Of a DNA stretch of 64,000 nt, positions 1-64,000 are shown in pieces (positions within the stretch are counted from its first letter, which is position 1; the number at the start of each line of letters is the position of its first letter). The position numbers and the translations under genes are program-made. Below the pieces are notes generated by a model. The model did no database searches and was not told the origin of the DNA. It saw only the letters and a program-made list of their open reading frames with translations. Where the stretch lies: IMG/VR virus record IMGVR_UViG_3300000553_000015; one strand, given 5' to 3'. The DNA is from a virus. Lineage: Duplodnaviria; Heunggongvirae; Uroviricota; Caudoviricetes.

Positions 1-304
1 GTACTGCTTCTGCTGCTAATATTGCAGTAACCTCAGCTAATAAAGATGCATTATCCCAAGTAGCTGCTACTTCATCGTATGAAGTACCATTCCATACATT
101 AATTCCTCTACGACTTGAACCACGAACAGTAGCCTCTCCATTTGGACGTGTATCAGTAACAAATGGCCCTAATTCAATTTCAACTCTTACAAATTTATTT
201 GTAATTGATTCATGAATGTCTGTAATAATGAACTCGTTAGTAGCTCTACGTTCTGTTAAAACTATTTCACCTTCAAAGGTTTGTGCTGTTGTTAAATCTG
301 TCAT
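1..304 (-). CDS. hypothetical protein, C-terminus outside window (N-terminal 101 aa: MTDLTTAQTFEGEIVLTERRATNEF...)
   Basis: Open minus-strand frame from ATG at 304 to window edge; strong AGGAG SD 7 nt upstream (revcomp of 309-313); not in ORF track because no in-window stop. Confidence 0.5.
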   Translation of the reverse strand, partial: MTDLTTAQTFEGEIVLTERRATNEFIITDIHESITNKFVRVEIELGPFVTDTRPNGEATVRGSSRRGINVWNGTSYDEVAATWDNASLLAEVTAILAAEAV

Positions 305-313
305 TTAATTCTC

Positions 314-1186
314 CTATAATTGTTTATTTATTTTATTATTAACTCTGTTAGTTAAAATATTGGTTGAAATCCAGTTTAATTCTTTTTTTATGGGTGGATC
401 ATATTTCCAAAAAGAAGCTTGTTCATAGTGTTTCCATAAATCCGGTGGTAGTATAGTATTACGTTCTATGTATTCTACTTTTTTACGAATATTATGTAAC
501 CCTATTATATTTGCTTGATCATCAAATTCATCATATGAATCTTCAACATTATTATAATCATGTTCAAACCATTGTTCACCTAGAAATTCATAAATTTGTT
601 TCATAGTTGAATCTGGTGATTTTACTAATGTATCATATTCGACATAACAAATTTGGTTTCTTTCATTTGAATGCATCGATTGTTTAACATTATCTAATGG
701 ACTTACTACATATCCAGGATTATTATTAAAATTGCCCATTAACATATGGGTTCTTTCATAAACATTTGCTAATTGTTGATGATTATATAATGGTTTTACC
801 GTAAATGGGTTTTTGTTATTTAATTGTTCAAATGAATCAAGAATCCATGGGATATCACGAACACATACTATCATCTTAAATTTTGGATATATTTCAGATA
901 ATAATGCAGTATTACTAGTCCATACTCTATTAGTATTGAAACATACTTCTGAAGAATCACTATAGAAACTATCAAATATTCCTCTAATAATCTCCTTACG
1001 TTTTTCAATAGAAACAGTTGAACCCATTCCTGCACCGATATGTGTATCTCTAATGATACCATCACAGTACAATGCAATTGGATCACTAATCCCTGCCGTA
1101 AAACGGGGATTTTGTTTCAATAAAGAACTTAACAATGTTGAACCAGACCTTGGAAGACCTGATATAAAATGATAAGTTCTATTCAT
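314..1186 (-). CDS. sulfotransferase-family protein
   Basis: N-terminal PAPS-binding 5'-PSB-like loop GLPRSGSTLL; size 290 aa; paralog of 4465..5259. Confidence 0.6.
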   Translation of the reverse strand: MNRTYHFISGLPRSGSTLLSSLLKQNPRFTAGISDPIALYCDGIIRDTHIGAGMGSTVSIEKRKEIIRGIFDSFYSDSSEVCFNTNRVWTSNTALLSEIYPKFKMIVCVRDIPWILDSFEQLNNKNPFTVKPLYNHQQLANVYERTHMLMGNFNNNPGYVVSPLDNVKQSMHSNERNQICYVEYDTLVKSPDSTMKQIYEFLGEQWFEHDYNNVEDSYDEFDDQANIIGLHNIRKKVEYIERNTILPPDLWKHYEQASFWKYDPPIKKELNWISTNILTNRVNNKINKQL

Positions 1187-2889
1187 TATGGTTTAGATAC
1201 TAACAAGTTTAGATCTGCAAGATACAAATATTTTATATCACTGTTTACTAATGTTACAAATGCATCAAACACTGAGTCAACTAATGGCTGTCCTGCAAGA
1301 TTAAAACTAGTATTAAATAATACTGGAACACCAGTTAATTCATTAAATGCTGAAATTAATTCATAATATTTGCTATTATTTTCGGGTGATACTGTTTGAA
1401 CTCGACAAGTATTATCAACATGAGTTACTGCTGGTATAATATCTACCTTTTCTGGTAGTACATCAACGGCATACATCATAAATGGTGATTCAAGCAACCC
1501 AGCCATATCAAACCATTCTGATGCGTGTTCAACTAACACCGACCCAGCAAATGGTCTAAACCATTCACGATGTTTAACTTCATTTACGATATCTTTACCA
1601 TCAGGTCTTCTTGGATCAAATAATATACTTCTATTACCTAATGCACGTGGTCCACCTTCAGCTTGTCCTTGAAATAATGCTACAATATTACCTTCTTCAA
1701 TTAATTCAGCAATATCTTTTACTGATACATCACTAAACTGTAAATCTGGAACTAATGGTTTAATATTTTCTAATTGATTGTAATCAGGTGCTAAACTTAA
1801 ATAAACAGATTTTAATGGTCTGATTTCATTATCATGTTCGTGTTCATACCAAGCATACTTTGCCAATCCTATTGCAGTTCCACCATCGTGTGCAATTGGG
1901 TCAACATAGATATTAAGTTCTGGAAATCTTTTAACTATCTTATAATTAGCCACACAGTTTAATCCAAACCCACCTGAAATTACAATATTTGTTTCACCAG
2001 TTATATCAACTGCTTTTTGAATCAAATTAAATATTTGTTCTTCGGTATCTTTTTGAACTTTATATGCTAGATTTTTAGCTTGGTCTGTTACCAACGAAAA
2101 GTCATTGTGCCATTCTTTAGGAACAATAAATCTTTTTAGATATGGGTTTGAATTTTCATCAATATAGGCACCAGCTGGATAATTTGCAATTAATAAATTC
2201 TTATTACCTTTTCCATTAATGAAAAAATCTGGAATGTTCTCATCATCACATCCATATGGAGCTAATCCCATAGTTTTACCAGCTTCTATAAAACCAAATC
2301 CTAAGTAATCGGAAACAGCTTCATAAGATTTAGTAATAGTTACAGAGCCATCAAATTCTTGTATACCATTATCATAATACATTCCGTTATGTAATCCATT
2401 TGAATACCGTTTATATACAGCATTAAATTCATTTGGATATGAACAATGGTAAATTGTTTCAGTTTCATAACCAGAAACTTCCGCACCATTTTCATTAACT
2501 TGTTCTCTATGAATAGACCCAGCACCATCTACTACAATCGCAGCAGCAGTTTCAAATCCTGAATTATAAAATGCACCAGATGCATGACCTAAGTGATGTA
2601 AGTGACCCATTTTAGTAACTTTGATATTTGGATTGAATTTTCTTGCAAGTGCCGTATATGGATCTTCATTGGTCCACAATACTTGCGCGAAATCTGTCAT
2701 AGTACCACCAATTACTAATTCATCAACTTGATGTGATTGAAGTATTGGTAACATTGCTCTAAAAGGGTTCCCATCATATTTTAATCTACTAATACGTTCT
2801 TCTTCTGAATAATAAACTAGTTCACCATCTATTACTAACGCTGCAGATCCATTATGCCCTGGGTTGATTGCTAAAATCGTATATGCCAT
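1186..2889 (-). CDS. carbamoyltransferase (NodU/CmcH/TobZ family)
   Basis: 567 aa; N-term MAYTILAINPGHNGSAALVIDGELVYYSEEERISRLKYDG typical of NodU-type O-carbamoyltransferases; ATGA start/stop overlap with downstream gene. Confidence 0.7.
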   Translation of the reverse strand: MAYTILAINPGHNGSAALVIDGELVYYSEEERISRLKYDGNPFRAMLPILQSHQVDELVIGGTMTDFAQVLWTNEDPYTALARKFNPNIKVTKMGHLHHLGHASGAFYNSGFETAAAIVVDGAGSIHREQVNENGAEVSGYETETIYHCSYPNEFNAVYKRYSNGLHNGMYYDNGIQEFDGSVTITKSYEAVSDYLGFGFIEAGKTMGLAPYGCDDENIPDFFINGKGNKNLLIANYPAGAYIDENSNPYLKRFIVPKEWHNDFSLVTDQAKNLAYKVQKDTEEQIFNLIQKAVDITGETNIVISGGFGLNCVANYKIVKRFPELNIYVDPIAHDGGTAIGLAKYAWYEHEHDNEIRPLKSVYLSLAPDYNQLENIKPLVPDLQFSDVSVKDIAELIEEGNIVALFQGQAEGGPRALGNRSILFDPRRPDGKDIVNEVKHREWFRPFAGSVLVEHASEWFDMAGLLESPFMMYAVDVLPEKVDIIPAVTHVDNTCRVQTVSPENNSKYYELISAFNELTGVPVLFNTSFNLAGQPLVDSVFDAFVTLVNSDIKYLYLADLNLLVSKP

Positions 2890-3818
2890 TATTTCACCTT
2901 TTTTTCTATATCAGTAACTATTGCTGTATATACATCATTTAATTCTTTATCTGAGAATGTCATTGATGCTTCATTTAATCTATTAGCTAATGTAGAATCT
3001 AATCCTGTAATTCTAATAGGACTATATTTCTTATTAGTTGTTTTATCCAAAATTTGGAAGTAATCTGGGTATGACGTATTAATTGGAAATGTTGATCCAA
3101 ATATTACTGTACCTGGTGTTCCAACAGCTCTCGCCATATGTTGTCCAACAGAATCTACACCAACAAAATAATCTGCTTCTTCAATTAGTGCACCCCACTG
3201 CCTTAAATCACAAGTATACTTTGCAGTATATGTATCAGCTTTTAATTGAAATTCAGGTTCACCAAAGAATACCAAATTATACTTCATTGATAGTTTTTTT
3301 ACAAGAGTTAAATAATCTTTAGAACTCAAACTACGAGATTCTTCATCCATAACTTCTTCTTTTTCTACTTTTGCACCACGTCCAAATGGTTGAAATATAA
3401 TAGTTTTTTGTCTCTTTTGTATACCTCTTAGATCACTAATTGTATTTTTTGCAACAAGACGTTCTTGTTTATTAAACACCATGGATGGTGGTGACAAATC
3501 ACTATGATCTAATGTATTGTTAATTTCTCTATCAAATGCTTGAACTAATGAGATTTCTTGTCTAAAGTATGCAGGTACTCTGTATGGTTCTGGTGTAACA
3601 ATTTGATCTGAATTCTTAACGACATTATCAAATACACCTTTTGTATCCAAATTATAGGATCTATCTTGTAACTCTGGAATACCCCAAAGTAAAAAATCCC
3701 ATGCACCGACTAATACTGCCCAATCAGTGTTTGGATTTAATCTATCATATTTTAATAATGCTGGTATCGCTGCGATAACACGTCCTGCACCACCATCTAA
3801 AAAAAATATTTTTTTCAT
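2889..3818 (-). CDS. glycosyltransferase family 9 (heptosyltransferase-like)
   Basis: C-terminal GVDSVGQHMARAVGTPGTVIFGSTFP matches GT9 GxDSGxxHLAAAxGxPxxxLFGPT signature. Confidence 0.6.
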   Translation of the reverse strand: MKKIFFLDGGAGRVIAAIPALLKYDRLNPNTDWAVLVGAWDFLLWGIPELQDRSYNLDTKGVFDNVVKNSDQIVTPEPYRVPAYFRQEISLVQAFDREINNTLDHSDLSPPSMVFNKQERLVAKNTISDLRGIQKRQKTIIFQPFGRGAKVEKEEVMDEESRSLSSKDYLTLVKKLSMKYNLVFFGEPEFQLKADTYTAKYTCDLRQWGALIEEADYFVGVDSVGQHMARAVGTPGTVIFGSTFPINTSYPDYFQILDKTTNKKYSPIRITGLDSTLANRLNEASMTFSDKELNDVYTAIVTDIEKKVK

Positions 3819-4468
3819 TATGTTTTCCTTTCAAATAAAATATCAGTTTGTATCAAGTTTCCTTGTACATCGTATGACATATCATATATGTCTTTTGCTT
3901 TATAGTTTAATGTATCTAATTTATTCATCACCTCTAAAAAAAGTGGTGACCCTTCATTATAATTAATCCAAGAACATTCTATTAAAATAAATCTTGGTTG
4001 TTTTGTTTCTAAGAACCTTATAGCACCAGCAAGGATTAGTAACTCTGACCCTTGTGTATCAAGTTTTATTAGTCCATTATTTTTCCAATTACCATAAAAA
4101 TTATGAGTTTCATTTAATGTATCTAATGTAACCATTTGTTTTTTAATAATTACAGTTGATAACTCTGAATAATGGTGTGTCAATTCTTTAAATATGGAAC
4201 TTCCAGTTGTTATTTTATTTTCATTTAATGTATAATAATCGACTTCTTTTCCATCTATATCACCTAGTAAACTTATAATAGCATTTGGTTGTAAAAAACC
4301 TAATTGCCTTTCATCTGCTTCAAATTGATTTACTATTGCAGTAGACCATACTGATTTTATTGTATCAGTAAAGTCTCCTCGATATGCACCTATATCTAAT
4401 ACATATTGTATATGAATACCCTGTGATTTTAATTGTGTAAACTTATTTCTAAATGCTTCTATTATCAT
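3818..4468 (-). CDS. FkbM-family methyltransferase
   Basis: VLDIGAYRGDFT SAM-binding motif, 216 aa, FkbM-domain architecture. Confidence 0.55.
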   Translation of the reverse strand: MIIEAFRNKFTQLKSQGIHIQYVLDIGAYRGDFTDTIKSVWSTAIVNQFEADERQLGFLQPNAIISLLGDIDGKEVDYYTLNENKITTGSSIFKELTHHYSELSTVIIKKQMVTLDTLNETHNFYGNWKNNGLIKLDTQGSELLILAGAIRFLETKQPRFILIECSWINYNEGSPLFLEVMNKLDTLNYKAKDIYDMSYDVQGNLIQTDILFERKT

Positions 4469-5259
4469 TTATTCCAAAAATCCAGTTTCATGTTCGTATA
4501 TAAATTTGTTAACTCATGCCCTATTATCAATTCTGGAGATGGACTAGTTCGTTTCATAATACTTCTTACCTCGTGTAATCCTTTCATTCCACCGTGATAG
4601 TCATCATTTTCTTTCATCGGTTGTAGATTATCCAACTCTATATTAATAGTATCAGCGTTTATAAAATCGCAAATTTTATTCATAGTTTCTTGACTATTGT
4701 TTACTATATCATCATACTCTACTATAAGTAAATCAACATCAGGGGAATTAAACCCTATTCTTGCACTATTGTATGGACCATTAATATATTTCTCCCATAA
4801 AAGTTTACATCTATTTTTATTGTTTATAGGAAGGTTATTATCGATTAAATCCTGATCAACAAATGTTATTTTGTCAGAATTTTTATTGATTAGAATAATG
4901 TACGATGCTAAAATTTCGGGAATGCTTCTAACGGTGCATATTACTTTTGGTTTACTCCCTAATACTTCTGTCATTAACTTACCATGTCTTGGCCACAATC
5001 TATTTTTATCAATGATTATTGATTTATCAATATGTTCATATGCACCATAACATATTCCTTTGACCATATTTGGATATTGTTTTATATCAGGTTTTATTAA
5101 AGCTGCTGAAATATTTGGCCAATTTTGATTTAATATTTCTATTAAGTCAATAACTGGTGAAGTAGTTGATGCATGAATATCTGGGTGTTGGTTTATCATA
5201 GAACATAATACCGATGACCCAGATCTGGGTAAGCCGGATAACATAATAAATTGTTTCAT
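4465..5259 (-). CDS. sulfotransferase-family protein
   Basis: LSGLPRSGSSVLCSM P-loop-like PAPS motif; paralog of 314..1186. Confidence 0.6.
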   Translation of the reverse strand: MKQFIMLSGLPRSGSSVLCSMINQHPDIHASTTSPVIDLIEILNQNWPNISAALIKPDIKQYPNMVKGICYGAYEHIDKSIIIDKNRLWPRHGKLMTEVLGSKPKVICTVRSIPEILASYIILINKNSDKITFVDQDLIDNNLPINNKNRCKLLWEKYINGPYNSARIGFNSPDVDLLIVEYDDIVNNSQETMNKICDFINADTINIELDNLQPMKENDDYHGGMKGLHEVRSIMKRTSPSPELIIGHELTNLYTNMKLDFWNK

Positions 5260-5954
5260 AATTGTTTTTTAATAGGGGTATTAATTTTATCAATAATATT
5301 ATTTTTATACCAAGACCTAAAATCACCAGTAAACTTTTTTGGACCAGAATGATTGCAAGTTATTGCTGTATCTAACCAAACTTTAAACCCACCTTCTTTT
5401 AACTTATCAAACATATGAATGTCTTCACTGTGTAATAATTGGTTCTTAATAACTACATCAAATATCATTCTTCTTTCTTTGCCATCTTTTGGGTCAACAT
5501 AATATTCACTTGAGTCCCATAAGTATTGCAGTGCATTCTTACTTAATTTTACAAAACCAGTACCAAGACCATCAACTTCTAACAATCCAGATTCTGAAAC
5601 TATTGGTGTTATACTTAATTGTCTTACAACATATTCTTCTATTGAACTCTTTTTAGGATATGTTCCACCTACTACCTCTTCATTGTAGTTTAACAACGTG
5701 AACAACTGCTCTGGTTCCCATTCTATATCAGAGTCAATGAAAACTAAGTCATCGCATTCCATTTCAAGTGCTAACGCTACTGTATCATTTCTAGCACGTT
5801 GTAGTAATGCATCAAAACTTATCCAAATTGGAATTATTTCAATATCTAAATTTGATTTTGCGATTATTTTGAGTGTTTTGACTAAACTGTTTGTATACCA
5901 CACATCTACTTGCCCAGAGTAACATGGTGTTCCAATCATTACTTTTCTTGTCAT
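5256..5954 (-). CDS. putative GT-A fold glycosyltransferase (GT2-like, DxD)
   Basis: MIGTPCYSGQV N-terminal Rossmann start, DDLVFIDSDIEW DxD-like acidic motif. Confidence 0.4.
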   Translation of the reverse strand: MTRKVMIGTPCYSGQVDVWYTNSLVKTLKIIAKSNLDIEIIPIWISFDALLQRARNDTVALALEMECDDLVFIDSDIEWEPEQLFTLLNYNEEVVGGTYPKKSSIEEYVVRQLSITPIVSESGLLEVDGLGTGFVKLSKNALQYLWDSSEYYVDPKDGKERRMIFDVVIKNQLLHSEDIHMFDKLKEGGFKVWLDTAITCNHSGPKKFTGDFRSWYKNNIIDKINTPIKKQL

Positions 5955-5959
5955 ATTGT

Positions 5960-6607
5960 TTATAATTGTTTTTGTTTGAGTTTACTAATTAACGTTTGAT
6001 AGGTATCAACAACGATTGATACATTTGGTCCTAAATAATTGTCCATAAAAATATCATAGTTGATATTACCATTCCATTCATATCTAATTTCTGCTTGAAG
6101 TGGGTTAAATTTTATTGAATTATTTACTAACGATGATAATAATTCTAATTTTGGAATTACTAGCATTTTATTATCAATGATGTCAAACATCCATCTATGG
6201 TGAATATATCCCAGCCAGTCGTTGCTTTCAACTTTACTTAACTCAGTTCTTAAACTTGGCATTGTTATAATGCCAGCTTTTGCTATTTTTGGTAAGAAAT
6301 CTAATGCTAAGAATGGATTATACACATCTTCTAAGGTATGTGTACATATTGCATAATCATACATTCCATTTATTTCAACGTAATCTAATAATTTCTGCCA
6401 TTCTTGAAATACACAAATATCAAGTTGCATACTATTTTCTGATGATTCTATATTTTTATCTACAATCATATCAGAAATATCTTTAGACCAGCCATTTACT
6501 GCACCACCGATATCTATAACTTTAAAAGTGGATGATTGTTTTGACTTTGAAACAATATCTATTATATATTGTCTCCCATCATTTACTGAACCGTATGTTA
6601 TTTGCAT
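5960..6607 (-). CDS. putative class I SAM-dependent methyltransferase
   Basis: VIDIGGAVNGW motif I-like and DYAICTHTLEDVYNP motif IV-like. Confidence 0.4.
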   Translation of the reverse strand: MQITYGSVNDGRQYIIDIVSKSKQSSTFKVIDIGGAVNGWSKDISDMIVDKNIESSENSMQLDICVFQEWQKLLDYVEINGMYDYAICTHTLEDVYNPFLALDFLPKIAKAGIITMPSLRTELSKVESNDWLGYIHHRWMFDIIDNKMLVIPKLELLSSLVNNSIKFNPLQAEIRYEWNGNINYDIFMDNYLGPNVSIVVDTYQTLISKLKQKQL

Positions 6608-7509
6608 ATATTATTAAAAAAATTATTCCATTCGGTTGCACGATTGGTCCATGAATATTGATCATTAAACCACTTACTTTGTTTATTATAACACTCTGGT
6701 GAATAGTTGTCAATCTCTTTTTTTAATAATTCTGCATAACTGTGTACTAGATCTTGTCTATTATTGGTAAACTCAATATAAGATGCCCAATCACCGCACG
6801 TTTCTTTTAATGCACCGTAATCGGTTGTAACAATTTTACATCCTGCCGAACCAGCTTCAATTGCTGCTAGACAACTAGTTTCTTCAAAGATACTAGGATA
6901 TGCTAAGATATGTGCTTGTTGAACTGCTTTATGAACTGCCTTGTTCATTGCATAACCTTTATAAACTACATTTTTCATAGTTTTACATCTATGAAATAAT
7001 GGTTCAAATGCATTTCCTACATTAGCACTGTAATCTTTACCATAAATGATATTAGATGAATAAACATGAAGTTCTACCTCATTATTGTTTATTAGGTCAA
7101 ATGCATCTAGTAAAATGTCTAATCCACGGAATGGCATTGAAGTATAGATTAATCTAATTTTATTGGTTGGTTTTTCTATGAATTCTATTTCTGGAATAGC
7201 ATTTCTAATAACGTGATTATTGCAATGATCTATATTAAATTTTTCTTTAAATTGATTTAATTGCCAATTACTAACATATACAAAATGATCTATATTATTG
7301 ACAAATTCTGGGTAATTCATACCTAGTGTAACGCCTTGATCGGTCATTACATGTTGCCATACTATATTAGTTTTATTTTGGTATATCAGCGATGGGTCAC
7401 ATCTACTAAGAATGATGTTTGTTTTGTCTGGGTTATATTCATCAACAAATTTTAAGAAGTTGTTGAATAGTATTTCTGTGCCGCCGTTTGGTTTCATAAT
7501 AATATCCAT
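6598..7509 (-). CDS. glycosyltransferase family 4 (GT-B)
   Basis: FEETSCLAAIEAGSAGCKIVTTDYGALKE matches GT4 E-x7-E / glycos_transf_1 signature. Confidence 0.6.
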   Translation of the reverse strand: MDIIMKPNGGTEILFNNFLKFVDEYNPDKTNIILSRCDPSLIYQNKTNIVWQHVMTDQGVTLGMNYPEFVNNIDHFVYVSNWQLNQFKEKFNIDHCNNHVIRNAIPEIEFIEKPTNKIRLIYTSMPFRGLDILLDAFDLINNNEVELHVYSSNIIYGKDYSANVGNAFEPLFHRCKTMKNVVYKGYAMNKAVHKAVQQAHILAYPSIFEETSCLAAIEAGSAGCKIVTTDYGALKETCGDWASYIEFTNNRQDLVHSYAELLKKEIDNYSPECYNKQSKWFNDQYSWTNRATEWNNFFNNICK

Positions 7510-7548
7510 ATCTAGATATTTAGATGTACGCAGCGGCTCTAAAAATAT

Positions 7549-7902
7549 TTAAAACATAAAAAACATTGTGCTTGGAATAATGGGAGCAACAGTAAAAATC
7601 CAATTGGTATTATTACTAACATTTGTTGAAGTAGTTCCTGCATACCAATGAAGTGTTGGTGAGGCTGTACTATCTTTAATACTTAAATAACCTAAATCAT
7701 TGACTCCACCTGTTGTTGCCAACATCGCAGTAGTGTTTAATGCGGATTGATAGGGTATTGTGCCTAATGAACCACCACCCAAGTTAGTAGAAACTGAAGG
7801 TGTTGTAACCTGCCACTGAGTCTTTGCTAAATTGTAAGTGTATTGATTGCCAGCTAATGTTACTACCTGTCCATTGGTAGGTGATGATGGAAAATCTATC
7901 AT
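7549..7902 (-). CDS. hypothetical S/T/G/N-rich protein downstream of tail fibre gene
   Basis: ORF with ATGA overlap to fibre gene stop; composition like fibre tip/assembly proteins. Confidence 0.4.
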   Translation of the reverse strand: MIDFPSSPTNGQVVTLAGNQYTYNLAKTQWQVTTPSVSTNLGGGSLGTIPYQSALNTTAMLATTGGVNDLGYLSIKDSTASPTLHWYAGTTSTNVSNNTNWIFTVAPIIPSTMFFMF

Positions 7903-10900
7903 TTGCTTGCTCCCATTAGGCTTCTTAATTCATCAATTTGAATCTGTTGTTCTTTAAATCCCTGTATCAATAATGGTATAAGTTTATCATAATATACTGT
8001 AAGATACTTATCATTAATAGGAGCAGGTACAACAATTTCAGGTAATACTTTCTGAACAGATTGTGCAGAAACTCCGACTTCTCTTTTAACTATATATCCT
8101 AATTCTTGGGCAGTTTCATTTGCCTCATAGTAGAATCCATCAAGTGACATAATCTTTTCTATTGCATTTTCAATAATTCCAAGTTTAGTTTTTAATCTAT
8201 CATCAGAATAATATGCAGTAATGGTATTAGTTGCTCTTATTTCACCTGCCGTAGCAGATGCTGGTGTACCAATACCCAGCGAGTTTAATTGTACGTTAGA
8301 TGCAGTTGTATATGGTGTACCTCCTGAAGGAGTAGCCCAAATAGGCGCGGCTCCGCCTTGTGATGTTAATACTTGTCCTGTAGTACCAACTGCAGTATAT
8401 GCAAGTGCAGTACCTGTACCATACCCTGCGCCGCCCAATGTAGGAGTTGCAGTAGAATTAGTTCCACCATTTGCTATAGCAAGAGTTCCTGCTAAAGTTA
8501 TTGCTCCTGAAGTTGCTGTAGAAGGAGTTAAACCAGTAGTTCCTCCACTAAATGTAGTAACCCCAGTAGATGCAGTTAAATAAGAACCTGCCGGTTGTTT
8601 ATTATTAAAAGTGTTCCAATCAGTTGAAGTTAGATATCCACTTGCAGAAGTAGTTGCTGCAGGAATACCTATAGAAACTGCGGCAGAACCATTATAACTA
8701 GTTCCAGTTAATGGTGAACTAATAGTTAATGTGTTTAAGTTAGAACCAAGTGAAACTCCTGAAATAGTACTAGATGCTAACTTAGTAATTGTAATTGCCG
8801 CAGATGAAGATATATCTAAATCTGTAATAGTACCAGCAGCAATCATTGTTCCTGTAACAGTTCCAGTATCACCTGTAGTAATTATAGTGCCACTTACATC
8901 AGGAACTGTTAATGTTCTAGTAGTTGCTGTAGTTATACTTGATAATTGAAACTGTAATTTTTTAGTAGCATCAGTTTCATCAATAAAAAATGTTGTACTA
9001 TCTGATAATGATTTATTGGTAAGAGTCTGAGCAGTTGTTGTATATACACCATTAGTTACAGTTCCAGCATTACCACCAATACTTAAATTAGTAACTGGAG
9101 TTGTAGATGTCACTGTTAATGGTGCGGTTCCAGTAGCTATAGTTGATTTTATCACGGTTCCAGTTATGGAACCATTGACTTGTAGTTTATCAGTTAGTGC
9201 AGATGTTATACCAATACCTACGTTACCAGAACTATCAATAACTTGTCTTACATTTCCAGCACCATCTGCGAGTATAATATAATTCGAACCAGTAGCTGAT
9301 ATTGGGGCAGCTGACCCTGTATAACTTCCAATAACTACGTTATTAACCCCAGTGGTAATAGCAGCTCCAGCACAAAATCCAACTGCAATGTTATTACCAG
9401 TTGCATTACTGTTATATAATGAACAATATCCAATTGCTACTGAGTTAGAACCAGTTGTGTTGTTCTGGAGTGCATTCACACCAACGGCTGAGTTATAACT
9501 ACCAGTTGTGTTATAATAGAGTGCATTCACACCTACTGCTGAGTTTTGGATACCTGTTGTGTTGCTATAGAGTGCGCCACCCCCACTAGCTGTGTTGTAG
9601 TTGCCTGTGGTGTTGTAATAGAGTGCTTGCACCCCACTAGCTGTGTTGAAGCTGCCCGTGGTGTTGCTCTGGAGTGCGCTCACCCCACTAGCTGTGTTGT
9701 TGTAGCCTGTGGTGTTGTAATAGAGTGCATTCACACCTACTGCTGAGTTTTGGATACCTGTTGTGTTGCTATAGAGTGCGCCACCCCCACTAGCTGTGTT
9801 GTAGTTGCCTGTGGTGTTGTAATAGAGTGCATTCACACCTACTGCTGAGTTTTGGATACCTGTTGTGTTGCAATATAGTGCATAACCACCCATAGCAACG
9901 TTACCAGCACCTGCTGTATTAGCTATTAAAGAACAATACCCAATTGCAATATTATTAAGACCAGTAGAAGCAGAGTTTAAACCACCAATACCTAAACTGC
10001 AATATGAGTTTAATCCTGGTGTAATACCTGTTAAGTTAGCACCACTTATTGTACCAAGTGAACCGCACCATGTACCAGTGGTAACAGTTCCAACAGCAGT
10101 TAAACTGCTAGAGGTAACAGCACTTGCTAGTGTTCCAGTTAAATTAGCAGCATTTAGATTTGTAATATTTGTGCCATTAACAGCACCGATACTTCCACAC
10201 CAAGTACCAGTTGTAACAGTTCCTACACAAGTAATTGAAGTTCCAGTTTGAACTATTGTACCATTGATACATAATCCATTATTATCAACTTTCATTCTCA
10301 AACAGTTACCAGCTTGGACTGCAAATGTGCACGCTAATGCAGCAGACCCACCGTATGAACCAAGTATAATGTTTCCTATACCAGAAGTAATAGAAACACC
10401 TGAGCAGAACCCTAATGCAATATTATTACCAGTTGAATTTGTGTTGTATAATGCACACCCACCGATAGCAATGCTATTAGAACCAGTTGTATTCAATACT
10501 AATGCCTGGTATCCTTGTGCAATATTTGTATTACCAGTAGTATTACAATATAAAGAACAATATCCACCTGCAATATTATTGTTTCCAGCAGTATTTCCTT
10601 TAAGTGCCGCATATCCTTGTGATATGTTATTAGATCCAGTGGTATTACAATAAATTGTACAGTATCCTATTGCTATGTTATTATTACCAGTGGTATTACC
10701 ATATAACGATTTACATCCAATTGCTGTATTATTATTACCAATGCTATTTCTAGATAATGCAGCACAACCTTGTGCAAAGTTATTATTACCACTAACATTT
10801 TGACCTAATGCATTATAACCTTGTGCAAAATTTGATGATCCAGTAGTATTGCAATAGAGTGATTGATAACCTAATGCAACATTACTTCCACCAGATGTAT

Positions 10901-13154
10901 TACAAGCAAGTGAATACCCACCCAATGCAATGTTATTTGCACCAATGCTGTTAGTAGAAAGTGCTCTATTCCCTAAACCTATGTTATTACTGCCAGATGC
11001 TAATGTTCCGACTGGTATAGAAAATCCAGAACCAGTACCACCTAAACTTGTATTAGGAGCAGTGAATACGGTCGAAGCAAATACCCCGGCACCACCTGAT
11101 ACTAGAACAACACCAGTTACAACTGTTCCTGCTACTGTAATGTTAGCAACTGGGTATATGGTTGGTGCGACACCACTAGATAATGTTAAGGTAACATTGT
11201 TGTAGGTACTATTAACATAGCCAGTTCCAGCTGTGATAGTTCCAAATGTTGCAACAGCTGAGTTATTTGCTAATGCACCATTACCAACCGCAAAATTATT
11301 GCTTCCAACTGTGATAACACAACCTGCACACGCTCCTATTGAAACATTGTTATTACCAGTAGTAAGAGCAGTTAATGCATAATTACCAACTGCAAAGTTA
11401 TTACTACCAATAGTAGTCGTAACCATTGAACAATATCCAATTGCAGTGTTGTTATTACCAGTAGTATTATTCCATAAAGAACAATATCCAAGACCAACAT
11501 TATTATTACCAATAGTATTTTTACATAATGAACCAATACCAATTCCAATGTTATTAGAACCAGTTGTAATACTAGTTAATGAACCGGTACCAATTCCTAA
11601 GTTATTATAAGTTGCGGTTAAACTTAATGATGTGCCAGTAATACCAGTTAAATTAGCACCACTTACAACACCAATAGTAGAACACCATGTACCAGTGGTA
11701 ACAGTTCCAACAGCAGTTAAACTGCTAGAGGTAACAGCACTTGCTAAGGTTCCAGTTAAATTACCAGCATTTAGATTTGTAATATTTGTGCCATTAACAG
11801 CACCGATACTTCCACACCAAGTACCAGTTGTAACAGTTCCAACGGTAGATAAAGAAGAACTAGTTATTGTAGATCCAAGTGTTCCAGAACTTAAAACAGC
11901 TGTACCGTTAATTAAGTATCCTTTTGTTGACGCAACATTGATACATTCAGATGATAACCAACTAGTAGAAGTGCAATCCCAATTAAAGGTTTTATTAGAT
12001 GATCCAAGAACAGTAATACCACCGCCATTTGCTGTTATATCAGTAGCACCACCCGCAGTAAATGTAACGGCACCTATGGTATTAGCCGTTGTTGATGTGA
12101 TAGTAATTTGTGTAAGTGAATCTATACTAGTAATGGTTGTAGTGCCACCAAATGGGCCACCAGCTGTAGCAGTAACTGTTTGTCCCACAATTAACCCACC
12201 AACACTAGACACACCAGTCACTGTTGTAGTTGTTGACGTTCCAGAAATAGTTCCAGTTATACCAGTAATAGTTGCAACATTGCCCATTGTAATATTTTTA
12301 TCATCAACTTGCAATGTATTGGTAGCAATGGTCGTAACGGCACCATTGACTGTTAAATTTCCACCTATCGTTGTGTTACCGGATACATTTAATGACGAGA
12401 GTGTTCCAATGGTAGTTAAACTGCTAGAAGTAACAGTAGATGACAATATACCACTTAGATTAGCAGCATTTAAGTTTGTAATACTATTACCATTAATAGC
12501 ACCTATACTTCCACACCAAGTACCAGTGGTAACAGTTCCAACAGCAGTTAAACTACTTGATGTAACAGCACTTGCTAGTGTTCCAGTTAAATTAGCAGCA
12601 TTTAAGTTTGTAATTGAATTACCATTAACAGCACCGATACTTCCACACCAAGTACCAGTGGTAACAGTTCCAACAGCAGTTAAACTACTTGATGTAACAG
12701 CACTTGCTAGTGTTCCAGTTAAATTAGCAGCATTTAGATTTGTAATATTTGTGCCATTAACAACACCAATAGTAGAACACCAAGTACCAGTGGTAACAGT
12801 TCCAACAGCAGTTAAACTACTTGAAGTAACAGCACTTGCTAGTGTTCCAGTTAAGTTAGCAGCATTTAAGTTTGTAATTGAATTGCCATTAACAGCACCA
12901 ATAGTAGAACACCAAGTGCCAGTAGTGATTGTTCCAACAGTTGTTATACCGGTACCACCTATGAATGAAGATGATACATTTACTGTTCCTGAACCTTTTG
13001 GTGCCAAGCATATACTAATATTTGTATCTGCACCCTGTGCAGCTATAGTGATTGCATTACCTGTAGTTGAGCCTAGAACTTGCACATAATTGGTACACGT
13101 AGTACCAATCAATGCGCCATTCCTAGCGTTGAATTCTTTATTTGTAATTGTCAT
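7899..13154 (-). CDS. long tail fibre protein with C-terminal intramolecular chaperone (peptidase S74) domain
   Basis: 1751 aa; G/T/S/N-rich beta-strand repeats (…GTVTTGTWCGSIGAVNGTNITNLNAANLTGTLASAVTSSS… repeated about 9 times, …NALYYNTTGNYNTASGGGALYSNTTG… repeats); C-terminus …DDRLKTKLGIIENAIEKIMSLDGFYYEANETAQELGYIVKREVGVSAQSVQ… typical auto-cleaving chaperone domain of fibres/endosialidases. Confidence 0.8.
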   Translation of the reverse strand: MTITNKEFNARNGALIGTTCTNYVQVLGSTTGNAITIAAQGADTNISICLAPKGSGTVNVSSSFIGGTGITTVGTITTGTWCSTIGAVNGNSITNLNAANLTGTLASAVTSSSLTAVGTVTTGTWCSTIGVVNGTNITNLNAANLTGTLASAVTSSSLTAVGTVTTGTWCGSIGAVNGNSITNLNAANLTGTLASAVTSSSLTAVGTVTTGTWCGSIGAINGNSITNLNAANLSGILSSTVTSSSLTTIGTLSSLNVSGNTTIGGNLTVNGAVTTIATNTLQVDDKNITMGNVATITGITGTISGTSTTTTVTGVSSVGGLIVGQTVTATAGGPFGGTTTITSIDSLTQITITSTTANTIGAVTFTAGGATDITANGGGITVLGSSNKTFNWDCTSTSWLSSECINVASTKGYLINGTAVLSSGTLGSTITSSSLSTVGTVTTGTWCGSIGAVNGTNITNLNAGNLTGTLASAVTSSSLTAVGTVTTGTWCSTIGVVSGANLTGITGTSLSLTATYNNLGIGTGSLTSITTGSNNIGIGIGSLCKNTIGNNNVGLGYCSLWNNTTGNNNTAIGYCSMVTTTIGSNNFAVGNYALTALTTGNNNVSIGACAGCVITVGSNNFAVGNGALANNSAVATFGTITAGTGYVNSTYNNVTLTLSSGVAPTIYPVANITVAGTVVTGVVLVSGGAGVFASTVFTAPNTSLGGTGSGFSIPVGTLASGSNNIGLGNRALSTNSIGANNIALGGYSLACNTSGGSNVALGYQSLYCNTTGSSNFAQGYNALGQNVSGNNNFAQGCAALSRNSIGNNNTAIGCKSLYGNTTGNNNIAIGYCTIYCNTTGSNNISQGYAALKGNTAGNNNIAGGYCSLYCNTTGNTNIAQGYQALVLNTTGSNSIAIGGCALYNTNSTGNNIALGFCSGVSITSGIGNIILGSYGGSAALACTFAVQAGNCLRMKVDNNGLCINGTIVQTGTSITCVGTVTTGTWCGSIGAVNGTNITNLNAANLTGTLASAVTSSSLTAVGTVTTGTWCGSLGTISGANLTGITPGLNSYCSLGIGGLNSASTGLNNIAIGYCSLIANTAGAGNVAMGGYALYCNTTGIQNSAVGVNALYYNTTGNYNTASGGGALYSNTTGIQNSAVGVNALYYNTTGYNNTASGVSALQSNTTGSFNTASGVQALYYNTTGNYNTASGGGALYSNTTGIQNSAVGVNALYYNTTGSYNSAVGVNALQNNTTGSNSVAIGYCSLYNSNATGNNIAVGFCAGAAITTGVNNVVIGSYTGSAAPISATGSNYIILADGAGNVRQVIDSSGNVGIGITSALTDKLQVNGSITGTVIKSTIATGTAPLTVTSTTPVTNLSIGGNAGTVTNGVYTTTAQTLTNKSLSDSTTFFIDETDATKKLQFQLSSITTATTRTLTVPDVSGTIITTGDTGTVTGTMIAAGTITDLDISSSAAITITKLASSTISGVSLGSNLNTLTISSPLTGTSYNGSAAVSIGIPAATTSASGYLTSTDWNTFNNKQPAGSYLTASTGVTTFSGGTTGLTPSTATSGAITLAGTLAIANGGTNSTATPTLGGAGYGTGTALAYTAVGTTGQVLTSQGGAAPIWATPSGGTPYTTASNVQLNSLGIGTPASATAGEIRATNTITAYYSDDRLKTKLGIIENAIEKIMSLDGFYYEANETAQELGYIVKREVGVSAQSVQKVLPEIVVPAPINDKYLTVYYDKLIPLLIQGFKEQQIQIDELRSLMGASK
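9400..10260 (-). repeat. coding repeat block 3 (GTWC unit plus GC-richer NALYYNTTG units)
   Basis: Repeated gtgaatgcactctattacaacaccacaggc… units 9480-9900 and GTWC unit 10080-10260. Confidence 0.6.
11640..11930 (-). repeat. coding repeat block 2 (same unit as 12400..12900)
   Basis: Same ~120-nt unit recurs twice. Confidence 0.65.
12400..12900 (-). repeat. near-identical ~120-nt tandem coding repeats (block 1) inside tail fibre gene
   Basis: Repeated nt strings e.g. ccacaccaagtaccagtggtaacagttccaacagcagttaaactacttgatgtaacagcacttgctagtgttccagttaaattagcagcatttaagtttgtaat. Confidence 0.7.
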
Positions 13155-13214
13155 TCGTTTCCCTATCCACGAAAATCTAACTTAATGTTAGTTCATGTAT
13201 TTAGCAGAAAACGA

Positions 13215-13246
13215 AGAATAGAAAAATAATGCCCCGAAGGGCATTA
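13215..13246 (-). terminator. rho-independent terminator (minus strand) between PAAR gene and tail fibre gene
   Basis: AATGCCC-cgaa-GGGCATT stem-loop followed on the minus strand by ATTTTTCTATT. Confidence 0.55.
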
Positions 13247-13248
13247 TG

Positions 13249-13542
13249 TTAATCGAAGGTATTTGGGGATGCTGTTATGATTTTAGCAGTATATGGACTG
13301 TTTCCTACTTCATCATTTAATCTAGCAACACCTCGTTGGTTTGCTGACCTACCAGGAGATGCTGTTATAATTTCAGATTCGTGTCCACAATCAGCTAATA
13401 CTTTATCACCTAATCTAGCAACTCCTCTATTATTTACAATAACATTAGGAGACGCAGATGTTATTTTGCCACCGATATTGCTGCCATGGACTGAACAATC
13501 TCCCATTGTTTGATCATTCAATCTAGCTATAGCACGACTCAT
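13249..13542 (-). CDS. PAAR-repeat spike-tip protein (T4 gp5.4-like)
   Basis: Three PAAR-type repeats: IARLNDQTMGDCSVHG…, GVARLGDKVLADCGHES…, GVARLNDEVGNS…. Confidence 0.8.
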   Translation of the reverse strand: MSRAIARLNDQTMGDCSVHGSNIGGKITSASPNVIVNNRGVARLGDKVLADCGHESEIITASPGRSANQRGVARLNDEVGNSPYTAKIITASPNTFD

Positions 13543-14225
13543 GCCAATGCAGCCTCGATATCATTCATAACTGTGTCAAACATATTTGACATTCCTGTTC
13601 CTAACCCAGCAAATGCGGATGGTGATGCAGCAGAAGTGACAGCACTTGCTGAATCAGTTAATGCTGGAGATGAAGTTGGTAAAATTCCTTTAGCAAAATC
13701 ACCAACTGCCGAAATACCAGCAGAAGCACCATCACCTAATGTTGTAGCTAAACTTTGTACACCTTTACAAGATAAACTACTAAGATTTATCTTACCAAGT
13801 TCAGCAGCAAGTTTATTTTTTAAATCAGTCAATCCAGCACCAATACTATCAACAACACCTTGTATGGCACTGCCAATAGTGCTTAATGCACCACTTAATG
13901 ATGATTGCAAGTTACTAATAGCATTATTGATTGCAGTAACAGCAGACGCGGCTAATGTATTGAGCTTGCCCATTGCAGTATCAAGTAAACCTGTAATTTT
14001 AGAAACAGCATTATTAATAGATTTTGCTATAGATCCAATCGCTTCAGTAATAGCGTGAACTGCATGTTCAGCAGCTTTGGCAATAGCACCTGCTGCATCA
14101 TCAAATGTTGCAGCCATTGTTCCAAATAAATCACAAGCACTACCAGAATGTGATAACATTGAATCTAACTGTCCACCAATATCAGCTGCTAATGTTGTTA
14201 ATTCTACTGGTATTGCGAATGTCAT
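13539..14225 (-). CDS. hypothetical Ala/Ser/Gly-rich low-complexity protein (possibly structural)
   Basis: 228 aa, A/S/G/I-rich heptad-like repeats; ATGA overlap with PAAR gene. Confidence 0.45.
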   Translation of the reverse strand: MTFAIPVELTTLAADIGGQLDSMLSHSGSACDLFGTMAATFDDAAGAIAKAAEHAVHAITEAIGSIAKSINNAVSKITGLLDTAMGKLNTLAASAVTAINNAISNLQSSLSGALSTIGSAIQGVVDSIGAGLTDLKNKLAAELGKINLSSLSCKGVQSLATTLGDGASAGISAVGDFAKGILPTSSPALTDSASAVTSAASPSAFAGLGTGMSNMFDTVMNDIEAALA

Positions 14226-14512
14226 ACTAATTGAATTCCGGTTGTTCCAGAAAGATATTGAGAAGCATAATCTTTCTCGGTTGGTTCTATAATAACAATA
14301 GACCCGCGTTGTAGCTTTATATCTTTATCAGGATCAACTGTAAATAGATATGGTGCTAAACCAATACCACCTTGCGCTGAGGTCAAAACTCGTGGTTTTG
14401 ATACTTTAATAAAGTCAGTGCGTTCTTCAACCAACTTTGCTATTACTTCTTCACCTGAAGTTAGTTTAATAGTAACTACTTCACCTACACTTACACCTTT
14501 ATCTATAATCAT
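14222..14512 (-). CDS. hypothetical protein (96 aa)
   Basis: ORF with start/stop overlaps on both sides. Confidence 0.45.
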   Translation of the reverse strand: MIIDKGVSVGEVVTIKLTSGEEVIAKLVEERTDFIKVSKPRVLTSAQGGIGLAPYLFTVDPDKDIKLQRGSIVIIEPTEKDYASQYLSGTTGIQLV

Positions 14513-14751
14513 ATTGCTTCCTGCAAATATTGTCGTAATTCATTAAATCCACCAAGATGTCTATCTCCAATGAATATTTGTGGTACTGCCCTAGCAGTTG
14601 GAACAGCTTCTAAAAGATGTTCCCTAGTCCATTTACCATCATCTGTTATTATTCTTTCTTCATACACGATATCGTGTAATTTCATCAATGCCTTTGCCTG
14701 GTCACATTGTGGGCATTGTGATTTACTCCAAATAATAGCGGTTATTGTCAT
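14509..14751 (-). CDS. glutaredoxin / NrdH-like redoxin
   Basis: 80 aa, CPQC redox motif (WSKSQCPQCDQAKALM), genomic proximity to nrdAB. Confidence 0.65.
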   Translation of the reverse strand: MTITAIIWSKSQCPQCDQAKALMKLHDIVYEERIITDDGKWTREHLLEAVPTARAVPQIFIGDRHLGGFNELRQYLQEAI

Positions 14752-14760
14752 TTATTTTCC

Positions 14761-15372
14761 TTAGTCTATTATATTAAATGTGAGCTTATATGCTCTCATT
14801 AATTCAAAATTTGAATATATTAATGCTTGTTTTTTACTAGTTTCAGATAATACATACCGATATTTTTCATAATCATTGTTAGACCCATAAAAATTTTTTA
14901 AATCATCTAATGTATTTAATTTTTGATAAGTATTAGCATTAGTTGGATCATACACCATCAATGTTCTTCCTGATGCAAGTACGTTTTTCCATATACCAAA
15001 TCCTTGAGTGCTTAATAAATCGCCACTAAATAATAATGAACTGTTACTTGCATCTAATATTTTCTGATAAAACTCACTCGCATGAATGGATGAACCTGGT
15101 TTTTTACTTACTAAATTTATGGCGAATCCTTGTTTAAATTTGGACAATCTAGCAATAATTTCAAAATCACCAATCCAGCAATATATATCGTGAACATCAA
15201 CATTTAGAAAATATATATCACCGTTCCGTGTTACATTAAATCCATTTTCTATATTAGAATTTATCACAAGTAATAATTCATCATATGGGTTATTACTTGA
15301 AAAACCAGTATCTCTTGGTAATTCAAATAACCATGATTCATTGAATATTTCTCGATATGTTTTATCTGTCAT
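14761..15372 (-). CDS. hypothetical protein (203 aa)
   Basis: ORF only. Confidence 0.4.
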   Translation of the reverse strand: MTDKTYREIFNESWLFELPRDTGFSSNNPYDELLLVINSNIENGFNVTRNGDIYFLNVDVHDIYCWIGDFEIIARLSKFKQGFAINLVSKKPGSSIHASEFYQKILDASNSSLLFSGDLLSTQGFGIWKNVLASGRTLMVYDPTNANTYQKLNTLDDLKNFYGSNNDYEKYRYVLSETSKKQALIYSNFELMRAYKLTFNIID

Positions 15373-15375
15373 AGG

Positions 15376-15540
15376 TTATGCTATTTGGATTTCAACTAAA
15401 GTGCCAGCGCCTGCTAATTCTTGTACAACTGCTTCTAAACTTACTAATCCATCATCAGTCAATAACAATGATGGTTCATCGCCATCTTTTAATAATTTAC
15501 TGATTTTTACTACTAATACTTGTTCATTTAATTTTGCCAT
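15376..15540 (-). CDS. small hypothetical protein (54 aa, MAKLNEQVLVVKISKLLKDGDEPSLLLTDDGLVSLEAVVQELAGAGTLVEIQIA)
   Basis: Fills gap exactly between two genes; below ORF-track size cutoff. Confidence 0.4.
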   Translation of the reverse strand: MAKLNEQVLVVKISKLLKDGDEPSLLLTDDGLVSLEAVVQELAGAGTLVEIQIA

Positions 15541-15541
15541 T

Positions 15542-16012
15542 TTATATTTCCTTTTTTAATAATTCTTCAAATTCTTTTTTCAATTTTGAAATTTCTTCTT
15601 CCATTAATTTAGCTCTTTCATTAGCTATTTCATCCCATTCTTTTTTAGATTGAGCTTGAGATTTTAGACTACCATCTTGCATCATTGTGTATGTGCAATC
15701 TTCTAATGATTTTCCTGCTTTTAATCCTTTTATATCTATGTAGCTACTCAACGATGGATCATAAAAGTATGCAGCTTGTTCCATTTCTTTAAAAACCGAT
15801 AGATGTTCGGTTGGTTTATCAAATTTAATAAAACACGGAGCATCGATACTATCTGATACATTTTTAATTTTGATACTATACTCTGCAAATTTATCAGATA
15901 ACCAATCCAAAAATTGCACTCTCAGACATTTATTCTTATCTTCAATTCTATCAAATTTAGCTTGTAAGTTTTTTATTCTTAAAATATCTTCTTCACTTGC
16001 AACATCTATCAT
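15542..16012 (-). CDS. hypothetical coiled-coil protein (156 aa)
   Basis: ORF; K/E-rich coiled-coil ends. Confidence 0.4.
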   Translation of the reverse strand: MIDVASEEDILRIKNLQAKFDRIEDKNKCLRVQFLDWLSDKFAEYSIKIKNVSDSIDAPCFIKFDKPTEHLSVFKEMEQAAYFYDPSLSSYIDIKGLKAGKSLEDCTYTMMQDGSLKSQAQSKKEWDEIANERAKLMEEEISKLKKEFEELLKKEI

Positions 16013-16013
16013 T

Positions 16014-16457
16014 TTATTTTCCTATATTATATGTTTGCTGGAATATGTCTTTCTTGACAACCCCATAATCATTATCACCATGACGAATGATTACATCTTC
16101 ACCAGCTTTATAATGCAACGGTTCACCCCACGATGTATTTACAACCCCATCGTGATCAGCTAATTTAGCAAGTTTGATGATCTTTTTTGGAACACATATT
16201 CCATCACCATTATCATCTTTTAGTTCATGAAACTTTTCAGGTGGCATACTATATTGTTCACCTTTTGGACCAGTTAGTATATACCATCCCTTTTTATAAT
16301 GTTGTGGCTTGCCATCACTTTCTAGTGTATCTATAGTTCCAGGTTCATCTGCAATTTCATAGTGTTCTGGATTACCTTTCTTAAAGGTCTCAAAAGCATC
16401 GGTCTTAAACCAATGTTCTGTAATACCTTCTGAAACCATATCAATTAACTCTCTCAT
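16014..16457 (-). CDS. hypothetical protein (147 aa)
   Basis: ORF preceded by perfect sigma70-type promoter. Confidence 0.5.
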   Translation of the reverse strand: MRELIDMVSEGITEHWFKTDAFETFKKGNPEHYEIADEPGTIDTLESDGKPQHYKKGWYILTGPKGEQYSMPPEKFHELKDDNGDGICVPKKIIKLAKLADHDGVVNTSWGEPLHYKAGEDVIIRHGDNDYGVVKKDIFQQTYNIGK

Positions 16458-16484
16458 AAATTTATCTCATTTAATAAAATAGAT

Positions 16485-16513
16485 ATTATACATTAAATTT
16501 CTACAATTGTCAA
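16485..16513 (-). promoter_or_regulatory. sigma70-consensus early promoter TTGACA-N17-TATAAT (minus strand)
   Basis: plus tgtcaa 16508-16513 / attata 16485-16490, exact 17-nt spacer, ~27 nt upstream of ATG 16457. Confidence 0.6.
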
Positions 16514-16665
16514 ATATTATGCTGATTTTAATGTTTTAAATTTTCCTTTAAATCGTTCCCACTTAGTAGATGGTTTAGCATATGCATAATCAACCCATAA
16601 ATCTCTATATTTTTTCTCTGGTTTTTTCTAACATTAATCTCATATATTATCTTTTGGATATTTTT

Positions 16666-17718
16666 TTACCAAATCTTGGAAAAATCCAATTCTGATATAT
16701 TATTTATTACACCACCAGAAAGGTATGAAGAAATTTCAACTTCTTGTGGTGCTACTTGGGTATTAACAGATGTTAAATGCTTTTCAATCCATGGAATTGG
16801 GTGCGAAATCTTGACATCAGCAGTTGGCAATCCAATACTTTTCATTCGTTTAGCTGTTAAAAAATCTATATAATTATGTAATATATCTGCATTTATACCT
16901 AATATACTACCGGTAGAAAATAAATATTCTGCCCATTCTTTTTCTTGGTCTCTTGCTGATATGAAAATATTAGCAGCTTTGTCTCTATTATCACCTATAA
17001 TTTGAATAAATTCGGGATCATCTTTTGGTAATAGTTTTAAAATATGCTGGACTAATGCTAAATGGACGTTTTCATCCCTAGCAATAAGTTTAACAATCTT
17101 AGCAGAACCTTCTACTTTTGCTCTTTCTAGGAATGAGAATGTACATGCAAATGATACGTAAAATCTAATTGCTTCCAATGCATTTGCCGAAACTAATGCA
17201 AGATATAAGTTTTCTTTGTTTGGATTATTAATCATATTATCATAATTTAGTGTAATATCAGTGGCACAATTTGCAATAGATTCGATATTAACCATATCAT
17301 CAACTATAACTTTTGGATCAGGATATATTGCTCTAATAATATGTGTATAGCTTTCTGAATGGATTGTTTCAAAAAATGCCCACGTTGTCAGACAATTTTC
17401 CAACATTGGATCTGAACAGTGAGGTAAAAAAGCTAATGTAGGTGCTCTTCCCTGAACAGAATCTAATAATATTTGTCTTTTAATATTAGATGTAAATACA
17501 AATTGTTCTTGATCGGTCATTTGTGAAAACGATCTTTTTTCTTGGGACATATCAATTTCTTGTGGTCTCCAATAAAATGATTTCATTTGTTGATCAAGTT
17601 TGTCCAAAATTGGATATCTAACTACATCATATCTAGAAATTCCATGCCCAGTATTGCCAAAGAATAATTTTTCTGATGTTGAACTCATTGTTAATATATT
17701 ACTCATTTCATTTCTCAT
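16666..17718 (-). CDS. nrdB: ribonucleotide reductase class Ia small subunit
   Basis: 350 aa, diiron/tyrosyl radical family pattern (…SESYTHIIRAI…, …ENVHLAL…); adjacent to nrdA with ATGA overlap. Confidence 0.8.
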   Translation of the reverse strand: MRNEMSNILTMSSTSEKLFFGNTGHGISRYDVVRYPILDKLDQQMKSFYWRPQEIDMSQEKRSFSQMTDQEQFVFTSNIKRQILLDSVQGRAPTLAFLPHCSDPMLENCLTTWAFFETIHSESYTHIIRAIYPDPKVIVDDMVNIESIANCATDITLNYDNMINNPNKENLYLALVSANALEAIRFYVSFACTFSFLERAKVEGSAKIVKLIARDENVHLALVQHILKLLPKDDPEFIQIIGDNRDKAANIFISARDQEKEWAEYLFSTGSILGINADILHNYIDFLTAKRMKSIGLPTADVKISHPIPWIEKHLTSVNTQVAPQEVEISSYLSGGVINNISELDFSKIW

Positions 17719-19958
17719 AGTTTACACGCCCCGCTTTCGCATCCAGTATCAATTTCTTCTCCACTATTATCATTTGTTTGGCAATAATATAATGTCTTAA
17801 TTCCTAATTTATATGCTAAAATTAAATCCTCGATTAATTTAGCCATAGTAATTTCTCCTTTAGCTGGGTCATAACTAGTATTGGCCGAGATACTTTGATC
17901 AACATATTTTTGAAAAACAGCAACTGTTTTTAAATAATCTTGAACATCTACGTTCCACAATGTTTCGTATATATTATTCAATTTTAAATAATCTGGCACT
18001 ACTTGTGGTAACACACCATCTTTCGATCCCTTAATTGTTATTAGATTTCTTGGTGGTTCAATACCATTAGTTGCGTTAGCTAGTGTAGAACTAGTTTCAC
18101 TTGGCATTAATGCCATTAAACATCCATTTCTAATACCATGAGTTAACAATTCTGTTTTCAAAAAATCCCAATTCATTAGTGGATTATTTACTGGAATCTT
18201 TGCCAAATCTCTTGGAACAATACCATCAGCGTATCTAGTTCTCATTTGTAATGCACCAAATTCTTTTGCCAAGTCAATAGATGCTTCAGTTAAATAATAT
18301 GCTTGCTTTTCCATCAATGTTTCTGTGTTAATCAATGATTCATTAGAACCCCACGCAGAACGACATTTGGCTAACCAATGTGCATATCCTATTATGCCAA
18401 TACCAAGTGGCCGATACAACTCAGTTGCTCGTTTTGCAGCTTCGATTGGATATTCTTGGTATGTTAAAATTGAATCTAATCCACGTACTAATACTTGACA
18501 ACAATCTTTTAATATTGTTTCTTCTTTATCAGAAAGATTGTTTGAAAATTTACCCCAATTGATCGCCCCCAAGGTGCATAATGATACTAATGAATCATCA
18601 TACCCCATTGGTTTTGCCGGAAGAGCAATTTCTAAACACAAGTTACTTTGATATATATTTTCATAAAAGGGAGTTTGACTATTCATAGTATCTGAATTGA
18701 TAATATAAATCCTGCCTGTTTCAAAACGTTCGTTCATTATTTTAGTAAAGAACTCTTCCGCACTTAATGATTTTTTTGATATATTTCTATTGTTTTCATA
18801 TTTGGTGTATAATTCTTCAAATAGTTTTATATCATTACTATAAAATGATTCATATAAGTCTGGAACTTCTTCTGGTGAAAACAACGTAATATTTTCACCT
18901 GTTACTAATCTCTTGTATAATGTTTCATTTAATGCAATGGAGTAATCCATTGTTCTAATACGGGTTTCATCTGTGCCTTTATTGTTTTTTAATTCAATTA
19001 ATCTTTCAAATTCAAAATGCCATCCGGGAAAACTTGCTGTACAACTCGCCCCCCTCACAGACCCTTGTGAACAAGACTTCAATGCTGCATTAAAATATTT
19101 TGTAAATGGTATTATTCCTGTGGTAATAGTCTCACCATTACGCACTGGTTGACCAATTGCGCGGATTCTACCAATATTAAGACCTATGCCAGCTTTTCTT
19201 GATGCATATTCTACTATTGCAGCAGCGGTCGAATTAATTGATTTCAGAGAATCCCCTGATTCTATAATAGTACAAGAGGAAAACTGTTTAACTTTAGTTC
19301 GTAATCCTGCCATAATTGGGGTAGGTAATGAAATATAATGCTGACTAACTAAATCATAGAATTTCTTAATCCATCCCATTCTGGTATCGGATGGATACTC
19401 TGCAAATATTATCATAGAAACTATGATATATGGAAATTGAAATGATTCATATAGTTGCTTAGTTTTTCTATTTTGAACCAAATATTTTTTACGCATTTGT
19501 TCTGACCCAGCATATCTGAACAAATCATCCCGCGCATGAACTATAAAAGAATTAATGATATCTATGTCATTCTGGTTATACTTGTCGATTATATCCGGTG
19601 TATAAACTCCTAATTCTATATTTTTCTTTAATATTTCACCTAGATTCGGGGGGGTGTTATAACCAAACGCTTCTTTTCTGACCGCCAACCAAGTTAATCT
19701 GGCGGCAACATGATCATAATTGGGAGAATCTTCTGAAATTAAATCAGCAGCCGCTTTGATGATCATTTCATGAATATCTTTTGTTTTAATTTTATTATGA
19801 AAATGCGGATTTGCTTGCATTTCTATTTGGGAAACTGAAACACCTTTTATTGGAGGTAATTCATTTCCTCCTGTGCACGCCCATTCTATTACCGCGTGTA
19901 ATTTGGATAAATCCAACGGCTCTAGTGAGCCATTTCTTTTAGTTACTTGCATAAACAT
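17715..19958 (-). CDS. nrdA: ribonucleotide reductase class Ia large subunit
   Basis: 747 aa; ATP-cone N-terminus, catalytic NLCLEI/…SCTLGA…/PSETSS motifs, C-terminal CESGAC redox tail. Confidence 0.85.
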   Translation of the reverse strand: MFMQVTKRNGSLEPLDLSKLHAVIEWACTGGNELPPIKGVSVSQIEMQANPHFHNKIKTKDIHEMIIKAAADLISEDSPNYDHVAARLTWLAVRKEAFGYNTPPNLGEILKKNIELGVYTPDIIDKYNQNDIDIINSFIVHARDDLFRYAGSEQMRKKYLVQNRKTKQLYESFQFPYIIVSMIIFAEYPSDTRMGWIKKFYDLVSQHYISLPTPIMAGLRTKVKQFSSCTIIESGDSLKSINSTAAAIVEYASRKAGIGLNIGRIRAIGQPVRNGETITTGIIPFTKYFNAALKSCSQGSVRGASCTASFPGWHFEFERLIELKNNKGTDETRIRTMDYSIALNETLYKRLVTGENITLFSPEEVPDLYESFYSNDIKLFEELYTKYENNRNISKKSLSAEEFFTKIMNERFETGRIYIINSDTMNSQTPFYENIYQSNLCLEIALPAKPMGYDDSLVSLCTLGAINWGKFSNNLSDKEETILKDCCQVLVRGLDSILTYQEYPIEAAKRATELYRPLGIGIIGYAHWLAKCRSAWGSNESLINTETLMEKQAYYLTEASIDLAKEFGALQMRTRYADGIVPRDLAKIPVNNPLMNWDFLKTELLTHGIRNGCLMALMPSETSSTLANATNGIEPPRNLITIKGSKDGVLPQVVPDYLKLNNIYETLWNVDVQDYLKTVAVFQKYVDQSISANTSYDPAKGEITMAKLIEDLILAYKLGIKTLYYCQTNDNSGEEIDTGCESGACKL

Positions 19959-20025
19959 CCTTGTTCAATTGTTTTTTTGTATTTATGAATGACTCATTAG
20001 TATAAATTTATATTTCTTTAATTTT

Positions 20026-20892
20026 TTAATGGCCAACCGTATTTTGTTTGCATTTATCCCCATGCCATCTTTTATAATTACACGGATCTAATAATTTATT
20101 GCAATGTATGCAACATATATAATTTTGTTCCTTCCAAGCTGAACTACTAATAGTATCTGTTCGTTTTTTACTACTATCTTTTCCAATAGTGTTTTTCCAC
20201 TCTGGATTACTTTTTGTTATTGATGTTTTTTGAATAGCTTTTTTACCAATAGTATCTTTCCATTCTTGACTGTTTCTAGTAGCAGATACCGATTGTGCTA
20301 GTTTTTTCCAATCAGTTGATTGAAGTCTTTTTTCAGTCGCTTGTTTTCCTATTGTTTTTTTCCATTCAGCAGATTGTTTAGCCATTGATATGTTAGCTCC
20401 GGCTTTTTTATGATCTCTATTTTCATTACATTTTTTTATTTTTTCATTGCCAATTGTTTCTTTCCATTGTGATGAATTAACAGTTTTCTTATATTTTTCT
20501 GTTCTTACAATATCTGTTCCATTCTCTTTTGCTGTTACCCTAGACCGCTTGCCGCGTTCACTGAATACTTCAGAATGTTTATGTTCTGCAAAGTATTTTT
20601 TATAGTTTTCAGAATCAGAGGTATTCCCACCATCCCCAGTTTCTGGCACCAAATTGGCAAACTCTTTTGATTTAACAATATCTAATAAAGTTGAATAATG
20701 GGTTGCAATTATTTTAAATTCTTCTATTGTTTTACATTCTGCTAATATTTCTGTAGTAACATAATCACCATGTTTTTTTAAATGTCTAATCCAGTATTTA
20801 CCAGACCCTGCATAAGAAAATGGATCTTGTGTTGTTTTTCCGAGATATTTGAGCCCGGTGTTATTATGAGTTTTTAAATAAAGATAATACAT
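20026..20892 (-). CDS. GIY-YIG family homing endonuclease (I-TevI/Seg-like) with C-terminal repeat DNA-binding modules
   Basis: YYLYLKTHNNTGLKYLGKTT (xIY-N10-YxG), YWIRHLKKHG (RxxH), downstream E/N; four (S/E)WK(E/K/D/N)TIG repeats. Confidence 0.6.
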   Translation of the reverse strand: MYYLYLKTHNNTGLKYLGKTTQDPFSYAGSGKYWIRHLKKHGDYVTTEILAECKTIEEFKIIATHYSTLLDIVKSKEFANLVPETGDGGNTSDSENYKKYFAEHKHSEVFSERGKRSRVTAKENGTDIVRTEKYKKTVNSSQWKETIGNEKIKKCNENRDHKKAGANISMAKQSAEWKKTIGKQATEKRLQSTDWKKLAQSVSATRNSQEWKDTIGKKAIQKTSITKSNPEWKNTIGKDSSKKRTDTISSSAWKEQNYICCIHCNKLLDPCNYKRWHGDKCKQNTVGH

Positions 20893-21065
20893 TTTAATTT
20901 TCCTAAACCTATATTTATCTATTGTTAAACATATTACTTTCGGTTATTTAATTTATTTGTTAGGTAGTATTTATTGATGACATATTAAGACAAAAAAAAT
21001 TAATAAGTGATTGTTATATCACGTATTATTGTGGTTAAATGATGATTTAAATTGGTGTATTTGTT

Positions 21066-21101
21066 CAATCTAACAAGTGATATTATACACCTGTTAGATT
21101 G
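21066..21101. repeat. perfect 10-bp inverted repeat CAATCTAACA-N16-TGTTAGATTG in 225-bp AT-rich intergenic region
   Basis: Read directly; between homing endonuclease start and 794-aa gene stop. Confidence 0.5.
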
Positions 21102-21117
21102 ATAAGTCAAGTAAAAG

Positions 21118-23502
21118 TTATAATATATTATAACTGTAAGAGCAAGTTAATGTTCCACTATCGGCGGTTAAGGTATTAGTGTAAGTTATTATAATATTGT
21201 ATGGTGCAGTTCCTATTGCAGCAACAGACCCGGTTGATGTAACTAATTTGGCACTAAATGTTAATGATCTATTAAAGTCTTCTAATCCAGTGTAGTTGTA
21301 TTCATCATACACTTCGATATTAGAATAATTAGATACCCCAGAAACGTAATATGACGTAACATTTAATGTAATATGTAAAGTACCACTTCTTACATAGTGG
21401 TTAGTAGTGCTAGTATAGACATAGTTAATTTTATAATTTATAGCACCTGATGCAATACCATTAATATTAGTTGGCATTGGTAACTTAAATAATGATAACG
21501 GATTAGCTGATTGCAACATTGTTGACTTTTGAAACCCACCAAATGCTGTAAAAGATACTTTACCAGAAACACTTGGTATATATTGTGTAAGTACAGATGG
21601 TGATGATAACAATTCAGTTCTGTCTGACGTAACACGTTCAACTATATTATTATAGCTATTAATATATATTTGTGGATATAATGGAGAAGTTGATGACCCA
21701 CCATCGTTGCCAACATTTACTAGATTAATATCACTAATGGTATTATGTGCACATAACCCAAGAACTATTGCTTGATGTTTTACATTATTAAAATTAAATT
21801 TAGTAATTTTTGTAGTAGTTGGTCCATATTGTTTACCGACTGTTATTCCATCGGTATTTAACCCCAATGCAATCCCAAACTTAACATCAGTCATATAGCC
21901 GGTTGAAAACACGTTATTTGCAATATCACTATCAGAATAAATACCATATCCAAAACCATTAATAGAAATATTATTAAATATGTTATCTTGACATGTAACT
22001 AATTGACTTAATGCATTAAGTTTTATACCGATGCTATTTTCATCAAATACTTCATTCCAATTACCTGATATTGCCACATTTTCAAAAAAACAATTTCTTG
22101 CAGAATCTAATTGTACACATATTTGTGATCCTAATGCTGTGGTTATTTTTATATTTTTAAGTGTAATAAATCTTGGTTGGTTTATATAAGTAGTTTGTTC
22201 AATATTTCCTGGTGCCCCAATTGATGATATATCATTGATATATTGAATAACAGGGGTAGATGCTGATAAAATTATTTGAAACACTTGCAAAATTTCGTCA
22301 GCAGTTGCAGCTGCAGATAATGTAACTGAATATCCAGGGTTAACTGATACTACTGTAGTATTCAATGGGATTCCTGGTCCTGTGACTGATGCGCCAGACA
22401 TTGAAATATCAGCAGCAATAGTATTAAGAATGAATGAGCCAGATGTAATAGTTGCAGTAACGGCCAGATTAGGATCAAAATATAATATAGTGCTAGAATT
22501 TCCCGCACCTACTATTGTAGCATAACTTGGAATATACAGAGTATTAGTAATACGATATGTTCCTGGTGGAATCTCTAATATAACTCTATCAGCGGTATTA
22601 TAATCAACATTATGTGATGGGATCAATGCAAGGGTTAATGTTTGTGAACCATTTGCAGACGCGACATCAGTCATTGTAAAACTAATTCCAACATTAACAC
22701 TAACTATTGAAGTTCCATATGGTATACCCGTTCCAGTTACTACTGCACCTACCATATCGGTAGTTGCCGCACATAAAACCACGTTGTTATTAATAGATAA
22801 TATACCAGTTATTGATGATGTTGCTGATTGTGGAGAATTATAAAATAATTGATTTATAGAATTTTGAAGAAATTGTGTATCATCAACTGCTCCATCACCA
22901 ACTGTTCCAAAATCTTTAGAATTAACCTGGTCATCTAATCTAGATTGAATAGTTCTTTTTACTGCTTGTGTTATCAATGTTCCAGTGCTATTAATTACAC
23001 TTGTTACACGTAATTGAAATCCTGATCCAGGTCCTAATACACCATTATCATCAAATATTGCATTGATTGATGTTCCGATTCCAGAAAATAATAATACAAC
23101 AGATGTAACAACACCATTAGTGACAGTTATATTTGCTATTGGGTTTGCAATTGGTTGATTACCACCAGATATCCAATTTAATGGGATATCTGCATATACG
23201 TTATCAGTATATCCACTACCTTCTAAATAAGAATAATTGCTAATTGCACCACTTGATTTATAGACATACGCTAATTGACCAAAGATACTAGATGGAGAAG
23301 TTATTTTATCTATATCAAGTTGTGTTAAAATTCGTGTATTTCCAACTGCTGGGGCCCCTTCTGATACAGAACCATTACCAATGTAAAGTTCTTGTGTATC
23401 AACTGCCCAACCAAACTCACCACTTGCTAATTGTGGTAATCCGGTGCCGCTATTCGCTTTTCCGCGACGTTGTTGTATTCGACTGATGCTTACTACTGCC
23501 AT
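21118..23502 (-). CDS. tail fibre/tailspike-like structural protein with parallel beta-helix (pectate-lyase-like) domain
   Basis: N-terminal phage-fibre motif IQQRRGKANSGTGLPQLASGEFGWAVDTQELYIGNG; internal PbH1-like repeats NIKITTALGSQICVQLDSARNCFFENVAISGN…. Confidence 0.65.
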   Translation of the reverse strand: MAVVSISRIQQRRGKANSGTGLPQLASGEFGWAVDTQELYIGNGSVSEGAPAVGNTRILTQLDIDKITSPSSIFGQLAYVYKSSGAISNYSYLEGSGYTDNVYADIPLNWISGGNQPIANPIANITVTNGVVTSVVLLFSGIGTSINAIFDDNGVLGPGSGFQLRVTSVINSTGTLITQAVKRTIQSRLDDQVNSKDFGTVGDGAVDDTQFLQNSINQLFYNSPQSATSSITGILSINNNVVLCAATTDMVGAVVTGTGIPYGTSIVSVNVGISFTMTDVASANGSQTLTLALIPSHNVDYNTADRVILEIPPGTYRITNTLYIPSYATIVGAGNSSTILYFDPNLAVTATITSGSFILNTIAADISMSGASVTGPGIPLNTTVVSVNPGYSVTLSAAATADEILQVFQIILSASTPVIQYINDISSIGAPGNIEQTTYINQPRFITLKNIKITTALGSQICVQLDSARNCFFENVAISGNWNEVFDENSIGIKLNALSQLVTCQDNIFNNISINGFGYGIYSDSDIANNVFSTGYMTDVKFGIALGLNTDGITVGKQYGPTTTKITKFNFNNVKHQAIVLGLCAHNTISDINLVNVGNDGGSSTSPLYPQIYINSYNNIVERVTSDRTELLSSPSVLTQYIPSVSGKVSFTAFGGFQKSTMLQSANPLSLFKLPMPTNINGIASGAINYKINYVYTSTTNHYVRSGTLHITLNVTSYYVSGVSNYSNIEVYDEYNYTGLEDFNRSLTFSAKLVTSTGSVAAIGTAPYNIIITYTNTLTADSGTLTCSYSYNIL

Positions 23503-23523
23503 AAATAAATCCTCTTATAGTCT

Positions 23524-23531
23524 TATTTATG
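23524..23531 (-). promoter_or_regulatory. late-promoter-like box CATAAATA (T4-type NATAAATA) upstream of 794-aa gene
   Basis: minus-strand ATAAATA ~22 nt upstream of ATG 23502. Confidence 0.35.
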
Positions 23532-23547
23532 CAAAAGTGGGTAGGAA

Positions 23548-23569
23548 AAGCCCTATGTTACTAGGGCTT
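23548..23569 (-). terminator. hairpin AAGCCCTA-tgttac-TAGGGCTT, weak terminator candidate
   Basis: 8-bp stem; short U-tract on minus strand. Confidence 0.3.
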
Positions 23570-23576
23570 ATTGTGA

Positions 23577-23963
23577 TTAAGCTACTACAAATGATGTTGC
23601 TAGTGTAACAGTTGTGCCACTTATAGTAACATTTTCTGTTGCACCTGATGAGATTATTGTAGTTTTCAATGTTCCTAGACGTTGAATTCTAAGTTGAAGT
23701 TCAGCATAATCATTAATAGATTTATCCATAACAACATGTATAATACCAGCGGTTGCATTTGGGACATAATATGCTAATGGATTTATTTCATCAACAATTG
23801 CTTCTATTGCACCATTGATTTTTAAATCACTTGTTTCATTTTGTAAATTAACAACAGTTGGTGTTGCGTCCTGAACTATGATTTTATATAAATTGCAGTT
23901 ATTATTGTAAACTGTATTAATTAAGGTTTTTGAACCATTTATTCTTGTTACTGTAAGTGTCAT
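23577..23963 (-). CDS. hypothetical protein (128 aa)
   Basis: ORF. Confidence 0.4.
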   Translation of the reverse strand: MTLTVTRINGSKTLINTVYNNNCNLYKIIVQDATPTVVNLQNETSDLKINGAIEAIVDEINPLAYYVPNATAGIIHVVMDKSINDYAELQLRIQRLGTLKTTIISSGATENVTISGTTVTLATSFVVA

Positions 23964-23981
23964 CTTAACTCTCCATTTCTT

Positions 23982-24719
23982 TTATTTATCAGATAAATAA
24001 TACTTCTCTAATTTAGTCCACATTTTATCTTCGTATTCATTCCAATTTGAACTATCTAAATCAAATTGTTGGTACATTTCTCCACCGACTTTATATGGAT
24101 CATCACCCCTTGTGCACATAAAAATATGCCCTTCTTTAATATCAGTTCCATATACTTTATTGTGTGCTGTTATGTAAAACAGCAACTGTAAAAAATAATC
24201 TTCTATATGCTCTAATTTTTTTAAACGATTTGATTGTTTGTAATCACAAATACTAGGTTTTCCATTATATACGGCAACTAAGTCGGTGGTGCCGGAATAC
24301 AATCCTGGAAAATACAGACTCTGTTCCATAGCCCATACTTCATCTATTTTCTTAAGACCTTCTTTAATAATAATATTAGCCATTTTGTGTGCTTTAACAT
24401 GGATGAGATTGTTTCCAGGTTGTCGTGGTAAGCCACAAATGAACTTTTCTAAATTAGTATGAAGACAAGTTCCAATTCCAGCTGCTTCGGTTGTGATTTG
24501 TTGTGCTTTATCATGATCAACTCTGGATCTCCACTCGTTCAAATGAGTCATATCCTTGGTCGCACTTAGAATAGTTGTTACACTTGGTAATAATTCTCCA
24601 TCAGGTGTTTGATAAACACGTTTTTTGGATATTGGGTCATTGGTCTGTTTACAATTTTTATATTGAAAACGTTCAATGAATGGTGGGGGAGTTAGTGGTG
24701 TATTTGTTAATAATGTCAT
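23982..24719 (-). CDS. PD-(D/E)XK-superfamily nuclease
   Basis: …GTTDLVAVYNGKPSICDYKQS… D…(D/E)xK core. Confidence 0.5.
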   Translation of the reverse strand: MTLLTNTPLTPPPFIERFQYKNCKQTNDPISKKRVYQTPDGELLPSVTTILSATKDMTHLNEWRSRVDHDKAQQITTEAAGIGTCLHTNLEKFICGLPRQPGNNLIHVKAHKMANIIIKEGLKKIDEVWAMEQSLYFPGLYSGTTDLVAVYNGKPSICDYKQSNRLKKLEHIEDYFLQLLFYITAHNKVYGTDIKEGHIFMCTRGDDPYKVGGEMYQQFDLDSSNWNEYEDKMWTKLEKYYLSDK

Positions 24720-24746
24720 TTGCCTATCCGTTGCCTATTATAAAAT

Positions 24747-24787
24747 AGTCCTATTAAAATAGTATTATACCACTTTAATAGGACTTT
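24747..24787. repeat. 12-bp perfect inverted repeat AGTCCTATTAAA-N16-TTTAATAGGACT
   Basis: Read directly; intergenic downstream of 118-aa gene. Confidence 0.5.
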
Positions 24788-24795
24788 GTAAAGTT

Positions 24796-25152
24796 TTATT
24801 TTTGCCTTTTAAGTTGGCTCATTGCAGTTGAACTAACTGTGCTATGTGATTGATCTATTACTTGTTGATTATTTACTTGGTCTGCTGGTTGATTAGTTGG
24901 AACTAATCTAATTCCATATTGGTCAAAACTGTCTTTGTTCCCATCAACAATATTATTTAATACAGAGAGACCTTGTTCTTGTTCGCTATTGTATTGTTTA
25001 CTAAATGATTTTTCATCGATTGCTGGTGATCCATACCGTGTGATAACTTTATTAATAGCTTCCCACGGTATGGTTATAGTTTGTCCAGAATGATCTGCCT
25101 GTGCTTGATAGTTTGATAGAGTATCTACTAATGGATCAGCAAACTCACGCAA
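24796..25152 (-). CDS. hypothetical protein (118 aa)
   Basis: ORF. Confidence 0.4.
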   Translation of the reverse strand: MREFADPLVDTLSNYQAQADHSGQTITIPWEAINKVITRYGSPAIDEKSFSKQYNSEQEQGLSVLNNIVDGNKDSFDQYGIRLVPTNQPADQVNNQQVIDQSHSTVSSTAMSQLKRQK

Positions 25153-25157
25153 AAGAT

Positions 25158-26105
25158 TTACTTTTTTTTTGAGGTAAGCAACATTCCTAGACGACGACTA
25201 TATTCAACGCTTTCACGTTTCATACGGTCTGCTTCTGATGCTGGAGGAGGTAATTCACCACCTTCTTCACCTGGGACACCACCCTCAGCTCCTGGCATTT
25301 CTGGTACTTCCATACCGCCCATTCCAGCTGTTACATCAGAACCTGGTGCACCACCCATTGTTTCAATTTGTTCGCCAGAAACAATTGCCAATCCTTTAGA
25401 CAATCCTTCACGGCTTGATACCAATGCTGTATATAATCCATCTAATGCTGATTGAACCACTTCATTAAATTGCCCTGCTACGTCACTGCCTTGTTCTGCT
25501 CTTATAGAGTCAAGTAATTCTAATAATTGATCAGCCTTCATTGCAGCAGTATCTTCGATCCAGTTAGTAACTTTACTAACCATATCTTTAGTTGATAAAA
25601 TATTTTCTGCCTTTTGTTCTTCGCCTTCTAATAACATCCAGCTTGCTTGTGATTCAGATAAATCATAACGTAAAGTTAATTCAGCAGCCAATTCTTGTCT
25701 ATCAGATTCACCTAATTGAATTCTTTTGATAGCAGTTTTAATCCAGCTTTCTGGTACTGACATTTTTTCAGCACGATGACGAATTGCAGAAATCATAGCT
25801 TCTTGACTTACTTGTCTAGTTGATACAGTATTTTCAGCTAACTCAGCTTCTTCTGCTCTTTCAGAAAGTGCTTGATTTACTACATCTAGTAATGCTTTGG
25901 TTTTTTGATACTTTGCATTTTCTAAGATGTTGTCATAGCTTTCTGATAATTCCATTTGGCTAAGTTCAGTACGTAATTTATTCCTCACATCACCCAATTG
26001 AACGTCATTAAATTGTTCTAATTTTAATTTGTAACCAAAGGTTTTAGCTAAACTTTCGTTCAATTGTTTGCTAGTTACTGGTTGTGATAATTCTTTTAGT
26101 TGCAT
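25158..26105 (-). CDS. hypothetical acidic protein (315 aa; scaffold/internal-protein-like composition)
   Basis: E/A/L-rich with G/E/P-rich C-terminus; preceded by a perfect TATAAATA box. Confidence 0.4.
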   Translation of the reverse strand: MQLKELSQPVTSKQLNESLAKTFGYKLKLEQFNDVQLGDVRNKLRTELSQMELSESYDNILENAKYQKTKALLDVVNQALSERAEEAELAENTVSTRQVSQEAMISAIRHRAEKMSVPESWIKTAIKRIQLGESDRQELAAELTLRYDLSESQASWMLLEGEEQKAENILSTKDMVSKVTNWIEDTAAMKADQLLELLDSIRAEQGSDVAGQFNEVVQSALDGLYTALVSSREGLSKGLAIVSGEQIETMGGAPGSDVTAGMGGMEVPEMPGAEGGVPGEEGGELPPPASEADRMKRESVEYSRRLGMLLTSKKK

Positions 26106-26134
26106 GTTAATATTCCTTAAACATAATTTATAAT

Positions 26135-26142
26135 GTATTTAT
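26135..26142 (-). promoter_or_regulatory. T4-type late promoter TATAAATA (minus strand)
   Basis: plus tatttata 26135-26142, 29 nt upstream of ATG 26105. Confidence 0.45.
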
Positions 26143-26576
26143 ACAAAAGTGTGTTTAAACAACTTAGAAATCTTATTCTTAACTTTGTTGGCTCTGTAAT
26201 CACTTTCTTCTAATCTAGTTAATAGTATTGGATACTGGTCATCTGTGACTTTGTTGATAATACTTTTATATACTATAACATCGCTATAATTTGCCCAATA
26301 ACTGTTATCCAAGTCCTTAATTTCATTACATTTGTAAAAGTATCTGTGATTATATGCTTTGGCAGCTATAAGGGCACAACTTTTCAAATGAAACTGATCT
26401 TTTAAATCTTTACTGTTTATATTAAACACTCCCCATTTATTATTAGGAAGTTGTTTAACCAGATAATCTTTATATATCAACATACCATTAGGCAAAATTG
26501 ATATTGGTAATTTTGTTTGTAGTTCTTGATCAAAATATTGAGCTAGTTCTCTAATTGTCTTTTTTGAATTTTTCAT
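26139..26576 (-). CDS. hypothetical protein (145 aa)
   Basis: ORF. Confidence 0.4.
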   Translation of the reverse strand: MKNSKKTIRELAQYFDQELQTKLPISILPNGMLIYKDYLVKQLPNNKWGVFNINSKDLKDQFHLKSCALIAAKAYNHRYFYKCNEIKDLDNSYWANYSDVIVYKSIINKVTDDQYPILLTRLEESDYRANKVKNKISKLFKHTFV

Positions 26577-26790
26577 TTGCTACCACTGTTGGGTCAGTAA
26601 ACCCAGTTTTTTCAACTAGACCTTTTCTAATCATATATTCTACTTTAACTTTATCGTGTTCATTAAGTGTATTTAATTTTACTGGCGATTTAAGTTTTTT
26701 TAAAATCTTGGCTTCTTCATTAGTTGTCCAGATTTCCATATTTTCTAATAATTCTTCGATTTTCATTTTATACCAGCAATGGTTAACCAT
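26551..26790 (-). CDS. hypothetical protein (79 aa)
   Basis: ORF. Confidence 0.35.
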   Translation of the reverse strand: MVNHCWYKMKIEELLENMEIWTTNEEAKILKKLKSPVKLNTLNEHDKVKVEYMIRKGLVEKTGFTDPTVVANEKFKKDN

Positions 26791-27962
26791 TTATAAAGTT
26801 CGTCGGACTCTTTTAAACCAGATACTGGCCCAAATGAACCAGTTTGTTTACTACTCATGCTACCACGAGCACCTCTTTCAAATCTTTTATCTATTATACC
26901 ATCTATAAAGTTATCAGTTGGATCACCACCAATTTCATTATTAGAATCAACTAAATCGTCATCTTCTAATTCTTCTTCACTAGTTTCACCCATTCCCATC
27001 ATTTGTGATGGATTTGTATTGATACTAATCTGTGAACCAGTTGTAATTGGTTTTTCAGTTGTTTGCATAGCACCGGCAGAACCTTGCTGACCTGTTAAGT
27101 TAAATACAGGATTACCTTGCGCATCTTTACCAATTGCAGTAGGGTCTTTTGTTAAATCTTTTTGAATTTGGGTACCATCTGGCATTGTTACCGAAACTAA
27201 TTTACCTGGTTGGTAATTAGTTACAACAGCATGTGTTCCATCTTCTTTTACTATATCGTTGATTTTCATTTGTTCTCCAAGGCTGAGTTCAGCACTTTGT
27301 AATTTGTCTATGTGATTTCTTAGCTTATCTATTTTTCCACGAGATCTTAATAGCTTGAACGCTAAGTTTTCTACAGATTCTTCACACCCCATTTCTAATC
27401 CAGCTTGTCTTAATCTTTTAAGATCATCCATGGCTGCTTTTGCTTCATCTAAATCTTTTGATCTAAGTGCTTGATTAATTTTTGATGAATAATTTCGTGC
27501 TTTATTTTTAACTTCTTGTGGAGTTGCTTTTGGAACTACTTTAGATGGTTTATGTATCCATTTATTATCTAGGACACTGTATATACCAGCCGAGTGATGT
27601 GGTTGTGTACTATTTTGTACATATACTTCTACTGGTATGCTCTTTAATTTAATATCATATTTGTTATTAAACTCATTCTTTTTTGCATTATAGTAATCTT
27701 CTAATTCTTCATCATTTGGCATATCAACTACTAAATGTAAATCAACATCAGAATATTCAGAATAACCAAAACTAGCATTTGAACCACTGATTGTTACATC
27801 AGTTAAGTTAAGATGTTTAACTTTTAAAGTATCTGCAAAGTGTTTAGCAATAGATAGCAATTTGTATCTAATATCTAAACGTAATTCATCATTATCCCAT
27901 AGAATTGGGTTTAATGTATTGTTTACTGTAAATGCTGCAACTGGTGCTTCTGAAATTGACAT
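26763..27962 (-). CDS. nucleotidyltransferase-fold (pol-beta superfamily) domain protein
   Basis: GSNASFGYSEYSDVDLHLVV = hG[GS]x9-13 [DE]h[DE]h signature; 399 aa with G/S/T-rich C-terminal half. Confidence 0.5.
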   Translation of the reverse strand: MSISEAPVAAFTVNNTLNPILWDNDELRLDIRYKLLSIAKHFADTLKVKHLNLTDVTISGSNASFGYSEYSDVDLHLVVDMPNDEELEDYYNAKKNEFNNKYDIKLKSIPVEVYVQNSTQPHHSAGIYSVLDNKWIHKPSKVVPKATPQEVKNKARNYSSKINQALRSKDLDEAKAAMDDLKRLRQAGLEMGCEESVENLAFKLLRSRGKIDKLRNHIDKLQSAELSLGEQMKINDIVKEDGTHAVVTNYQPGKLVSVTMPDGTQIQKDLTKDPTAIGKDAQGNPVFNLTGQQGSAGAMQTTEKPITTGSQISINTNPSQMMGMGETSEEELEDDDLVDSNNEIGGDPTDNFIDGIIDKRFERGARGSMSSKQTGSFGPVSGLKESDELYKWLTIAGIK

Positions 27963-27963
27963 A

Positions 27964-28224
27964 TTAGAATTTTATTAATATAGTAACAATAGTTGAGAGA
28001 ATACCAGCTATAATAGTAGCAGTTGCACCTATGATGACTTTGCTCATACTGCCTTTACTTTCTTCTATTTTTTCAGCTAATACTTCTACTTTAGTTTCAA
28101 TTGTATGTAATCTTGATTCTAAATTTTGATAACGTAATGCACATAATTCTACGTGACTCTCTAAGTTTTCTTTTTCAATATCAGTTGGTTTTAGTGACAT
28201 TCCGTTCTCCATTGTGACTCCCAA
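27964..28224 (-). CDS. small coiled-coil protein with C-terminal transmembrane anchor (86 aa)
   Basis: …VIIGATATIIAGILSTIVTILIKF hydrophobic C-terminus. Confidence 0.4.
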   Translation of the reverse strand: MGVTMENGMSLKPTDIEKENLESHVELCALRYQNLESRLHTIETKVEVLAEKIEESKGSMSKVIIGATATIIAGILSTIVTILIKF

Positions 28225-28230
28225 ATGAGG

Positions 28231-28665
28231 TTATAGTGTATTTATCGGAAAATGGTTAAAAACTATATTCTTACCTTTACCTTCAGTCACAAATACTGCA
28301 TACTTTTGTTCCATTAGTTCATCTAACCCATTGATATATGGAACTAAATTAAAGTCATCTTTAAGAAATCCAACAGGATCACCGTCTTTTTCATAAACAA
28401 AATCACGTTCAGATTCAAAATCAAATCTCCATACTCTTATAATATCATTGGTATTAAACCCAACAACTTTTCCTTTTACTTCTACTAGAGTTGGGTTGAT
28501 ACTATAGAAAACATTAGAACGAATACCCAATGTTTGGATGATGGTATTGAAGTTTTGTTCTTTCCATCGAGCAGCTTCCTTACCAGGTTCAGCACGGTAT
28601 TGTCCAGTATGTGTGATATCTACAAGTGTATATAAATTATAAATCATCTTATATTTAGCAGACAA
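28231..28665 (-). CDS. hypothetical protein (144 aa)
   Basis: ORF. Confidence 0.4.
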   Translation of the reverse strand: MSAKYKMIYNLYTLVDITHTGQYRAEPGKEAARWKEQNFNTIIQTLGIRSNVFYSINPTLVEVKGKVVGFNTNDIIRVWRFDFESERDFVYEKDGDPVGFLKDDFNLVPYINGLDELMEQKYAVFVTEGKGKNIVFNHFPINTL

Positions 28666-28695
28666 AAAAAAGCCCCGAATAAATCGAGGCTTTTT
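28664..28695. terminator. bidirectional rho-independent terminator (A8-AGCCCCGA-ataaa-TCGAGGCT-T5)
   Basis: 8-bp stem with one mismatch flanked by A-run and T-run. Confidence 0.55.
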
Positions 28696-28715
28696 AATCT
28701 AATTTAAACTAGTTA

Positions 28716-29168
28716 TTAAACCAATGTAGCACCTGATAAGCTTTTAGCTGAAGCTACAACGTTAGTTCCTATTGGTGAATTCCAAGAACCTAGTGCAGTC
28801 CATACTGCTACTTCGATATCACCCCAAGAACTATCAGAAACGTTACTACCATCAGCTGAATCATTAGCAGTGTTGCTAGCGATAGCAATAGTAATATCAG
28901 TTGCAGTTGGTGTACCGATTGCATAAATTTCAGCATAACCCTGAACTGTACGCACTAGAGTAGTTAAATAACTTTGTGGGTCAGTATAAGTACCTGATGA
29001 ACCAGATTGTTTAGTTAAGTCTGGTGCACCTGAACCACTCAAAGTGATGTTTAAAAATACTAATGCACGAGTACCAAGTTGTGTAGTTGGTTTTGTTTTT
29101 AAATAATTAGCAGCAACGCCAGTGTTCACTGTTCCGTCGATGCCTGTTGTTCCTAATAATGATGGCAT
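28716..29168 (-). CDS. hypothetical protein, possibly structural (150 aa, G/T/S-rich)
   Basis: ORF; GATAAATA late-type box ~50 nt upstream (29219-29226). Confidence 0.4.
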   Translation of the reverse strand: MPSLLGTTGIDGTVNTGVAANYLKTKPTTQLGTRALVFLNITLSGSGAPDLTKQSGSSGTYTDPQSYLTTLVRTVQGYAEIYAIGTPTATDITIAIASNTANDSADGSNVSDSSWGDIEVAVWTALGSWNSPIGTNVVASAKSLSGATLV

Positions 29169-29233
29169 AATCTTTCTCCTATATGCTTTTCAACCCACAC
29201 TCTGTAGGTTTATAATATTATTTATCAAAAAAG

Positions 29234-29488
29234 TTAAATTTTCTTACTTTCTTGTAGTTTTTTAAGGCCCCTTTTGAATTTAGTTGTATCACCTGATTTA
29301 ATACTATTGATGAATCTACGTTCTAAATCATCAGAGATTTCTGGATCGTAGTTTTCTTTAATTAGTTCAATTAGATTTATCGCACTTTGTATTATATTAG
29401 AAGCACGACTTTCTATTATTAGATTAGTATCTCTACTTAATCCAATTTCACTTAATTCTTGTAGTATGGAGCGAGTTGATTTTTTCAT
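29234..29488 (-). CDS. hypothetical protein (84 aa)
   Basis: ORF; AATAAATA box 19 nt upstream (29507-29514). Confidence 0.4.
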   Translation of the reverse strand: MKKSTRSILQELSEIGLSRDTNLIIESRASNIIQSAINLIELIKENYDPEISDDLERRFINSIKSGDTTKFKRGLKKLQESKKI

Positions 29489-29530
29489 CCGATGTTCCTT
29501 ATACTGTATTTATTTTATTATTAAATTATC

Positions 29531-29559
29531 TTGACTATTTTTATATAATTTAGTATAAT
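29531..29559 (+). promoter_or_regulatory. orphan sigma70-consensus promoter TTGACT-N17-TATAAT firing antisense into tnpB 3' end
   Basis: ttgact 29531-36, 17-nt spacer, tataat 29554-59; no plus-strand ORF downstream. Confidence 0.5.
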
Positions 29560-29589
29560 ATATATTCACAGACATACAGTTTGTATAAA

Positions 29590-30870
29590 TCATACATTTT
29601 GTACATGCGGGACTATAAGCTCCGCACCAGATAAATCTAATACCATTCTAGAAGTCCAATAGAACCCCTTGATATTAAATTTGTTCTGCCAAAAACCAAC
29701 AGGGAGCCGATATAAGTCGGCTTCATGATTTAGGGCGCCATTTATATCGGCATCATGGCATACGCCACATTGATTGCATATAAACTCCTTTCCCTTCCTA
29801 TTTGATTTTTGGGTCCATCCACAATCACTACATCTTTGACTTCTATAACTAGCCGATTGCTCGATTACTGGGACACCCAGTTCTTCACATCGCTTCATTA
29901 TCTGTGCATTGATTTGTGTATAAGTCCAATGACTTAAATTTCTTCCCATATTAGAACCTTTTCTCATTTGAAATAACTTTTCTAATCTGAGTTCTTTTAT
30001 ATTTGATAAATCCAATTGATTTATGGACCAATTGATATAATTTGTTCGGTGTTCCTGTACTCGTTTAAAGCCATTACTGCCTTTCTTTTTATATGATAAC
30101 TTATTGATTATACTATGTAAATCATGACCATGCATATCAGCACTAGTTGTTTGTCCATCACTTAATGATAAGCAAGTAACATATCCTTGGTCTGCACCAA
30201 TGATTTTACTACCAGTTGATTTCTCTCGTGTAGTTTCCCATCTGGAATATAAAGTGTTAGTAGAAATCTGCCAACTAGTAATCATTTTATAACCTTTCTT
30301 GGCTAATTGATTTGAATGCCTTGTTGTTTTAATTGGTATATAAATATGTCCATACCTTTTACCAAGTGATGATAATTTCAGCCATCCATCAAAGATACCA
30401 GTGGTATCTGGGATATATTTACAGCAATTACTATCCAAATTTGCTACTAAATTATTGCTATTTCGTGTTGGTTTTGATAATGGATTACTATCAATTTTTG
30501 ATTGTAATTTTGAAATAGATTTATCACCAGCACGCATTTGTTTAGCGAGAACAAATAATTGTTTTCTTCGTTTTTCTGTTCTACTTTTGATAATTGCCAG
30601 AGCTTCCCCTGACGCTAATTTAATTGCCCTTGCTGAAAGATCGGTAATTAAATCGATATCAGTGGTAGAAATAAAACTTGGAACATCTAATTTATTATTT
30701 TTGATATCTAAAGTTCTATTATTGCCCCAAATGATTTTATTATTCCATAAATAATCAACAAACCACCACAATACCCGATCATATTCGGTAATGAATTCTT
30801 TTAATATCAGTTGTTTACCAATATTAGCAAATTTGATATTATGTTGACTTGATTTAATTATTGTTTTCAT
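29590..30870 (-). CDS. tnpB: IS200/IS605-family TnpB (OrfB) RNA-guided nuclease homolog
   Basis: 426 aa; RuvC-I IGADQGY, C-terminal zinc finger CSDCGW…CNQCGVCHDADINGALN (RuvC-III); no tnpA nearby. Confidence 0.8.
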   Translation of the reverse strand: MKTIIKSSQHNIKFANIGKQLILKEFITEYDRVLWWFVDYLWNNKIIWGNNRTLDIKNNKLDVPSFISTTDIDLITDLSARAIKLASGEALAIIKSRTEKRRKQLFVLAKQMRAGDKSISKLQSKIDSNPLSKPTRNSNNLVANLDSNCCKYIPDTTGIFDGWLKLSSLGKRYGHIYIPIKTTRHSNQLAKKGYKMITSWQISTNTLYSRWETTREKSTGSKIIGADQGYVTCLSLSDGQTTSADMHGHDLHSIINKLSYKKKGSNGFKRVQEHRTNYINWSINQLDLSNIKELRLEKLFQMRKGSNMGRNLSHWTYTQINAQIMKRCEELGVPVIEQSASYRSQRCSDCGWTQKSNRKGKEFICNQCGVCHDADINGALNHEADLYRLPVGFWQNKFNIKGFYWTSRMVLDLSGAELIVPHVQNV

Positions 30871-30888
30871 TTAAATTATTTATAGAGA

Positions 30889-30917
30889 CTTGACAACCAT
30901 AACAAAATATACTATAA
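30889..30917 (+). promoter_or_regulatory. sigma70-consensus promoter TTGACA-N17-TATAAT
   Basis: ttgaca 30889-94, tataat 30912-17; AAGGAGA SD and ATG 30960 downstream. Confidence 0.6.
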
Positions 30918-30959
30918 TATCATTTTTACTATTTAATTAAAGAACACAAGGAGAATATT

Positions 30960-31208
30960 ATGTCATTACAAAGCAGGGAAGTAAAAACAAGTGGTAAAAC
31001 GGGTTATGATATCAGAACTGATATACTAGCAATGTCTAAAGATTTAGCAATAAGTGATTTTAATGCACGATTTAGAGAGTATGAACTATATTTGATGCTA
31101 GAACAACTAGATAGATTTACTATTCCACCAGACAGACCAGATTTTCCAACCATTGAAAAAGTTCTTGATATTGCAAATAGCATGAATGAATTTGTAGGTA
31201 AGAAATAA
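30960..31208 (+). CDS. hypothetical protein (82 aa)
   Basis: ORF with promoter, SD and terminator. Confidence 0.55.
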   Translation: MSLQSREVKTSGKTGYDIRTDILAMSKDLAISDFNARFREYELYLMLEQLDRFTIPPDRPDFPTIEKVLDIANSMNEFVGKK

Positions 31209-31210
31209 GT

Positions 31211-31236
31211 AAAAGGCCCTTAACGGGCCTTTTTTC
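31211..31236. terminator. bidirectional rho-independent terminator AAAGGCCC-ttaac-GGGCCTTTTTT
   Basis: Perfect GC stem plus T-run; A-run on the other side. Confidence 0.75.
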
Positions 31237-31642
31237 ATTCTATAGCCTCATATCCAAATAATTCTGGGTGTAATTTACCCCACTTTCTAAGGATTATAGC
31301 TGCAGTAGAATTTGCAGAATTTTCTTGTGGGCTACCATCTTTGCCACTATCCGCATTTAATTCACCATTTAGATCTTGTTTATAATGCGTAAGTTCATGT
31401 GCAATTGTACGAAGCACGTCTTGTATATGTCTATTAGACATCATAACATTAATACTTTTATCAGATGGACTATATCCACCAAATGATTTATGTTCAATAC
31501 TTATGTGTGAATTAGTGTTTAGAGAAATAGAAGGTAATTCAGCTAACTCTAAATGGTCTTGTGCAAACTGTATAAATTTTTTAATTATTAAATTTGCTTT
31601 ATCTTGCGCTAACCCTTCGTTAATTATTTCTCTTATTTTCAT
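31235..31642 (-). CDS. putative zinc metallopeptidase (HExxH)
   Basis: IAHELTHYKQD HExxH motif; 135 aa. Confidence 0.4.
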   Translation of the reverse strand: MKIREIINEGLAQDKANLIIKKFIQFAQDHLELAELPSISLNTNSHISIEHKSFGGYSPSDKSINVMMSNRHIQDVLRTIAHELTHYKQDLNGELNADSGKDGSPQENSANSTAAIILRKWGKLHPELFGYEAIE

Positions 31643-34326
31643 TATTTAGCCCCACCAGATATATTCATATAAACCCCAGACAGAGCACTAGAGGTACAAA
31701 TGAATTCAATTAATGCAAATGTAGTAGTACCTGGACCATAATTTGAAGTGAATGTAAGTGTTCCATTACTACTATTTGACGCAGATAATCCACTAATAGT
31801 AATTACTGGATTTCCTTTTAATGATGTAACTAATACACGAATATTTCTACCTGCTAGCGGATTAGAAATAGTAATAGTAAATGCAGCACCAGCGTTATCT
31901 AAAATAACAACACCATTTGCTGTTCCTAAGTCTAACGCATAAGCATTAGATACTATAGATACTGGTCCAGTTATTGTGTAATATTTATTTAATGTAAGAG
32001 ATGAACTACCATTATATGTTGTTCCTGAAGATAATTGTAATCCAAATCCTGTTGTTAAAGAATTTAAGTTATTACCTAAAGCAACTCCAGAAATTGTGCT
32101 ATGTGATAGCATAGAATTAGATACTGTGCCAGTATCGCCTGTACCTATTAATGTACCGGTAGTTGATGGTAAAGTAAATGTTGTTGTTGCAGCGATTGCT
32201 TGAGATTGTAATAATGAAGTTCCGCTAGTTGCACCAGCAAATGTTATACTAGACATACCACTTAATGTTGTACTTGAACTACCTAAACTAATCGCAGTAG
32301 TACCTATAGTTGTACTATTATGTGCTAACGCTGAGTTAGGTATTGCAGTAAATCCAGAACCTATACTACCACTAGTTAATGCTCCAACACTTGTTAAACT
32401 ACTATTTACTATGGTTGAATTTAAGGTAGTTCCTGTTAAGGTTCCTGCTGCAGCTGTTAATGTGTATGAAGACAACGATCCATCAAAACTAACTCCATTT
32501 ATGTTAGTTGTTGTTGCCAGTTTAGTCGCAGTTCCAGCGTTGCCACTAACACTACCAGATATGGTATTAGAAACAGATAAATTACCAGATATTGTAGTAG
32601 TGCCACTAGAATTTCCAATGTTCAATGTGGTAGCTGCACCAGCAAAATTAACAGTTGTTGCAGTTGTATTAACTATATAGCATGTTGCATTTGATATAGT
32701 TAATGTATTTCCAGATAATGTTAAATTTCCATTTGAATTTATTGCTAGTAATGCTGCTCTAGTTGTATTTGCACTTTTATAAAATGTAATTCCATCATTG
32801 TCTCCTACACTAATACGACCTATGCTATTTGCATAATCGATGATTACGCCATCGGTGAATGAGCCAGCAAATGTTCCTAGTGAAACTACTCCAGTAGATG
32901 ATGAGACATTTGATGCAGATAATGCAGAAAAAGCACCAGTGCCAGGAGTTGATGTTCCGATGTTAATATTATCAATTGCACCAACCAATCCAGAATTAAG
33001 AACAATAGTATCCAATCCAGTTATAATTCCCCCAGCAACAAATGTTGCGGTAGTGGCATTACTATAGCTTACTGATGTCGTTGTACATGCAGTAACTGTC
33101 ACCGAATTCGCATTGTATCCTGCTGGATTCATACTAGAAACAGTAATTTTTCCACCTACCAAGAATGGTGGGAATGGTTGTGTTGAAAAAGTTAATGTAG
33201 CAGTTCCTGCTGTTCCACTTGCACCAGATACGTTAATAACCAGAGGAACTGCATTTAAATGCCCATTGATAACGGTATAATTTACAACATTTAATTTAGA
33301 TGATACAATACCGCTGGTAGTATCCATTCTAGCAACTAATTTAGTATTATTTGTACTTGCAATTTGACCATTTGGTGTAGCATAGAATGTTAAATATCCA
33401 CCTTGATTAGTATTAGTTAAATTTTCACCAGCATTAATTTCCATTCTAGCTGGCCCAAATCCTGGCCAACCACCACTAGCATAGCCAACCCCAGCATATC
33501 TTACAAGTGGTTCATTTGCTAATACAGGCAATGGTGACACCGCTGTTCCATTATATCTTCTTCCAGCATATAATGCATATGAACCTTGGGCATCGTTATA
33601 TAAACGACTCGGTGTAGCTATTCCTCCTTGGGGTGGTATACCTGTTATATGTAGCATTACACCTGTATTAACTGGAATTTGATAGACACCATCTAATGAA
33701 CCAACTATTTCTAATGCACCAGTATTTTGGTCTGCAGATGGAACTAACATTTGTATTTGTCCATCTCCACTAATATGAAAAATCGGACTTACCGCTTCAG
33801 CACCTGCTACCGTATCGTCTGTTTTATAAACTGAAAAATTACCAACTATGTTAACAGTTCCAGTACCATTTGATACGATGTTCACATCTTCATTTAAATT
33901 AACAGTTGAAAAATTATTTCCTGATGCATAAAAATCACCAAAACTAAAACTTAGACCAGCGCTATCAATAAGTAACGTGCCATCGGATGCAATTTCGATA
34001 CCAGGACCTGCTTTAATGCCACCCAATTGTGAAGAAGTGGCAGGTTTAAGCTGAAATACATTGTTTATATCTAATTCAAACATTGATCCAACATTCAAAC
34101 TAAGTGTTGCATCGGCTGAAACAGTAAATCCACCACCTGGTTTTACACTTCCTGCTATTTGCTCGGACGCAAATCCAACAATAACTGTATTTCCACCTGG
34201 TGTAATGCCATCACTTAAGCGTAGTTCACCAGTATCTTCATTCCAAAATATAGTTCCACGTTCACCAATATATTCATTTGCTGAAATAGTTGGAATACGT
34301 CCTGCTCTAATTTTTCTTATTGACAT
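31642..34326 (-). CDS. tail fibre-like structural protein (894 aa)
   Basis: G/T/S/N-rich beta-rich repeats; motifs shared with the 1751-aa fibre (…TGDTGTVSNSMLSHSTISGVALGNNLNSLT…). Confidence 0.6.
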   Translation of the reverse strand: MSIRKIRAGRIPTISANEYIGERGTIFWNEDTGELRLSDGITPGGNTVIVGFASEQIAGSVKPGGGFTVSADATLSLNVGSMFELDINNVFQLKPATSSQLGGIKAGPGIEIASDGTLLIDSAGLSFSFGDFYASGNNFSTVNLNEDVNIVSNGTGTVNIVGNFSVYKTDDTVAGAEAVSPIFHISGDGQIQMLVPSADQNTGALEIVGSLDGVYQIPVNTGVMLHITGIPPQGGIATPSRLYNDAQGSYALYAGRRYNGTAVSPLPVLANEPLVRYAGVGYASGGWPGFGPARMEINAGENLTNTNQGGYLTFYATPNGQIASTNNTKLVARMDTTSGIVSSKLNVVNYTVINGHLNAVPLVINVSGASGTAGTATLTFSTQPFPPFLVGGKITVSSMNPAGYNANSVTVTACTTTSVSYSNATTATFVAGGIITGLDTIVLNSGLVGAIDNINIGTSTPGTGAFSALSASNVSSSTGVVSLGTFAGSFTDGVIIDYANSIGRISVGDNDGITFYKSANTTRAALLAINSNGNLTLSGNTLTISNATCYIVNTTATTVNFAGAATTLNIGNSSGTTTISGNLSVSNTISGSVSGNAGTATKLATTTNINGVSFDGSLSSYTLTAAAGTLTGTTLNSTIVNSSLTSVGALTSGSIGSGFTAIPNSALAHNSTTIGTTAISLGSSSTTLSGMSSITFAGATSGTSLLQSQAIAATTTFTLPSTTGTLIGTGDTGTVSNSMLSHSTISGVALGNNLNSLTTGFGLQLSSGTTYNGSSSLTLNKYYTITGPVSIVSNAYALDLGTANGVVILDNAGAAFTITISNPLAGRNIRVLVTSLKGNPVITISGLSASNSSNGTLTFTSNYGPGTTTFALIEFICTSSALSGVYMNISGGAK

Positions 34327-34330
34327 TATG

Positions 34331-34651
34331 TTATCCTACAATATCATTATCTTCACTTGCAAATTGAATTGCAATAGGTTTAACACCTGAAAGTTTTTTA
34401 ATATCATTTAATTCATCATCTTGATTAAATGCGTTATCCATTCCAGCAGATTTTTTAAGAATTTCAAGCTTTGTTTGTAATGGTGGGATAAAATTACCAA
34501 TATTGGCATCTTTATCACCACTTTCCGCACCGTCATCGACATCATGTTGAAAATCATCTGCTGATTTTTCTGTATTTTCCGGTGCTTCTAAACCACCATC
34601 TTTTTGATCTAGCATATCTGCTATGCTATGTAAAATATCACTCATTTTCAT
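34331..34651 (-). CDS. hypothetical acidic protein (106 aa)
   Basis: ORF. Confidence 0.4.
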   Translation of the reverse strand: MKMSDILHSIADMLDQKDGGLEAPENTEKSADDFQHDVDDGAESGDKDANIGNFIPPLQTKLEILKKSAGMDNAFNQDDELNDIKKLSGVKPIAIQFASEDNDIVG

Positions 34652-34661
34652 TTTTTAATTC

Positions 34662-34919
34662 CTATATCCAGGGACGGCCTTGAACTAACCCACCAACATT
34701 TGGGTTGTCTACTACATTGTTGCCACTATACTTTGTTGGTAAATTGTTTATTGCCAATGTATGTAATGGTCTGTAATAGTTTTTAGTATTGTCTAAACTA
34801 CCTGTAATAGTTCCATCAACTGCTACAGTTTTGCCTTGACGCTTTGCTTCAGCAATTGCAAGTTTTTGTTCTTGCTTAGCTTGTTTGGTAGATAATGTTG
34901 AAATTCCGTTGGCTGCCAT
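34662..34919 (-). CDS. hypothetical protein (85 aa)
   Basis: ORF. Confidence 0.4.
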   Translation of the reverse strand: MAANGISTLSTKQAKQEQKLAIAEAKRQGKTVAVDGTITGSLDNTKNYYRPLHTLAINNLPTKYSGNNVVDNPNVGGLVQGRPWI

Positions 34920-34951
34920 AAATTTTTCCTCTATTATCTATTTAGGTAAAT

Positions 34952-36160
34952 ATGGAAATGATTAATAAAACTCCTTTCAACAATTTAATACAAAATTTAA
35001 AAGATAATGGAAAGTATCGTGTTTTCAATGACATACTGCGAGAACAAGGTAAATTTCCTAATGCAATATGGTATGGCCCATATGCTATTAAGAACATTGT
35101 CAATTGGTGTTCAAATGATTATTTGGGCATGGGTCAGTCTAAAGTAGTATTAGATGCAATGAGAACAGCATTAGATATGACTGGTGCTGGGTCTGGTGGT
35201 ACTAGAAATATATCTGGTACTAGCCATTACCACGTTGCACTTGAACATGAATTGGCATCATTACATAAGAAAGAAAAAGCATTGTTATTTACTTCAGCAT
35301 ATGTGGCAAATGAGTCATCATTGATTTCATTATCTAAGATCATTAACAATATTGAATTTATTAGTGATAGCAAAAATCATAATAGTCTAATTGTTGGTAT
35401 GAGTTATAGTAGAGCACCAAAACAAATATTCAGACATAATGATTTAGAAGATTTAGAAAGTTGTTTAAAGAAAGCAGTTGAAAATGGGAATACTCCTTGT
35501 ATAGTGTTTGAAAGTGTATACAGTATGGATGGTGATATTAGCCATATTAAAGAAATTTGTGATTTAGCTGATATGTATAATGCCATAACATATCTTGATG
35601 AAGTCCACTCCATAGGCGTAATAGGTCCAACTGGTGCTGGATTATTAGAAGAACTTGGATTACAAGATCGAGTTGATATTGTTAATGGAACATTAGGTAA
35701 GGCATATGGAGTTCAGGGTGGATATATTGCTGCTGATGCCATCGTAGTAGATGCAATCAGAAGTATTGCGGCTGGGTTTATATTCTCAACATCACTAAGT
35801 CCAGTAATATGTGCTGGTGCATTGGCTGCTGTGAAATATTTAAAAGATCATAATGAAATAAGAGAGAAAATTAAAGAACGTGCGAATAAATTAAGATTTC
35901 TTATGAGAGAATACAATATACCAGTGATGGATGGAAAAACCCACATTGTTCCAGTAATAATTGGTGATGCAAAGAAAGCCAAAGAGATAAGTGATATTTT
36001 GTTAAATGATTATAACATTTACGTTCAAGCCATAAATTTTCCTACAGTTGAAGTTGGTACTGAACGATTGAGGTTCGCCCCTACTCCGAACCACACCGAT
36101 GGTATGATTTCCGATCTTGTTGAAACGTTGACTATCGTAATGAAAAGGTATTCGAGATAA
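34952..36160 (+). CDS. hemA: 5-aminolevulinate synthase (alpha-oxoamine synthase family, PLP-dependent)
   Basis: YRVFNDILR…VNWCSNDYLGMGQS, TGAGSGGTRNISGT, FESVYSMDGD, YLDEVHSIG, NGTLGKAYGV (PLP-Lys), GGYIAA, GFIFSTSLSPV, YVQAINFPTVEVGTERLRFAPTP: near-complete set of ALAS signature blocks. Confidence 0.85.
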   Translation: MEMINKTPFNNLIQNLKDNGKYRVFNDILREQGKFPNAIWYGPYAIKNIVNWCSNDYLGMGQSKVVLDAMRTALDMTGAGSGGTRNISGTSHYHVALEHELASLHKKEKALLFTSAYVANESSLISLSKIINNIEFISDSKNHNSLIVGMSYSRAPKQIFRHNDLEDLESCLKKAVENGNTPCIVFESVYSMDGDISHIKEICDLADMYNAITYLDEVHSIGVIGPTGAGLLEELGLQDRVDIVNGTLGKAYGVQGGYIAADAIVVDAIRSIAAGFIFSTSLSPVICAGALAAVKYLKDHNEIREKIKERANKLRFLMREYNIPVMDGKTHIVPVIIGDAKKAKEISDILLNDYNIYVQAINFPTVEVGTERLRFAPTPNHTDGMISDLVETLTIVMKRYSR

Positions 36161-36199
36161 ATAAAGATGTAGTTCACGGAATTGACGTTCCCAACTACT
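36158..36199 (+). promoter_or_regulatory. conserved homing-endonuclease leader: ATAAATAA late-type box plus two-tier stem-loop GTAGTT…GGAA-N6-TTCC…AACTAC
   Basis: Shared with leaders at 38291, 54692 and 50505; box overlaps ALAS stop codon. Confidence 0.5.
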
Positions 36200-36223
36200 C
36201 TAACGTCTATGGAGGACATCAGC

Positions 36224-36499
36224 ATGTGTATTTATACAGAAATACCACCAACATATCTTTATATTAAAAAACATTCAATAACAGGTCTTAAATATTTTGG
36301 TAAAACTACAGAATCTGATCCTTATAAGTATCTAGGGTCCGGCACATATTGGAAGAAACACTATAAAAAACATGGCAAAGAATTTATAGAAACTATATGG
36401 GTATCTGATCCGTTCACTGATAAAGAATTACTGATTGAAGACTTAATAAATGCGTTAACTGCAGTATTAAGCCATAGCTTTAGCGGCGATTGTAACTAA
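36224..36499 (+). CDS. truncated GIY-YIG homing endonuclease (nuclease domain only, 91 aa)
   Basis: MCIYTEIPPTYLYIKKHSITGLKYFGKTT…YWKKHYKKHG; lacks DNA-binding repeats; start set by conserved GGAG-N8-ATG as in paralogs (track's TTG start at 36182 rejected). Confidence 0.5.
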   Translation: MCIYTEIPPTYLYIKKHSITGLKYFGKTTESDPYKYLGSGTYWKKHYKKHGKEFIETIWVSDPFTDKELLIEDLINALTAVLSHSFSGDCN

Positions 36500-36739
36500 T
36501 TCTACCAATGCTGCTCTAAGTTGAGCATTATTAGCTGATTCTTCTAGTTTTTCTGTGCTAATTAGATCTGCTAAAATTTCTTTTCCTTCTTCAGCACTCA
36601 ATTGACCAGATGCAACTGCTTCTGAAACTTGGACGGCATAATTAGCTCTATCGATGGCCCATTGTTGACCACTATTAATTATATCACTTAATAAACTCAT
36701 TTTATTCTCCTTAAAATCTTTTTTGCACTGCGCGGGCAA
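36467..36739 (-). CDS. hypothetical protein (90 aa)
   Basis: ORF. Confidence 0.4.
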   Translation of the reverse strand: MPAQCKKDFKENKMSLLSDIINSGQQWAIDRANYAVQVSEAVASGQLSAEEGKEILADLISTEKLEESANNAQLRAALVELVTIAAKAMA

Positions 36740-37079
36740 TGATGTCGCTTTGTTGCTCTATAATTTTCTTTTTTAAAGAGCAATACATAGGACTAACCTT
36801 ACCACGGTCACTACGTTCTTTAAATTCTGCAACTGTCTTGTGTAGTTCTTCAAATAATGCTACTATATCATTTGAACCACGTGATACTGAATAGGTATTA
36901 AACCATTCAACTTGTTTATTTAAGTCATTGATTTGGCTTTTTACATTAGCACAATCAAAATACTTTGCTGACATTTCAATATCAATTATAGCTTTTGCTT
37001 CATTTCCATCCCATTTGCTTGGAATATACGCACAACCTACTAATGATATCACTGCTACTAACACTAACATTCTTTTCAT
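36711..37079 (-). CDS. lipoprotein (122 aa)
   Basis: Signal peptide plus lipobox MKRMLVLVAVISLVGC. Confidence 0.55.
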   Translation of the reverse strand: MKRMLVLVAVISLVGCAYIPSKWDGNEAKAIIDIEMSAKYFDCANVKSQINDLNKQVEWFNTYSVSRGSNDIVALFEELHKTVAEFKERSDRGKVSPMYCSLKKKIIEQQSDIIARAVQKRF

Positions 37080-37114
37080 TTTAATTCTCCTGGAATATCT
37101 AATATTTATCAGAG

Positions 37115-37828
37115 TTACTGACCCAACTCAAATTTCATTTGAGTTGCTTCTTCAACTGCAGCCATTGGTACTTCGTATTTTGGTAAATCTGCTACTGGTA
37201 ATGGCGCATTTGGCATTAAATATGCTTTAACTGTTCTACTATTCTTTTCAACTATGATCTTATATAATCGAGTTGGAATTCCTAATCCATTCCCAGTTAC
37301 AAAATGTCCTGGGTCATAAATTCCACCTGATATAATATAAAAATCAGTACCTGGTGTCATAGCCCATTGCCGTTCAATAGTTTCAAGTGATTTCCAAATT
37401 CCTCTATTATTATTGGCAACTTGTGGAACCATATTAGACAAATTAAAACTTTCACTCATAACAGCATCATTTTGTGTATTATTCTTAGCTGGGGACATAT
37501 GTCCTCGATCATACTTGTTACCAACAGTAGCATAATCAGCTAATGTTGCAGAACATTGTGGCGCAACAGATGGATCTGGATGGAAGTTGTCTTTCCTTTT
37601 AGCTGGACCTGTCATATCATCCATAGATAGATGTTCGAACACTGCTACTGGTGCTTTGACATCACATCTATGAATCACTGCATAGTTCAAATGACAAATT
37701 TCTTGGTCACCTGGATGTGGTTGATATAATGGTGTTCCATTTACAGTTAGTTGTGGACATTGGTCATTGATTACCCCAGCGTGTACTGGTGCAACTACCA
37801 TTAGTAATAGTAATAAAATATATTTCAT
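37115..37828 (-). CDS. secreted DNA/RNA non-specific endonuclease (Serratia NucA/Endonuclease_NS family)
   Basis: Signal peptide MKYILLLLLMVVAPVHA; catalytic DRGHMSP motif; ATAAATAT box upstream. Confidence 0.7.
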   Translation of the reverse strand: MKYILLLLLMVVAPVHAGVINDQCPQLTVNGTPLYQPHPGDQEICHLNYAVIHRCDVKAPVAVFEHLSMDDMTGPAKRKDNFHPDPSVAPQCSATLADYATVGNKYDRGHMSPAKNNTQNDAVMSESFNLSNMVPQVANNNRGIWKSLETIERQWAMTPGTDFYIISGGIYDPGHFVTGNGLGIPTRLYKIIVEKNSRTVKAYLMPNAPLPVADLPKYEVPMAAVEEATQMKFELGQ

Positions 37829-37863
37829 AAAAATCCTTTGAGGTTATTGAATATTTATGTTAT

Positions 37864-38274
37864 TTAAACAAACCACCCTATCTTTTTGTGTAATTCTATT
37901 CTATTATCATATTCTTTTATACTTCCTGGATATCGCCATCCCCATATCACGACTAGAAACATTGTAATGCCAGCATATAACACTGCTTTTTCATTATGTG
38001 TAGTAAACCACATTATTATTAGACTACTAGCCATCATTCCTACCATGAGGTATTTTGCTTTGATTGGAAATACCTTATAATGTGTCCAATTAGTAATAAA
38101 TGGACCAAATAATTTATGATTATAAATCCAATTATGCATATTAGGACTGCTTTTAGAAAAGCAATATGCAGCACCCACGATAAAAATGCTAAAGGGGACC
38201 CCTGGGGTGATTACTCCGATATATGCCAATCCTAGTAAGATAAATCCTGCTATTTTCCAAAGTATATTTTTCAT
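37864..38274 (-). CDS. YbaN/DUF454-family inner membrane protein
   Basis: ITPGVPFSIFIVGAAYCFSKSSPNMHNWIYNHKLFGPFITNW… DUF454 pattern, 3-4 TM. Confidence 0.55.
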   Translation of the reverse strand: MKNILWKIAGFILLGLAYIGVITPGVPFSIFIVGAAYCFSKSSPNMHNWIYNHKLFGPFITNWTHYKVFPIKAKYLMVGMMASSLIIMWFTTHNEKAVLYAGITMFLVVIWGWRYPGSIKEYDNRIELHKKIGWFV

Positions 38275-38290
38275 AATTTTAATAATTTTA

Positions 38291-38332
38291 ATAAATAAAG
38301 ATGTAGTTCACGATGCGTCAACATCTAACTAC
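38291..38332 (+). promoter_or_regulatory. conserved homing-endonuclease leader (ATAAATAA box plus stem-loop GTAGTT…GATG-N6-CATC…AACTAC)
   Basis: Inner stem shows compensatory change relative to the other copies. Confidence 0.5.
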
Positions 38333-38357
38333 TTTAATACTTTGAAGGAGTATCAAC

Positions 38358-39152
38358 ATGAATATTTATACAAACAACGATCCTATTTTTAGATTTTATG
38401 TATACGCATATCTTCGTAAAAAAGATGGAACCCCTTACTATATTGGCAAGGGAACTGGTTATCGAGCTTTCTCAAATGACCATACTGTAAAAGTCCCAAC
38501 TGATAAAAAACGAATAGTTATTATTGAATCAAATTTAAGTAGTATTGGAGCATTTGCAATTGAACGTAGAGTAATTCGATGGTATGGTAGGAAAAATAAT
38601 GGAACTGGTATTTTAAGAAATCTAACTGATGGTGGTGAAGGTGCTCATGGATATAAACATACCGAAGAATATAAAATACATATGTCCAAAATATGTACAG
38701 GAAGAATAATGCCTAGAGAAGCAGTGGAAAAAACAAGACTTGCTAATACAGGCAGAAAAAATCTAAAATTATCATTAGCTATGAAAGGAAGACCATCAAA
38801 AAATAAAGGAAAATTTATGTCGGATATATATAAAGCTACTTGCTCTAATGCACAATCCAAACGGTTTTTAAATTCCGATGAAAGAAATAAATTGGCACTA
38901 CACGGTAAAATTGGAAACGAAAAAACTAGAGAACAATGTAAAAAATTAATTGTAAAAGATCCAAAAGGAAATATTAATGTTTTTATATCACTACCAGATT
39001 TTGCATCAAATATAGGTGCTAAAGCACGAAATATTTATTGTCTTATTAACAAGTATGATGGGGAAATTATACAAAAAGGAAAGTTTGCTGGATATACTTT
39101 CTGGCTTAGGACACCAGAAACTGTATCAGATACGTTAAAAAATATAATGTAA
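38358..39152 (+). CDS. GIY-YIG homing endonuclease with NUMOD3-like repeats
   Basis: [24 protein letters not shown] (GIY…YIG…R); [11 protein letters not shown] and GRPSKNKGK modules. Confidence 0.75.
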
Positions 39153-39647
39153 CCATTCCTTATGTTTAACTTCAAAACCAAATTTCTTACGTTTGTTTAC
39201 TAATTCAAAATAATCAGGTTTATAAGGAGTATTATATGGGCTCTTCCATGGATAGGAATTTCCCTTTTCCGAATTACATTTTGAACATGACAGTGCACAA
39301 TTATTCCAACTAGTTCTTCCACCTTTTGATGATGGGATAACGTGATCTATTGTAGCAGTTTTTAAATTAAGTGTAGTTCCGCAGTATTGACATATTCCAT
39401 CATCTCTTACCAGTAAACTTGCCCGACTAAATTTTACTGTAGTTTTTGGTTTTAAATATTCACGGAGCATTAGAACAGCTGGGACATTAGTTTTCCAATT
39501 TGCAGAGCGAATGGTCCAATTGTCGTGCCACAGCACAACATCGGCTTTTTCTAAAACCATATATTTTATTGAATCCTGCCATGATATAGTGCTGAGTGGC
39601 ATTATACTAACAGGCATTCCTGATGCATTTAGTAATAAACAATCCAT
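39135..39647 (-). CDS. HNH endonuclease
   Basis: CQYCG…[30 protein letters not shown]. Confidence 0.75.
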
Positions 39648-39658
39648 AATCTGTAATC

Positions 39659-40228
39659 TTATATTTTACTTTTAAATTCAATTGATTTTGCAAAATCTTC
39701 TGCGGATTTTTCTAACGCATTTTGCCATTGTGTTTTTTGATCTTGGTCAAATACCAAATCAATGTCGCTTGAAGCTGTACACCAACTATTGGTATGATTA
39801 TACGGTGGAGTTCCCGATATTTCTGAGCGCAGTTGGTCATTGGCCCATCCACACATCCCAAACATCAATCTCCATTTATTTGGAAAGTCACCATTGGCAA
39901 GTCTTGGCAGAATCTTATCTGATGAACTTAATGAAAAGTTATCATTGATTCTTAATGTATTTTTACACTCCCATTCATTTGAATGTATCAATGAAAGACT
40001 ATTGGGACTAATTGGTCCACCATTATAAACAAATCCTGGTATATCAAAGTCTAGTCCTACTTTTTCACCCAACTCATTAATAGTTAGATTACTACGTTTA
40101 TTAAGGACTAGACCTATACTTCCATAATTATAATGTTCAACTATCATTATAACTGTTTTATACCAAAAGTTGCCTTTGACTGATGGTGGTGCTATTATTA
40201 AATTACCTACTATATTACCTAAATTCAT
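39659..40228 (-). CDS. hypothetical protein (189 aa)
   Basis: ORF. Confidence 0.4.
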   Translation of the reverse strand: MNLGNIVGNLIIAPPSVKGNFWYKTVIMIVEHYNYGSIGLVLNKRSNLTINELGEKVGLDFDIPGFVYNGGPISPNSLSLIHSNEWECKNTLRINDNFSLSSSDKILPRLANGDFPNKWRLMFGMCGWANDQLRSEISGTPPYNHTNSWCTASSDIDLVFDQDQKTQWQNALEKSAEDFAKSIEFKSKI

Positions 40229-40251
40229 TAGGTATTTAACTTAGTATAATG

Positions 40252-40830
40252 TTATCCAAAATTTTTTAAATAACCAATACGTTTATTTGTATCAGATGTT
40301 GCATATTTTGGTCTTTCAAAATTTCTAACCCACCATTCAGTTGCCTGTTCTGGTGTCCTAAATCTAGTTGCCAAATATTGTTTACCTTCTGGTTCTGATA
40401 ATGCAAAATCAATTTGATTTTTCCAATCAGTAGCCCAATCACTTCCAACGTAATTTACCATATTAGTAAATCTCTCATTATGATGTTGAAATAATCCACC
40501 ACTTGTATTTTTATCACCTAATACTCCTGGTTGAAAATGTGACTCACCTTCTATATTGGCTAAAATACCTAATCTATGGTTATCATCCATTTTTGATTTT
40601 AAATATGATGATACTTCATTTTTATTTATAGACCCTGTACCACCTGACCCAATTTTAATATTTTGGTCACCTGGAAGATTACTAGCAGTATTACCACTAG
40701 TATCATTTCCACTACTAATCCCTAATGCAGAAAATGGGTTTGAATATTTAGTAGCGAGATCAGCAGCCTGTGATATAATACTCAGTGGACTTGCTAATTC
40801 TTTTAATACCTTGAATTCTTGGAATCTCAT
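40252..40830 (-). CDS. putative phage-tail-lysozyme-like domain protein
   Basis: GILANIEGESHFQPGVLGDKNTSGGLFQHHNERF resembles GNxxxESxFNP…GLFQW of Phage_lysozyme2 family. Confidence 0.35.
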   Translation of the reverse strand: MRFQEFKVLKELASPLSIISQAADLATKYSNPFSALGISSGNDTSGNTASNLPGDQNIKIGSGGTGSINKNEVSSYLKSKMDDNHRLGILANIEGESHFQPGVLGDKNTSGGLFQHHNERFTNMVNYVGSDWATDWKNQIDFALSEPEGKQYLATRFRTPEQATEWWVRNFERPKYATSDTNKRIGYLKNFG

Positions 40831-41183
40831 TAGTTACCTTTCCATTTTGGCAACGGGCCACCATAATCTGAGCTACGTACTTTCTTCCCTTTAATACTTT
40901 TTGGTACATCACTTCCACCAGTTTTAAACTTACGTTTTGTATCACGTTTTCTTAAACCTTGTGCTTTACAAGATGAAAGTTGACTAGCACCTAATTCTTT
41001 GTCAGTTTTTTTACTTAAGCAAACTGATTTTGGTGTTTTTCCAGCTTCATCCAATTCAAATTCTTCATCCATATTATAACATGCTTCCGGTTTGTGCCCA
41101 CGTCCTGGACGACTTCCCTCACGCATTGCTCGTTTAGCTTCTACACCAAGTTTTGCTTCTTTTAAAAATTCATTTGCTCTCAT
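40830..41183 (-). CDS. hypothetical basic protein (117 aa)
   Basis: K/R-rich. Confidence 0.4.
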   Translation of the reverse strand: MRANEFLKEAKLGVEAKRAMREGSRPGRGHKPEACYNMDEEFELDEAGKTPKSVCLSKKTDKELGASQLSSCKAQGLRKRDTKRKFKTGGSDVPKSIKGKKVRSSDYGGPLPKWKGN

Positions 41184-41207
41184 GATTTAATCCTTCTAAT
41201 CATATAT

Positions 41208-42026
41208 TTATCCATTTCGTCTATCAATCCATTCATATATATTCAACCATTTACGTTTTCCAATAGTTGCTTTAAGATGTTTCAAATCTGCCTTTACATC
41301 ATATCTTTCTGTAGTACCAGCTTCTACAAATTCTATAACAGCATCTTCTTGTTCTGCTATTTCAGTAGCGATGTCAAAATACGAGTGTGATAACCCAGTC
41401 CCAACATTCCAGATTCCAGATCCATTGACTTGTTTAATAAAATCAATATGTAATCTACAAACATCACCAACCCATACCCAATCGCGTTTTATGTGTTCTG
41501 CATTATTCCATACTTTTATAGTTCCAGTTGACTTTGCTTCTTCTCTCCATTTATACATAATATCTGCACGACTTCCCTTGGTATACATATATTTTCCATA
41601 TACATTGAAGTACCTGAATCCTTGGACATAAACACTGTGTTCTTGTTGAAAAACCCATCTATCAAATAAGTATTTTGACCAAGCATATGGGGTATGTGGA
41701 TGACAAGGTGCAAATTCACTAAAATTCTTATTAGTTCCATATACATCATGTGTACTCGCATATTGCAAATGAACTTTATTTTTATTGCATTCTTGAAAAA
41801 GCCATTGACTAAACTCATAGTTTTTGTGTATAATGGTATCAACATCTTTATCACTAGTATCGGTAACCGCTCCTAAGTGGATAACCCATTTATATCGTCG
41901 TACATCAGGATAGTTATTTGGATCCCAGTTCCAGATTTCAACATCCCAGAATTCTTCTTGTGCTAACCATTCAAGCATATTTCGTCCAATGAACCCGTTG
42001 GCGCCGGTAACTAGTATTCTCATCAT
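41208..42026 (-). CDS. hldD: NAD-dependent sugar epimerase, ADP-L-glycero-D-manno-heptose 6-epimerase-like
   Basis: VTGANGFIGRN Rossmann, YAWSK catalytic YxxxK, GFRYFNVYG and RDWVWVGDV…NVGTG blocks as in HldD/RfaD. Confidence 0.55.
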   Translation of the reverse strand: MMRILVTGANGFIGRNMLEWLAQEEFWDVEIWNWDPNNYPDVRRYKWVIHLGAVTDTSDKDVDTIIHKNYEFSQWLFQECNKNKVHLQYASTHDVYGTNKNFSEFAPCHPHTPYAWSKYLFDRWVFQQEHSVYVQGFRYFNVYGKYMYTKGSRADIMYKWREEAKSTGTIKVWNNAEHIKRDWVWVGDVCRLHIDFIKQVNGSGIWNVGTGLSHSYFDIATEIAEQEDAVIEFVEAGTTERYDVKADLKHLKATIGKRKWLNIYEWIDRRNG

Positions 42027-42033
42027 TTATTTA

Positions 42034-42062
42034 TTGACATTCAACATCATTTGTAATATAAT
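42034..42062 (+). promoter_or_regulatory. sigma70-consensus promoter TTGACA-N17-TATAAT driving the small-gene array
   Basis: ttgaca 42034-39, tataat 42057-62, ATG 42090. Confidence 0.6.
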
Positions 42063-42089
42063 GGACATTTACTAAATTTAGATTAAATT

Positions 42090-42371
42090 ATGAAAATAAA
42101 AATACAAAAGATGGATGGTAGACACAATGGTAATTCATATTTTACCTATATGGCGTTAATGTATCATTATAATAAATCAGAAAATATGGCTAGAGTACGT
42201 GATATCCGCCAATGGTGTTGGGAACAGTTTGGACCAAGTTGTGAATACTATGAATATGAGGAAATAGCATGTATGGGTGAAGTAAATCCTAAATGGTGTT
42301 GGCTTGGATCTGAAAGAATTTTAATAAAGGATGAAGCAGACCGTAATTGGTTTGCATTGAGGTGGGGATGA
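42090..42371 (+). CDS. WFxLRW-family small protein, member 1 (93 aa)
   Basis: …IRQWCWEQFGP…DEADRNWFALRWG*; stop overlaps next ATG. Confidence 0.6.
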   Translation: MKIKIQKMDGRHNGNSYFTYMALMYHYNKSENMARVRDIRQWCWEQFGPSCEYYEYEEIACMGEVNPKWCWLGSERILIKDEADRNWFALRWG

Positions 42372-42568
42372 GAATACGTAAAATGCCATTTGAAAATAAT
42401 AGCTTTTTATTAAGTAATAACGAAAAAGGTCTAACAACAGTAGAATGGAATAATGTAGCAGAATGGCTTCGAGAACGTAAAATGAAATTTAATATGCAAG
42501 GTGGTGTTTTAACGTTATATCGTGATATTGATTCAACAATGTTTGCATTAAGATGGTGTTCAGAATGA
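42368..42568 (+). CDS. WFxLRW-family small protein, member 2 (66 aa)
   Basis: ATGA-coupled start after GAGGTGG; ends …STMFALRWCSE. Confidence 0.55.
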   Translation: MRIRKMPFENNSFLLSNNEKGLTTVEWNNVAEWLRERKMKFNMQGGVLTLYRDIDSTMFALRWCSE

Positions 42569-42604
42569 AAAATTTGTGTTCTGAAATCTTTTTTTAATCA
42601 TATT

Positions 42605-42838
42605 TTGGTTCCATCTGCATTTACAAAACCATATGAAAATGTTCGGGTTGTCCAAGATTTAAATGAAAAATGGTATACGATTAGATCTAATAGACCAGAG
42701 ATAAACGATTGGATTATTAACCAATCAGATGGATGGCGGTATACTGCAAACCGTAGATTTAAGGATTATTGGCAGGAAGAAAATTGCTATGATCTTAGAG
42801 AAGATGTGTACACTTGGTTTATATTAAGGTGGAAATAA
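42605..42838 (+). CDS. WFxLRW-family small protein, member 3 (start uncertain, no in-frame ATG; TTG/ATT)
   Basis: ends …DVYTWFILRWK*. Confidence 0.4.
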   Translation: MVPSAFTKPYENVRVVQDLNEKWYTIRSNRPEINDWIINQSDGWRYTANRRFKDYWQEENCYDLREDVYTWFILRWK

Positions 42839-43059
42839 TGGATCCAAAATTAGCCGAAGAACGTATAAAACGTGATAAGTTTTATCAAATAATTAGAACT
42901 ATTGCATCTACAGAATGTCATAAGAAATTTGCAGATTTGTCTGAATATATTGAAAAAACATATGGAATATCTATAACAATAGATGGGTATATTACTGCAA
43001 ACTACATAATTGTAAATGAACAAAAGTATATGTTATTTAGGATTAAGTTTGGAATATGA
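42838..43059 (+). CDS. WFxLRW-family small protein, member 4 (73 aa)
   Basis: TAATG overlap start; ends …KYMLFRIKFGI. Confidence 0.5.
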   Translation: MDPKLAEERIKRDKFYQIIRTIASTECHKKFADLSEYIEKTYGISITIDGYITANYIIVNEQKYMLFRIKFGI

Positions 43060-43232
43060 TATCAATACCAATTTGGAAATTTGAAGACCCAATGGAAGTA
43101 ATTTGGTATATCAATAATAATTGGGGTGGCTATGGCACTCGGTGGGATTTAAAAAATTTAGTGGATCTTAGACTGACAAATGATTCAGATTTAACATTTT
43201 TACTATTAAAATTTAACGTGAAAGAACTATGA
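43056..43232 (+). CDS. WFxLRW-family small protein, member 5 (58 aa, missed by ORF track)
   Basis: ATGA overlaps on both ends; ends …DLTFLLLKFNVKEL. Confidence 0.45.
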   Translation: MISIPIWKFEDPMEVIWYINNNWGGYGTRWDLKNLVDLRLTNDSDLTFLLLKFNVKEL

Positions 43233-43564
43233 TCAATAAAATAACAACAGGGCGATATCTAACATCTTATAATTTTAACTCATCCAATTTAGACCCATTA
43301 GCAGAATGTGGTCAAATGAGGTATAAAAATGGTAGAGTAGAATATAATTCTGGTACCGCGTGGTACGAATTACAAGGAGATGCTGCGGTAGATTTATCAT
43401 TTGAAGCAGTACAAATATTAGAATGGGCTAAACAAAAGATGATAGAAGAGATGAATGAAAAGGATATACTTGAAAAGTATCCAGCATTATTAAATGCCAA
43501 GAACAATTACAATATGGTTAAACAAATATGTCAAGCTGAAGAAAACCTTGACAATAACAAATAA
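43229..43564 (+). CDS. hypothetical protein (111 aa, not family)
   Basis: ORF in array. Confidence 0.45.
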   Translation: MINKITTGRYLTSYNFNSSNLDPLAECGQMRYKNGRVEYNSGTAWYELQGDAAVDLSFEAVQILEWAKQKMIEEMNEKDILEKYPALLNAKNNYNMVKQICQAEENLDNNK

Positions 43565-43576
43565 CTGTAGTATACT
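43548..43576 (+). promoter_or_regulatory. sigma70-type promoter TTGACA-N17-TATACT
   Basis: ttgaca 43548-53, tatact 43571-76, then GGAG SD and ATG 43601. Confidence 0.5.
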
Positions 43577-43600
43577 AATAATTTAAATTCGGAGATTTTT

Positions 43601-43957
43601 ATGGACATATTATTAGTCCTTGTATTTTTACAATTAAAACATTACCATGTGGATTTCATGAATCAATCGCAAGATGAAGTTCAGACAAAAGGCATATATG
43701 GTAATATGATTGGTGTAGGGCATAGTGTTAAACATGGTCTTTTAACTTATGCTATTTTCTTATTCATAGTTCCATTCAACCAAGCATTATTTATTGGTAT
43801 AATTGATATAATTTTACATTACCATATCGATTGGATTAAAATGAATTATGGTAATCGTGATATGAATGATAAACAATTTTGGTGTCATATCGGTCTTGAC
43901 CAGCTTTTTCATCATTTGTGTTATATTGGCTATCTTGCATTTTGTTTGGTGATATAA
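43601..43957 (+). CDS. hypothetical His-rich membrane protein (118 aa)
   Basis: 3 predicted TM; HxxxD/HH motifs. Confidence 0.45.
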   Translation: MDILLVLVFLQLKHYHVDFMNQSQDEVQTKGIYGNMIGVGHSVKHGLLTYAIFLFIVPFNQALFIGIIDIILHYHIDWIKMNYGNRDMNDKQFWCHIGLDQLFHHLCYIGYLAFCLVI

Positions 43958-44248
43958 ATGATAACTTTTAATTTTTTAATTTCAAATCCTTGGTCTAATA
44001 CTTGGAATTTGATTTGGGGGACAAATGGGTTACTTACAACCCATAAAGCATGGGAACTTAATCTATATCGCACAGATCAAATTATTAATATCGAGTTTTG
44101 TTTAAGTATTAACTGTGACCACGCAGGGTTGAATACTAAATTAGGGTTGTTTGGTTATACTCTGGAATATACAGTTTATGATACAAGACATTGGGACTAT
44201 GAAAATAATACATGGGAAGTATATGACAGAGAAGAAGAGAACCCCTAA
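43958..44248 (+). CDS. hypothetical protein (96 aa)
   Basis: ORF. Confidence 0.45.
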   Translation: MITFNFLISNPWSNTWNLIWGTNGLLTTHKAWELNLYRTDQIINIEFCLSINCDHAGLNTKLGLFGYTLEYTVYDTRHWDYENNTWEVYDREEENP

Positions 44249-44495
44249 AAAGGAACTAGTTCATTTTGATATAATCGGTCGTAAGATCAAAGTTGGTGAT
44301 TTTGTAGCTGTTAGTGTCTATAATAGATTAGAAGTAGCAAAAGTTATAAAACTCAATCCAAAGATGGTTAAGATACAAATCTTAAATGCGAATACCAATA
44401 CATGGTACAAAGGCGAACACAATAGATATCCAACTGATATGGCTATTTTGGATAATGAATATTTAACATTTTATTTGATAAAACACAGTGCTTAG
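44222..44495 (+). CDS. hypothetical protein (91 aa; start moved to ATG 44222)
   Basis: Track ORF 44151 overlaps previous gene by 98 nt; internal ATG gives 27-nt overlap. Confidence 0.4.
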
Positions 44496-44751
44496 AAAAC
44501 AAGTTAAAGATTTAATAGAATATGATAGTCCTGAATACACAGAACTTCAAGAATGGTTAATAAAACATTTTGGACCAATAGATGACCACAAATTTTGGTC
44601 TACCGACTATATAACTGGCAAAGGTTGGGCAATGATTAAACGGTATCACTGGAATGATTACGGTCGTGAGACAGAATGGTATGTAGAATTTGATGCTAGG
44701 AAATTAAAACGTGCCCAAATGACATGGTTTAGATTAAAATGGATGAAGTAA
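44488..44751 (+). CDS. WFxLRW-family small protein, member 6 (GTG start)
   Basis: …LQEWLIKHFGP…QMTWFRLKWMK*. Confidence 0.45.
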   Translation: MLRKQVKDLIEYDSPEYTELQEWLIKHFGPIDDHKFWSTDYITGKGWAMIKRYHWNDYGRETEWYVEFDARKLKRAQMTWFRLKWMK

Positions 44752-44951
44752 AAATAAGTATCAGTTATATGCCAGACACCGTAATATTGAATCTTCGTGA
44801 TCATTGTGATAGCATGTCTGGGAATGATGAAGAACTGTGGTTGGAAATTCGTAATGCTGAATTACAAAAATTTAATGCAATATATCAAGATCGTGTTCTC
44901 ACATTTGAAAGTACAGCGCATTATCAATGGTTCTTAATGAGGTGGCAATGA
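44739..44951 (+). CDS. WFxLRW-family small protein, member 7 (70 aa)
   Basis: ends …HYQWFLMRWQ*. Confidence 0.5.
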   Translation: MDEVKISISYMPDTVILNLRDHCDSMSGNDEELWLEIRNAELQKFNAIYQDRVLTFESTAHYQWFLMRWQ

Positions 44952-45262
44952 AACCAGTAATAATATCAGAGATGCAATGGCATAATTTATTAATAGAAAT
45001 GTATAAAGATTATCCAAAAAGTGTTCTAGCCATAAGAGAAAAAACTAAGAAAGTTTTGGGATTTACATCAAGGTCGCATCGTACATGGATAGAAAATCCA
45101 ATGTACGATGAATTCATGAAACAATATGCTAATAAAATTGTAGATGAAACTTATATGATTCAACCATCTAGAGGGTATTATTCCAATATGATACACTTAG
45201 ATTTTTATAGTGAGCCAAAGAGAACTTTTTTCTTATTAAAGTATAGTGAATTTTTGAGTTGA
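44948..45262 (+). CDS. WFxLRW-family small protein, member 8 (104 aa)
   Basis: ATGA-coupled; ends …TFFLLKYSEFLS (degenerate motif). Confidence 0.5.
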   Translation: MKPVIISEMQWHNLLIEMYKDYPKSVLAIREKTKKVLGFTSRSHRTWIENPMYDEFMKQYANKIVDETYMIQPSRGYYSNMIHLDFYSEPKRTFFLLKYSEFLS

Positions 45263-45287
45263 CATTTAACCAGTTTTATTATACAAT
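45259..45287 (+). promoter_or_regulatory. sigma70-type promoter TTGACA-N17-TACAAT
   Basis: ttgaca 45259-64, tacaat 45282-87; GGAGAG SD and ATG 45317. Confidence 0.5.
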
Positions 45288-45316
45288 ATTATTTTTAATT
45301 TTATGTGGAGAGTTAT

Positions 45317-45535
45317 ATGAAGCACGTATCCGTGGGAATGTTCAAACTACCAGGTCTATCATTTGACCGTGATGAAATGAATGATGATTTACGCGATGAA
45401 ATGATTGATTGGAGTGAAAGCTCTAATTGTGGAATTTTTATGACTGATAGGTTATGGTCATTTAAAAATGAAGGCCATCGTGATTTCTTTTTATTAAGAT
45501 GGTCTGAAAGAGTTCCTAAAAAAGAAGAAAAATAA
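45317..45535 (+). CDS. WFxLRW-family small protein, member 9 (72 aa; ATG 45317 preferred over track start 45305)
   Basis: ends …DFFLLRWSERVPKKEEK. Confidence 0.5.
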   Translation: MKHVSVGMFKLPGLSFDRDEMNDDLRDEMIDWSESSNCGIFMTDRLWSFKNEGHRDFFLLRWSERVPKKEEK

Positions 45536-45542
45536 GAGAATA

Positions 45543-45824
45543 ATGAGAAATAGCCATAAATTATTAAACAAATCTGATAAATTTTCGCTATCTGAACATT
45601 CTGTAAGAAAACAAAAATATTATCAAATAGATTTAAATTTAAGACACCGGTTTTGGACAGCGGCAGATAAGATGACAGAATATGATTCTATATTGAATAG
45701 TCAAAATAGAATCAATAAGTTTGGTTGGAAATATGACAATGAAGAAGAAGCAAAAGCAAAATATACATGGGCTGTTTTAAAGTGGGACAAAGAAGAAACT
45801 AGTACCAATTATAAAAATGTCTGA
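45543..45824 (+). CDS. WFxLRW-family small protein, member 10 (93 aa, C-terminal extension)
   Basis: …KYTWAVLKWDKEETSTNYKNV. Confidence 0.45.
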   Translation: MRNSHKLLNKSDKFSLSEHSVRKQKYYQIDLNLRHRFWTAADKMTEYDSILNSQNRINKFGWKYDNEEEAKAKYTWAVLKWDKEETSTNYKNV

Positions 45825-46002
45825 AGAATTACACGATTATTATGGTGTACTGCTATCTAGTTGTAATAGTACACGATGGGACCAAGTTACCTGGTGTACT
45901 GAACAATTTAAAGTTGATACCAACCGATGGTTTCAGTTTCAAAACTATATCTACTTTAGAAATGAATCAGATTTTACTTGGTATTTGTTAAAGTGGGGAT
46001 AA
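45817..46002 (+). CDS. WFxLRW-family small protein, member 11 (61 aa)
   Basis: …DFTWYLLKWG*. Confidence 0.5.
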   Translation: MSEELHDYYGVLLSSCNSTRWDQVTWCTEQFKVDTNRWFQFQNYIYFRNESDFTWYLLKWG

Positions 46003-46005
46003 TAC

Positions 46006-46269
46006 ATGGATAATTTTAAGATATTTAACGACTCCGTGTATGAAAGAAAAATATTTCATAGAGTGGTAATATATATGACATCACCGACACAGAATGAAAT
46101 ATTAGATATTTGGCTAAATTCTGAAGAAGGACAATGGGTTAGTAATCATTGTATACATATAGAGGTAGTTAAACATTACCATCCATATACCCTTGGATAC
46201 GAATATTATATAACAGCTTATATTAAACCATCAGATTACACATTCTACACAATCAAGTTTTCTACTTGA
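46006..46269 (+). CDS. WFxLRW-family small protein, member 12 (87 aa, degenerate motif)
   Basis: …DYTFYTIKFST. Confidence 0.45.
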   Translation: MDNFKIFNDSVYERKIFHRVVIYMTSPTQNEILDIWLNSEEGQWVSNHCIHIEVVKHYHPYTLGYEYYITAYIKPSDYTFYTIKFST

Positions 46270-46294
46270 CATCTATTCCTGTAATTGTTATAAT
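46266..46294 (+). promoter_or_regulatory. sigma70-consensus promoter TTGACA-N17-TATAAT with TG extended -10; spacer contains 8-bp inverted repeat CCTGTAAT…ATTACAGG
   Basis: ttgaca 46266-71, tgt-tataat 46286-94. Confidence 0.55.
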
Positions 46295-46322
46295 AGAACT
46301 TTAACGATTACAGGAACCATCA

Positions 46323-46772
46323 ATGACTACTTATTTTATCAAAAAAGGCAGAAAATATATTCCTGCACGTGAATATGACAATGAATTTAACGATTCTTGG
46401 CCAGAAGGCACTCATCTAACAGTATGCAAACCAGGGTCTAGATCTAGACGATATAACATTGAACCAGCATTTGCACCAATGATTGCTGCTGGAAGTTATG
46501 CAGAAGACCGCATTGCTGCTATTATTGTAGATAAGTTGACTTATACTCCAGAAATACCACCATATACACAAGAACAAAAAGAAGCATGGGACCGTATGAG
46601 AGAAGTCTATGGGGAAGACTTGTGTAGATTGAAAACTTCTACTATAATGGAAGCTGTGAGAGCTGGTGTTTCAGAAATGATTAAAGAAGCTGAAGAAATA
46701 TTAGAGAACCCAGCTTTACAACAAAGTTATGACAATTTTTTATTATTAAGTAAACTAACAAGAGGAAAATAA
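46323..46772 (+). CDS. hypothetical protein (149 aa)
   Basis: ORF after promoter. Confidence 0.5.
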   Translation: MTTYFIKKGRKYIPAREYDNEFNDSWPEGTHLTVCKPGSRSRRYNIEPAFAPMIAAGSYAEDRIAAIIVDKLTYTPEIPPYTQEQKEAWDRMREVYGEDLCRLKTSTIMEAVRAGVSEMIKEAEEILENPALQQSYDNFLLLSKLTRGK

Positions 46773-46773
46773 T

Positions 46774-47121
46774 ATGATGATTTTATTAGTAATTGGTGCA
46801 TTTTTGTTTGGCATGTTTATTGGTGGATTTTTATGGAATAAAATAATAATGCGTGCTTATGCACGAGATCCAAAATCAGTTATAGAGTTATTTGACAACG
46901 CTACTAGATCATATACTGTTGAAAGTGATGAGGGATATGAGTATGTAGAATTAGAAGTTGAGAAACATGGTAATCAAATTATGATGTGGTTTAAAGAATG
47001 TGGGACATTTGTATCACAAGGTGAATCAGTAGACGAAGCATTAGAGGTTGCACATGAACGTTTTCCAAAGTTTAATTTTCATTTTGAATTACCAGATGAT
47101 ATTGAATATACGGTAGCATAA
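46774..47121 (+). CDS. hypothetical protein with N-terminal TM helix (115 aa)
   Basis: MMILLVIGAFLFGMFIGGFLW. Confidence 0.5.
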   Translation: MMILLVIGAFLFGMFIGGFLWNKIIMRAYARDPKSVIELFDNATRSYTVESDEGYEYVELEVEKHGNQIMMWFKECGTFVSQGESVDEALEVAHERFPKFNFHFELPDDIEYTVA

Positions 47122-47348
47122 TGGATAATGTAATTCAATTACCAGGCGAACTACACAGGTGTCCGTTATATTGGATAAATTTTATTAAACATTATGTTAA
47201 ACATTATAAAATTGTCAATAGTGTAGAGTTAGATACTATGTTAAATTCAGAATTTAATGCAACTATTGGTGGTAATTTGTATGATGGATTTAAAATTACA
47301 TTTAAAAAACCAGAACACAAGACCTGGTTTATTTTTAAGTGGAGTTAA
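47121..47348 (+). CDS. WFxLRW-family small protein, member 13 (75 aa)
   Basis: …HKTWFIFKWS*. Confidence 0.5.
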   Translation: MDNVIQLPGELHRCPLYWINFIKHYVKHYKIVNSVELDTMLNSEFNATIGGNLYDGFKITFKKPEHKTWFIFKWS

Positions 47349-47349
47349 A

Positions 47350-47592
47350 ATGGAACTTTATAAAGAAGAATTTGTCTGGCAGGTTAATTTATACTATGAT
47401 GATAGATTGAAAATAGAATCTACATTGCAAGAAAATGTAGATTGGGCAGAAGCATTATGGGAATGGTGTGAAGAAACTTTTGGTGAACAATATGAACGAT
47501 GGGTTCATGATTATCGTGAATCCTATGATTGTGATTTGTTTTGTTTCTTACGTGAAGAAGATCGTAATTGGTTTGTATTGAGGTGGTCGTGA
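47350..47592 (+). CDS. WFxLRW-family small protein, member 14 (80 aa)
   Basis: GGAG-N6-ATG; …EWCEETFGEQYERW…DRNWFVLRWS*. Confidence 0.55.
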   Translation: MELYKEEFVWQVNLYYDDRLKIESTLQENVDWAEALWEWCEETFGEQYERWVHDYRESYDCDLFCFLREEDRNWFVLRWS

Positions 47593-47807
47593 AAGCATTT
47601 AATGAAGTTTTTATATATCTTATAGATTTAGAAAATAACGAACGTTTCTTATTAAGTGAATATATTGATTGGTGTACTGATACATTTGGTGAACATGGAA
47701 TAAAATGGCATGTAGTAAATACAGAATTTGATTATCCTAGCATTAGATTTTTAACGGAGGAAGATCGTAATTGGTTTATGTTAAGGTGGTCAAATGAACA
47801 ATATTAG
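47589..47807 (+). CDS. WFxLRW-family small protein, member 15 (GTGA-coupled start)
   Basis: …DWCTDTFGEHGIKW…DRNWFMLRWSNEQY. Confidence 0.45.
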   Translation: MKAFNEVFIYLIDLENNERFLLSEYIDWCTDTFGEHGIKWHVVNTEFDYPSIRFLTEEDRNWFMLRWSNEQY

Positions 47808-48042
47808 ATGCAGCACAGACTTACTTGGTCAAAAACTTTATTGTATTGAAATAAAAGTTCCATCAAATGCCAATCAGGTATACAACTGGCTGGTTGAAAG
47901 TTTTGGTGGTTTAGAGAACGGTGGATATTCTTATTATCTTAAAGACCAGGAATGGGCATTCTATCTAACAACTATTGGCACAATTCAAGTTAAATTTAGA
48001 AACGAAGCATATGCAAATTGGTTTTTATTGAGGTGGTCATGA
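47794..48042 (+). CDS. WFxLRW-family small protein, member 16 (82 aa)
   Basis: …NWLVESFGG…AYANWFLLRWS*. Confidence 0.55.
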   Translation: MNNIRCSTDLLGQKLYCIEIKVPSNANQVYNWLVESFGGLENGGYSYYLKDQEWAFYLTTIGTIQVKFRNEAYANWFLLRWS

Positions 48043-48308
48043 AAACACAACCAAAACAATATGAATATCCAGACGGTACTAAATCATGGCGATTAAATGG
48101 CCGATTACACCGAGAAGATGGTCCAGCATATGAAGGTATAACTGGTCATAAAGAATGGTGGTTAAATGGCAAAAGACATAGACTGGATGGCCCTGCTGTT
48201 GAATACCCAAATGGGTATAAAGCATGGTTTTTAAATGGCAAACAATATACAGAAGAAGAATTTGTTATGGTCCAATTCATGAATGGTAATAATATTTATA
48301 GGAAATAA
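48039..48308 (+). CDS. MORN-repeat small protein (89 aa; ATGA-coupled)
   Basis: WRLNGRLHREDGPAYE / WWLNGKRHRLDGPAVE / WFLNGKQYTEEEF repeats. Confidence 0.55.
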   Translation: MKTQPKQYEYPDGTKSWRLNGRLHREDGPAYEGITGHKEWWLNGKRHRLDGPAVEYPNGYKAWFLNGKQYTEEEFVMVQFMNGNNIYRK

Positions 48309-48313
48309 TCATA

Positions 48314-48532
48314 ATGTATATTGATGAAGAATTATATACATTTCATATTGTCTTAACGGATGAAGATTTTAAGAAACGTAAAGAAATGTATAAATGGTGT
48401 GAAGAACAATGGGGTAAACCACAAAACTTGAATAAATCCAGTAGTTGGATTTATACTAGCACCAATTACGGTAATGTATTTAAATTTAAAAATGAAGCAG
48501 ACCGTAATTGGTTTATATTGAGGTTTTCATGA
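48314..48532 (+). CDS. WFxLRW-family small protein, member 17 (72 aa)
   Basis: …KWCEEQWGKP…DRNWFILRFS*. Confidence 0.55.
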   Translation: MYIDEELYTFHIVLTDEDFKKRKEMYKWCEEQWGKPQNLNKSSSWIYTSTNYGNVFKFKNEADRNWFILRFS

Positions 48533-48747
48533 AAACAATACGAATAGTTTCATATCCAGAACTTCGAAAATTATTTAGTAATCACTTCTCTAGTAGAATT
48601 GGAAATACATCCAGAGAAGGTGGCGAGATGTTTTTACATAGTATTGGATACAAGTCGGCAAAATGGGTGCCTGGGACATATCAATATTCATTAAGTGATG
48701 CAGATTATACTTGGTTTATTTTAAGGTGGGGACATGAAAAAGATTAG
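48529..48747 (+). CDS. WFxLRW-family small protein, member 18 (72 aa)
   Basis: ATGA-coupled; …DYTWFILRWGHEKD. Confidence 0.5.
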   Translation: MKTIRIVSYPELRKLFSNHFSSRIGNTSREGGEMFLHSIGYKSAKWVPGTYQYSLSDADYTWFILRWGHEKD

Positions 48748-48961
48748 AAAGAATTATATAACTGTTCCAGGGTGGTTGAACTTTTACCAAGAGACTGTTC
48801 TTAAGAGTAAGAGTTTAGTTGGATTATTACATGTTGATAGAATTGCTAGAATTGATAATATCAATAAAGAGTTAGAACCATTTCACGCAACATTAGAAAA
48901 AACATATCTTACATTTGAAAGTGAAGCGCATTATAATTGGTTTGTATTGAGGTGGTCATGA
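48734..48961 (+). CDS. WFxLRW-family small protein, member 19 (75 aa)
   Basis: …HYNWFVLRWS*. Confidence 0.55.
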   Translation: MKKIRKNYITVPGWLNFYQETVLKSKSLVGLLHVDRIARIDNINKELEPFHATLEKTYLTFESEAHYNWFVLRWS

Positions 48962-49215
48962 AAGAATATACGTTTCACAGATTTTCTTTTTTAGATAGAG
49001 AGTATGAATATGGGCTTATTTTTTCATTGTGTGATATCTATAGCATTAATTGGTATGATTTATATCAACCAGGTTCTGGTTGGCATGAAACCTATTTGCC
49101 ACCAATTCATGACTGGTGTCATAATTTTGGAAGAGACCGTGTGCTCGTAGCAGGAACTCATTTTCATTTTAAAAATAGAGAAGATATGAATTGGTTTTTA
49201 TTGAGATGGGGATGA
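48958..49215 (+). CDS. WFxLRW-family small protein, member 20 (85 aa)
   Basis: ATGA-coupled; …DWCHNFGRDRVL…DMNWFLLRWG*. Confidence 0.55.
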   Translation: MKEYTFHRFSFLDREYEYGLIFSLCDIYSINWYDLYQPGSGWHETYLPPIHDWCHNFGRDRVLVAGTHFHFKNREDMNWFLLRWG

Positions 49216-49388
49216 AGTATAATTATTGGATTAAACATTGCTGTTTGTCGTCTATTGTCAAAGAACAAGCAGCGTGGATGAAATCATCATTTGGTAATCG
49301 TGGTACACGTTGGACACACAAATCTGGCGTATTTTGGTTTGAAAATGAAGAAGATCGTAATTGGTTCTTAATGAGGTGGAGTAAATGA
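49212..49388 (+). CDS. WFxLRW-family small protein, member 21 (58 aa)
   Basis: ATGA-coupled; …SSFGNRGTRW…DRNWFLMRWSK*. Confidence 0.5.
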   Translation: MKYNYWIKHCCLSSIVKEQAAWMKSSFGNRGTRWTHKSGVFWFENEEDRNWFLMRWSK

Positions 49389-49678
49389 AGATAGTAAAGT
49401 TAGATAGAAGAAATAGGGCATTTAAGCATGGATTTACCCACGCTGTAAGATTTGGTGCAGGTGAAGGAATTTCTAATTACATGAACATTAAAAATTATTT
49501 AGAAGAACGGTACCCACGTCCTACTAGGTATATTTGGTGCATGGCTAGTCATATTAAATATGCCGGTAAATGGGAAACTGTAGAGAGTAAAGGTCATTAC
49601 TCTAAAAGAATTTATTGGATCTGTGTTAAGAATGAAGCTTTACTTTCAATGGCATTGTTGTCAATTGAGATGAATTAA
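49385..49678 (+). CDS. small protein, last gene of array (97 aa; possibly degenerate family member …RIYWICVKNEALL…)
   Basis: ATGA-type overlap start. Confidence 0.45.
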   Translation: MKIVKLDRRNRAFKHGFTHAVRFGAGEGISNYMNIKNYLEERYPRPTRYIWCMASHIKYAGKWETVESKGHYSKRIYWICVKNEALLSMALLSIEMN

Positions 49679-49692
49679 TATTTTAAGCAATA

Positions 49693-49721
49693 AAAAGCCC
49701 GCTAAATGCGGGCTTTCTTTT
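49693..49721. terminator. bidirectional rho-independent terminator GCCCGC-taaat-GCGGGC plus TTTCTTTT
   Basis: Perfect 6-bp GC stem (9 with A/T extension), U-tract; A-run on other side. Confidence 0.75.
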
Positions 49722-49727
49722 GTCTGG

Positions 49728-49910
49728 CTATTTACCTTCTTCACACATTATTTTTACATCCATATCGGCATTTAAATGCTTAAATTCGTCTGATAATTTC
49801 TTACCTATGGTCTGGCATTGGTTTTCAGTTTTCAAGCCTTGTATAGTGTGTAATTCAATCTGATGATGGAACTGTGCTTTAAGTGAGGTAATCAAGATCA
49901 ATATAAACAA
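49728..49910 (-). CDS. hypothetical protein (60 aa)
   Basis: ORF. Confidence 0.35.
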   Translation of the reverse strand: MFILILITSLKAQFHHQIELHTIQGLKTENQCQTIGKKLSDEFKHLNADMDVKIMCEEGK

Positions 49911-50102
49911 CTACCAATCCTCCACACCAGATATTTCTATTTGCACTGCTGCCATTACACCGTTTACTTCTTGGTTAAACATAATACTTAATATGTTCCC
50001 AATACCACTACTACCTTCTTTAATAATTTTAAATTCCTGTACATCTGGAAATTTGTTTAATGTTTCTTGTATCTTGTTTAATTCAGTCCTGGATATTTTC
50101 AT
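49911..50102 (-). CDS. hypothetical protein (63 aa)
   Basis: ORF. Confidence 0.4.
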   Translation of the reverse strand: MKISRTELNKIQETLNKFPDVQEFKIIKEGSSGIGNILSIMFNQEVNGVMAAVQIEISGVEDW

Positions 50103-50388
50103 TTGTTATTCTCTTGTTTAATTTATAAATCTTATTTAATATTTCTACTACATCATCTTCATTTAAATTACCAATAACATCATCTGCTATTGATGTGGTA
50201 TAGCATAACTCCCATCCGGCATCACTAAATATCAACACACCTAGTTCAAATAATCCTTCATCACCACCATATGTTGTTGGTCCTTGGATTAATGATGCGC
50301 CGTATCCATTTGGGAATTTGAAGACTGCTTGGTTATTACCAAATATAGATTTTTTTTGTATGTATTACGTATTCATTTATGTCTATCA
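50084..50388 (-). pseudogene. candidate ~101-aa gene interrupted by +1 frameshift at an A8 (plus-strand T8, 50350-50357) homopolymer
   Basis: Frame A MIDINEYVIHTKK… stops after the A-run; frame B continues …SIFGNNQAVFKFPNGYGASLIQGPTTYGGDEGLFELGVLIFSDAGWELCYTTSIADDVIGNLNEDDVVEILNKIYKLNKRITNENIQD*; deleting one A restores a single ORF. Confidence 0.4.
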
Positions 50389-50404
50389 TTTCTTCACCAC
50401 GCAG

Positions 50405-50424
50405 AAAAGCCCTCCGAAGAGGGT
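50405..50424 (-). terminator. stable hairpin CCCTC-UUCG-GAGGG followed by U-tract (minus strand)
   Basis: GC stem with UUCG tetraloop in AT-rich intergenic region. Confidence 0.45.
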
Positions 50425-50504
50425 ATAAAAATTAAATTATTTGAAATATTATAACACATTTTTTGTGCTATTACAAGAAAGAAACGACGTAAATTAGTTT
50501 TTTA

Positions 50505-50567
50505 TATAAATAAATACATCGATTGAGAAAATCGGTTGCTTATCGCGGAACGGCAAATTCCCATAAG
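50505..50567 (+). promoter_or_regulatory. conserved homing-endonuclease leader: TATAAATA late promoter box plus stem-loop CTTAT-cgcGGAA-N7-TTCCc-ATAAG
   Basis: tataaata 50505-12; ATCGCGGAA…TTCCCAT shared with leader at 54702. Confidence 0.5.
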
Positions 50568-50603
50568 CATTAATCATTCTAACAATTATTTAAGGAAACA
50601 ATT

Positions 50604-51569
50604 ATGACCAACAAACTTATTTATGTCCCGTATACATATTGCATAACATTTCTAATAACCGGCCAACGTTATTACGGATGTAGGTATGCAAATAGTAGAA
50701 AAAATGTGGCAAATCCAACTGAGTTTTGGGTGACATATTTTACATCATCAAAAGAAATAAAAAATCTAATTGCTCTACATGGCAAGGAATTATTTTCTGT
50801 TCAAATACGAAAAATATTTAAAACTAGAAAAGATACAGTCGCTTGGGAACATAAGTTCTTAACAAGAATTAATGCAGCGAAAAGTCCATATTGGCTTAAT
50901 AAAAATAACGGTGGTAATAAATTTCATGCTACTGAAGATTCTATTGCAAAAACTGCAATAACTAGAAAGGCTAAATGTTTGTATGAAAAAACATTAATTG
51001 CAGAAAAGAAAAAAGCTACAGAAGCAGCTAGAAGTGCAGAAGAAAACTATACAATTAAAGAAAAGCAACGACTAGCAAAAACTTCAAGAACCCCAGCAGA
51101 AAGATTATTGGTCAATGCAAAGAAAAAAGCTACAGAAGATGCAAAATCTCCAGAGGAAAAATTAGCAACGAAAGAAAAACAAAGATTAGCTAAAATTAAT
51201 AGAACATCAGAAGAAAAATTGGAAACTAAACAAAAAGAATGGAAAACAAAGAATGCTAGGTCACCTGAAGAAAAACAAACTCAAATAGAAAAACAAAAAA
51301 CAACACTTAAAGCAACCATCGAGGCAAAACCGTTAGAAGAAAAATTAGATATTATAGCAAAGCGCAAAGCTACATTTGATGCTAAAACACCAGAAGAAAA
51401 ATTAGTAATAACACTAAAACTAAAAAATTCTCATGCTGCTAGAACTCCTGAACAGGAGAATGAACGAAAACGGAAAGAAAAACAAACAAAAAGTGGTAGG
51501 ACCGCCGAACAAAAACTGCAGTCAAGATTAAAATATAAAGAAACTTATAATCGCAATCATCCAAAATAA
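50604..51569 (+). CDS. GIY-YIG-like homing endonuclease with long array of K/E-rich (S/T)PEEK repeat modules
   Basis: YVPYTYCITFLITGQRYYGCRY (xxY-N10-YYG-R); at least 8 repeats of …K(T/S)(P/A)EEKL…. Confidence 0.5.
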   Translation: MTNKLIYVPYTYCITFLITGQRYYGCRYANSRKNVANPTEFWVTYFTSSKEIKNLIALHGKELFSVQIRKIFKTRKDTVAWEHKFLTRINAAKSPYWLNKNNGGNKFHATEDSIAKTAITRKAKCLYEKTLIAEKKKATEAARSAEENYTIKEKQRLAKTSRTPAERLLVNAKKKATEDAKSPEEKLATKEKQRLAKINRTSEEKLETKQKEWKTKNARSPEEKQTQIEKQKTTLKATIEAKPLEEKLDIIAKRKATFDAKTPEEKLVITLKLKNSHAARTPEQENERKRKEKQTKSGRTAEQKLQSRLKYKETYNRNHPK

Positions 51570-51581
51570 TTTTTTGATAGT

Positions 51582-51608
51582 ACATCCAGACGGTAACCGT
51601 CTGGATGT
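51582..51608. terminator. 12-bp perfect hairpin ACATCCAGACGG-taa-CCGTCTGGATGT (terminator or processing site candidate)
   Basis: Between convergent genes; no clean U-tract. Confidence 0.4.
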
Positions 51609-51616
51609 AGTTAAAC

Positions 51617-52471
51617 CTATTTTGAAGACATATTTATAAATGGTGTTGTCGAACCCATCATATATTGTGGTAAAACCCCGTTCCATTTTTCTACTGCTGA
51701 TAATTCTACCAATTTTGGATTAGCTGATAGAGCATCACCTTTTATTTTAATAGCTTTGGCTTCCGCTTCTGCTAAAAGCAATTTTGAATTTGCTTCCCCT
51801 CTAGCGGTTTGCTCTAATTTATCGGCCTCTGCTTTCGACTGGGCAACCTCATTTTCTCTTTGTGCTGTCTTCTGTGTGGCTTCAATTTTTGCATTTATCG
51901 AAGAAATAACACTTTGTGGCAATCTTAACTCACCAATTAAATAAATCTTCTCTACAATTATACCAAGTGGTTCTGTTTGTGATATAACCCGGTGTTGGAC
52001 AGCAGCTATAAAATCAGTTTTTCCTCTACCATAAATACTTTCCATTGACCTAGAAGATGCTTCTGCTACTAATGCATCACGCACCATGCTTCTCATGTAT
52101 ATAGAAGTAATTTCATCTATACCTTTTCTATATTTTTGAAAGATTAGAGATACCCGCTTTGGATCTATACTATAAGATATACCAATGTCGGTGTTAACAG
52201 AAAGCCCTTCTTCAGTATTAAAGGTCACACTGTCATCGTTTGGACTTCCTTCATTACTATCTTTTGTCCAAACTTGGTTCTGTGAAAATACCGGAAATGT
52301 ATATAATTTTTCATTAATACCAATCCAATATCGACCGGTCCCTAACTCTTGTAGATCTACCCCTTTTTCAGAACCAAGAAGATTTACCTTAATACCAACG
52401 TATCCAGACGGAACATCACTGCAACCGGTTATTAAAAATGCAAATGCTAATACTGCTAAAATTTTCTTCAT
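51617..52471 (-). CDS. SPFH/band-7 (HflC/K-stomatin-like) domain lipoprotein
   Basis: Lipobox MKKILAVLAFAFLITGC; SPFH core …VTFNTEEGLSVNTDIGISYSI…; coiled-coil C-term …AQRENEVAQSKAEADKLEQTARGEANSKLLLAEAEA…. Confidence 0.6.
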   Translation of the reverse strand: MKKILAVLAFAFLITGCSDVPSGYVGIKVNLLGSEKGVDLQELGTGRYWIGINEKLYTFPVFSQNQVWTKDSNEGSPNDDSVTFNTEEGLSVNTDIGISYSIDPKRVSLIFQKYRKGIDEITSIYMRSMVRDALVAEASSRSMESIYGRGKTDFIAAVQHRVISQTEPLGIIVEKIYLIGELRLPQSVISSINAKIEATQKTAQRENEVAQSKAEADKLEQTARGEANSKLLLAEAEAKAIKIKGDALSANPKLVELSAVEKWNGVLPQYMMGSTTPFINMSSK

Positions 52472-52496
52472 GTTTTACTCTCTGTTTTGTTAAAAA

Positions 52497-52784
52497 TTAT
52501 GATAATTCATTATATTCAAAATAACTAATTAGTCTATCTATCACTTTAATAATTTGATCTGTATTTGAAAATATAAATAATGCATCATGTTTAATTTTAT
52601 GTAAATCAATTATTATATCTGTTATTTGATAGTTGTTATATAAATCGGTAGATGGAATTGAAAACTTATGAGAAATATCTTTGTAATATTTAAATAATTT
52701 ATATACCGGTTTTGCAATTTCTGGGTTCTTCAATATGTCCCAATTTATTAATTCTGGCTTAAGTATTATTTCCTTTAATTTCAT
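52497..52784 (-). CDS. hypothetical protein (95 aa); paralog of 62535..62837
   Basis: Shared C-terminus DQ(I/V)IK(V/L)IDR(L/I)ISY(F/L)EYNEL. Confidence 0.45.
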   Translation of the reverse strand: MKLKEIILKPELINWDILKNPEIAKPVYKLFKYYKDISHKFSIPSTDLYNNYQITDIIIDLHKIKHDALFIFSNTDQIIKVIDRLISYFEYNELS

Positions 52785-52980
52785 CTAAAAATTCCTTATG
52801 GTATCTCTCTGATTTTTGAATTAACTTATCTATAGTGTCTGAAAAATTGTCAATTGTTATATCAGAATTGATTTCAACCATGTTCATTGAATTATTGATT
52901 TTTTCTACAACATCTTGATTTCTAGACCACCATTCGTGGACTTCTTTGTCAATTTCTGCTTTTTCTTTGGGTGTACACAT
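52759..52980 (-). CDS. hypothetical protein (73 aa)
   Basis: ORF. Confidence 0.35.
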   Translation of the reverse strand: MCTPKEKAEIDKEVHEWWSRNQDVVEKINNSMNMVEINSDITIDNFSDTIDKLIQKSERYHKEFLDEIKGNNT

Positions 52981-53360
52981 TACACAATCTCTATTTTGTT
53001 AAAATAACTGTTTACTAAATTTTTAAACTCATGTGTTCTATCAGTATAATCTTCATATTCAATAGGCTCAAACCCAAGGCTTTCATTCTTGATTTTTTCT
53101 TCTGTATCGTATGCTTCTTTAAATTCTGGATTGAAACATTTGTATACTTTATCGCCTTCAACAACACAAAACTCAACTACATATACAATTCTAGTTTCTG
53201 TATCAAAAATCATATTTAATTCGAAGACATAGCTTGTAAAGTTTATTGCGGCATATGTATATTGATATGCTTTTGGTCCAAAACAAGACCACATAAATTT
53301 AGATCCATCACCAATTTTGTAATCAATGGTGTCTAAATATTGTTCTATCGTAAAGTCCAT
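52980..53360 (-). CDS. hypothetical protein (126 aa)
   Basis: ORF. Confidence 0.4.
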   Translation of the reverse strand: MDFTIEQYLDTIDYKIGDGSKFMWSCFGPKAYQYTYAAINFTSYVFELNMIFDTETRIVYVVEFCVVEGDKVYKCFNPEFKEAYDTEEKIKNESLGFEPIEYEDYTDRTHEFKNLVNSYFNKIEIV

Positions 53361-53551
53361 TATTGTTCCTTATCGAATGTTAAACCAATCCATTTACCCA
53401 ATAGCCATCCTTGTGGAATCAATAAAATTAAATCAACAAAACCAGTTATTACAGTAGTATCAGATGGTTGTGAAACCAACCAAGGTGCTATAAAGAATAG
53501 TTGTATAAAAATTACAACTATTGATAAAACTATTTTATAAAATGTGCTCAT
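53360..53551 (-). CDS. small 2-TM membrane protein (64 aa; start moved to ATG 53551)
   Basis: Track start 53611 places a perfect promoter inside the ORF; downstream ATG has AGGAA SD and 21-nt leader. Confidence 0.4.
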   Translation of the reverse strand: MSTFYKIVLSIVVIFIQLFFIAPWLVSQPSDTTVITGFVDLILLIPQGWLLGKWIGLTFDKEQ

Positions 53552-53578
53552 GCATGTTCCTGTGTAATTAAAGATTAT

Positions 53579-53607
53579 ATTATACTGGTTATTGTATAGT
53601 TTGTCAA
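53579..53607 (-). promoter_or_regulatory. sigma70-consensus promoter TTGACA-N17-TATAAT (minus)
   Basis: plus tgtcaa 53602-07 / attata 53579-84. Confidence 0.55.
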
Positions 53608-53867
53608 GCATATTTCCAAGGTTTTCTTACAACTCTAAGAAAATTATTTGGATGCCATCGTTCAGTAATAAAGTTAAATCTGTTCTGTGAAGCAAGCCGT
53701 TGGTGCCTATTTTCAATTTTGTTAAGTTGTTCTTTGAACAGTTCCAAGTCAAACCCAAATGGTTCAAATGGTACCTCTGGGAATGGATATTCATTTAAAA
53801 CTTGTTTGCTATCTAAGGTACCTGGTTCTCTTTCAAGGACTTCAACCCAATAAATATGATTGCTCAT
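53604..53867 (-). CDS. hypothetical protein (87 aa)
   Basis: ORF. Confidence 0.4.
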   Translation of the reverse strand: MSNHIYWVEVLEREPGTLDSKQVLNEYPFPEVPFEPFGFDLELFKEQLNKIENRHQRLASQNRFNFITERWHPNNFLRVVRKPWKYA

Positions 53868-53875
53868 TATATTCC

Positions 53876-54106
53876 TTAAAATGTATCAGAAAATCTTATA
53901 CCATCTTCATACATAAAATAACAAAATGCCTCATCTCTGCTATCATTTGGGATTATTAACGATTGCCATAGATCATAATTAAAATCCCATCTTATAAGTT
54001 GTGCTTCACACACTTCATGATCTGGTATTAGTATATGATACCAATCCCCATCTTTTTCCACATCAGCAAAAGTTGGTACTGTTAACGCTTCGATTTTCTT
54101 TGGCAT
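53876..54106 (-). CDS. hypothetical protein (76 aa)
   Basis: ORF. Confidence 0.4.
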   Translation of the reverse strand: MPKKIEALTVPTFADVEKDGDWYHILIPDHEVCEAQLIRWDFNYDLWQSLIIPNDSRDEAFCYFMYEDGIRFSDTF

Positions 54107-54117
54107 TTTTATTCCTT

Positions 54118-54621
54118 CTATTTGTTATCTACAAAAATAATATTATCAAATCCTTCCTTTTCGGTTGGAATTTCTAATTGTGCTTTCATATTAGCCATTA
54201 TTTCATCTGGTATATTCTTACCAGGTCGTGATGCTAATCGTCTAGCGTGTTCTTTATCTTCTGGTGTCATAAACATGACAGCAATTTTCTCATAGGTATC
54301 AGGAACTGCTTTAATTTTAAATGATCTTGTTTTAACACTGGTATTTGTTTGGTCCCATGATATGTTTTTATTATTATTAACTGCATCTTCTACCATGTCA
54401 TACATATTTTTAGTGGCTGGTTTAATTTGTTCTTGAAACACCTCATTATAAGTTTTATTGTGTTGAGTTGCGTATTGTTCAATATACTTGTCTGTGCTCA
54501 CAAATACAGTATTATCATGTGATAATTGCGGGAACATTTCATATAATGAATATTGGTTAAAATAGGATTTTCCACTACCTGGAATACCTACAAGCATTAT
54601 GCATAATGGTTTATCATTCAT
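54118..54621 (-). CDS. P-loop kinase (AAA_33/polynucleotide-kinase-like)
   Basis: Walker A CIMLVGIPGSGKSYF; 167 aa. Confidence 0.45.
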   Translation of the reverse strand: MNDKPLCIMLVGIPGSGKSYFNQYSLYEMFPQLSHDNTVFVSTDKYIEQYATQHNKTYNEVFQEQIKPATKNMYDMVEDAVNNNKNISWDQTNTSVKTRSFKIKAVPDTYEKIAVMFMTPEDKEHARRLASRPGKNIPDEIMANMKAQLEIPTEKEGFDNIIFVDNK

Positions 54622-54652
54622 ATTTTTAATATTTTATAGTTTATAAGAGTAT

Positions 54653-54681
54653 ATTATATTATAATGAAGTATAAATGTCAA
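54653..54681 (-). promoter_or_regulatory. sigma70-consensus promoter TTGACA-N17-TATAAT (minus)
   Basis: plus tgtcaa 54676-81 / attata 54653-58; ATG 54621. Confidence 0.6.
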
Positions 54682-54691
54682 GAAGAAAATG

Positions 54692-54731
54692 ATAAATAAG
54701 TGTAGATCGCGGAATTGGACTTCCCATCTAC
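54692..54731 (+). promoter_or_regulatory. conserved homing-endonuclease leader (ATAAATAA box plus stem-loop GTAGAT-cgcGGAA-N6-TTCCc-ATCTAC)
   Basis: Covaries with copies at 36170 and 38303. Confidence 0.5.
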
Positions 54732-54755
54732 TTTAATACTATATGGAGTATCAAC

Positions 54756-55343
54756 ATGATTATTTATCTATACCAAAAAACACATAGAAAAACCGGCCTT
54801 AAATATTTAGGAATGACAACTAAACCAGACCCATACAATTATAAAGGTTCTGGAGTTAAATGGAAATTACACATCAAAAAACATGGATATGATGTTGAAA
54901 CAATAATTCTCAAAGAATGTCAAAGCATGAGCGAAATTGAAGAATGGGGTTTATATTATAGTAATTTATGGAATGTAGTTGAAAGCACTGAATGGGCTAA
55001 TCTTAAAGAAGAAGCTGGTCATAGTGGTAAGCATTCTATTGAAACTATTAAAAAATTATCAATTGCTAATTCTGGAAAAGTTCGCACTGCAGAATACAAA
55101 CAGCATATGGCATCTGTTAAGAAAGGGCAACGTTATGGACCACAAACTGCGGAACATAAAGAAAATAATGCAGCAGTAAAACGTGGAAAACAACAACCGG
55201 CTGATGCAATTGCCCAAAGAACTAAGTCACGAGAAAATTATAAATGGTATAATAATGGACAACGTTCTTTCTTAAGCTCATCCTGTCCAGAAGAATGTGT
55301 TCCAGGACGCCTCCCATTTAATCTTAAAAAATTAAAATTATAA
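54756..55343 (+). CDS. GIY-YIG homing endonuclease with NUMOD3-like repeats (195 aa)
   Basis: MIIYLYQKTHRKTGLKYLGMTT…WKLHIKKHG; KHSIETIKKLSIANSGK / RTAEYKQHMASVKKGQ / QTAEHKENNAAVKRGK modules. Confidence 0.6.
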   Translation: MIIYLYQKTHRKTGLKYLGMTTKPDPYNYKGSGVKWKLHIKKHGYDVETIILKECQSMSEIEEWGLYYSNLWNVVESTEWANLKEEAGHSGKHSIETIKKLSIANSGKVRTAEYKQHMASVKKGQRYGPQTAEHKENNAAVKRGKQQPADAIAQRTKSRENYKWYNNGQRSFLSSSCPEECVPGRLPFNLKKLKL

Positions 55344-55395
55344 TAAACTTATATAATTCCCTAACAGTAATTATAATTACTGTTAGGTTTTCGCA

Positions 55396-55617
55396 TTAAT
55401 CAACTCCAAAATATTTTCTTAAGTCATTTTCAGTTTTATCCAAGGCTGCATCATATCCATAATCCCAATCATCTAAGAATTCGGTATCACTTTGCTGACT
55501 TGTGATAATGGATATAACATCCATTGCAATTAATTCAGCAAAGTGTTCTAATCTAAATATATTGTTATCTGCTACTAATCCAGCTTGTTGAGCTATTTCC
55601 TTAATTTTCTCTTTCAT
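55396..55617 (-). CDS. hypothetical acidic protein (73 aa)
   Basis: ORF. Confidence 0.35.
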   Translation of the reverse strand: MKEKIKEIAQQAGLVADNNIFRLEHFAELIAMDVISIITSQQSDTEFLDDWDYGYDAALDKTENDLRKYFGVD

Positions 55618-55862
55618 CTTCTCTCCGTTTAAAATGATATAACTTTTATAATATTATTGGCATTGCAAATACTACATACAAATCGTAATGAATTATTGCA
55701 GCAGCCAAGCACGTTAAAATGGTATATAATATTATGTTCATTGTAATAATAATCTTATTTTGGTAAGGGTTTCATATGCACCGATACCTATTAAAAATGC
55801 AAAGGTCAATCCAACCACTACCAATGTAATGGCAATGATTGTATCTTTTATTTTTTTCATAG

Positions 55863-56141
55863 TTACCCCTTAATGGTAGCCTTGATTTTGTCTAAAACAC
55901 CATATTGATGAGAGGCAGCTGCCTTTGAAATCATTTGTGAACGTAATTTCTTACCATTCAAAATACTGTGATGATCCAATGTAACTCTAGTTGGACTATA
56001 CTTGTCTGGTTTATTAAAAAGGATCCAGTCAAAATGATTTCTATGGAAGTTCAATGCCCAAGTTACATTACCATGTTTATATGGTACATCAACTAATAAA
56101 TGGCCTTTGTCCGAAAATTTAACTCTAGTTTTGATTTTCAT
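55863..56141 (-). CDS. hypothetical protein (92 aa)
   Basis: ORF with consensus promoter. Confidence 0.45.
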   Translation of the reverse strand: MKIKTRVKFSDKGHLLVDVPYKHGNVTWALNFHRNHFDWILFNKPDKYSPTRVTLDHHSILNGKKLRSQMISKAAASHQYGVLDKIKATIKG

Positions 56142-56169
56142 ATTATTCTCTGTTTAAATTAAAAATTCT

Positions 56170-56198
56170 ATTATAACAGGTTGTTAACAACCTGTCAA
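56170..56198 (-). promoter_or_regulatory. sigma70-consensus promoter TTGACA-N17-TATAAT whose spacer is a 20-bp perfect palindrome ACAGGTTGTTAACAACCTGT
   Basis: plus tgtcaa 56193-98 / attata 56170-75; palindrome 56176-56195. Confidence 0.55.
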
Positions 56199-56378
56199 TT
56201 GATTATCTGCTTCAGATGGTTCTATTCTATCAATATATTCACGCAGAATGCTTTCTATTAATTTATTCAATGTGATATCACGTTCGTGAGCTAACAACAT
56301 TAGTTGAAATAGTATTTCATCTGGTAAATCTATTGTAATTGTAGACATATTACCTTCTGACACTTGCTTCCCCTTCAT
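56184..56378 (-). CDS. hypothetical protein (64 aa)
   Basis: ORF. Confidence 0.35.
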   Translation of the reverse strand: MKGKQVSEGNMSTITIDLPDEILFQLMLLAHERDITLNKLIESILREYIDRIEPSEADNQLTGC

Positions 56379-56532
56379 ACATTGCTATTGCAGAAATCAC
56401 TATTGCCAACAAAATTAAAATTATTGCATGTGGTAATGTTAACCAAAATCCACTTAGGAACCCAAAGGCACCACATAAAATTAGTCTTAGTACTGTGTAT
56501 ATATTAAAATTCATATTTTTCAATTCCTTCAT
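56350..56532 (-). CDS. small 2-TM membrane protein (60 aa)
   Basis: Hydrophobic. Confidence 0.35.
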   Translation of the reverse strand: MKELKNMNFNIYTVLRLILCGAFGFLSGFWLTLPHAIILILLAIVISAIAMYEGEASVRR

Positions 56533-56689
56533 TTAATTTAAAATAATCGTGTGTTTTACTATAATCTGAATCATATGAACACATTCCACATATCGGACAA
56601 TATGGTAATTCATCATCACTCCATGCAACAGTTTTGTAGATGTAGTCGCTGAAGGATTTCCATTTTTCATTTCGTTTACAAATTTTCAT
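56504..56689 (-). CDS. small Cys-rich protein (61 aa)
   Basis: CPICGMC. Confidence 0.35.
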   Translation of the reverse strand: MKICKRNEKWKSFSDYIYKTVAWSDDELPYCPICGMCSYDSDYSKTHDYFKLNEGIEKYEF

Positions 56690-56697
56690 TTTGTTTT

Positions 56698-57144
56698 CTA
56701 TTTCAAATAATGATTTATATCATCAAATTTATTCAATGCCAAATCATAACTTAATTGGTATAAAATATTCTTAATTATATTAAAAACTTCATCATCAGTT
56801 TTAATTATTGGTAGATGGTGATATCTATGTAATCCTTTGACAAATCTACTAATTGTTAATTCGTCTTGTGCTACATCAGTAAACATCCAAGTATAATAAT
56901 CATGTTGAGTTGGTTTTTTATTGTTTTTCATTTTCAATCGTTGAATTTGAAATAACCAATTGTTTATATCACCTAAATGTTTTTCATAATTAACTGGATC
57001 CTCCCATTTTAAAGCTTTAACTAAGTGTTCAACAATTGGATCAGCAATTGATGTAATCCTCGCTTCAACATCTTTCCTATCAAATGCCATTTCAAAAATA
57101 TATGACTTTGAGAGTTTGTCTGCAATTATTTCAAATATTTTCAT
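56698..57144 (-). CDS. hypothetical protein (148 aa)
   Basis: ORF. Confidence 0.4.
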   Translation of the reverse strand: MKIFEIIADKLSKSYIFEMAFDRKDVEARITSIADPIVEHLVKALKWEDPVNYEKHLGDINNWLFQIQRLKMKNNKKPTQHDYYTWMFTDVAQDELTISRFVKGLHRYHHLPIIKTDDEVFNIIKNILYQLSYDLALNKFDDINHYLK

Positions 57145-57382
57145 GAGCTATACCCTTCAATATATCCTTCAACATATGTTACAACTGAAATTAGCATAAG
57201 GATTCCAAGTGCAGCAAGAAATAGTTTTAAGTCAATATCATGTAATATCATTCCAAATATTAAGTATAAAAACATCTAAACATAAATAATGCGGTCATAA
57301 TATCACCAATGCTAATGGATGGCCAGTAAATACTAGTAGTAATACAACTAACCATCCCCAAGAATTATCGTTGTTCATTAAC

Positions 57383-58447
57383 TTAGAATGCATCAAAGAA
57401 ATTATGTTTCGCATAAGTTTTTTTAGTCAAGATTAAAACATTACCGTTGTTATTTTTAAATGTAAAAGTACCAGCGGTTGCATCAACATTAATTAAATCA
57501 TTATGTTCAAACTGTTCATAATTATCCCAGAATTCATCACCATCTTCGTCAACTCTAAGATATTCAATGCTTTTACGAGAAGACAATGGATTGCCCTGCC
57601 AGCCATTAGAGTAGAATTCTTTTTGTTCCAACCATCTACCATTTAATGACATAGCACAAGTAAATGACATTTTATTACTGTACTCTGGTTTAGCATTTAA
57701 TAATTGCAATGCCTCTTGTGGACTTTCATCATATCGATTCATATCTTCCACAATTCCTTGAAGCATATCAAAGTTAAATTGCTCGTAAAGTGTTGATACT
57801 TTACATAAAGTTTCGATATGTGTTTTATTCTCTAACTTATCTTCACAGTATTCTTTAATGAATTCCACAGATAGACCTTTAAATTCAATAGAATAAAAAA
57901 TACGACCTGGACGATTACGCATATTGCTATCAATACGCCACTGATCATTACAAGTTAGCACAAACAATTTCTTAGATGGGAATGTACCATCTAATAGTGT
58001 AAGAACTGCTTCTTGTTGTTGTGAATCATATACTTTTTCAAACTCATCAAACAATATAACACATGGTTGTTGGATGCTTTGAATTAGGTTATTAAATCCA
58101 TCACCATGCCAAGGTGCATTGATAATAATAGTTGGAATATTATTCTCAGCTGCTTTGCTAGAAAGGCATTTAGCTAATAGACTTTTACCAGATCCTTTTT
58201 CACCAGTTAATAGAACACCAGTTGCATTTTCTCTTTTTACGAAAGTATTAAAGATACGTTCACTATATTTGGTATTATCACCATAGCGTTTATTAGGTAA
58301 TGTAAATGAATCAACTGTTTGAAAAAAGAAGTTATCATACATATCTTTACCAATTGTATAATTACCAACTGGTAATTCATTACGAATGTCTAAAGATGCT
58401 TCTGAACTAGGTTTAAAGATGTCGCCTTGCTTAATATAATATGTCAT
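57383..58447 (-). CDS. AAA+ ATPase
   Basis: Walker A GEKGSGKS, Walker B VILFDEFEK, sensor TCND, Arg finger RPGR. Confidence 0.6.
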   Translation of the reverse strand: MTYYIKQGDIFKPSSEASLDIRNELPVGNYTIGKDMYDNFFFQTVDSFTLPNKRYGDNTKYSERIFNTFVKRENATGVLLTGEKGSGKSLLAKCLSSKAAENNIPTIIINAPWHGDGFNNLIQSIQQPCVILFDEFEKVYDSQQQEAVLTLLDGTFPSKKLFVLTCNDQWRIDSNMRNRPGRIFYSIEFKGLSVEFIKEYCEDKLENKTHIETLCKVSTLYEQFNFDMLQGIVEDMNRYDESPQEALQLLNAKPEYSNKMSFTCAMSLNGRWLEQKEFYSNGWQGNPLSSRKSIEYLRVDEDGDEFWDNYEQFEHNDLINVDATAGTFTFKNNNGNVLILTKKTYAKHNFFDAF

Positions 58448-58462
58448 TTTAATCTCTATTGT

Positions 58463-58855
58463 TTAATTTTGATAAAGTGTTGCTGTTTGTGGATATGGTT
58501 CACCTTTATTGGCATCGAATATTACTTCATTGCCATCTACTTGGTATACCACATACATTTTTCTTTCAGTAGTATGAGACACCTGATTTTTTGGTCCATG
58601 GTGTTCTTCATCCCATACTTCTGGTTCAAATCTAACCAAATGCCCAATAACTGGATTGTTTTTATATACTCTAATTTCACCAGAATTCCAACTAACTATA
58701 GCAGTAATTATAACCCAAATACTTATTGAAATCCATGCGAAATCATCTTTTCTATATACCGCTAATATCACAAAAGCTACACCTATTGTAACATAAAACC
58801 CGACATGGTTATTAAGAGTATCATAAGATGCTAATGGTGTTGTTGTATAAGTCAT
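58463..58855 (-). CDS. membrane protein (130 aa)
   Basis: 2-3 TM. Confidence 0.4.
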   Translation of the reverse strand: MTYTTTPLASYDTLNNHVGFYVTIGVAFVILAVYRKDDFAWISISIWVIITAIVSWNSGEIRVYKNNPVIGHLVRFEPEVWDEEHHGPKNQVSHTTERKMYVVYQVDGNEVIFDANKGEPYPQTATLYQN

Positions 58856-58866
58856 TATGATATTTC

Positions 58867-59121
58867 CTATGGTAAGTATTTTTTAAAAATCTTTTTAACT
58901 CTGCGTTCGACAACAGCTTGTTTACCATCATCGGGATTATATGGCAAATGTCTCCATCTCTTATTTGACCATTTTTGGGCATACCATCTTGCGGCGTGAT
59001 GTGCAGTTTTGAATTCTTTTGAATCGGTTACATCAGCTATAAAATTTCCTTTACTTGAATGTAAAGGAATAGTATATGAAATTTTAATATATTTGACATA
59101 TTCTATTTTATGTGAACTCAT
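58867..59121 (-). CDS. hypothetical basic protein (84 aa)
   Basis: ORF with promoter. Confidence 0.45.
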   Translation of the reverse strand: MSSHKIEYVKYIKISYTIPLHSSKGNFIADVTDSKEFKTAHHAARWYAQKWSNKRWRHLPYNPDDGKQAVVERRVKKIFKKYLP

Positions 59122-59155
59122 TGAGTTGCTCCTAGTTGTTTTAAATTATGTGTAT

Positions 59156-59184
59156 ATTATACTATCGGTCTTACCTTTTGTCAA
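59156..59184 (-). promoter_or_regulatory. sigma70-consensus promoter TTGACA-N17-TATAAT (minus)
   Basis: plus tgtcaa 59179-84 / attata 59156-61. Confidence 0.55.
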
Positions 59185-59188
59185 CCCC

Positions 59189-59383
59189 TTATTCTTCGAT
59201 ATATTCAAGCCCTTGAATAATTTTTACAACAACATCATATCTCCCACCCTCGTAACGATCATATGTGTTTTTATTAAAAGCCTTTTCCATGGCAAGTTCT
59301 TTAGACATTGGTCCTTCAACATATTCTAAGTGGGCGTATTGTTCGTCCGGTGTTACAACAAGGTAATATTCTCTCATATACAT
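59189..59383 (-). CDS. hypothetical protein (64 aa)
   Basis: ORF with promoter. Confidence 0.45.
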   Translation of the reverse strand: MYMREYYLVVTPDEQYAHLEYVEGPMSKELAMEKAFNKNTYDRYEGGRYDVVVKIIQGLEYIEE

Positions 59384-59406
59384 TTTAAATTCCTCAATAG
59401 TTTAGT

Positions 59407-59604
59407 TTATGTGTGTAGTATACTACCATTATTTCGGTTTGTCAACCTTTTTAATTCTTCTAATTCAGCAGCATCAATAGGATATGCTGTTTCCCAATCT
59501 CCCCATGATTCAACTTCACCGTGTAGGTTCCAATTAAATCTCATTTTCCAATCTTCTAGTTCTTCAATTCTTTCATCTTTTTCTTTGTTTGTCATCGTAT
59601 ACAT
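59407..59604 (-). CDS. hypothetical acidic protein (65 aa)
   Basis: ORF. Confidence 0.4.
   Translation of the reverse strand: MYTMTNKEKDERIEELEDWKMRFNWNLHGEVESWGDWETAYPIDAAELEELKRLTNRNNGSILHT
59417..59445 (-). promoter_or_regulatory. sigma70-type promoter TTGACA-N17-TATACT (minus), inside 3' end of upstream gene
   Basis: plus tgtcaa 59440-45 / agtata 59417-22. Confidence 0.5.
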
Positions 59605-59806
59605 ACCATCCAGAATCTTTTCTCATTTCGTGTTGAGCTCTTAAATTATTTTCACGCCATTGTTTTACTGAACGTTGTTCTATGTTTTCAGTATCTTTGC
59701 GTTTAAACGAATCAATTAGTCCAATTATAAGCATTGCAACAATACATAATACTGGACCAATAAACATTACAAATAAGAAAAACCAATTACATAATGATGT
59801 TGTCAT
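59573..59806 (-). CDS. membrane protein (77 aa)
   Basis: N-terminal TM. Confidence 0.4.
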   Translation of the reverse strand: MTTSLCNWFFLFVMFIGPVLCIVAMLIIGLIDSFKRKDTENIEQRSVKQWRENNLRAQHEMRKDSGWYVYDDKQRKR

Positions 59807-59839
59807 ATTAATTCCTAAATTTCTTAAAAATGAGTTTGG

Positions 59840-60241
59840 TTATTCATATTCAATTTTTACGCATATCTTATCACGAAATGAACGCCAAAGTAAAGTAATC
59901 TTAGATGGTGATTTTGTTAGTGCCCGATGGTTCCATCTATACTCCATATACAATCCAAAAGATCCAAATAATAGAACAATTCCATTAAATAACAAACCCA
60001 TAACCATAATCACACTAGATATGTCTGTTGATGGTCGAAATCCAATAGATGGATCTATAAAATAGCAAATTGTATGATAAATTGAAAATATCATACACCC
60101 TACAGCAAAGGACATAATACTAAAACTTGCAATTCCAGTAATAAGGCTGTTTATAAAATCACATGTATTTCCGTACATTCCAACAGATGGATCTCCAAAT
60201 TCTGCAATTTTATATATCAGTGAATTTCTTTTAATTTTCAT
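59840..60241 (-). CDS. membrane protein (133 aa)
   Basis: Multi-TM. Confidence 0.4.
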   Translation of the reverse strand: MKIKRNSLIYKIAEFGDPSVGMYGNTCDFINSLITGIASFSIMSFAVGCMIFSIYHTICYFIDPSIGFRPSTDISSVIMVMGLLFNGIVLLFGSFGLYMEYRWNHRALTKSPSKITLLWRSFRDKICVKIEYE

Positions 60242-60244
60242 GTG

Positions 60245-60529
60245 TTATCCTTTTAAGTAGAGAAGATCATCATATTTTATAGGTAAATCCCAAATATTAG
60301 GTTCATTAGATAATACCTCACCCAGAATATATACAGGTAATGTTTCACCGTCCGCGTGTATGCTATGAACTCTAACAACAGGTTCTGGTTCAGGTTGGTC
60401 AAGTAGTTTTTCTACTTCTATGCTTAAATCCATATTTAACAAACCTGAATCCATAATTTTTCTTAATAGTTCTCGTTCTGCACTCATCTCATTTAATATC
60501 GTGATGTTTTTCAGCAAATCTAACTCCAT
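60245..60529 (-). CDS. hypothetical protein (94 aa)
   Basis: ORF. Confidence 0.4.
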   Translation of the reverse strand: MELDLLKNITILNEMSAERELLRKIMDSGLLNMDLSIEVEKLLDQPEPEPVVRVHSIHADGETLPVYILGEVLSNEPNIWDLPIKYDDLLYLKG

Positions 60530-60806
60530 ATTCGAACATTAAACAGCCATATACACCAGTTCTTTCAAAATTTGCCAAATGTGGCGTATTTTTAAGAATT
60601 TCACGATCACTCAAAGGCTCTTGTTTTGGTGTTTGTGGTGATGAATAGAGTGGTGTAATATTAAAAGCCGTTTGTAAATGACTATGCTCTGGATCTGTAG
60701 TTAATAGATTAATACGGGTTCGGCCATGTTCATCATCCCAATCATACATCCAAGCAACCGGTTCTTGTACCAATTGTGTTGGTCGTTCTATAATAATATC
60801 ATTCAT
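60489..60806 (-). CDS. hypothetical protein (105 aa)
   Basis: ORF. Confidence 0.4.
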   Translation of the reverse strand: MNDIIIERPTQLVQEPVAWMYDWDDEHGRTRINLLTTDPEHSHLQTAFNITPLYSSPQTPKQEPLSDREILKNTPHLANFERTGVYGCLMFEYGVRFAEKHHDIK

Positions 60807-60810
60807 TTTG

Positions 60811-61005
60811 TTATTCTTTTATCAATTTAATTAATGGAGTTATATTTCTTCTATATTCATTTTCTGGTGGTTTATCTGTATCAGCACATTCAACCCATCC
60901 ATCACTGGTAAGTTCTTCCCACCACCAGGCAGCTATTTCTTTTTTTGGTTTATTAAGACGCCAGTCAGAAACTGCTTGTATAAATTCTAAATCTTGGTTG
61001 TTCAT
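60811..61005 (-). CDS. hypothetical protein (64 aa)
   Basis: ORF. Confidence 0.35.
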   Translation of the reverse strand: MNNQDLEFIQAVSDWRLNKPKKEIAAWWWEELTSDGWVECADTDKPPENEYRRNITPLIKLIKE

Positions 61006-61286
61006 TATACACCAATTATGTTTCTAAGTCCATCTGCAATTTGTTGAACAGCATCATTGTACCCTTGATCTATTCCTTTTATATAAGCAATTTCCTCACG
61101 TTGTTCTACTGTTAGGTCAGGTGTGATGCCATCGTGTAAGGAAAAAGAATTATATTGTGATACTTCATGAATACATTTTTTGATGGTTGCTCTTATAATA
61201 TGTTCATATACAACATCTAAATTGCCATTGCTATCGGCATGATACATTTTAGCTTGTTGCATTATATCGTTAATTAGTTCGTTCAC
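61005..61286 (-). CDS. hypothetical protein (93 aa)
   Basis: ORF. Confidence 0.4.
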   Translation of the reverse strand: MNELINDIMQQAKMYHADSNGNLDVVYEHIIRATIKKCIHEVSQYNSFSLHDGITPDLTVEQREEIAYIKGIDQGYNDAVQQIADGLRNIIGV

Positions 61287-61575
61287 GTGTTATATCCTTT
61301 CCGTATTTTAATATCAAATCATGTAAAATCGTTAATTCATCAATGCTACTATTTGGCAATGTTGTATCAATCTCACCCTTAAAATTTATAATAGGTAATC
61401 TTGTTTTTGGATCAATTGTTGCCCAATACTGTATCGATGGTCTGTTAACACCTGCTGTTTTATTCTTTATCTCACGTTGTATTTTCTTTATTAATTTGTC
61501 TAACTCTGGAACTCTTTTATTATAGTATTCTGATGAATTATCTTCCGGCATTTTGGCTCCTATTTCCATACCCAC
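61270..61575 (-). CDS. hypothetical protein (101 aa)
   Basis: ORF. Confidence 0.4.
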   Translation of the reverse strand: MGMEIGAKMPEDNSSEYYNKRVPELDKLIKKIQREIKNKTAGVNRPSIQYWATIDPKTRLPIINFKGEIDTTLPNSSIDELTILHDLILKYGKDITRERTN

Positions 61576-61796
61576 AATAAACTCAACATTCCAACTATAG
61601 TTAACAATACCTTAAGTATTCCAAAAATAATTGATTCATAACTAACAAATGTTTTAATTGAAATAAATGGTGACATTTGAAGCATTAATATTACTATTGA
61701 ATATAGAAATAGCACACAAATCGCCACATATAACAAATTACCAATCATGTTGCTCATTATTTGACTCCAAAATGATGCATAATCATAATACCACAA
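61560..61796 (-). CDS. membrane protein (78 aa)
   Basis: Hydrophobic. Confidence 0.4.
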   Translation of the reverse strand: MWYYDYASFWSQIMSNMIGNLLYVAICVLFLYSIVILMLQMSPFISIKTFVSYESIIFGILKVLLTIVGMLSLLWVWK

Positions 61797-61984
61797 TCCA
61801 TAACACCATCATTATAATTTAATTCGCCATAGTCATCACCAGCTATAAGATTATCCTTACAGATTTGATAACATTCTTTTACAATCAACTCAGCAAATTT
61901 TTGCATATTATATTCCATATCGCCATCTCTGTCAACAATACTAATATAACATTGTTTCTTCAAGTTTTCAATGTTTTCGTTCAT
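61757..61984 (-). CDS. hypothetical protein (75 aa)
   Basis: ORF. Confidence 0.4.
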   Translation of the reverse strand: MNENIENLKKQCYISIVDRDGDMEYNMQKFAELIVKECYQICKDNLIAGDDYGELNYNDGVMDCGIMIMHHFGVK

Positions 61985-62142
61985 ACTTCCTCACACAATA
62001 TTGTTGATTTTACTACTATTAACGCAGGATTAGGATTAAGTTTTTTCTTACCATCGACAGCAGCTTCAACTGACTGAAACGGCCCAGCAACTATACGGTT
62101 TTCGTATGCTATATAATACGCTTTATACTCATTCATCTTCAT
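61981..62142 (-). CDS. small hypothetical protein (53 aa, MKMNEYKAYYIAYENRIVAGPFQSVEAAVDGKKKLNPNPALIVVKSTILCEEV)
   Basis: ATGA overlap with downstream gene; below ORF-track cutoff. Confidence 0.4.
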   Translation of the reverse strand: MKMNEYKAYYIAYENRIVAGPFQSVEAAVDGKKKLNPNPALIVVKSTILCEEV

Positions 62143-62534
62143 CCTTCTTTATTTTCGTAAACTAAATATGTTTAGGTATTTTTTCATTTCATTTTAGATC
62201 TTTTATTATTTTCATCATCCATAAAATTCCTACGACTAGTACTAGACCAAAAATAAATATCAATTGACCTGATAAATGATTTTCTGGATTATTACTATAA
62301 TCTAGCATTGTAAAGTAGATTGGTGTCATATCGATCATCTTATTATATCACACAACGATTTGGCTTCTGTTGATGAAATATTTTTTTCTATGGCGAATTT
62401 AACACATTCATATTTTGTATGATTATGATATACAATTGCACCGAACACGCTTCCAAACACAATTAAAACAATACCACTCACTAGTAAAACTAATTCTTTA
62501 TTCATTCTTTATTCTCTATTCTCTAATAGTTTCT

Positions 62535-62837
62535 TTAATTTAATTCATTATATTCCAAATAGCTAATTATTCTATCAATAAGTTTAATTACTTGGTCTTT
62601 TGTAGTAAATATTTCTAATAATTCTTTTTTATAACTGTTATAGTCAATTATGAGATCAGTTATTTTATATTCATCAAAGATTTCAGTTGCTTGTATTGAA
62701 AAATTTTTAGTATTATGCAAAAATATTTCATACAGTTCATACATTTGATTAACTAATTGTTCGTTCTTCAAAATCTCCCAAGTTTTTTTATGTTGATGTA
62801 TTACTACTTCACTTATTTTCATACTTACTATCAGCAA
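62535..62837 (-). CDS. hypothetical protein (100 aa); paralog of 52497..52784
   Basis: Shared C-terminal motif and 3'-end nucleotide similarity. Confidence 0.45.
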   Translation of the reverse strand: MLIVSMKISEVVIHQHKKTWEILKNEQLVNQMYELYEIFLHNTKNFSIQATEIFDEYKITDLIIDYNSYKKELLEIFTTKDQVIKLIDRIISYLEYNELN

Positions 62838-63015
62838 AATATTGCATTGTTTTTTCAGTCAGTGCAGTACATCTATCAATCAATGATTGCATAGTTTCTT
62901 CTGTAATTTCTTTATTATTTTCTAAAATTGGATTGTTTGAACTTAATCTGCTAACTTCATTTGGAGTATTTTTATACCCATGATTAACATTATTATCTAT
63001 TCTTGTTTTAGTCAT
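62809..63015 (-). CDS. hypothetical protein (68 aa)
   Basis: ORF. Confidence 0.35.
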   Translation of the reverse strand: MTKTRIDNNVNHGYKNTPNEVSRLSSNNPILENNKEITEETMQSLIDRCTALTEKTMQYFADSKYENK

Positions 63016-63259
63016 TCTTTATCCTTTAATAATTTTTAACTATTATCATAAATCTAAATTGGATGTTCATCCATAGTAAGTTGTCCAGTAGCTTTATCAT
63101 ATACCTCTATAACAAATTTTCGTTCAAGTTCATAAGTACGTATTATTAACATATGGAATAAAAATCCACCAATAAAAACTCCAACCAAAAATGTACCAAT
63201 TACTAATAAATCGTCATATTAGTTTCCTCTTGTTGGTTTACTTAATAATAAAAAATTGT

Positions 63260-63484
63260 TCATAAATATAATTTCTGATAATTTGGACGTCCATCCAATG
63301 TTTGTGCCATTGGTAATGTCCCACCCAATTCAATAATCTGTTGACGCAACTCTGTTATTTCAGTTAAAGCTGCTAAAAATAAGGTATCGTGTGGAGGACC
63401 GTAGTTTAATGCATTTTCGATTGCAAGAACGATATCTCTATCTCTAATTGTCTTTATGATTTCTGTTTGTTCTGCTTTTTTCAT
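63260..63484 (-). CDS. hypothetical protein (74 aa)
   Basis: ORF. Confidence 0.4.
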   Translation of the reverse strand: MKKAEQTEIIKTIRDRDIVLAIENALNYGPPHDTLFLAALTEITELRQQIIELGGTLPMAQTLDGRPNYQKLYL

Positions 63485-63819
63485 TCTTTATCCTCCAATA
63501 GTTTCGTTAACCGTTTAACTTCACGTTTAAGATTGCCGACTTCGTATGATGTCCAGCCGATTTCTTCAGCTTCTTTACGCATTATAGCAAGATAATCGTG
63601 ATCTGTCAAGCTCAAATCTATTTCTGGATATAACATAAATTTATTATCATCCCAATCAAACCCTTTATTAGCTTGTTTGACATTTGCACATGGTGTACCA
63701 CCGATTGCTTTTGCCGTTTGAATTGGAATGCAAACTCTAATTTCAGCTGGATCTTGATGTCTTTGCTCACAAAGAATCATCTGCCGTTCTATAATATCAT
63801 AAAGTTGTTTAAGATTCAT
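63481..63819 (-). CDS. hypothetical protein (112 aa)
   Basis: ORF. Confidence 0.4.
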   Translation of the reverse strand: MNLKQLYDIIERQMILCEQRHQDPAEIRVCIPIQTAKAIGGTPCANVKQANKGFDWDDNKFMLYPEIDLSLTDHDYLAIMRKEAEEIGWTSYEVGNLKREVKRLTKLLEDKE

Positions 63820-63820
63820 A

Positions 63821-63982
63821 TCACCAACTGTTTTTTCCGCGTTCTTCTATTCTACTACATTTAGAGCATTTATAAATATAGTATAATCCGTTAGGTCTAC
63901 CATCAATAGATTTTGCGCCAGTGCTACTGAGTTCCCAGTTGTGCCAGCATCCGTGCCATAAGAATTGTAAAATTTTAATCAT
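63821..63982 (-). CDS. small Cys/Trp-rich protein (53 aa, MIKILQFLWHGCWHNWELSSTGAKSIDGRPNGLYYIYKCSKCSRIEERGKNSW)
   Basis: Complete small ORF; CxxC pair suggests Zn ribbon. Confidence 0.35.
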   Translation of the reverse strand: MIKILQFLWHGCWHNWELSSTGAKSIDGRPNGLYYIYKCSKCSRIEERGKNSW

Positions 63983-64000
63983 TATCGTTTTCGTTATGTT

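Follow-up and report, generated by a model that had tools for sequence, protein, structure and literature searches.

The stretch of viral DNA analysed here (64,000 nt; the window) carries an intact gene for a viral 5-aminolevulinate synthase (ALAS), valaS, which encodes 402 aa on the plus strand (34952..36160) and was assigned from the TIGR01821 model, the match to 2bwn, the catalytic residues, the dN/dS ratio and its place in a viral clade. Taken together, the data make it very probable that this is a phage ALAS lacking heme feedback, which occupies an old slot in its phage lineage and had its 3' end invaded by a homing endonuclease cassette that was afterwards partly deleted. Phage valaS genes are already known, having been published with functional proof in 2024, and the present gene is a further member; the sole new detail is the exchange of the final ~100 bases of valaS for those of an endonuclease cassette, which then decayed. 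Wegner et al. (2024, Nat Commun 15:8783; PMC11480375) described phage valaS with complementation and enzyme assays, showing that the CB_2 vAlaS rescues an E. coli ALA auxotroph and is active in lysate, while its K250A variant is null, and listed freshwater phage genomes of 318-374 kb with valaS; an earlier listing of phage ALAS, from large freshwater phages, was given by Chen et al. (2020). The impression given in the original prediction, that ALAS might not be a standard phage gene, is contradicted by the 2024 paper. At least one of the phages listed there, the 374-kb freshwater phage GROS21-1_SAMEA9560794_UViG_0060, has a vAlaS in the same clade as the present enzyme: the protein P0113, 76% identical to this ALAS, contains all three available fragments of the GROS21-1_SAMEA9560794 vAlaS (PMC11480375).

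In the 402-aa protein, the heme-feedback residues of the Rhodobacter capsulatus (Rc) enzyme are absent, the position of Rc His342 being occupied by Lys and no Cys being found in the last 15 residues (Rc Cys400). ALAS converts glycine and succinyl-CoA into ALA, CoA and CO2, and ALA formation commits the cell to tetrapyrrole synthesis and is normally under tight regulation. Since the His342/Cys400 site is missing, the flow of ALA should persist regardless of host regulation, and the viral ALAS would in this way keep ALA moving towards heme or other tetrapyrroles in the infected cell. The same loss has been noted in viral ALAS, and the auxiliary tetrapyrrole-supply role that had been suggested from the sequence is the accepted reading for the family (PMC11480375); the benefit to the phage is hypothetical, in the literature as well as here. 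A possible, if doubtful, variant is that the ALA is not mainly destined for heme and respiration and instead feeds a phage heme oxygenase and bilin reductase, yielding iron or a bilin chromophore, or corrinoids. In published jumbo relatives, hemO and pcyA/X are indeed located elsewhere in the genome, some also having cobS, cobL or bchE, and these two genes accompany valaS as a cassette, as a broken cassette or dispersed, with 'individual valaS' occurring too (PMC11480375). HemO homologues are also abundant on contigs of 325-379 kb, and none of the 120 listed has a longest contig of 334,027 bp. On the other hand, neither the 64-kb window nor the 10 kb around ALAS in any relative yielded a hemO or FDBR gene: heme oxygenase and FDBR were absent from the 20 scanned window ORFs (150-800 aa), and tblastn with seven probes from the 2024 paper gave no match in the window or in 162 loci. 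Moreover, the role of these genes is called 'enigmatic' by Wegner et al. (PMC11480375).

Downstream of valaS lies an open reading frame on the same strand (36182..36499), the most likely start of which is the ATG at 36224, because an ATG following GGAG is the position conserved in paralogous leaders; read from there, it would encode 91 aa. Its first 72 codons (36224..36439) are the 5' fragment of a Seg-like GIY-YIG/NUMOD3 homing endonuclease gene, and the 91-aa product is 100% identical over 77 aa to the full-length 268/273-aa protein of the related locus L083. Full-length versions at the same site have 268-282 aa in L083 and 254 aa in the related locus L084. The fragment breaks off at family residue 77, still within the catalytic domain. 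It has lost 7 of the 15 invariant positions (A79, S83, W94, N96, E100 and G102 among them), every NUMOD3 repeat and the zinc-ribbon-like CxxC...NC motif of the C-terminus, while the last 19 codons of the ORF represent a remnant of an older ALAS C-terminus, not endonuclease. The gene is thus a truncated GIY-YIG homing endonuclease, as the original prediction had it, but it is not nuclease-domain-only, as it stops within that domain. With the Pfam GIY-YIG models (PF01541/SegE_GIY-YIG), the fragment scored 15 bits (E = 0.031), below the cut-off of 22.6, and the full-length endonuclease matched NUMOD3 only and no GIY-YIG model. Among the 120 listed of 2,170 homologues, the Pfam domains were mostly NUMOD3, with PF24308 in three and the GIY-YIG model in none. 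Searching PDB sequences with the family profile yielded only spurious zinc-finger or low-complexity matches (E > 0.7), so that structure prediction was needed. The endonuclease has the GIY-YIG catalytic fold. A paralogue, P0296, is present on a contig of 334,027 bp.

The 91-codon frame is accordingly described here as a chimeric pseudogene, and this copy is presumably inactive. It is improbable that it encodes a functional small protein, such as a trans-acting inhibitor of related endonucleases or a retained regulator. The frame has stayed open, its leader, hairpin and ribosome-binding site are kept, and two independent assemblies of this phage (L001 and L002) have it in identical form, but besides the missing invariant positions, repeats and zinc-ribbon-like end, its tail consists of antisense overlap and ALAS-remnant sequence, and the databases showed no second protein built in this way. 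The open frame may simply mean that stop codons have not yet had time to arise since the deletion.

An identity profile in 60-nt bins delimits a recently transferred tract on the plus strand (36058..36439) that comprises the last ~103 nt of ALAS, the leader and the 72 endonuclease codons. This tract is ~99.5% identical to L083 and then breaks off abruptly, whereas the rest of ALAS is ~78% identical. The variant ALAS C-terminus was found in four of four endonuclease-bearing loci, which represent only three independent lineages, compared to 1 of 82 loci without the endonuclease. The C-terminal ~35 residues of this ALAS, being derived from the cassette, are of foreign origin. At the same position, L084 has 2.26 kb where the related locus L085 has ~100 bp, and the displaced ALAS 3' copy of L084 shares 89% identity with the allele of L085, which has no endonuclease, against only 70% with the allele of L084 itself. 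The locus thus shows the signature of homing mobility, a presence/absence polymorphism together with a co-converted flank, and the clustering of the boundaries in the last ~120 nt suggests that the endonuclease cuts in or near the ALAS 3' end.

Part of the original ALAS 3' end, displaced by the cassette, is retained on the plus strand as the in-frame tail of the truncated endonuclease ORF (36440..36499); this remnant encodes DLINALTAVL... and shares 33 nt with the convergent gene, at that gene's 3' end. In relatives without the endonuclease, ALAS ends in ...GMIEDL(V/I)xAL..., and L083 retains PLHTDGMIEDLITALSTILNI* after its endonuclease. The resident-type C-terminus reads ...HDDGMIEDLVQAL.... 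Comparison of the window with the L083 endonuclease and with the ALAS remnants of L083 and L084 places the microhomology TGATTGAA at the deletion junction (36432..36439, plus strand), where it is common to the endonuclease codons L-I-E and the old ALAS codons M-I-E. In the proposed history, a free-standing GIY-YIG/NUMOD3 cassette would have invaded the 3' end of valaS in one sub-lineage, bringing a replacement ALAS 3' end, the AT-rich box, the hairpin, the ribosome-binding site and the endonuclease gene, and pushing the resident ALAS 3' end downstream. In this phage, a later deletion between two copies of TGATTGAA would then have removed the DNA-binding region completely, along with the final quarter of the nuclease domain and the greater part of the displaced ALAS remnant, leaving the 91-codon chimera.

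The leader contains an AT-rich box, GATAAATAAAG (also ATAAATAA), which spans the ALAS stop codon (TAA, 36158-36160) on the plus strand (36156..36166). It is kept in five of six aligned endonuclease leaders and recurs at 38290-38300 with an identical spacing of 68 nt to the start codon, and is therefore regarded as a conserved element of these leaders with a putative promoter role. A late-promoter box had been proposed over the stop codon. The site reads GATAAATA, a 7/8 match to the T4-type late consensus TATAAATA, and this consensus is not enriched in the window, with 11 occurrences against 18.8 expected and at least as many in 99 of 100 shuffles; nor is the 11-mer box enriched, and the assignment was abandoned. 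Between box and start codon, a hairpin, GTAGTTCACGGAA...TTCCCAACTAC (36169..36198, plus strand), is predicted, with a GGAGG ribosome-binding site on its 3' side (~36210-36214, plus strand). The support for the hairpin is covariation: RNAalifold on six copies gave 12 pairs, seven of them with compensatory changes, and although the structure appears in both the MFE and the centroid predictions, its z-score (-0.33) is not significant. The motif was found in 15 of 162 loci, and a regular-expression search for further copies gave none. Scans for sigma-70 promoters and terminators were at chance level overall; one sigma-70-like element, TTGGCT-17-TATTAT, lies just upstream of ALAS (34909-34937) and carries no weight.

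The slot occupied by valaS is much more widespread than the cassette. Upstream, a divergent minus-strand gene of 85 aa (g85, 34662..34919), with no Pfam or PHROG match, adjoins ALAS in 53 loci. Downstream, a convergent minus-strand gene of 77 aa (g77, 36467..36700) is conserved at the locus and directly abuts the ALAS stop codon in relatives without the endonuclease, and the ORF list gives further minus-strand genes at 36711..37079 and 37115..37828. Plus-strand ALAS inside a minus-strand region, as originally noted, is thus borne out by the genes on both sides. More than 40 loci conserve the order g85(-)/ALAS(+)/g77(-)/g122(-)...DUF454/HNH/DUF179. Among the IMG/VR relatives, over 40 contigs have ALAS in this slot and on this opposite strand, and the endonuclease stands beside it only in L083 and L084, besides the phage analysed here. 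By this reading, valaS is old in this phage lineage.

This arrangement makes very unlikely a recent acquisition of the whole gene from an alphaproteobacterial host together with the GIY-YIG cassette, which would also explain its opposite strand. The proposal draws on the adjacency of ALAS and the endonuclease fragment on the plus strand within a minus-strand block, and the last ~100 nt of ALAS did travel with the cassette. For the gene as a whole, mobilisation with the endonuclease can be set aside: most contigs with ALAS in the same slot and strand have no endonuclease, and the body of ALAS and the cassette have different histories, as their 78% and 99.5% identity to L083 shows. A comparison of the locus across relatives, as had been suggested, accordingly finds the endonuclease present or absent at the same site and ALAS constant. 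Even the nearest cellular ALAS share no more than 48-56% identity with this one, and the bipartition between viral and cellular ALAS was recovered in 100 of 100 bootstraps of a neighbour-joining (NJ) tree, a distance method, with Pelagibacterales and eukaryotes absent from the sampling; the viral side includes the marine and GROS21 sequences of the 2024 paper. The same tree and identities give no pointer to a recent alphaproteobacterial donor or host, which had been hinted at from the C4 route, and the idea of deducing the host from ALAS was dropped, since the viral clade lies apart from every sampled cellular lineage.

Equally remote is a bacterial origin of the window, whether as MAG-like sequence or as a prophage-rich island, in which ALAS would be a housekeeping hemA/hemT gene. 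GTDB MAGs do hold ALAS homologues that are 67-69% identical, and the window includes glycan-modification genes, DUF454, DUF179 and an SPFH protein. However, the taxonomy of these MAGs is incompatible (Crocinitomicaceae, Neomarinimicrobiota, Flavobacteriales and Vibrio), yet the phage synteny is common to them. The window itself encodes RNR, virion, tail-fibre and tail lysozyme proteins and many homing endonucleases, both HNH and GIY-YIG, and no tRNA genes were found in it. IMG/VR holds 397 confirmed stretches and 80 related loci, and the published relatives are curated phage genomes. The gene is therefore phage-encoded, as was proposed from the start, and its gene content and synteny mark the window as part of a large, low-GC aquatic phage, an identical ALAS protein being present on a 334-kb contig.

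The identity of the enzyme is equally clear. Against the 402-aa ORF, the NCBIfam model TIGR01821 scored 560.3 bits (E = 2.3e-168, residues 7-399), far above its curated cut-off of 338.55, and every signature motif quoted in the original prediction is present in the ORF. The ORF is 53% identical to R. capsulatus ALAS over 388 aligned residues. The residues important in the Rc enzyme, reportedly those of Astner et al. (2005), were compared for conservation alone, and all the catalytic residues examined are kept: the PLP lysine is K250 (Rc K248), the PLP contacts H143, D216, H219 and T247 are identical to Rc H142, D214, H217 and T245, and the glycine- and succinyl-CoA-binding residues R23, N55, T84, N86 and R374 are identical to Rc R21, N54, T83, N85 and R374. 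The dN/dS of ALAS was 0.084-0.120 in comparisons with L083, L084 and L085 (for relatives below ~80% identity dS is saturated and the ratio not computable), which indicates strong purifying selection on this valaS. Since the proteins of relatives open with MINK, translation may instead begin at the second ATG (34958). Judged from its sequence, the ORF is a genuine, intact ALAS that would be expected to be active; the assayed CB_2 enzyme is ~70% identical to it, over two N-terminal alignment fragments alone (99 aligned residues). It is extremely improbable that the ORF encodes a different alpha-oxoamine synthase (Kbl, BioF, serine palmitoyltransferase or a CqsA-like enzyme): the fold and PF00155 are common to all of these enzymes and the Kbl and BioF models hit at E-values of 1e-98 to 1e-94, but all sister models fall below their own cut-offs (Kbl 328 against 460 bits, BioF 316 against 426, SPT 230 against 640) so that the ALAS equivalog alone passes, the best PDB matches are the ALAS structures 2bwn (E = 4e-126) and 7x98 (~E-125) with Kbl only at E-61, the glycine- and succinyl-CoA-binding residues are kept, and one member of the viral ALAS family has been assayed enzymatically (PMC11480375).

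Phage ALAS being an established, experimentally shown auxiliary metabolic gene, the window adds a lower-GC member to the family. The fixed, strand-inverted valaS locus, shared by dozens of jumbo-phage contigs in IMG/VR, helps to define a phage group, and its occurrence in contigs mis-binned to bacterial MAGs, including a 335-kb "Neomarinimicrobiota" contig, makes it useful for MAG clean-up. The window also offers a base-resolution case in which a cassette reshapes a metabolic gene at its end and subsequently decays by microhomology-mediated deletion, and it draws attention to a large endonuclease family (>2,000 homologues) with a catalytic domain that escapes the Pfam GIY-YIG model.

Compared to the vAlaS of Wegner et al., the present enzyme belongs to the same family, viral clade and size class of phage (334 kb here, 318-374 kb there), shares the PLP lysine number K250 with the CB_2 enzyme, and has likewise lost the heme-feedback residues His342 and Cys400, a loss that is common in the clade and not universal. 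It differs in that this exact sequence is absent from the supplements of that paper, that the GC content is ~32% as opposed to 38-42% in the freshwater genomes, that hemO/pcyA are not within the 64-kb window, and that its 3' end has been replaced by a homing endonuclease cassette, the word 'homing' occurring nowhere in that paper (PMC11480375). Among GenBank phages, megablast of 34000-38000 gave no match, and tblastn of ALAS returned Kbl/BioF only, at <=36% identity and mostly from contaminated records. With R. capsulatus ALAS (PDB 2BWN/2BWO/2BWP) and the alphaproteobacterial HemA/HemT enzymes it shares the active-site residues examined, whereas cellular ALAS carry the heme-regulatory His342 and Cys400, here Lys and none, and form a separate group in the tree.

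The endonuclease has its closest analogues in the free-standing GIY-YIG endonucleases of T4-like phages (SegA-G) and in I-TevI, for which intronless homing with co-conversion of flanks has been described (PMC2988022), SegB being a homing endonuclease of this kind (PMC2330249), and nucleases have been reported at recombination boundaries (PMC10448857). In contrast to Seg and I-TevI, the present family has an N-terminal domain so diverged that the Pfam GIY-YIG model misses it, its genes are preceded by a conserved leader of their own that contains a hairpin, and the copy in the window is truncated. A further parallel is provided by the fungal mitochondrial mORFs, which insert a foreign C-terminal segment into atp6 of Allomyces macrogynus and into atp6, atp9, cox2 and nad3 of Glomus (PMC3630166). 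Both systems combine a native gene body with a foreign C-terminus, an endonuclease ORF and a displaced native C-terminus, and in both the displaced copy is closer to the endonuclease-free allele than the functional copy is (89% versus 70% in L084). The present case, however, concerns a phage instead of a mitochondrion, a separate gene with its own leader instead of an in-frame fusion, and an element that is mostly deleted in the window. The cassette-type C-terminus ...HTD(G/A)MISDLVEAL... is otherwise found in a distant marine relative. We tentatively suggest, with somewhat less than even confidence, that the 3' end of valaS is the specific homing target of this endonuclease family, which would thereby carry a foreign ALAS C-terminus from one large aquatic phage to another, the hairpin leader acting as the cassette's own expression signal. 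If so, a selfish nuclease would be driving allele exchange in an auxiliary metabolic gene, making these genes the phage counterpart of the fungal mORF hybrids.

The window very probably carries a functional viral 5-aminolevulinate synthase (ALAS) of a large aquatic phage, with a decayed homing-endonuclease cassette at the 3' end of its gene. The ORF (402 aa, 34952..36160, plus strand), which is flanked by minus-strand genes, was matched over residues 7–399 by TIGR01821, the curated NCBIfam ALAS equivalog, with 560 bits against a cut-off of 338.55 bits. The models for Kbl, BioF, serine palmitoyltransferase and CqsA-like proteins reached 167–328 bits, all under their own cut-offs, and the original prediction of an ALAS rather than BioF or Kbl was thereby upheld; every ALAS motif quoted in it was also found in the translation. 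The top solved-structure matches were bacterial ALAS (2bwn, E = 4e-126, and 7x98), followed by the human and yeast enzymes, with a Kbl structure ranking below the ALAS structures (1e-61). Compared with Rhodobacter capsulatus ALAS (53% identity, 388 positions), the equivalents of R21, N54, T83, N85, I86, S137, H142, K156, S189, D214, H217, T245, K248 and R374 (R. capsulatus numbering) were all identical, the PLP lysine K248 corresponding to K250. The choice of important residues reportedly follows the list of Astner et al. 2005, while their conservation was computed here. Comparison with the three closest relatives, limited to the part of the gene that recent gene conversion left untouched, gave dN/dS values of 0.084–0.120, a sign of strong purifying selection. 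As the relatives begin with MINK, the start of the protein is open to a shift of two codons.

Phage-encoded ALAS as such is already known. Viral ALAS genes (valaS) occur in marine and freshwater phage sequences, alone or with hemO and pcyA/X (Wegner et al. 2024, Nat Commun 15:8783, PMC11480375), and ALAS was already among the large freshwater phage genes in Chen et al. 2020. The published family includes an active member, encoded by CB_2, a freshwater phage of 527 kb: this vAlaS rescues an E. coli ALA auxotroph, a K250A mutant fails to do so, and ALA is formed from glycine and succinyl-CoA in lysates of the rescued strain (PMC11480375). The viral enzymes cluster away from bacterial ones, and His342 and Cys400, which mediate heme feedback, are missing from many of them (PMC11480375); similarly, in the window ALAS position 342 is Lys and the C-terminal cysteine is absent. 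Supplementary Dataset 1 of the same study holds 318–374 kb Lake Grosse Fuchskuhle phage genomes, each with dispersed valaS, hemO and pcyA/X (PMC11480375). The exact window sequence was not found in these supplements, and identities to it were approximately 70% for CB_2 vAlaS (over two N-terminal fragments), 61–62% for the marine pelagimyophage-type vAlaS, and 76% for a database protein on contigs of up to 378 kb (P0113), which holds all three retrieved fragments of the GROS21-1_SAMEA9560794_UViG_0060 vAlaS.

In a neighbour-joining (distance) tree of 51 sequences, from which Pelagibacterales and eukaryotes were left out, all viral ALAS fell on one side of a split in 100/100 bootstrap replicates, the window being sister to L083, a related phage locus. 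Genuine alphaproteobacterial ALAS were just 48–56% identical to the window protein, which together with this split argues against a recent alphaproteobacterial source. The claim of an intact, phage-encoded ALAS is thus borne out by TIGR01821, the retained residues, the surrounding phage genes and the viral clade, and in view of the published family and the tree it is right but not new. What is new is limited to a valaS locus that is fixed in one jumbo-phage group, the recognition of mis-binned MAG contigs, and the history of the endonuclease cassette at base level. ALAS activity, loss of feedback, physiological benefit, the endonuclease target and the host are matters that we infer.

Using the window's neighbouring proteins as synteny probes, the gene order was g85 (34662..34919, −), ALAS (+), g77 (36467..36700, −), g122 (−), optionally an Endonuclease_NS-family gene (37115–37828, −), DUF454 (37864–38274, −), an HNH endonuclease gene (39135–39647, −) and DUF179 (39659–40228, −). 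The Endonuclease_NS-family protein, which has a hydrophobic N-terminus and is possibly secreted, is a conserved valaS neighbour, as are the DUF454 membrane protein and DUF179 across the phage group. The full order from g85 to DUF179 recurs in dozens of IMG/VR contigs, and a partial one in the 67–69% identical marine-type contigs (g85 in L003; DUF454, HNH and DUF179 variously). Across the syntenic loci compared, ALAS always lies on the strand opposite to its neighbours, and this arrangement is therefore an old, stable feature of the phage group, with no sign of recent insertion. The opposite-strand placement originally noted is real, but since it recurs in dozens of contigs it does not mark mobilisation.

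The best GTDB matches (67–69%) came from MAGs labelled Crocinitomicaceae, Alphaproteobacteria, Neomarinimicrobiota (a 335-kb contig), Flavobacteriales and Vibrio. In four of these contigs (L003 and L005–L007) the ALAS grouped with viral sequences in the tree, and phage synteny was present, with DUF454 beside ALAS in 4/4 and HNH in 3/4. Judged by this viral grouping, the four (L005 being the 335-kb contig) almost certainly represent jumbo-phage DNA placed in the wrong bins, and the isolate names point to a probably marine origin. The contig labelled Alphaproteobacteria (L004, 1.3 kb, 67% match) is too short for neighbours, and ALAS alone is visible.

The window (GC approximately 32%) codes for a class Ia ribonucleotide reductase, a tail lysozyme and a 1,751-aa virion/tail-fibre protein, as well as a TnpB-like protein, an HNH endonuclease and several GIY-YIG endonucleases; no tRNA genes were found in its 64 kb. 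Records of the identical ALAS protein include contigs of up to 334,027 bp, and 397 confirmed IMG/VR stretches code for relatives (the best 72–85% identical, some on 353–356 kb contigs). The GenBank phage collection yielded no ALAS. Heme oxygenase or bilin reductase domains were absent from 20 scanned window ORFs of 150–800 aa, and seven HemO and FDBR probes from PMC11480375 matched neither the window nor 162 related loci, each reaching up to 10 kb from ALAS in both directions. Judged within the 64-kb window, this is an "individual valaS".

Elsewhere, a minus-strand cluster at 314–7509 (two sulfotransferases, a Nol-type carbamoyltransferase, a GT9-like protein, an FkbM methyltransferase and a GT1 glycosyltransferase), with an NAD-dependent epimerase apart from it (41208–42026, −), suggests phage modification of host or virion polysaccharide. 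The TnpB-like ORF (426 aa, 29590–30870, −; Pfam Cas12f1-like_TNB, PHROG transposase) lies between structural-region genes. In an 8.6-kb block at 42000–50600 (+) the GC skew is strongly positive and all ORFs are shorter than 150 aa; the block is presumably a row of many small plus-strand genes, perhaps an early region.

Homologs of the small ORF following ALAS (from ATG 36224) adjoin ALAS in only two other phages, where the gene is full-length: in L083 it spans 282 codons if read from TTG and 268 if read from the conserved ATG, and in L084 it spans 254. Three NUMOD3 repeats (E = 5e-15) were recognised in the full-length protein, as was a CPxC...HFNNC motif at its C-terminus; its hit to PHROG 314 "homing endonuclease" has E = 1.7e-25, that of the window fragment 3.6e-5. 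The GIY-YIG label is right at the fold level; the fragment itself scored under the Pfam GIY-YIG cut-off (15 vs 22.6 bits), that model never appeared in the precomputed annotation among 120 listed of the 2,170 homologs in the family, and the family profile found no match among PDB sequences. The window copy equals the L083 endonuclease for 77 identical residues and then ends, without 7 of the 15 invariant family positions (A79, S83, W94, N96 and E100 among them) and without the whole DNA-binding part. The description "nuclease-domain-only" is therefore inaccurate, and these losses make activity of the fragment very unlikely.

The window is rich in homing-endonuclease genes, with NUMOD3-family paralogs at 20026–20892 (−, 288 aa) and 54756–55343 (+, 195 aa), a more distant paralog at 38358–39152 (+, 264 aa) and a SegE_GIY-YIG-type endonuclease at 50604–51569 (+, 321 aa); a further paralog (P0296, 148 aa) lies on a contig of 334,027 bp, equal in length to the one with the ALAS. 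A canonical I-TevI-like GIY-YIG/NUMOD3 endonuclease of 309–323 aa, which passes Pfam GIY-YIG, was seen in two related loci (L087, 11909–12880; L084, 12492–13421), 0.7–1.3 kb downstream of valaS and with the same leader hairpin. With this second endonuclease type nearby, the valaS neighbourhood is a hot spot of endonuclease insertion.

The sequence across the ALAS stop codon, GATAAATAAAG, had been read as a late-promoter box, which the counts do not support: TATAAATA is rarer than expected in the window (11 vs 18.8), and the 11-mer box is not enriched there. The box nonetheless belongs to a conserved leader that the free-standing GIY-YIG endonuclease genes have in common, in which a ATAAATAA-like box is joined by a hairpin and by a ribosome-binding site, GGAG, ahead of the ATG. 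This leader occurs at 36156–36223 before ATG 36224, at 38290–38357 before 38358 (with identical 68-nt spacing), at 54690–54755 before 54756, and three times in L084 (1535–1630(−), 11197–11250 and 12430–12494). A variant before the SegE-type gene (50540–50603, gene at 50604) lacks the ATAAATAA-like box and GGAG and shows compensatory changes in the outer stem. RNAalifold returned 12 pairs, 7 with compensatory changes (6 copies), while folding energy alone was unremarkable (z = −0.33). The core motif, TCGCGGAA-N-TTCCCA, was present in 15/162 related loci. The leader may be an expression signal of the cassette itself, with a promoter, a processing site and translational control as candidate roles.

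Mobilisation of ALAS together with the cassette holds for the last ~100 nt only; the locus is fixed, and the ALAS body is just about 75–85% identical to L083 per 60-nt bin. At 36058–36439 the identity rises to 357/360 and then ends abruptly; this tract begins some 103 nt before the end of ALAS, runs through the 63-nt leader and takes in 72 codons of the endonuclease from its start. L084 carries 2.26 kb (two endonuclease genes and one small ORF) at a site where its endonuclease-free relative L085 has only some 100 bp, and directly after the first endonuclease gene of L084 lies a second ALAS 3'-end copy, 89% identical to the functional 3' end of L085 and only 70% to L084's own. L083 likewise retains a remnant coding for PLHTDGMIEDLITALSTILNI* after its endonuclease. 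Moreover, ALAS ends ...HDDGMIEDL(V/I)xAL... in endonuclease-free relatives and ...NHTD(G/A)MI(S/A)DLV... in the three endonuclease-bearing phages; of the loci that carry the endonuclease, 4/4 (from three independent lineages) have the variant end, against 1/82 of those that lack it, the exception being a distant marine-type contig. The near-identical tract, the displaced copies and the linked variant end indicate that the cassette brings its own replacement ALAS 3' end and displaces the resident one downstream.

The chimeric window ORF reads ...KELLIE|DLINALTAVLSHSFSGDCN*, the portion past the bar being the old ALAS remnant. As the junction sequence TGATTGAA (36432–36439) occurs in both the endonuclease (L-I-E) and the remnant (M-I-E), a microhomology-mediated deletion must have taken out two-thirds of the endonuclease gene, from its 3' side, together with most of the ALAS remnant. 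This returned the remaining end to the convergent g77, where ALAS stops in endonuclease-free relatives. Such a history agrees with intronless homing and co-conversion by the T4 Seg endonucleases (PMC2988022, PMC2330249), and the same architecture, "mORF plus foreign C-terminal plus native C* remnant", has been described for fungal mitochondrial atp6, cox2 and other genes (PMC3630166).

Follow-up and report, generated by a model that had tools for sequence, protein, structure and literature searches.

Gene content and extent of the array

The analysed stretch, referred to below as the window, is 64 kb of viral DNA. A 7.7-kb run at 42034–49722 holds 29 tightly packed + strand genes of 58–149 aa (g01 to g29), and is the only long + strand block of the window. 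The GC skew within the block is +0.21 to +0.24, against mostly negative values in the rest of the window (about −0.25 to +0.05).

A reading made from the sequence only had described small genes sharing a C-terminal ending of the W-F-x-L-R-W type, and this ending is borne out. With the whole 64 kb translated in all six frames, the strict form W[FY]x[LIM][RK]W, at most 6 residues from the stop codon, occurs 12 times, and all 12 matches fall inside the block on the + strand. A looser form occurs 15 times in the block and once elsewhere, where the mean over 200 shuffles was 0.13. The small-gene array is real and far exceeds chance expectation. Overlaps, which had been claimed for about half of the genes, are found at 18 of the 28 gene junctions; ten of these are ATGA or GTGA, two are TAATG and six are longer overlaps (8–26 nt), which supports the proposal that the genes are translationally coupled.

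Family membership

Membership was judged with a profile (independent HMM) of 130 sequences taken from other phages only, none of which is 50% or more identical to any window gene. With this profile, 14 genes score 17–62 bits and are regarded as firm members, and four further genes at 11–16 bits, for which hhalign rises to 85–97% after addition of orthologues, are regarded as probable members. The earlier count of at least 21 members was therefore too high. All-against-all BLASTP among the window genes gives 81 pairs with E < 0.01, and the alignments extend over 45–60 residues (40–80 for core paralogues), far past the terminal hexapeptide, as expected of one true family. No match to the family exists in Pfam, PHROGs, NCBIfam or the PDB. 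Judged from these comparisons, 18 of the 29 genes make up what appears to be an undescribed, phage-only family of single-domain proteins of about 60 residues. In metagenomes, 681 homologue clusters were obtained at 50% identity (E ≤ 1e-3), nearly all of 55–100 aa.

The firm members begin with g01 (42090–42371, 93 aa, ending DRNWFALRWG, 51 bits, hhalign 98%), which overlaps g02 by ATGA. The next, g03 (42605–42838, 77 aa from a TTG codon), is firm by profile (18.9 bits; hhalign 96% with orthologues) and 5'-truncated: compared with the sister strain L002, it lacks about 14 nt, which leaves the native ATG at 42565 out of frame and removes the ATGA-overlapping start, whereas the L002 version has 95 aa and retains the overlap. 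This is the sole case here of a member disrupted by a stop codon or frameshift. Further along, g11 (44739–44951, 70 aa, 24.5 bits) sub-groups with g19 and g26 (BLASTP E of 3e-11 to g26), g13 (45317–45535, 72 aa, 26 bits) carries a 10-residue tail and has orthologues that are 85% identical in the distant relatives L006 and L007, and g15 (45817–46002) has 61 aa and 46.9 bits. The remaining firm members are g19 (47121–47348, 75 aa, WFIFKWS, 17.2 bits, hhalign 86%), g20 (47350–47592, 80 aa, 46.5 bits), g21 (47589–47807, 72 aa, 62 bits), which starts with GTG in a GTGA overlap and whose identical protein is found on at least 24 metagenome contigs, g22 (47794–48042, 82 aa, 43.8 bits), g24 (48314–48532, 72 aa, 60 bits), g25 (48529–48747, 72 aa, 21 bits, hhalign 93%), which is missing from L002, g26 (48734–48961, 75 aa, 24.5 bits), g27 (48958–49215, 85 aa, 34 bits) and g28 (49212–49388, 58 aa, 51 bits), which has the minimal domain size.

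The probable members are g02 (42368–42568, 66 aa, MFALRWCSE, 14.7 bits, hhalign 94% once orthologues were added), g05 (43056–43232, 58 aa, FLLLKF, hhalign 96.8% over 46 columns with orthologues), g10 (44488–44751, 87 aa, GTG start, WLIKHFGP and WFRLKWMK, 15.8 bits, hhalign 92.7% with orthologues over just 22 columns) and g12 (44948–45262, 104 aa, FFLLKYSEFLS, 14.9 bits, hhalign 85% over the C-terminal 21 columns with orthologues). For three other genes, a degenerate ending is the only feature in common with the family, and their membership is unproven: g04 (42838–43059, 73 aa, LFRIKF, 9.4 bits, hhalign 1–7%), which has conserved positional orthologues in L006 and L007, g14 (45543–45824, 93 aa, motif-like WAVLKW with a 12-residue tail, 8.1 bits, hhalign 8–49%) and g16 (46006–46269, 87 aa, FYTIKF, hhalign 0.4–33%), whose 4.3 bits are less than the score of the non-member g07. 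The relation of the block's last gene, g29 (49385–49678, 97 aa), is likewise unproven (hhalign 1–41%); its orthologues, 34–40% identical, end the array in the relatives L005 and L006.

Unrelated genes also lie within the array, as had been proposed. These include g07 (43601–43957, 118 aa), a His-rich multi-pass membrane protein with DUF3307 (PF11750 at 7e-6; PHROG 2470 at 2e-15), g18 (46774–47121, 115 aa), with an N-terminal transmembrane segment and an acidic C-terminal part (charge −11), and g23 (48039–48308, 89 aa), whose WxLNGxxHRxDGPA repeats resemble a MORN variant by eye, with no match to the Pfam MORN models; the g23 type has one copy here and, in L002, four in tandem and two elsewhere. 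No family signal was found by hhalign in g18, in g06 (43229–43564, 111 aa, orthologues 38–47% identical in L005, L006, L007 and L011) or in the acidic g08 (43958–44248, 96 aa, orthologues in L006 and L007). The conserved, unrelated g17 (46323–46772, 149 aa) has no match in Pfam or PHROG and has orthologues in L005 and L006 that are 57–62% identical. The gene g09 (44223–44495, 90 aa), with FYLIKH, is not a member and belongs to a different family, DUF7205: it matches PHROG 2251 at 3.5e-9 with hhalign below 1%, and identical genes carry a precomputed PF23835 annotation.

Predicted fold and conserved residues

The core domain has about 57 residues, is predicted to be beta-alpha-beta-beta-alpha, and ends 1–2 residues before the C-terminus. 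AlphaFold2 gives the same confident fold for both genes modelled, the representative g20 (pLDDT 91.5, pTM 0.78) and g28 (pLDDT 86.9). Most of the conserved residues are aromatic: Y10, W39, C40, F44, G45, W51, F66, F75 and W79 in g20 numbering. Across 149 representatives, W39 is invariant (100%) and C40, F44, G45, W51 and F66 reach 90, 86, 95, 97 and 98%, so that the central W-C-x-E-x-F-G motif noted earlier is real. Conservation is restricted to core positions, and the pI of the members ranges from 4.2 to 9.6. Alternatively, the proteins might be small regulators of KH-like or ferredoxin-like fold that bind RNA or DNA of the host or the phage, e.g., in translational or transcriptional control; we consider this rather improbable.

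Dual coding of the conserved ending

The conserved codons for L-R-W-S/G-stop read TTGAGGTGGTCATGA, and each cassette thereby provides its successor with both a Shine-Dalgarno sequence (GAGGTG) and an ATG. Of the 13 motifs in the window, 10 encode their Arg by AGG, which elsewhere makes up 6–8% of Arg codons. AGA is used by g02, which has no close start codon downstream, and by g13, whose following start is 40 nt off (40–48 nt for the two genes); g27 is an exception, using AGA despite a close next start. In g19, the last codons TGG AGT TAA place GGAG upstream of the g20 start.

The same tendency was seen outside the window in 112 members from ten unrelated IMG/VR loci, 69 of them with the ATGA overlap and 83 with a single residue after the motif. 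Where an ATG is nearby, 67 of 89 cases have AGG; where none is, 2 of 10 do, the background being 11.5%. A recognisable Shine-Dalgarno 4-mer precedes just 11 of the 32 long ORFs of the window, which indicates that Shine-Dalgarno dependence is partial in the host. The AGG bias could partly reflect homogenisation of the junctions by gene conversion, rather than translational selection.

As the most conserved stretch doubles as Shine-Dalgarno sequence and ATG for the following gene, with codon choice shaped by that role, the family might be an artefact of a regulatory and recombination cassette (ribosome-binding site and start codon) common to the ends of unrelated genes. However, the conserved positions reach 40 residues upstream of the junction, the core paralogues can be aligned far into the protein, g20 and g28 share their predicted fold, and Arg-Trp is retained with the non-Shine-Dalgarno codon AGA where the next gene is not close. 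These observations contradict the artefact, which is given a very small probability.

Promoters and terminator

The perfect TTGACA-N17-TATAAT promoter reported before g01 is present at 42034–42062 on the + strand (P1; 12/12, 27 nt before g01), and the strong terminator reported after the array was found at 49694–49716 (+ strand; to 49722 with the CTTTTG) as an intrinsic terminator, AAAGCCCGC-TAAAT-GCGGGCTTT, then CTTTTG, whose 9-bp stem contains 6 G-C pairs and which has a T run. It is the block's only convincing terminator-like site on the + strand; the single other match of the scan on this strand, at 49307–49330 inside g28, has 3 G-C pairs. The block is not a single operon with one promoter, since further consensus sites on the + strand lie at 43548–43576 (P2; TTGACA-N17-TATACT, 11/12, g06/g07 gap), 45259–45287 (P3; TTGACA-N17-TACAAT, 11/12, g12/g13 gap) and 46266–46294 (P4; TTGACA-N17-TATAAT, 12/12, extended TG, g16/g17 gap). 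These multiple promoters, and the dual coding of the ending, had been missed in the sequence-only reading.

The three or four consensus sigma70 promoters occupy the only sizeable intergenic gaps of the block. Conservation in L002 amounts to 98.6% for P1 (72 nt compared) and to 100% for P3 and P4 (76 and 73 nt, respectively), while the genes of L002 are about 90% identical. P2 was not found in L002, in which the g06/g07 gap is missing, and the evidence for this promoter-like site is weaker than for the other three putative promoters. The placement of the array behind host-type sigma70 promoters is confirmed and fits early expression. The early timing would follow from promoter type only, and promoters that match the sigma70 consensus perfectly are frequent throughout the window (10 in 64 kb).

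Cassette exchange, age and relatives

Exact identity tracts of 17–24 nt link the cassette junctions, where the same junction sequence recurs; a 24-nt tract is common to g26 and g20. The breakpoints relative to the sister strain lie at this sequence, and the coupling is always left intact. In L002, h28 consists of the g24 body and the g25 tail, g27 is swapped for another member, and an additional member, h23, is present; this turnover is concentrated in the 3' third of the array. The database protein P0012 is a chimaera of the first 31 residues of g15 and the C-terminal half of another member. The common 3' motif is a recombination site at which cassettes are added, deleted and swapped between strains.

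The array is collinear with those of L006, L005, L007 and L011 at 33–85% amino-acid identity, most members having positional orthologues in these distant relatives, and a third lineage has it at the same location. Since no pair of paralogues is more than 55% identical (38% where the alignment covers over half of the length), positional orthologues are kept, and the pooled dN/dS against the sister strain is 0.35, the array is old and has been maintained. The proposal of a set that diversifies and was expanded by tandem duplication is therefore half right: the paralogues are old and under purifying selection, not rapidly diversifying. These values also argue against filler ORFs, non-functional or selfish, that are kept up by duplication only, and so does the absence of recent duplicates here and in a 64-gene array (best paralogue identity at most 69%). 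Comparable small-ORF regions of T4-like cyanophages are described as deletable in the laboratory (PMC4503421), which would suit filler; we regard this explanation, too, as highly improbable.

Arrays are present in all other retrieved loci of the family, the 64 members just mentioned occupying 17.5 kb of one IMG/VR contig. The members might assemble together as subunits by beta-edge pairing, with coupling setting fixed proportions; tight ATGA coupling is a typical feature of operons for protein complexes, and the predicted fold has an exposed three-stranded sheet. However, some arrays have a few genes and others up to 64, and strains differ by the gain, loss and exchange of members, which would be incompatible with a defined complex. 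The cassette design accounts for the coupling equally well, and such an assembly is quite unlikely.

The same array is carried by metagenome contigs of 305–356 kb, which indicates a jumbo phage. The description as a T4-like phage is not supported by the window, within which no T4 core gene was identified. Indirect links to T4 are a SegE-like endonuclease, homologues elsewhere that are fused to Gp23 fragments and, beside arrays on other contigs, UvsW-like and gp41-like helicases.

Possible roles of the family

The Gp23 fusions bear on a second interpretation, which connects the proteins with the capsid or its assembly: instead of being early effectors in the cytoplasm, they could be internal proteins that are packaged and then injected along with the DNA, or head-associated factors. 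In several homologues of different sub-branches, the segment before the domain matches the first 30–50 positions of Pfam Gp23 (T4 major capsid protein), passing the gathering score in 4 of 6 tested homologues, and aligns with residues 74–130 of phage JSE gp23. The gp23 region concerned is described as its most conserved part and holds the EF-Tu-binding Gol peptide (PMC3014915), and the segment falls in this Gol-peptide region. In relatives, the Gp23-fused gene lies within the array, flanked by g02 and g03 orthologues. These fusions in other phages point away from host-interaction effectors. However, the segment is carried by none of the 18 members of the window, the promoters of the block are of the host type, recognisable head genes are not close to it, no signal for cleavage or targeting was found, and a fusion may just lend a binding peptide to one member. 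A capsid link is accordingly judged unlikely, if the least so of the alternatives.

Early host-interaction effectors are our best guess. Purifying selection and long-term orthology would be expected under any conserved function and are not specific to host interaction. We think it reasonably probable that the head-to-tail array of phage family genes encodes an early host-interaction toolkit. The sequence shows that the block is read one way, from three or four host-type sigma70 promoters to the single intrinsic terminator, with each cassette bringing the Shine-Dalgarno sequence and ATG for its successor, the rare codon AGG being used when the start codon is close by, and that the junction sequence is the breakpoint for deletion, replacement and addition of cassettes. 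The products would be soluble, cytoplasmic and made early by host RNA polymerase, and may present differing surfaces on the same small scaffold, as suggested by the pI spread and the unrelated N-terminal parts. Each member would most likely bind its own host target, or possibly a phage target, and the array may thus be a toolkit for takeover or anti-defence in which each member is retained for its own job.

Layout of the Block and Membership of the Family

The block at 42034–49722 (+), in which 29 genes of 58–149 aa were called (g01–g29, numbered in order), is the sole long plus-strand block of the 64-kb window. Its GC skew is +0.21 to +0.24, and the values elsewhere are mostly negative, at about −0.25 to +0.05. 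In a six-frame search of the window, the ending W[FY]x[LIM][RK]W within 6 residues of a stop was found 12 times, and all 12 occurrences are in the block on the plus strand, which bears out the array of small genes with a shared ending described in the sequence-only reading. A looser form of the ending occurs 15 times in the block and once elsewhere, where the shuffle expectation is 0.13; therefore, the motif array is real and not a product of chance.

Adjacent genes overlap at 18 of the 28 junctions (ten ATGA/GTGA, two TAATG and six overlaps of 8–26 nt), in agreement with the earlier estimate that about half of the genes start in such an overlap. At the remaining junctions, six gaps are 0–7 nt long, and only four are longer (36–54 nt). 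The gene g23 (48039–48308, +), inside the array, had been read as a MORN-repeat gene; its WxLNGxxHRxDGPA units are MORN-variant-like by eye, but the Pfam models MORN and MORN_2 gave no match, and the sole match of g23 against Pfam at E ≤ 0.01 was a weak one to DUF6745.

Family membership was scored with a profile freed of circularity, built from 130 sequences from other phages, none of which is 50% or more identical to any window gene. Against this independent profile, 14 genes scored 17–62 bits, g10, g12, g02 and g05 scored 11–16 bits, g04 and g14 scored 8–9 bits, and g16 scored lower than a non-member. When positional orthologues from related contigs were added, g02, g05, g10 and g12 rose to an hhalign probability of 85–97%; membership of g04, g14, g16 and g29 was unsupported in hhalign even with these orthologues. 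The gene g09 was rejected as a member, as it is a DUF7205/PHROG 2251 protein and the source of all four PHROG matches. The family itself thus stands, whereas the proposed count of 21 or more paralogues resolves into 14 firm members, four probable ones, three with the motif only and one wrong assignment.

The all-against-all BLASTP comparison of the block genes gave 81 pairs with E < 0.01. The core set of g01, g13, g15, g20, g21, g22, g24, g27 and g28 is alignable over 40–80 residues, so that the relationship extends well beyond the C-terminal hexapeptide, and g11, g19 and g26 form a sub-group within the family. The aligned architecture consists of a helix leading to W-C-x-E-x-F-G, followed by (R)W, a strand h-x-F, and then E-x-D-x-x-W-F-x-L-R-W.

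When 1.84 billion representative proteins were searched exhaustively with the family profile, the kind of database check proposed for the family, 681 clusters (50% identity) were returned at E ≤ 1e-3; almost all are 55–100 aa long and carry the domain at the extreme C-terminus. The top match, P0001 (1052 aa, 18 matching stretches), was discarded because it is repetitive and contains NWFCI by coincidence. A word-indexed search of proteins yielded few homologues (first 6, later 27), every one unnamed, and the cluster look-up gave no names for homologues. Neither the 22 candidates nor 40 homologues had a relevant match in Pfam-A, PHROGs v4, NCBIfam 20 or the PDB sequences, which is consistent with the family not having been recognised in the sequence-only reading.

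Predicted Fold and Surface

The AlphaFold2 model of g20, based on 40 aligned sequences, has a pLDDT of 91.5 and a pTM of 0.78, and is composed of a strand (residues 10–14), two helices (16–25 and 32–44), two strands (51–56 and 61–66) and a final helix (69–79). The first of these helices is an insertion found in only 11% of the family members. The minimal member, g28 (58 aa), was modelled as beta-alpha-beta-beta-alpha with a pLDDT of 86.9, so that both models give the same confident domain, as expected if the members share a fold. The domain lies at the C-terminus, and 16 of the 22 motif-bearing genes, including 13 of the 18 supported members, stop no more than 2 residues past the motif. The conserved positions, in g20 numbering, are Y10, W39, C40, F44, G45, W51, F66, E69, D71, F75, L77 and W79; because they are mostly aromatic or hydrophobic, it is suggested that they form the structural core. 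The net charge of the window members ranges from −13 to +5 and the pI from 4.2 to 9.6.

The ferredoxin-like fold has a fourth strand, which the family domain lacks, and type I KH domains have the order beta-alpha-alpha-beta-beta-alpha with a GXXG loop between the helices, whereas the family domain has no GXXG and does not conform. No sequence relation of the domain to ferredoxin-like, ACT or KH proteins was found, and the Foldseek search of the family fold against the PDB gave no match. That the members are small nucleic-acid-binding regulators is regarded as quite improbable, and their assembly into hetero-oligomers as very improbable.

C-Terminal Codons as Ribosome-Binding Site and Start Codon

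The ending L-R-W-S-stop is encoded as TTG AGG TGG TCA TGA, which holds both GAGGTG and an ATG overlapping the stop. GAGGTG is complementary to the 3′ end of the 16S rRNA. At the junctions, GAGGTG or AAGGTG sits 3–6 nt ahead of the ATG. The motif Arg is AGG in 10 of the 13 cases in the window, and AGG makes up 6–8% of the Arg codons elsewhere. AGA is found at this position in g02 and g13, where the next start is 40–48 nt away, and also in g27, where the next start is close. The last residue before TGA is any codon ending in A (TCA, GGA, CAA, GAA, ATA or CTA), which accounts for the S/G ending that had been noticed. Therefore, the conserved C-terminal codons would double as the ribosome-binding site (RBS) and start codon for the gene that follows, with the caveat that a recognisable Shine-Dalgarno 4-mer is found in only 11 of the 32 long ORFs of the window, and the array genes are predicted to be translationally coupled by the stop/start overlaps and the internal Shine-Dalgarno sequences.

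A family-wide set was made up of 112 distinct members taken from ten IMG/VR loci. Of these, 83 stop one residue past the motif and 69 have the ATGA overlap. The motif Arg is AGG in 67 of 89 cases with an ATG within 9 nt and in 2 of 10 without one, against a background of 11.5% in these ten loci. Because the 112-member set shows the same overlaps and the same AGG bias, the RBS/start pattern is family-wide. The motif is nevertheless a feature of the protein, because Arg-Trp is kept with non-Shine-Dalgarno codons and the conservation reaches 40 residues upstream; the idea that the family is a mere shared regulatory cassette is contradicted by the data. The codon pattern of the motif may also owe something to gene conversion between junctions.

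The coupled ATGA operons of bacteria and phages are similar in that the stop and start overlap and the Shine-Dalgarno lies within the upstream coding sequence. Unlike in ordinary ATGA operons, the overlap and the Shine-Dalgarno are here built into a conserved protein motif, across unrelated phages, so that every cassette would bring the signals for the next one.

Promoters and Transcription Units

The block opens with the perfect promoter TTGACA-N17-TATAAT at 42034–42062 (+) and closes with a hairpin terminator at 49694–49716 (+), which has a 9-bp stem with 6 G-C pairs and a T run, so that both boundaries are where they had been placed. However, a single operon between them is not borne out, since consensus plus-strand promoters are present in three of the four long gaps: TTGACA-17-TATACT at 43548 (+), TTGACA-17-TACAAT at 45259 (+) and TTGACA-17-TATAAT with an extended TG at 46266 (+). 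In L002, the sister strain, the promoter at 43548 is missing, and those at 42034, 45259 and 46266 are 98.6–100% conserved over 72–76 nt, where the genes are about 90% identical. The hairpin at 49694–49716 is the only convincing terminator-like hairpin of the block on the plus strand. Because promoters occur in the long gaps and three are conserved in L002, the block is predicted to comprise at least three co-directional transcription units sharing one terminator.

Perfect TTGACA-N17-TATAAT sites are common, with ten in the 64-kb window. On account of this abundance, the phage evidently relies on the host sigma70 polymerase for much of this region, as judged from the promoters; and because of this reliance, we infer that the array is probably expressed early. 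Six perfect sites at 53607, 54681, 56198, 59184, 61935 and 63609 (−) precede small minus-strand ORFs at 53.6–63.6 kb, which look like a second block driven by the host polymerase. Others are at 6713 and 16513 (−) and at 30890 (+). No Rfam families and no tRNAs were found in the window.

Age of the Array and Exchange of Cassettes

The paralogues of the window are at most 55% identical for any pair, and at most 38% identical when aligned over more than half of their length. Against L002, the pooled dN/dS is 0.35 both for family members and for the other genes; the proposal that the family is filler DNA is contradicted by the data. The dS against L002 ranges from 0 to 1.07 across the genes, and this spread points to a mosaic history of the array. 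The array is collinear in distant relatives (IMG/VR loci L005/L010, L006, L007, L011 and L016), where positional orthologues of most genes are 33–85% identical in amino acids and that of g13 is 85% identical. Clear one-to-one orthologues are missing mainly for g24–g28, in the 3′ third. A third lineage carries the array at the same site, between the epimerase and Band_7 genes, with other insertions. Rapid diversification was rejected in view of the dN/dS and the positional orthologues in distant relatives; the array, which had been described as diversifying, is instead old, with anciently separated paralogues in collinear order.

Exact tracts of 17–24 nt are common to the junctions of different cassettes, and g20 and g26 share TAATTGGTTTGTATTGAGGTGGTC. 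In L002, the gene h28 consists of the body of g24 and the tail of g25 (…WFVLRWGHEKD), so that exactly one cassette has been cleanly lost or gained, and the junction falls within the motif. L002 also has a different member, h30, in place of g27, and two extra genes, the family member h23 and the unrelated h14. The database protein P0012 is identical to g15 (45817–46002) in residues 1–31 and continues with a different family C-terminal half, and is thus a natural chimaera between paralogues. Recombination of the array cassettes at the motif is well supported by these sequence comparisons.

Other differences between the strains were also found. The MORN-like gene of the g23 type is present once in the window and four times in tandem in L002 (8048–9343), which has two further copies on the other strand, at 16700–17400 (−), and a NUMOD3 homing endonuclease inserted inside the array (2654–3421, −). 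The gap that separates g02 from g03 (42565–42605), the last of the four long ones, is a deletion scar, as about 14 nt present in L002 have been lost. Because of this deletion, the original start of g03, which overlapped the preceding stop as ATGA, is no longer in frame; what remains is an ORF of 10 codons and, after it, a g03 remnant that starts at TTG. The gene g03 may thus be a pseudogene, or it may be expressed by re-initiation. A SegE-like GIY-YIG homing endonuclease (50604–51569, +) lies directly past the array terminator and is missing there in L002, and an HNH endonuclease is encoded at 39135–39647 (−).

Host Phage and Occurrence of the Arrays

A metagenome contig of 305,761 bp contains the window sequence identically, and the contigs of relatives are up to 356 kb long; therefore, the window phage is a jumbo phage. 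The gene g21 is carried by 46 blocks of the sequence collection. A scan of 20 long ORFs of the window turned up no T4 core gene (gp23, gp20, gp43, gp32 or others). The best matches of the ribonucleotide reductase (RNR), at about 50% identity, are in jumbo phages of 349–366 kb and in Proteus and Cronobacter phages of about 90 kb. Searches with the Band_7 protein and a 399-aa protein gave scattered hosts and no taxonomic signal.

Several other genes of the window were observed. A 426-aa ORF at 29590–30870 (−) carries a Cas12f1-like TNB domain (PF07282, 1e-14), so that this jumbo phage genome has a TnpB-like gene. The 1751-aa protein at 7899–13154 (−) is fibre-like or a virion protein (PHROGs 6002, 23837, 4636 and 33119) with many internal repeats of about 45 residues, …TAVGTVTTGTWCGSIGAVNGxNITNLNAANLTGTLASAVTSSSL…; a 485-aa plus-strand ORF at 11632–13089, wholly inside this gene, looks like a composition artefact. 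A co-directional gene run at 314–7509 (−) includes a carbamoyltransferase (1186–2889), and an NAD-dependent sugar epimerase at 41208–42026 (−) adjoins the array; the genes of these two regions may modify sugars or the cell surface.

Every IMG/VR locus retrieved through the motif holds an array, and the arrays, in unrelated phage genomes, range from 14 to 64 genes. The largest is on the 94-kb contig IMGVR_UViG_3300044613_002694 (loci L008 and L018), where 17.5 kb of one strand (contig positions about 3200–20750) hold 64 members (E < 1e-3), mostly with ATGA overlaps; the median identity to the best paralogue is 44%, and no member exceeds 69%. Some array-bearing contigs encode UvsW-like and gp41-like helicases. 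Among 50,697 GenBank phage records, the array gave no match by megablast, and g20 and the distant homologue P0167 gave none by tblastn; the family therefore appears not to be detectable in cultured phage genomes at the sensitivity of these two tblastn queries. The motif FxxE[EA]DRNWF was absent from 185,579 bacterial and archaeal species genomes, which is a weak negative because the pattern is narrow.

Fusions to a Segment of the Major Capsid Protein

Several longer homologues in different sub-branches carry the N-terminal segment …LLPMIRKxMPxLIAxQIVGVQPM…, namely the database proteins P0023, P0121, P0110, P0074 and P0124 and genes at L007 9659–10156, L006 1–489 and L016 6730–7212. In relatives, the fused gene lies between the orthologues of g02 and g03, and it is not present in the window. 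The segment matches the first 30–50 positions of Pfam Gp23, the T4 major capsid protein, with four of the six tested passing the gathering score, and aligns to residues 74–130 of phage JSE gp23. The Gol region, of 29 residues, lies in the first quarter of gp23, is its most conserved part, binds EF-Tu and triggers the Lit protease (PMC3014915). From its position and conservation, the fused segment is probably the Gol region itself. These fusions suggest a capsid-linked role of the family, which is nonetheless considered improbable; they also point to EF-Tu binding and capsid-sensing defences as a functional lead.

Comparison with Known Systems and Possible Function

The closest described phenomenon is that of the hyperplastic or PeSL regions of T4-type phages. 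PeSL stands for promoter-early stem-loop, a name from which host-type early promoters are read. According to two papers, the PeSLs are short conserved repeats between the small ORFs of these regions and mediate modular shuffling between close relatives, by insertion, deletion and replacement (Arbiol et al. 2010, PMC2839356; Comeau et al. 2014, PMC4122927). The array resembles the regions so described in being a block of many small accessory ORFs with short conserved repeats between them. However, its repeat is a coding 3′ end with an RBS and start codon instead of an intergenic promoter and stem-loop, its promoters lie in three or four gaps with no adjoining hairpin and do not make up a PeSL unit, and its ORFs are paralogues of one family, whereas those of PeSL regions are unrelated ORFans. 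Apart from the PeSL papers, the literature search on the family or comparable arrays found nothing relevant.

The host-takeover module of Bacillus phage SPO1, reportedly described by Stewart et al. in 1998 as comprising 24 small early genes served by numerous early promoters and strong RBSs, is likewise a compact set of one-directional small genes with several host-sigma promoters and strong RBSs, and an early role is presumed in both. The SPO1 genes do not form one paralogous family and have no dual-coded C-terminus, and the function of the SPO1 module has experimental tests, whereas the array is known from sequence. Among eukaryotic large DNA viruses, the ASFV MGF110/360/505 families and the amplification of poxvirus K3L (gene accordions) are also tandem paralogues in large viral genomes, with a copy number and content that vary between strains and a presumed role in host interaction. 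In contrast, their hosts are eukaryotic, their proteins are unrelated and their amplifications are recent, whereas the paralogues of the array are ancient and individually conserved.

The genetic organisation of the array, that is, a real family with several host-type promoters, embedded RBS/start signals and recombination at the motif, is well supported. As for function, it is tentatively proposed that the products are early proteins, each with a binding target of its own, which would serve host takeover or anti-defence. This proposal fits best because of the small scaffold with unrelated surfaces, the individually conserved paralogues, the host-type promoters and the accessory location. No match in homology or fold to characterised anti-defence inhibitors (Acr, Ocr, Arn, sponges and others) was found.

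A broader proposal, which we hold to be doubtful, is that the arrays are a large unrecognised repertoire for counter-defence or host manipulation, the prokaryotic counterpart of the multigene families of eukaryotic viruses. On a minimal scaffold, the variable face of each paralogue would neutralise a different host factor. Arrays of up to 64 genes would be built and reshuffled by self-propagating cassettes, each ending in the next RBS and start codon, and the Gol-region fusions would handle EF-Tu or the sensing of capsid protein by the host, or would enter the head for injection.

The small accessory gene blocks of large phages are the main source of new anti-defence and host-takeover proteins, and consist mostly of unrelated ORFans. 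The array stands out among them as one compact fold that has no entry in curated libraries, yet forms 681 clusters at 50% identity, and as a defined family with a usable profile it can be tested against libraries of defence systems. The dual use of a conserved protein C-terminus, which would serve as RBS, start codon and recombination site, offers a simple and testable mechanism, and such C-terminal cassettes would explain how the arrays can grow and shrink without loss of expression.
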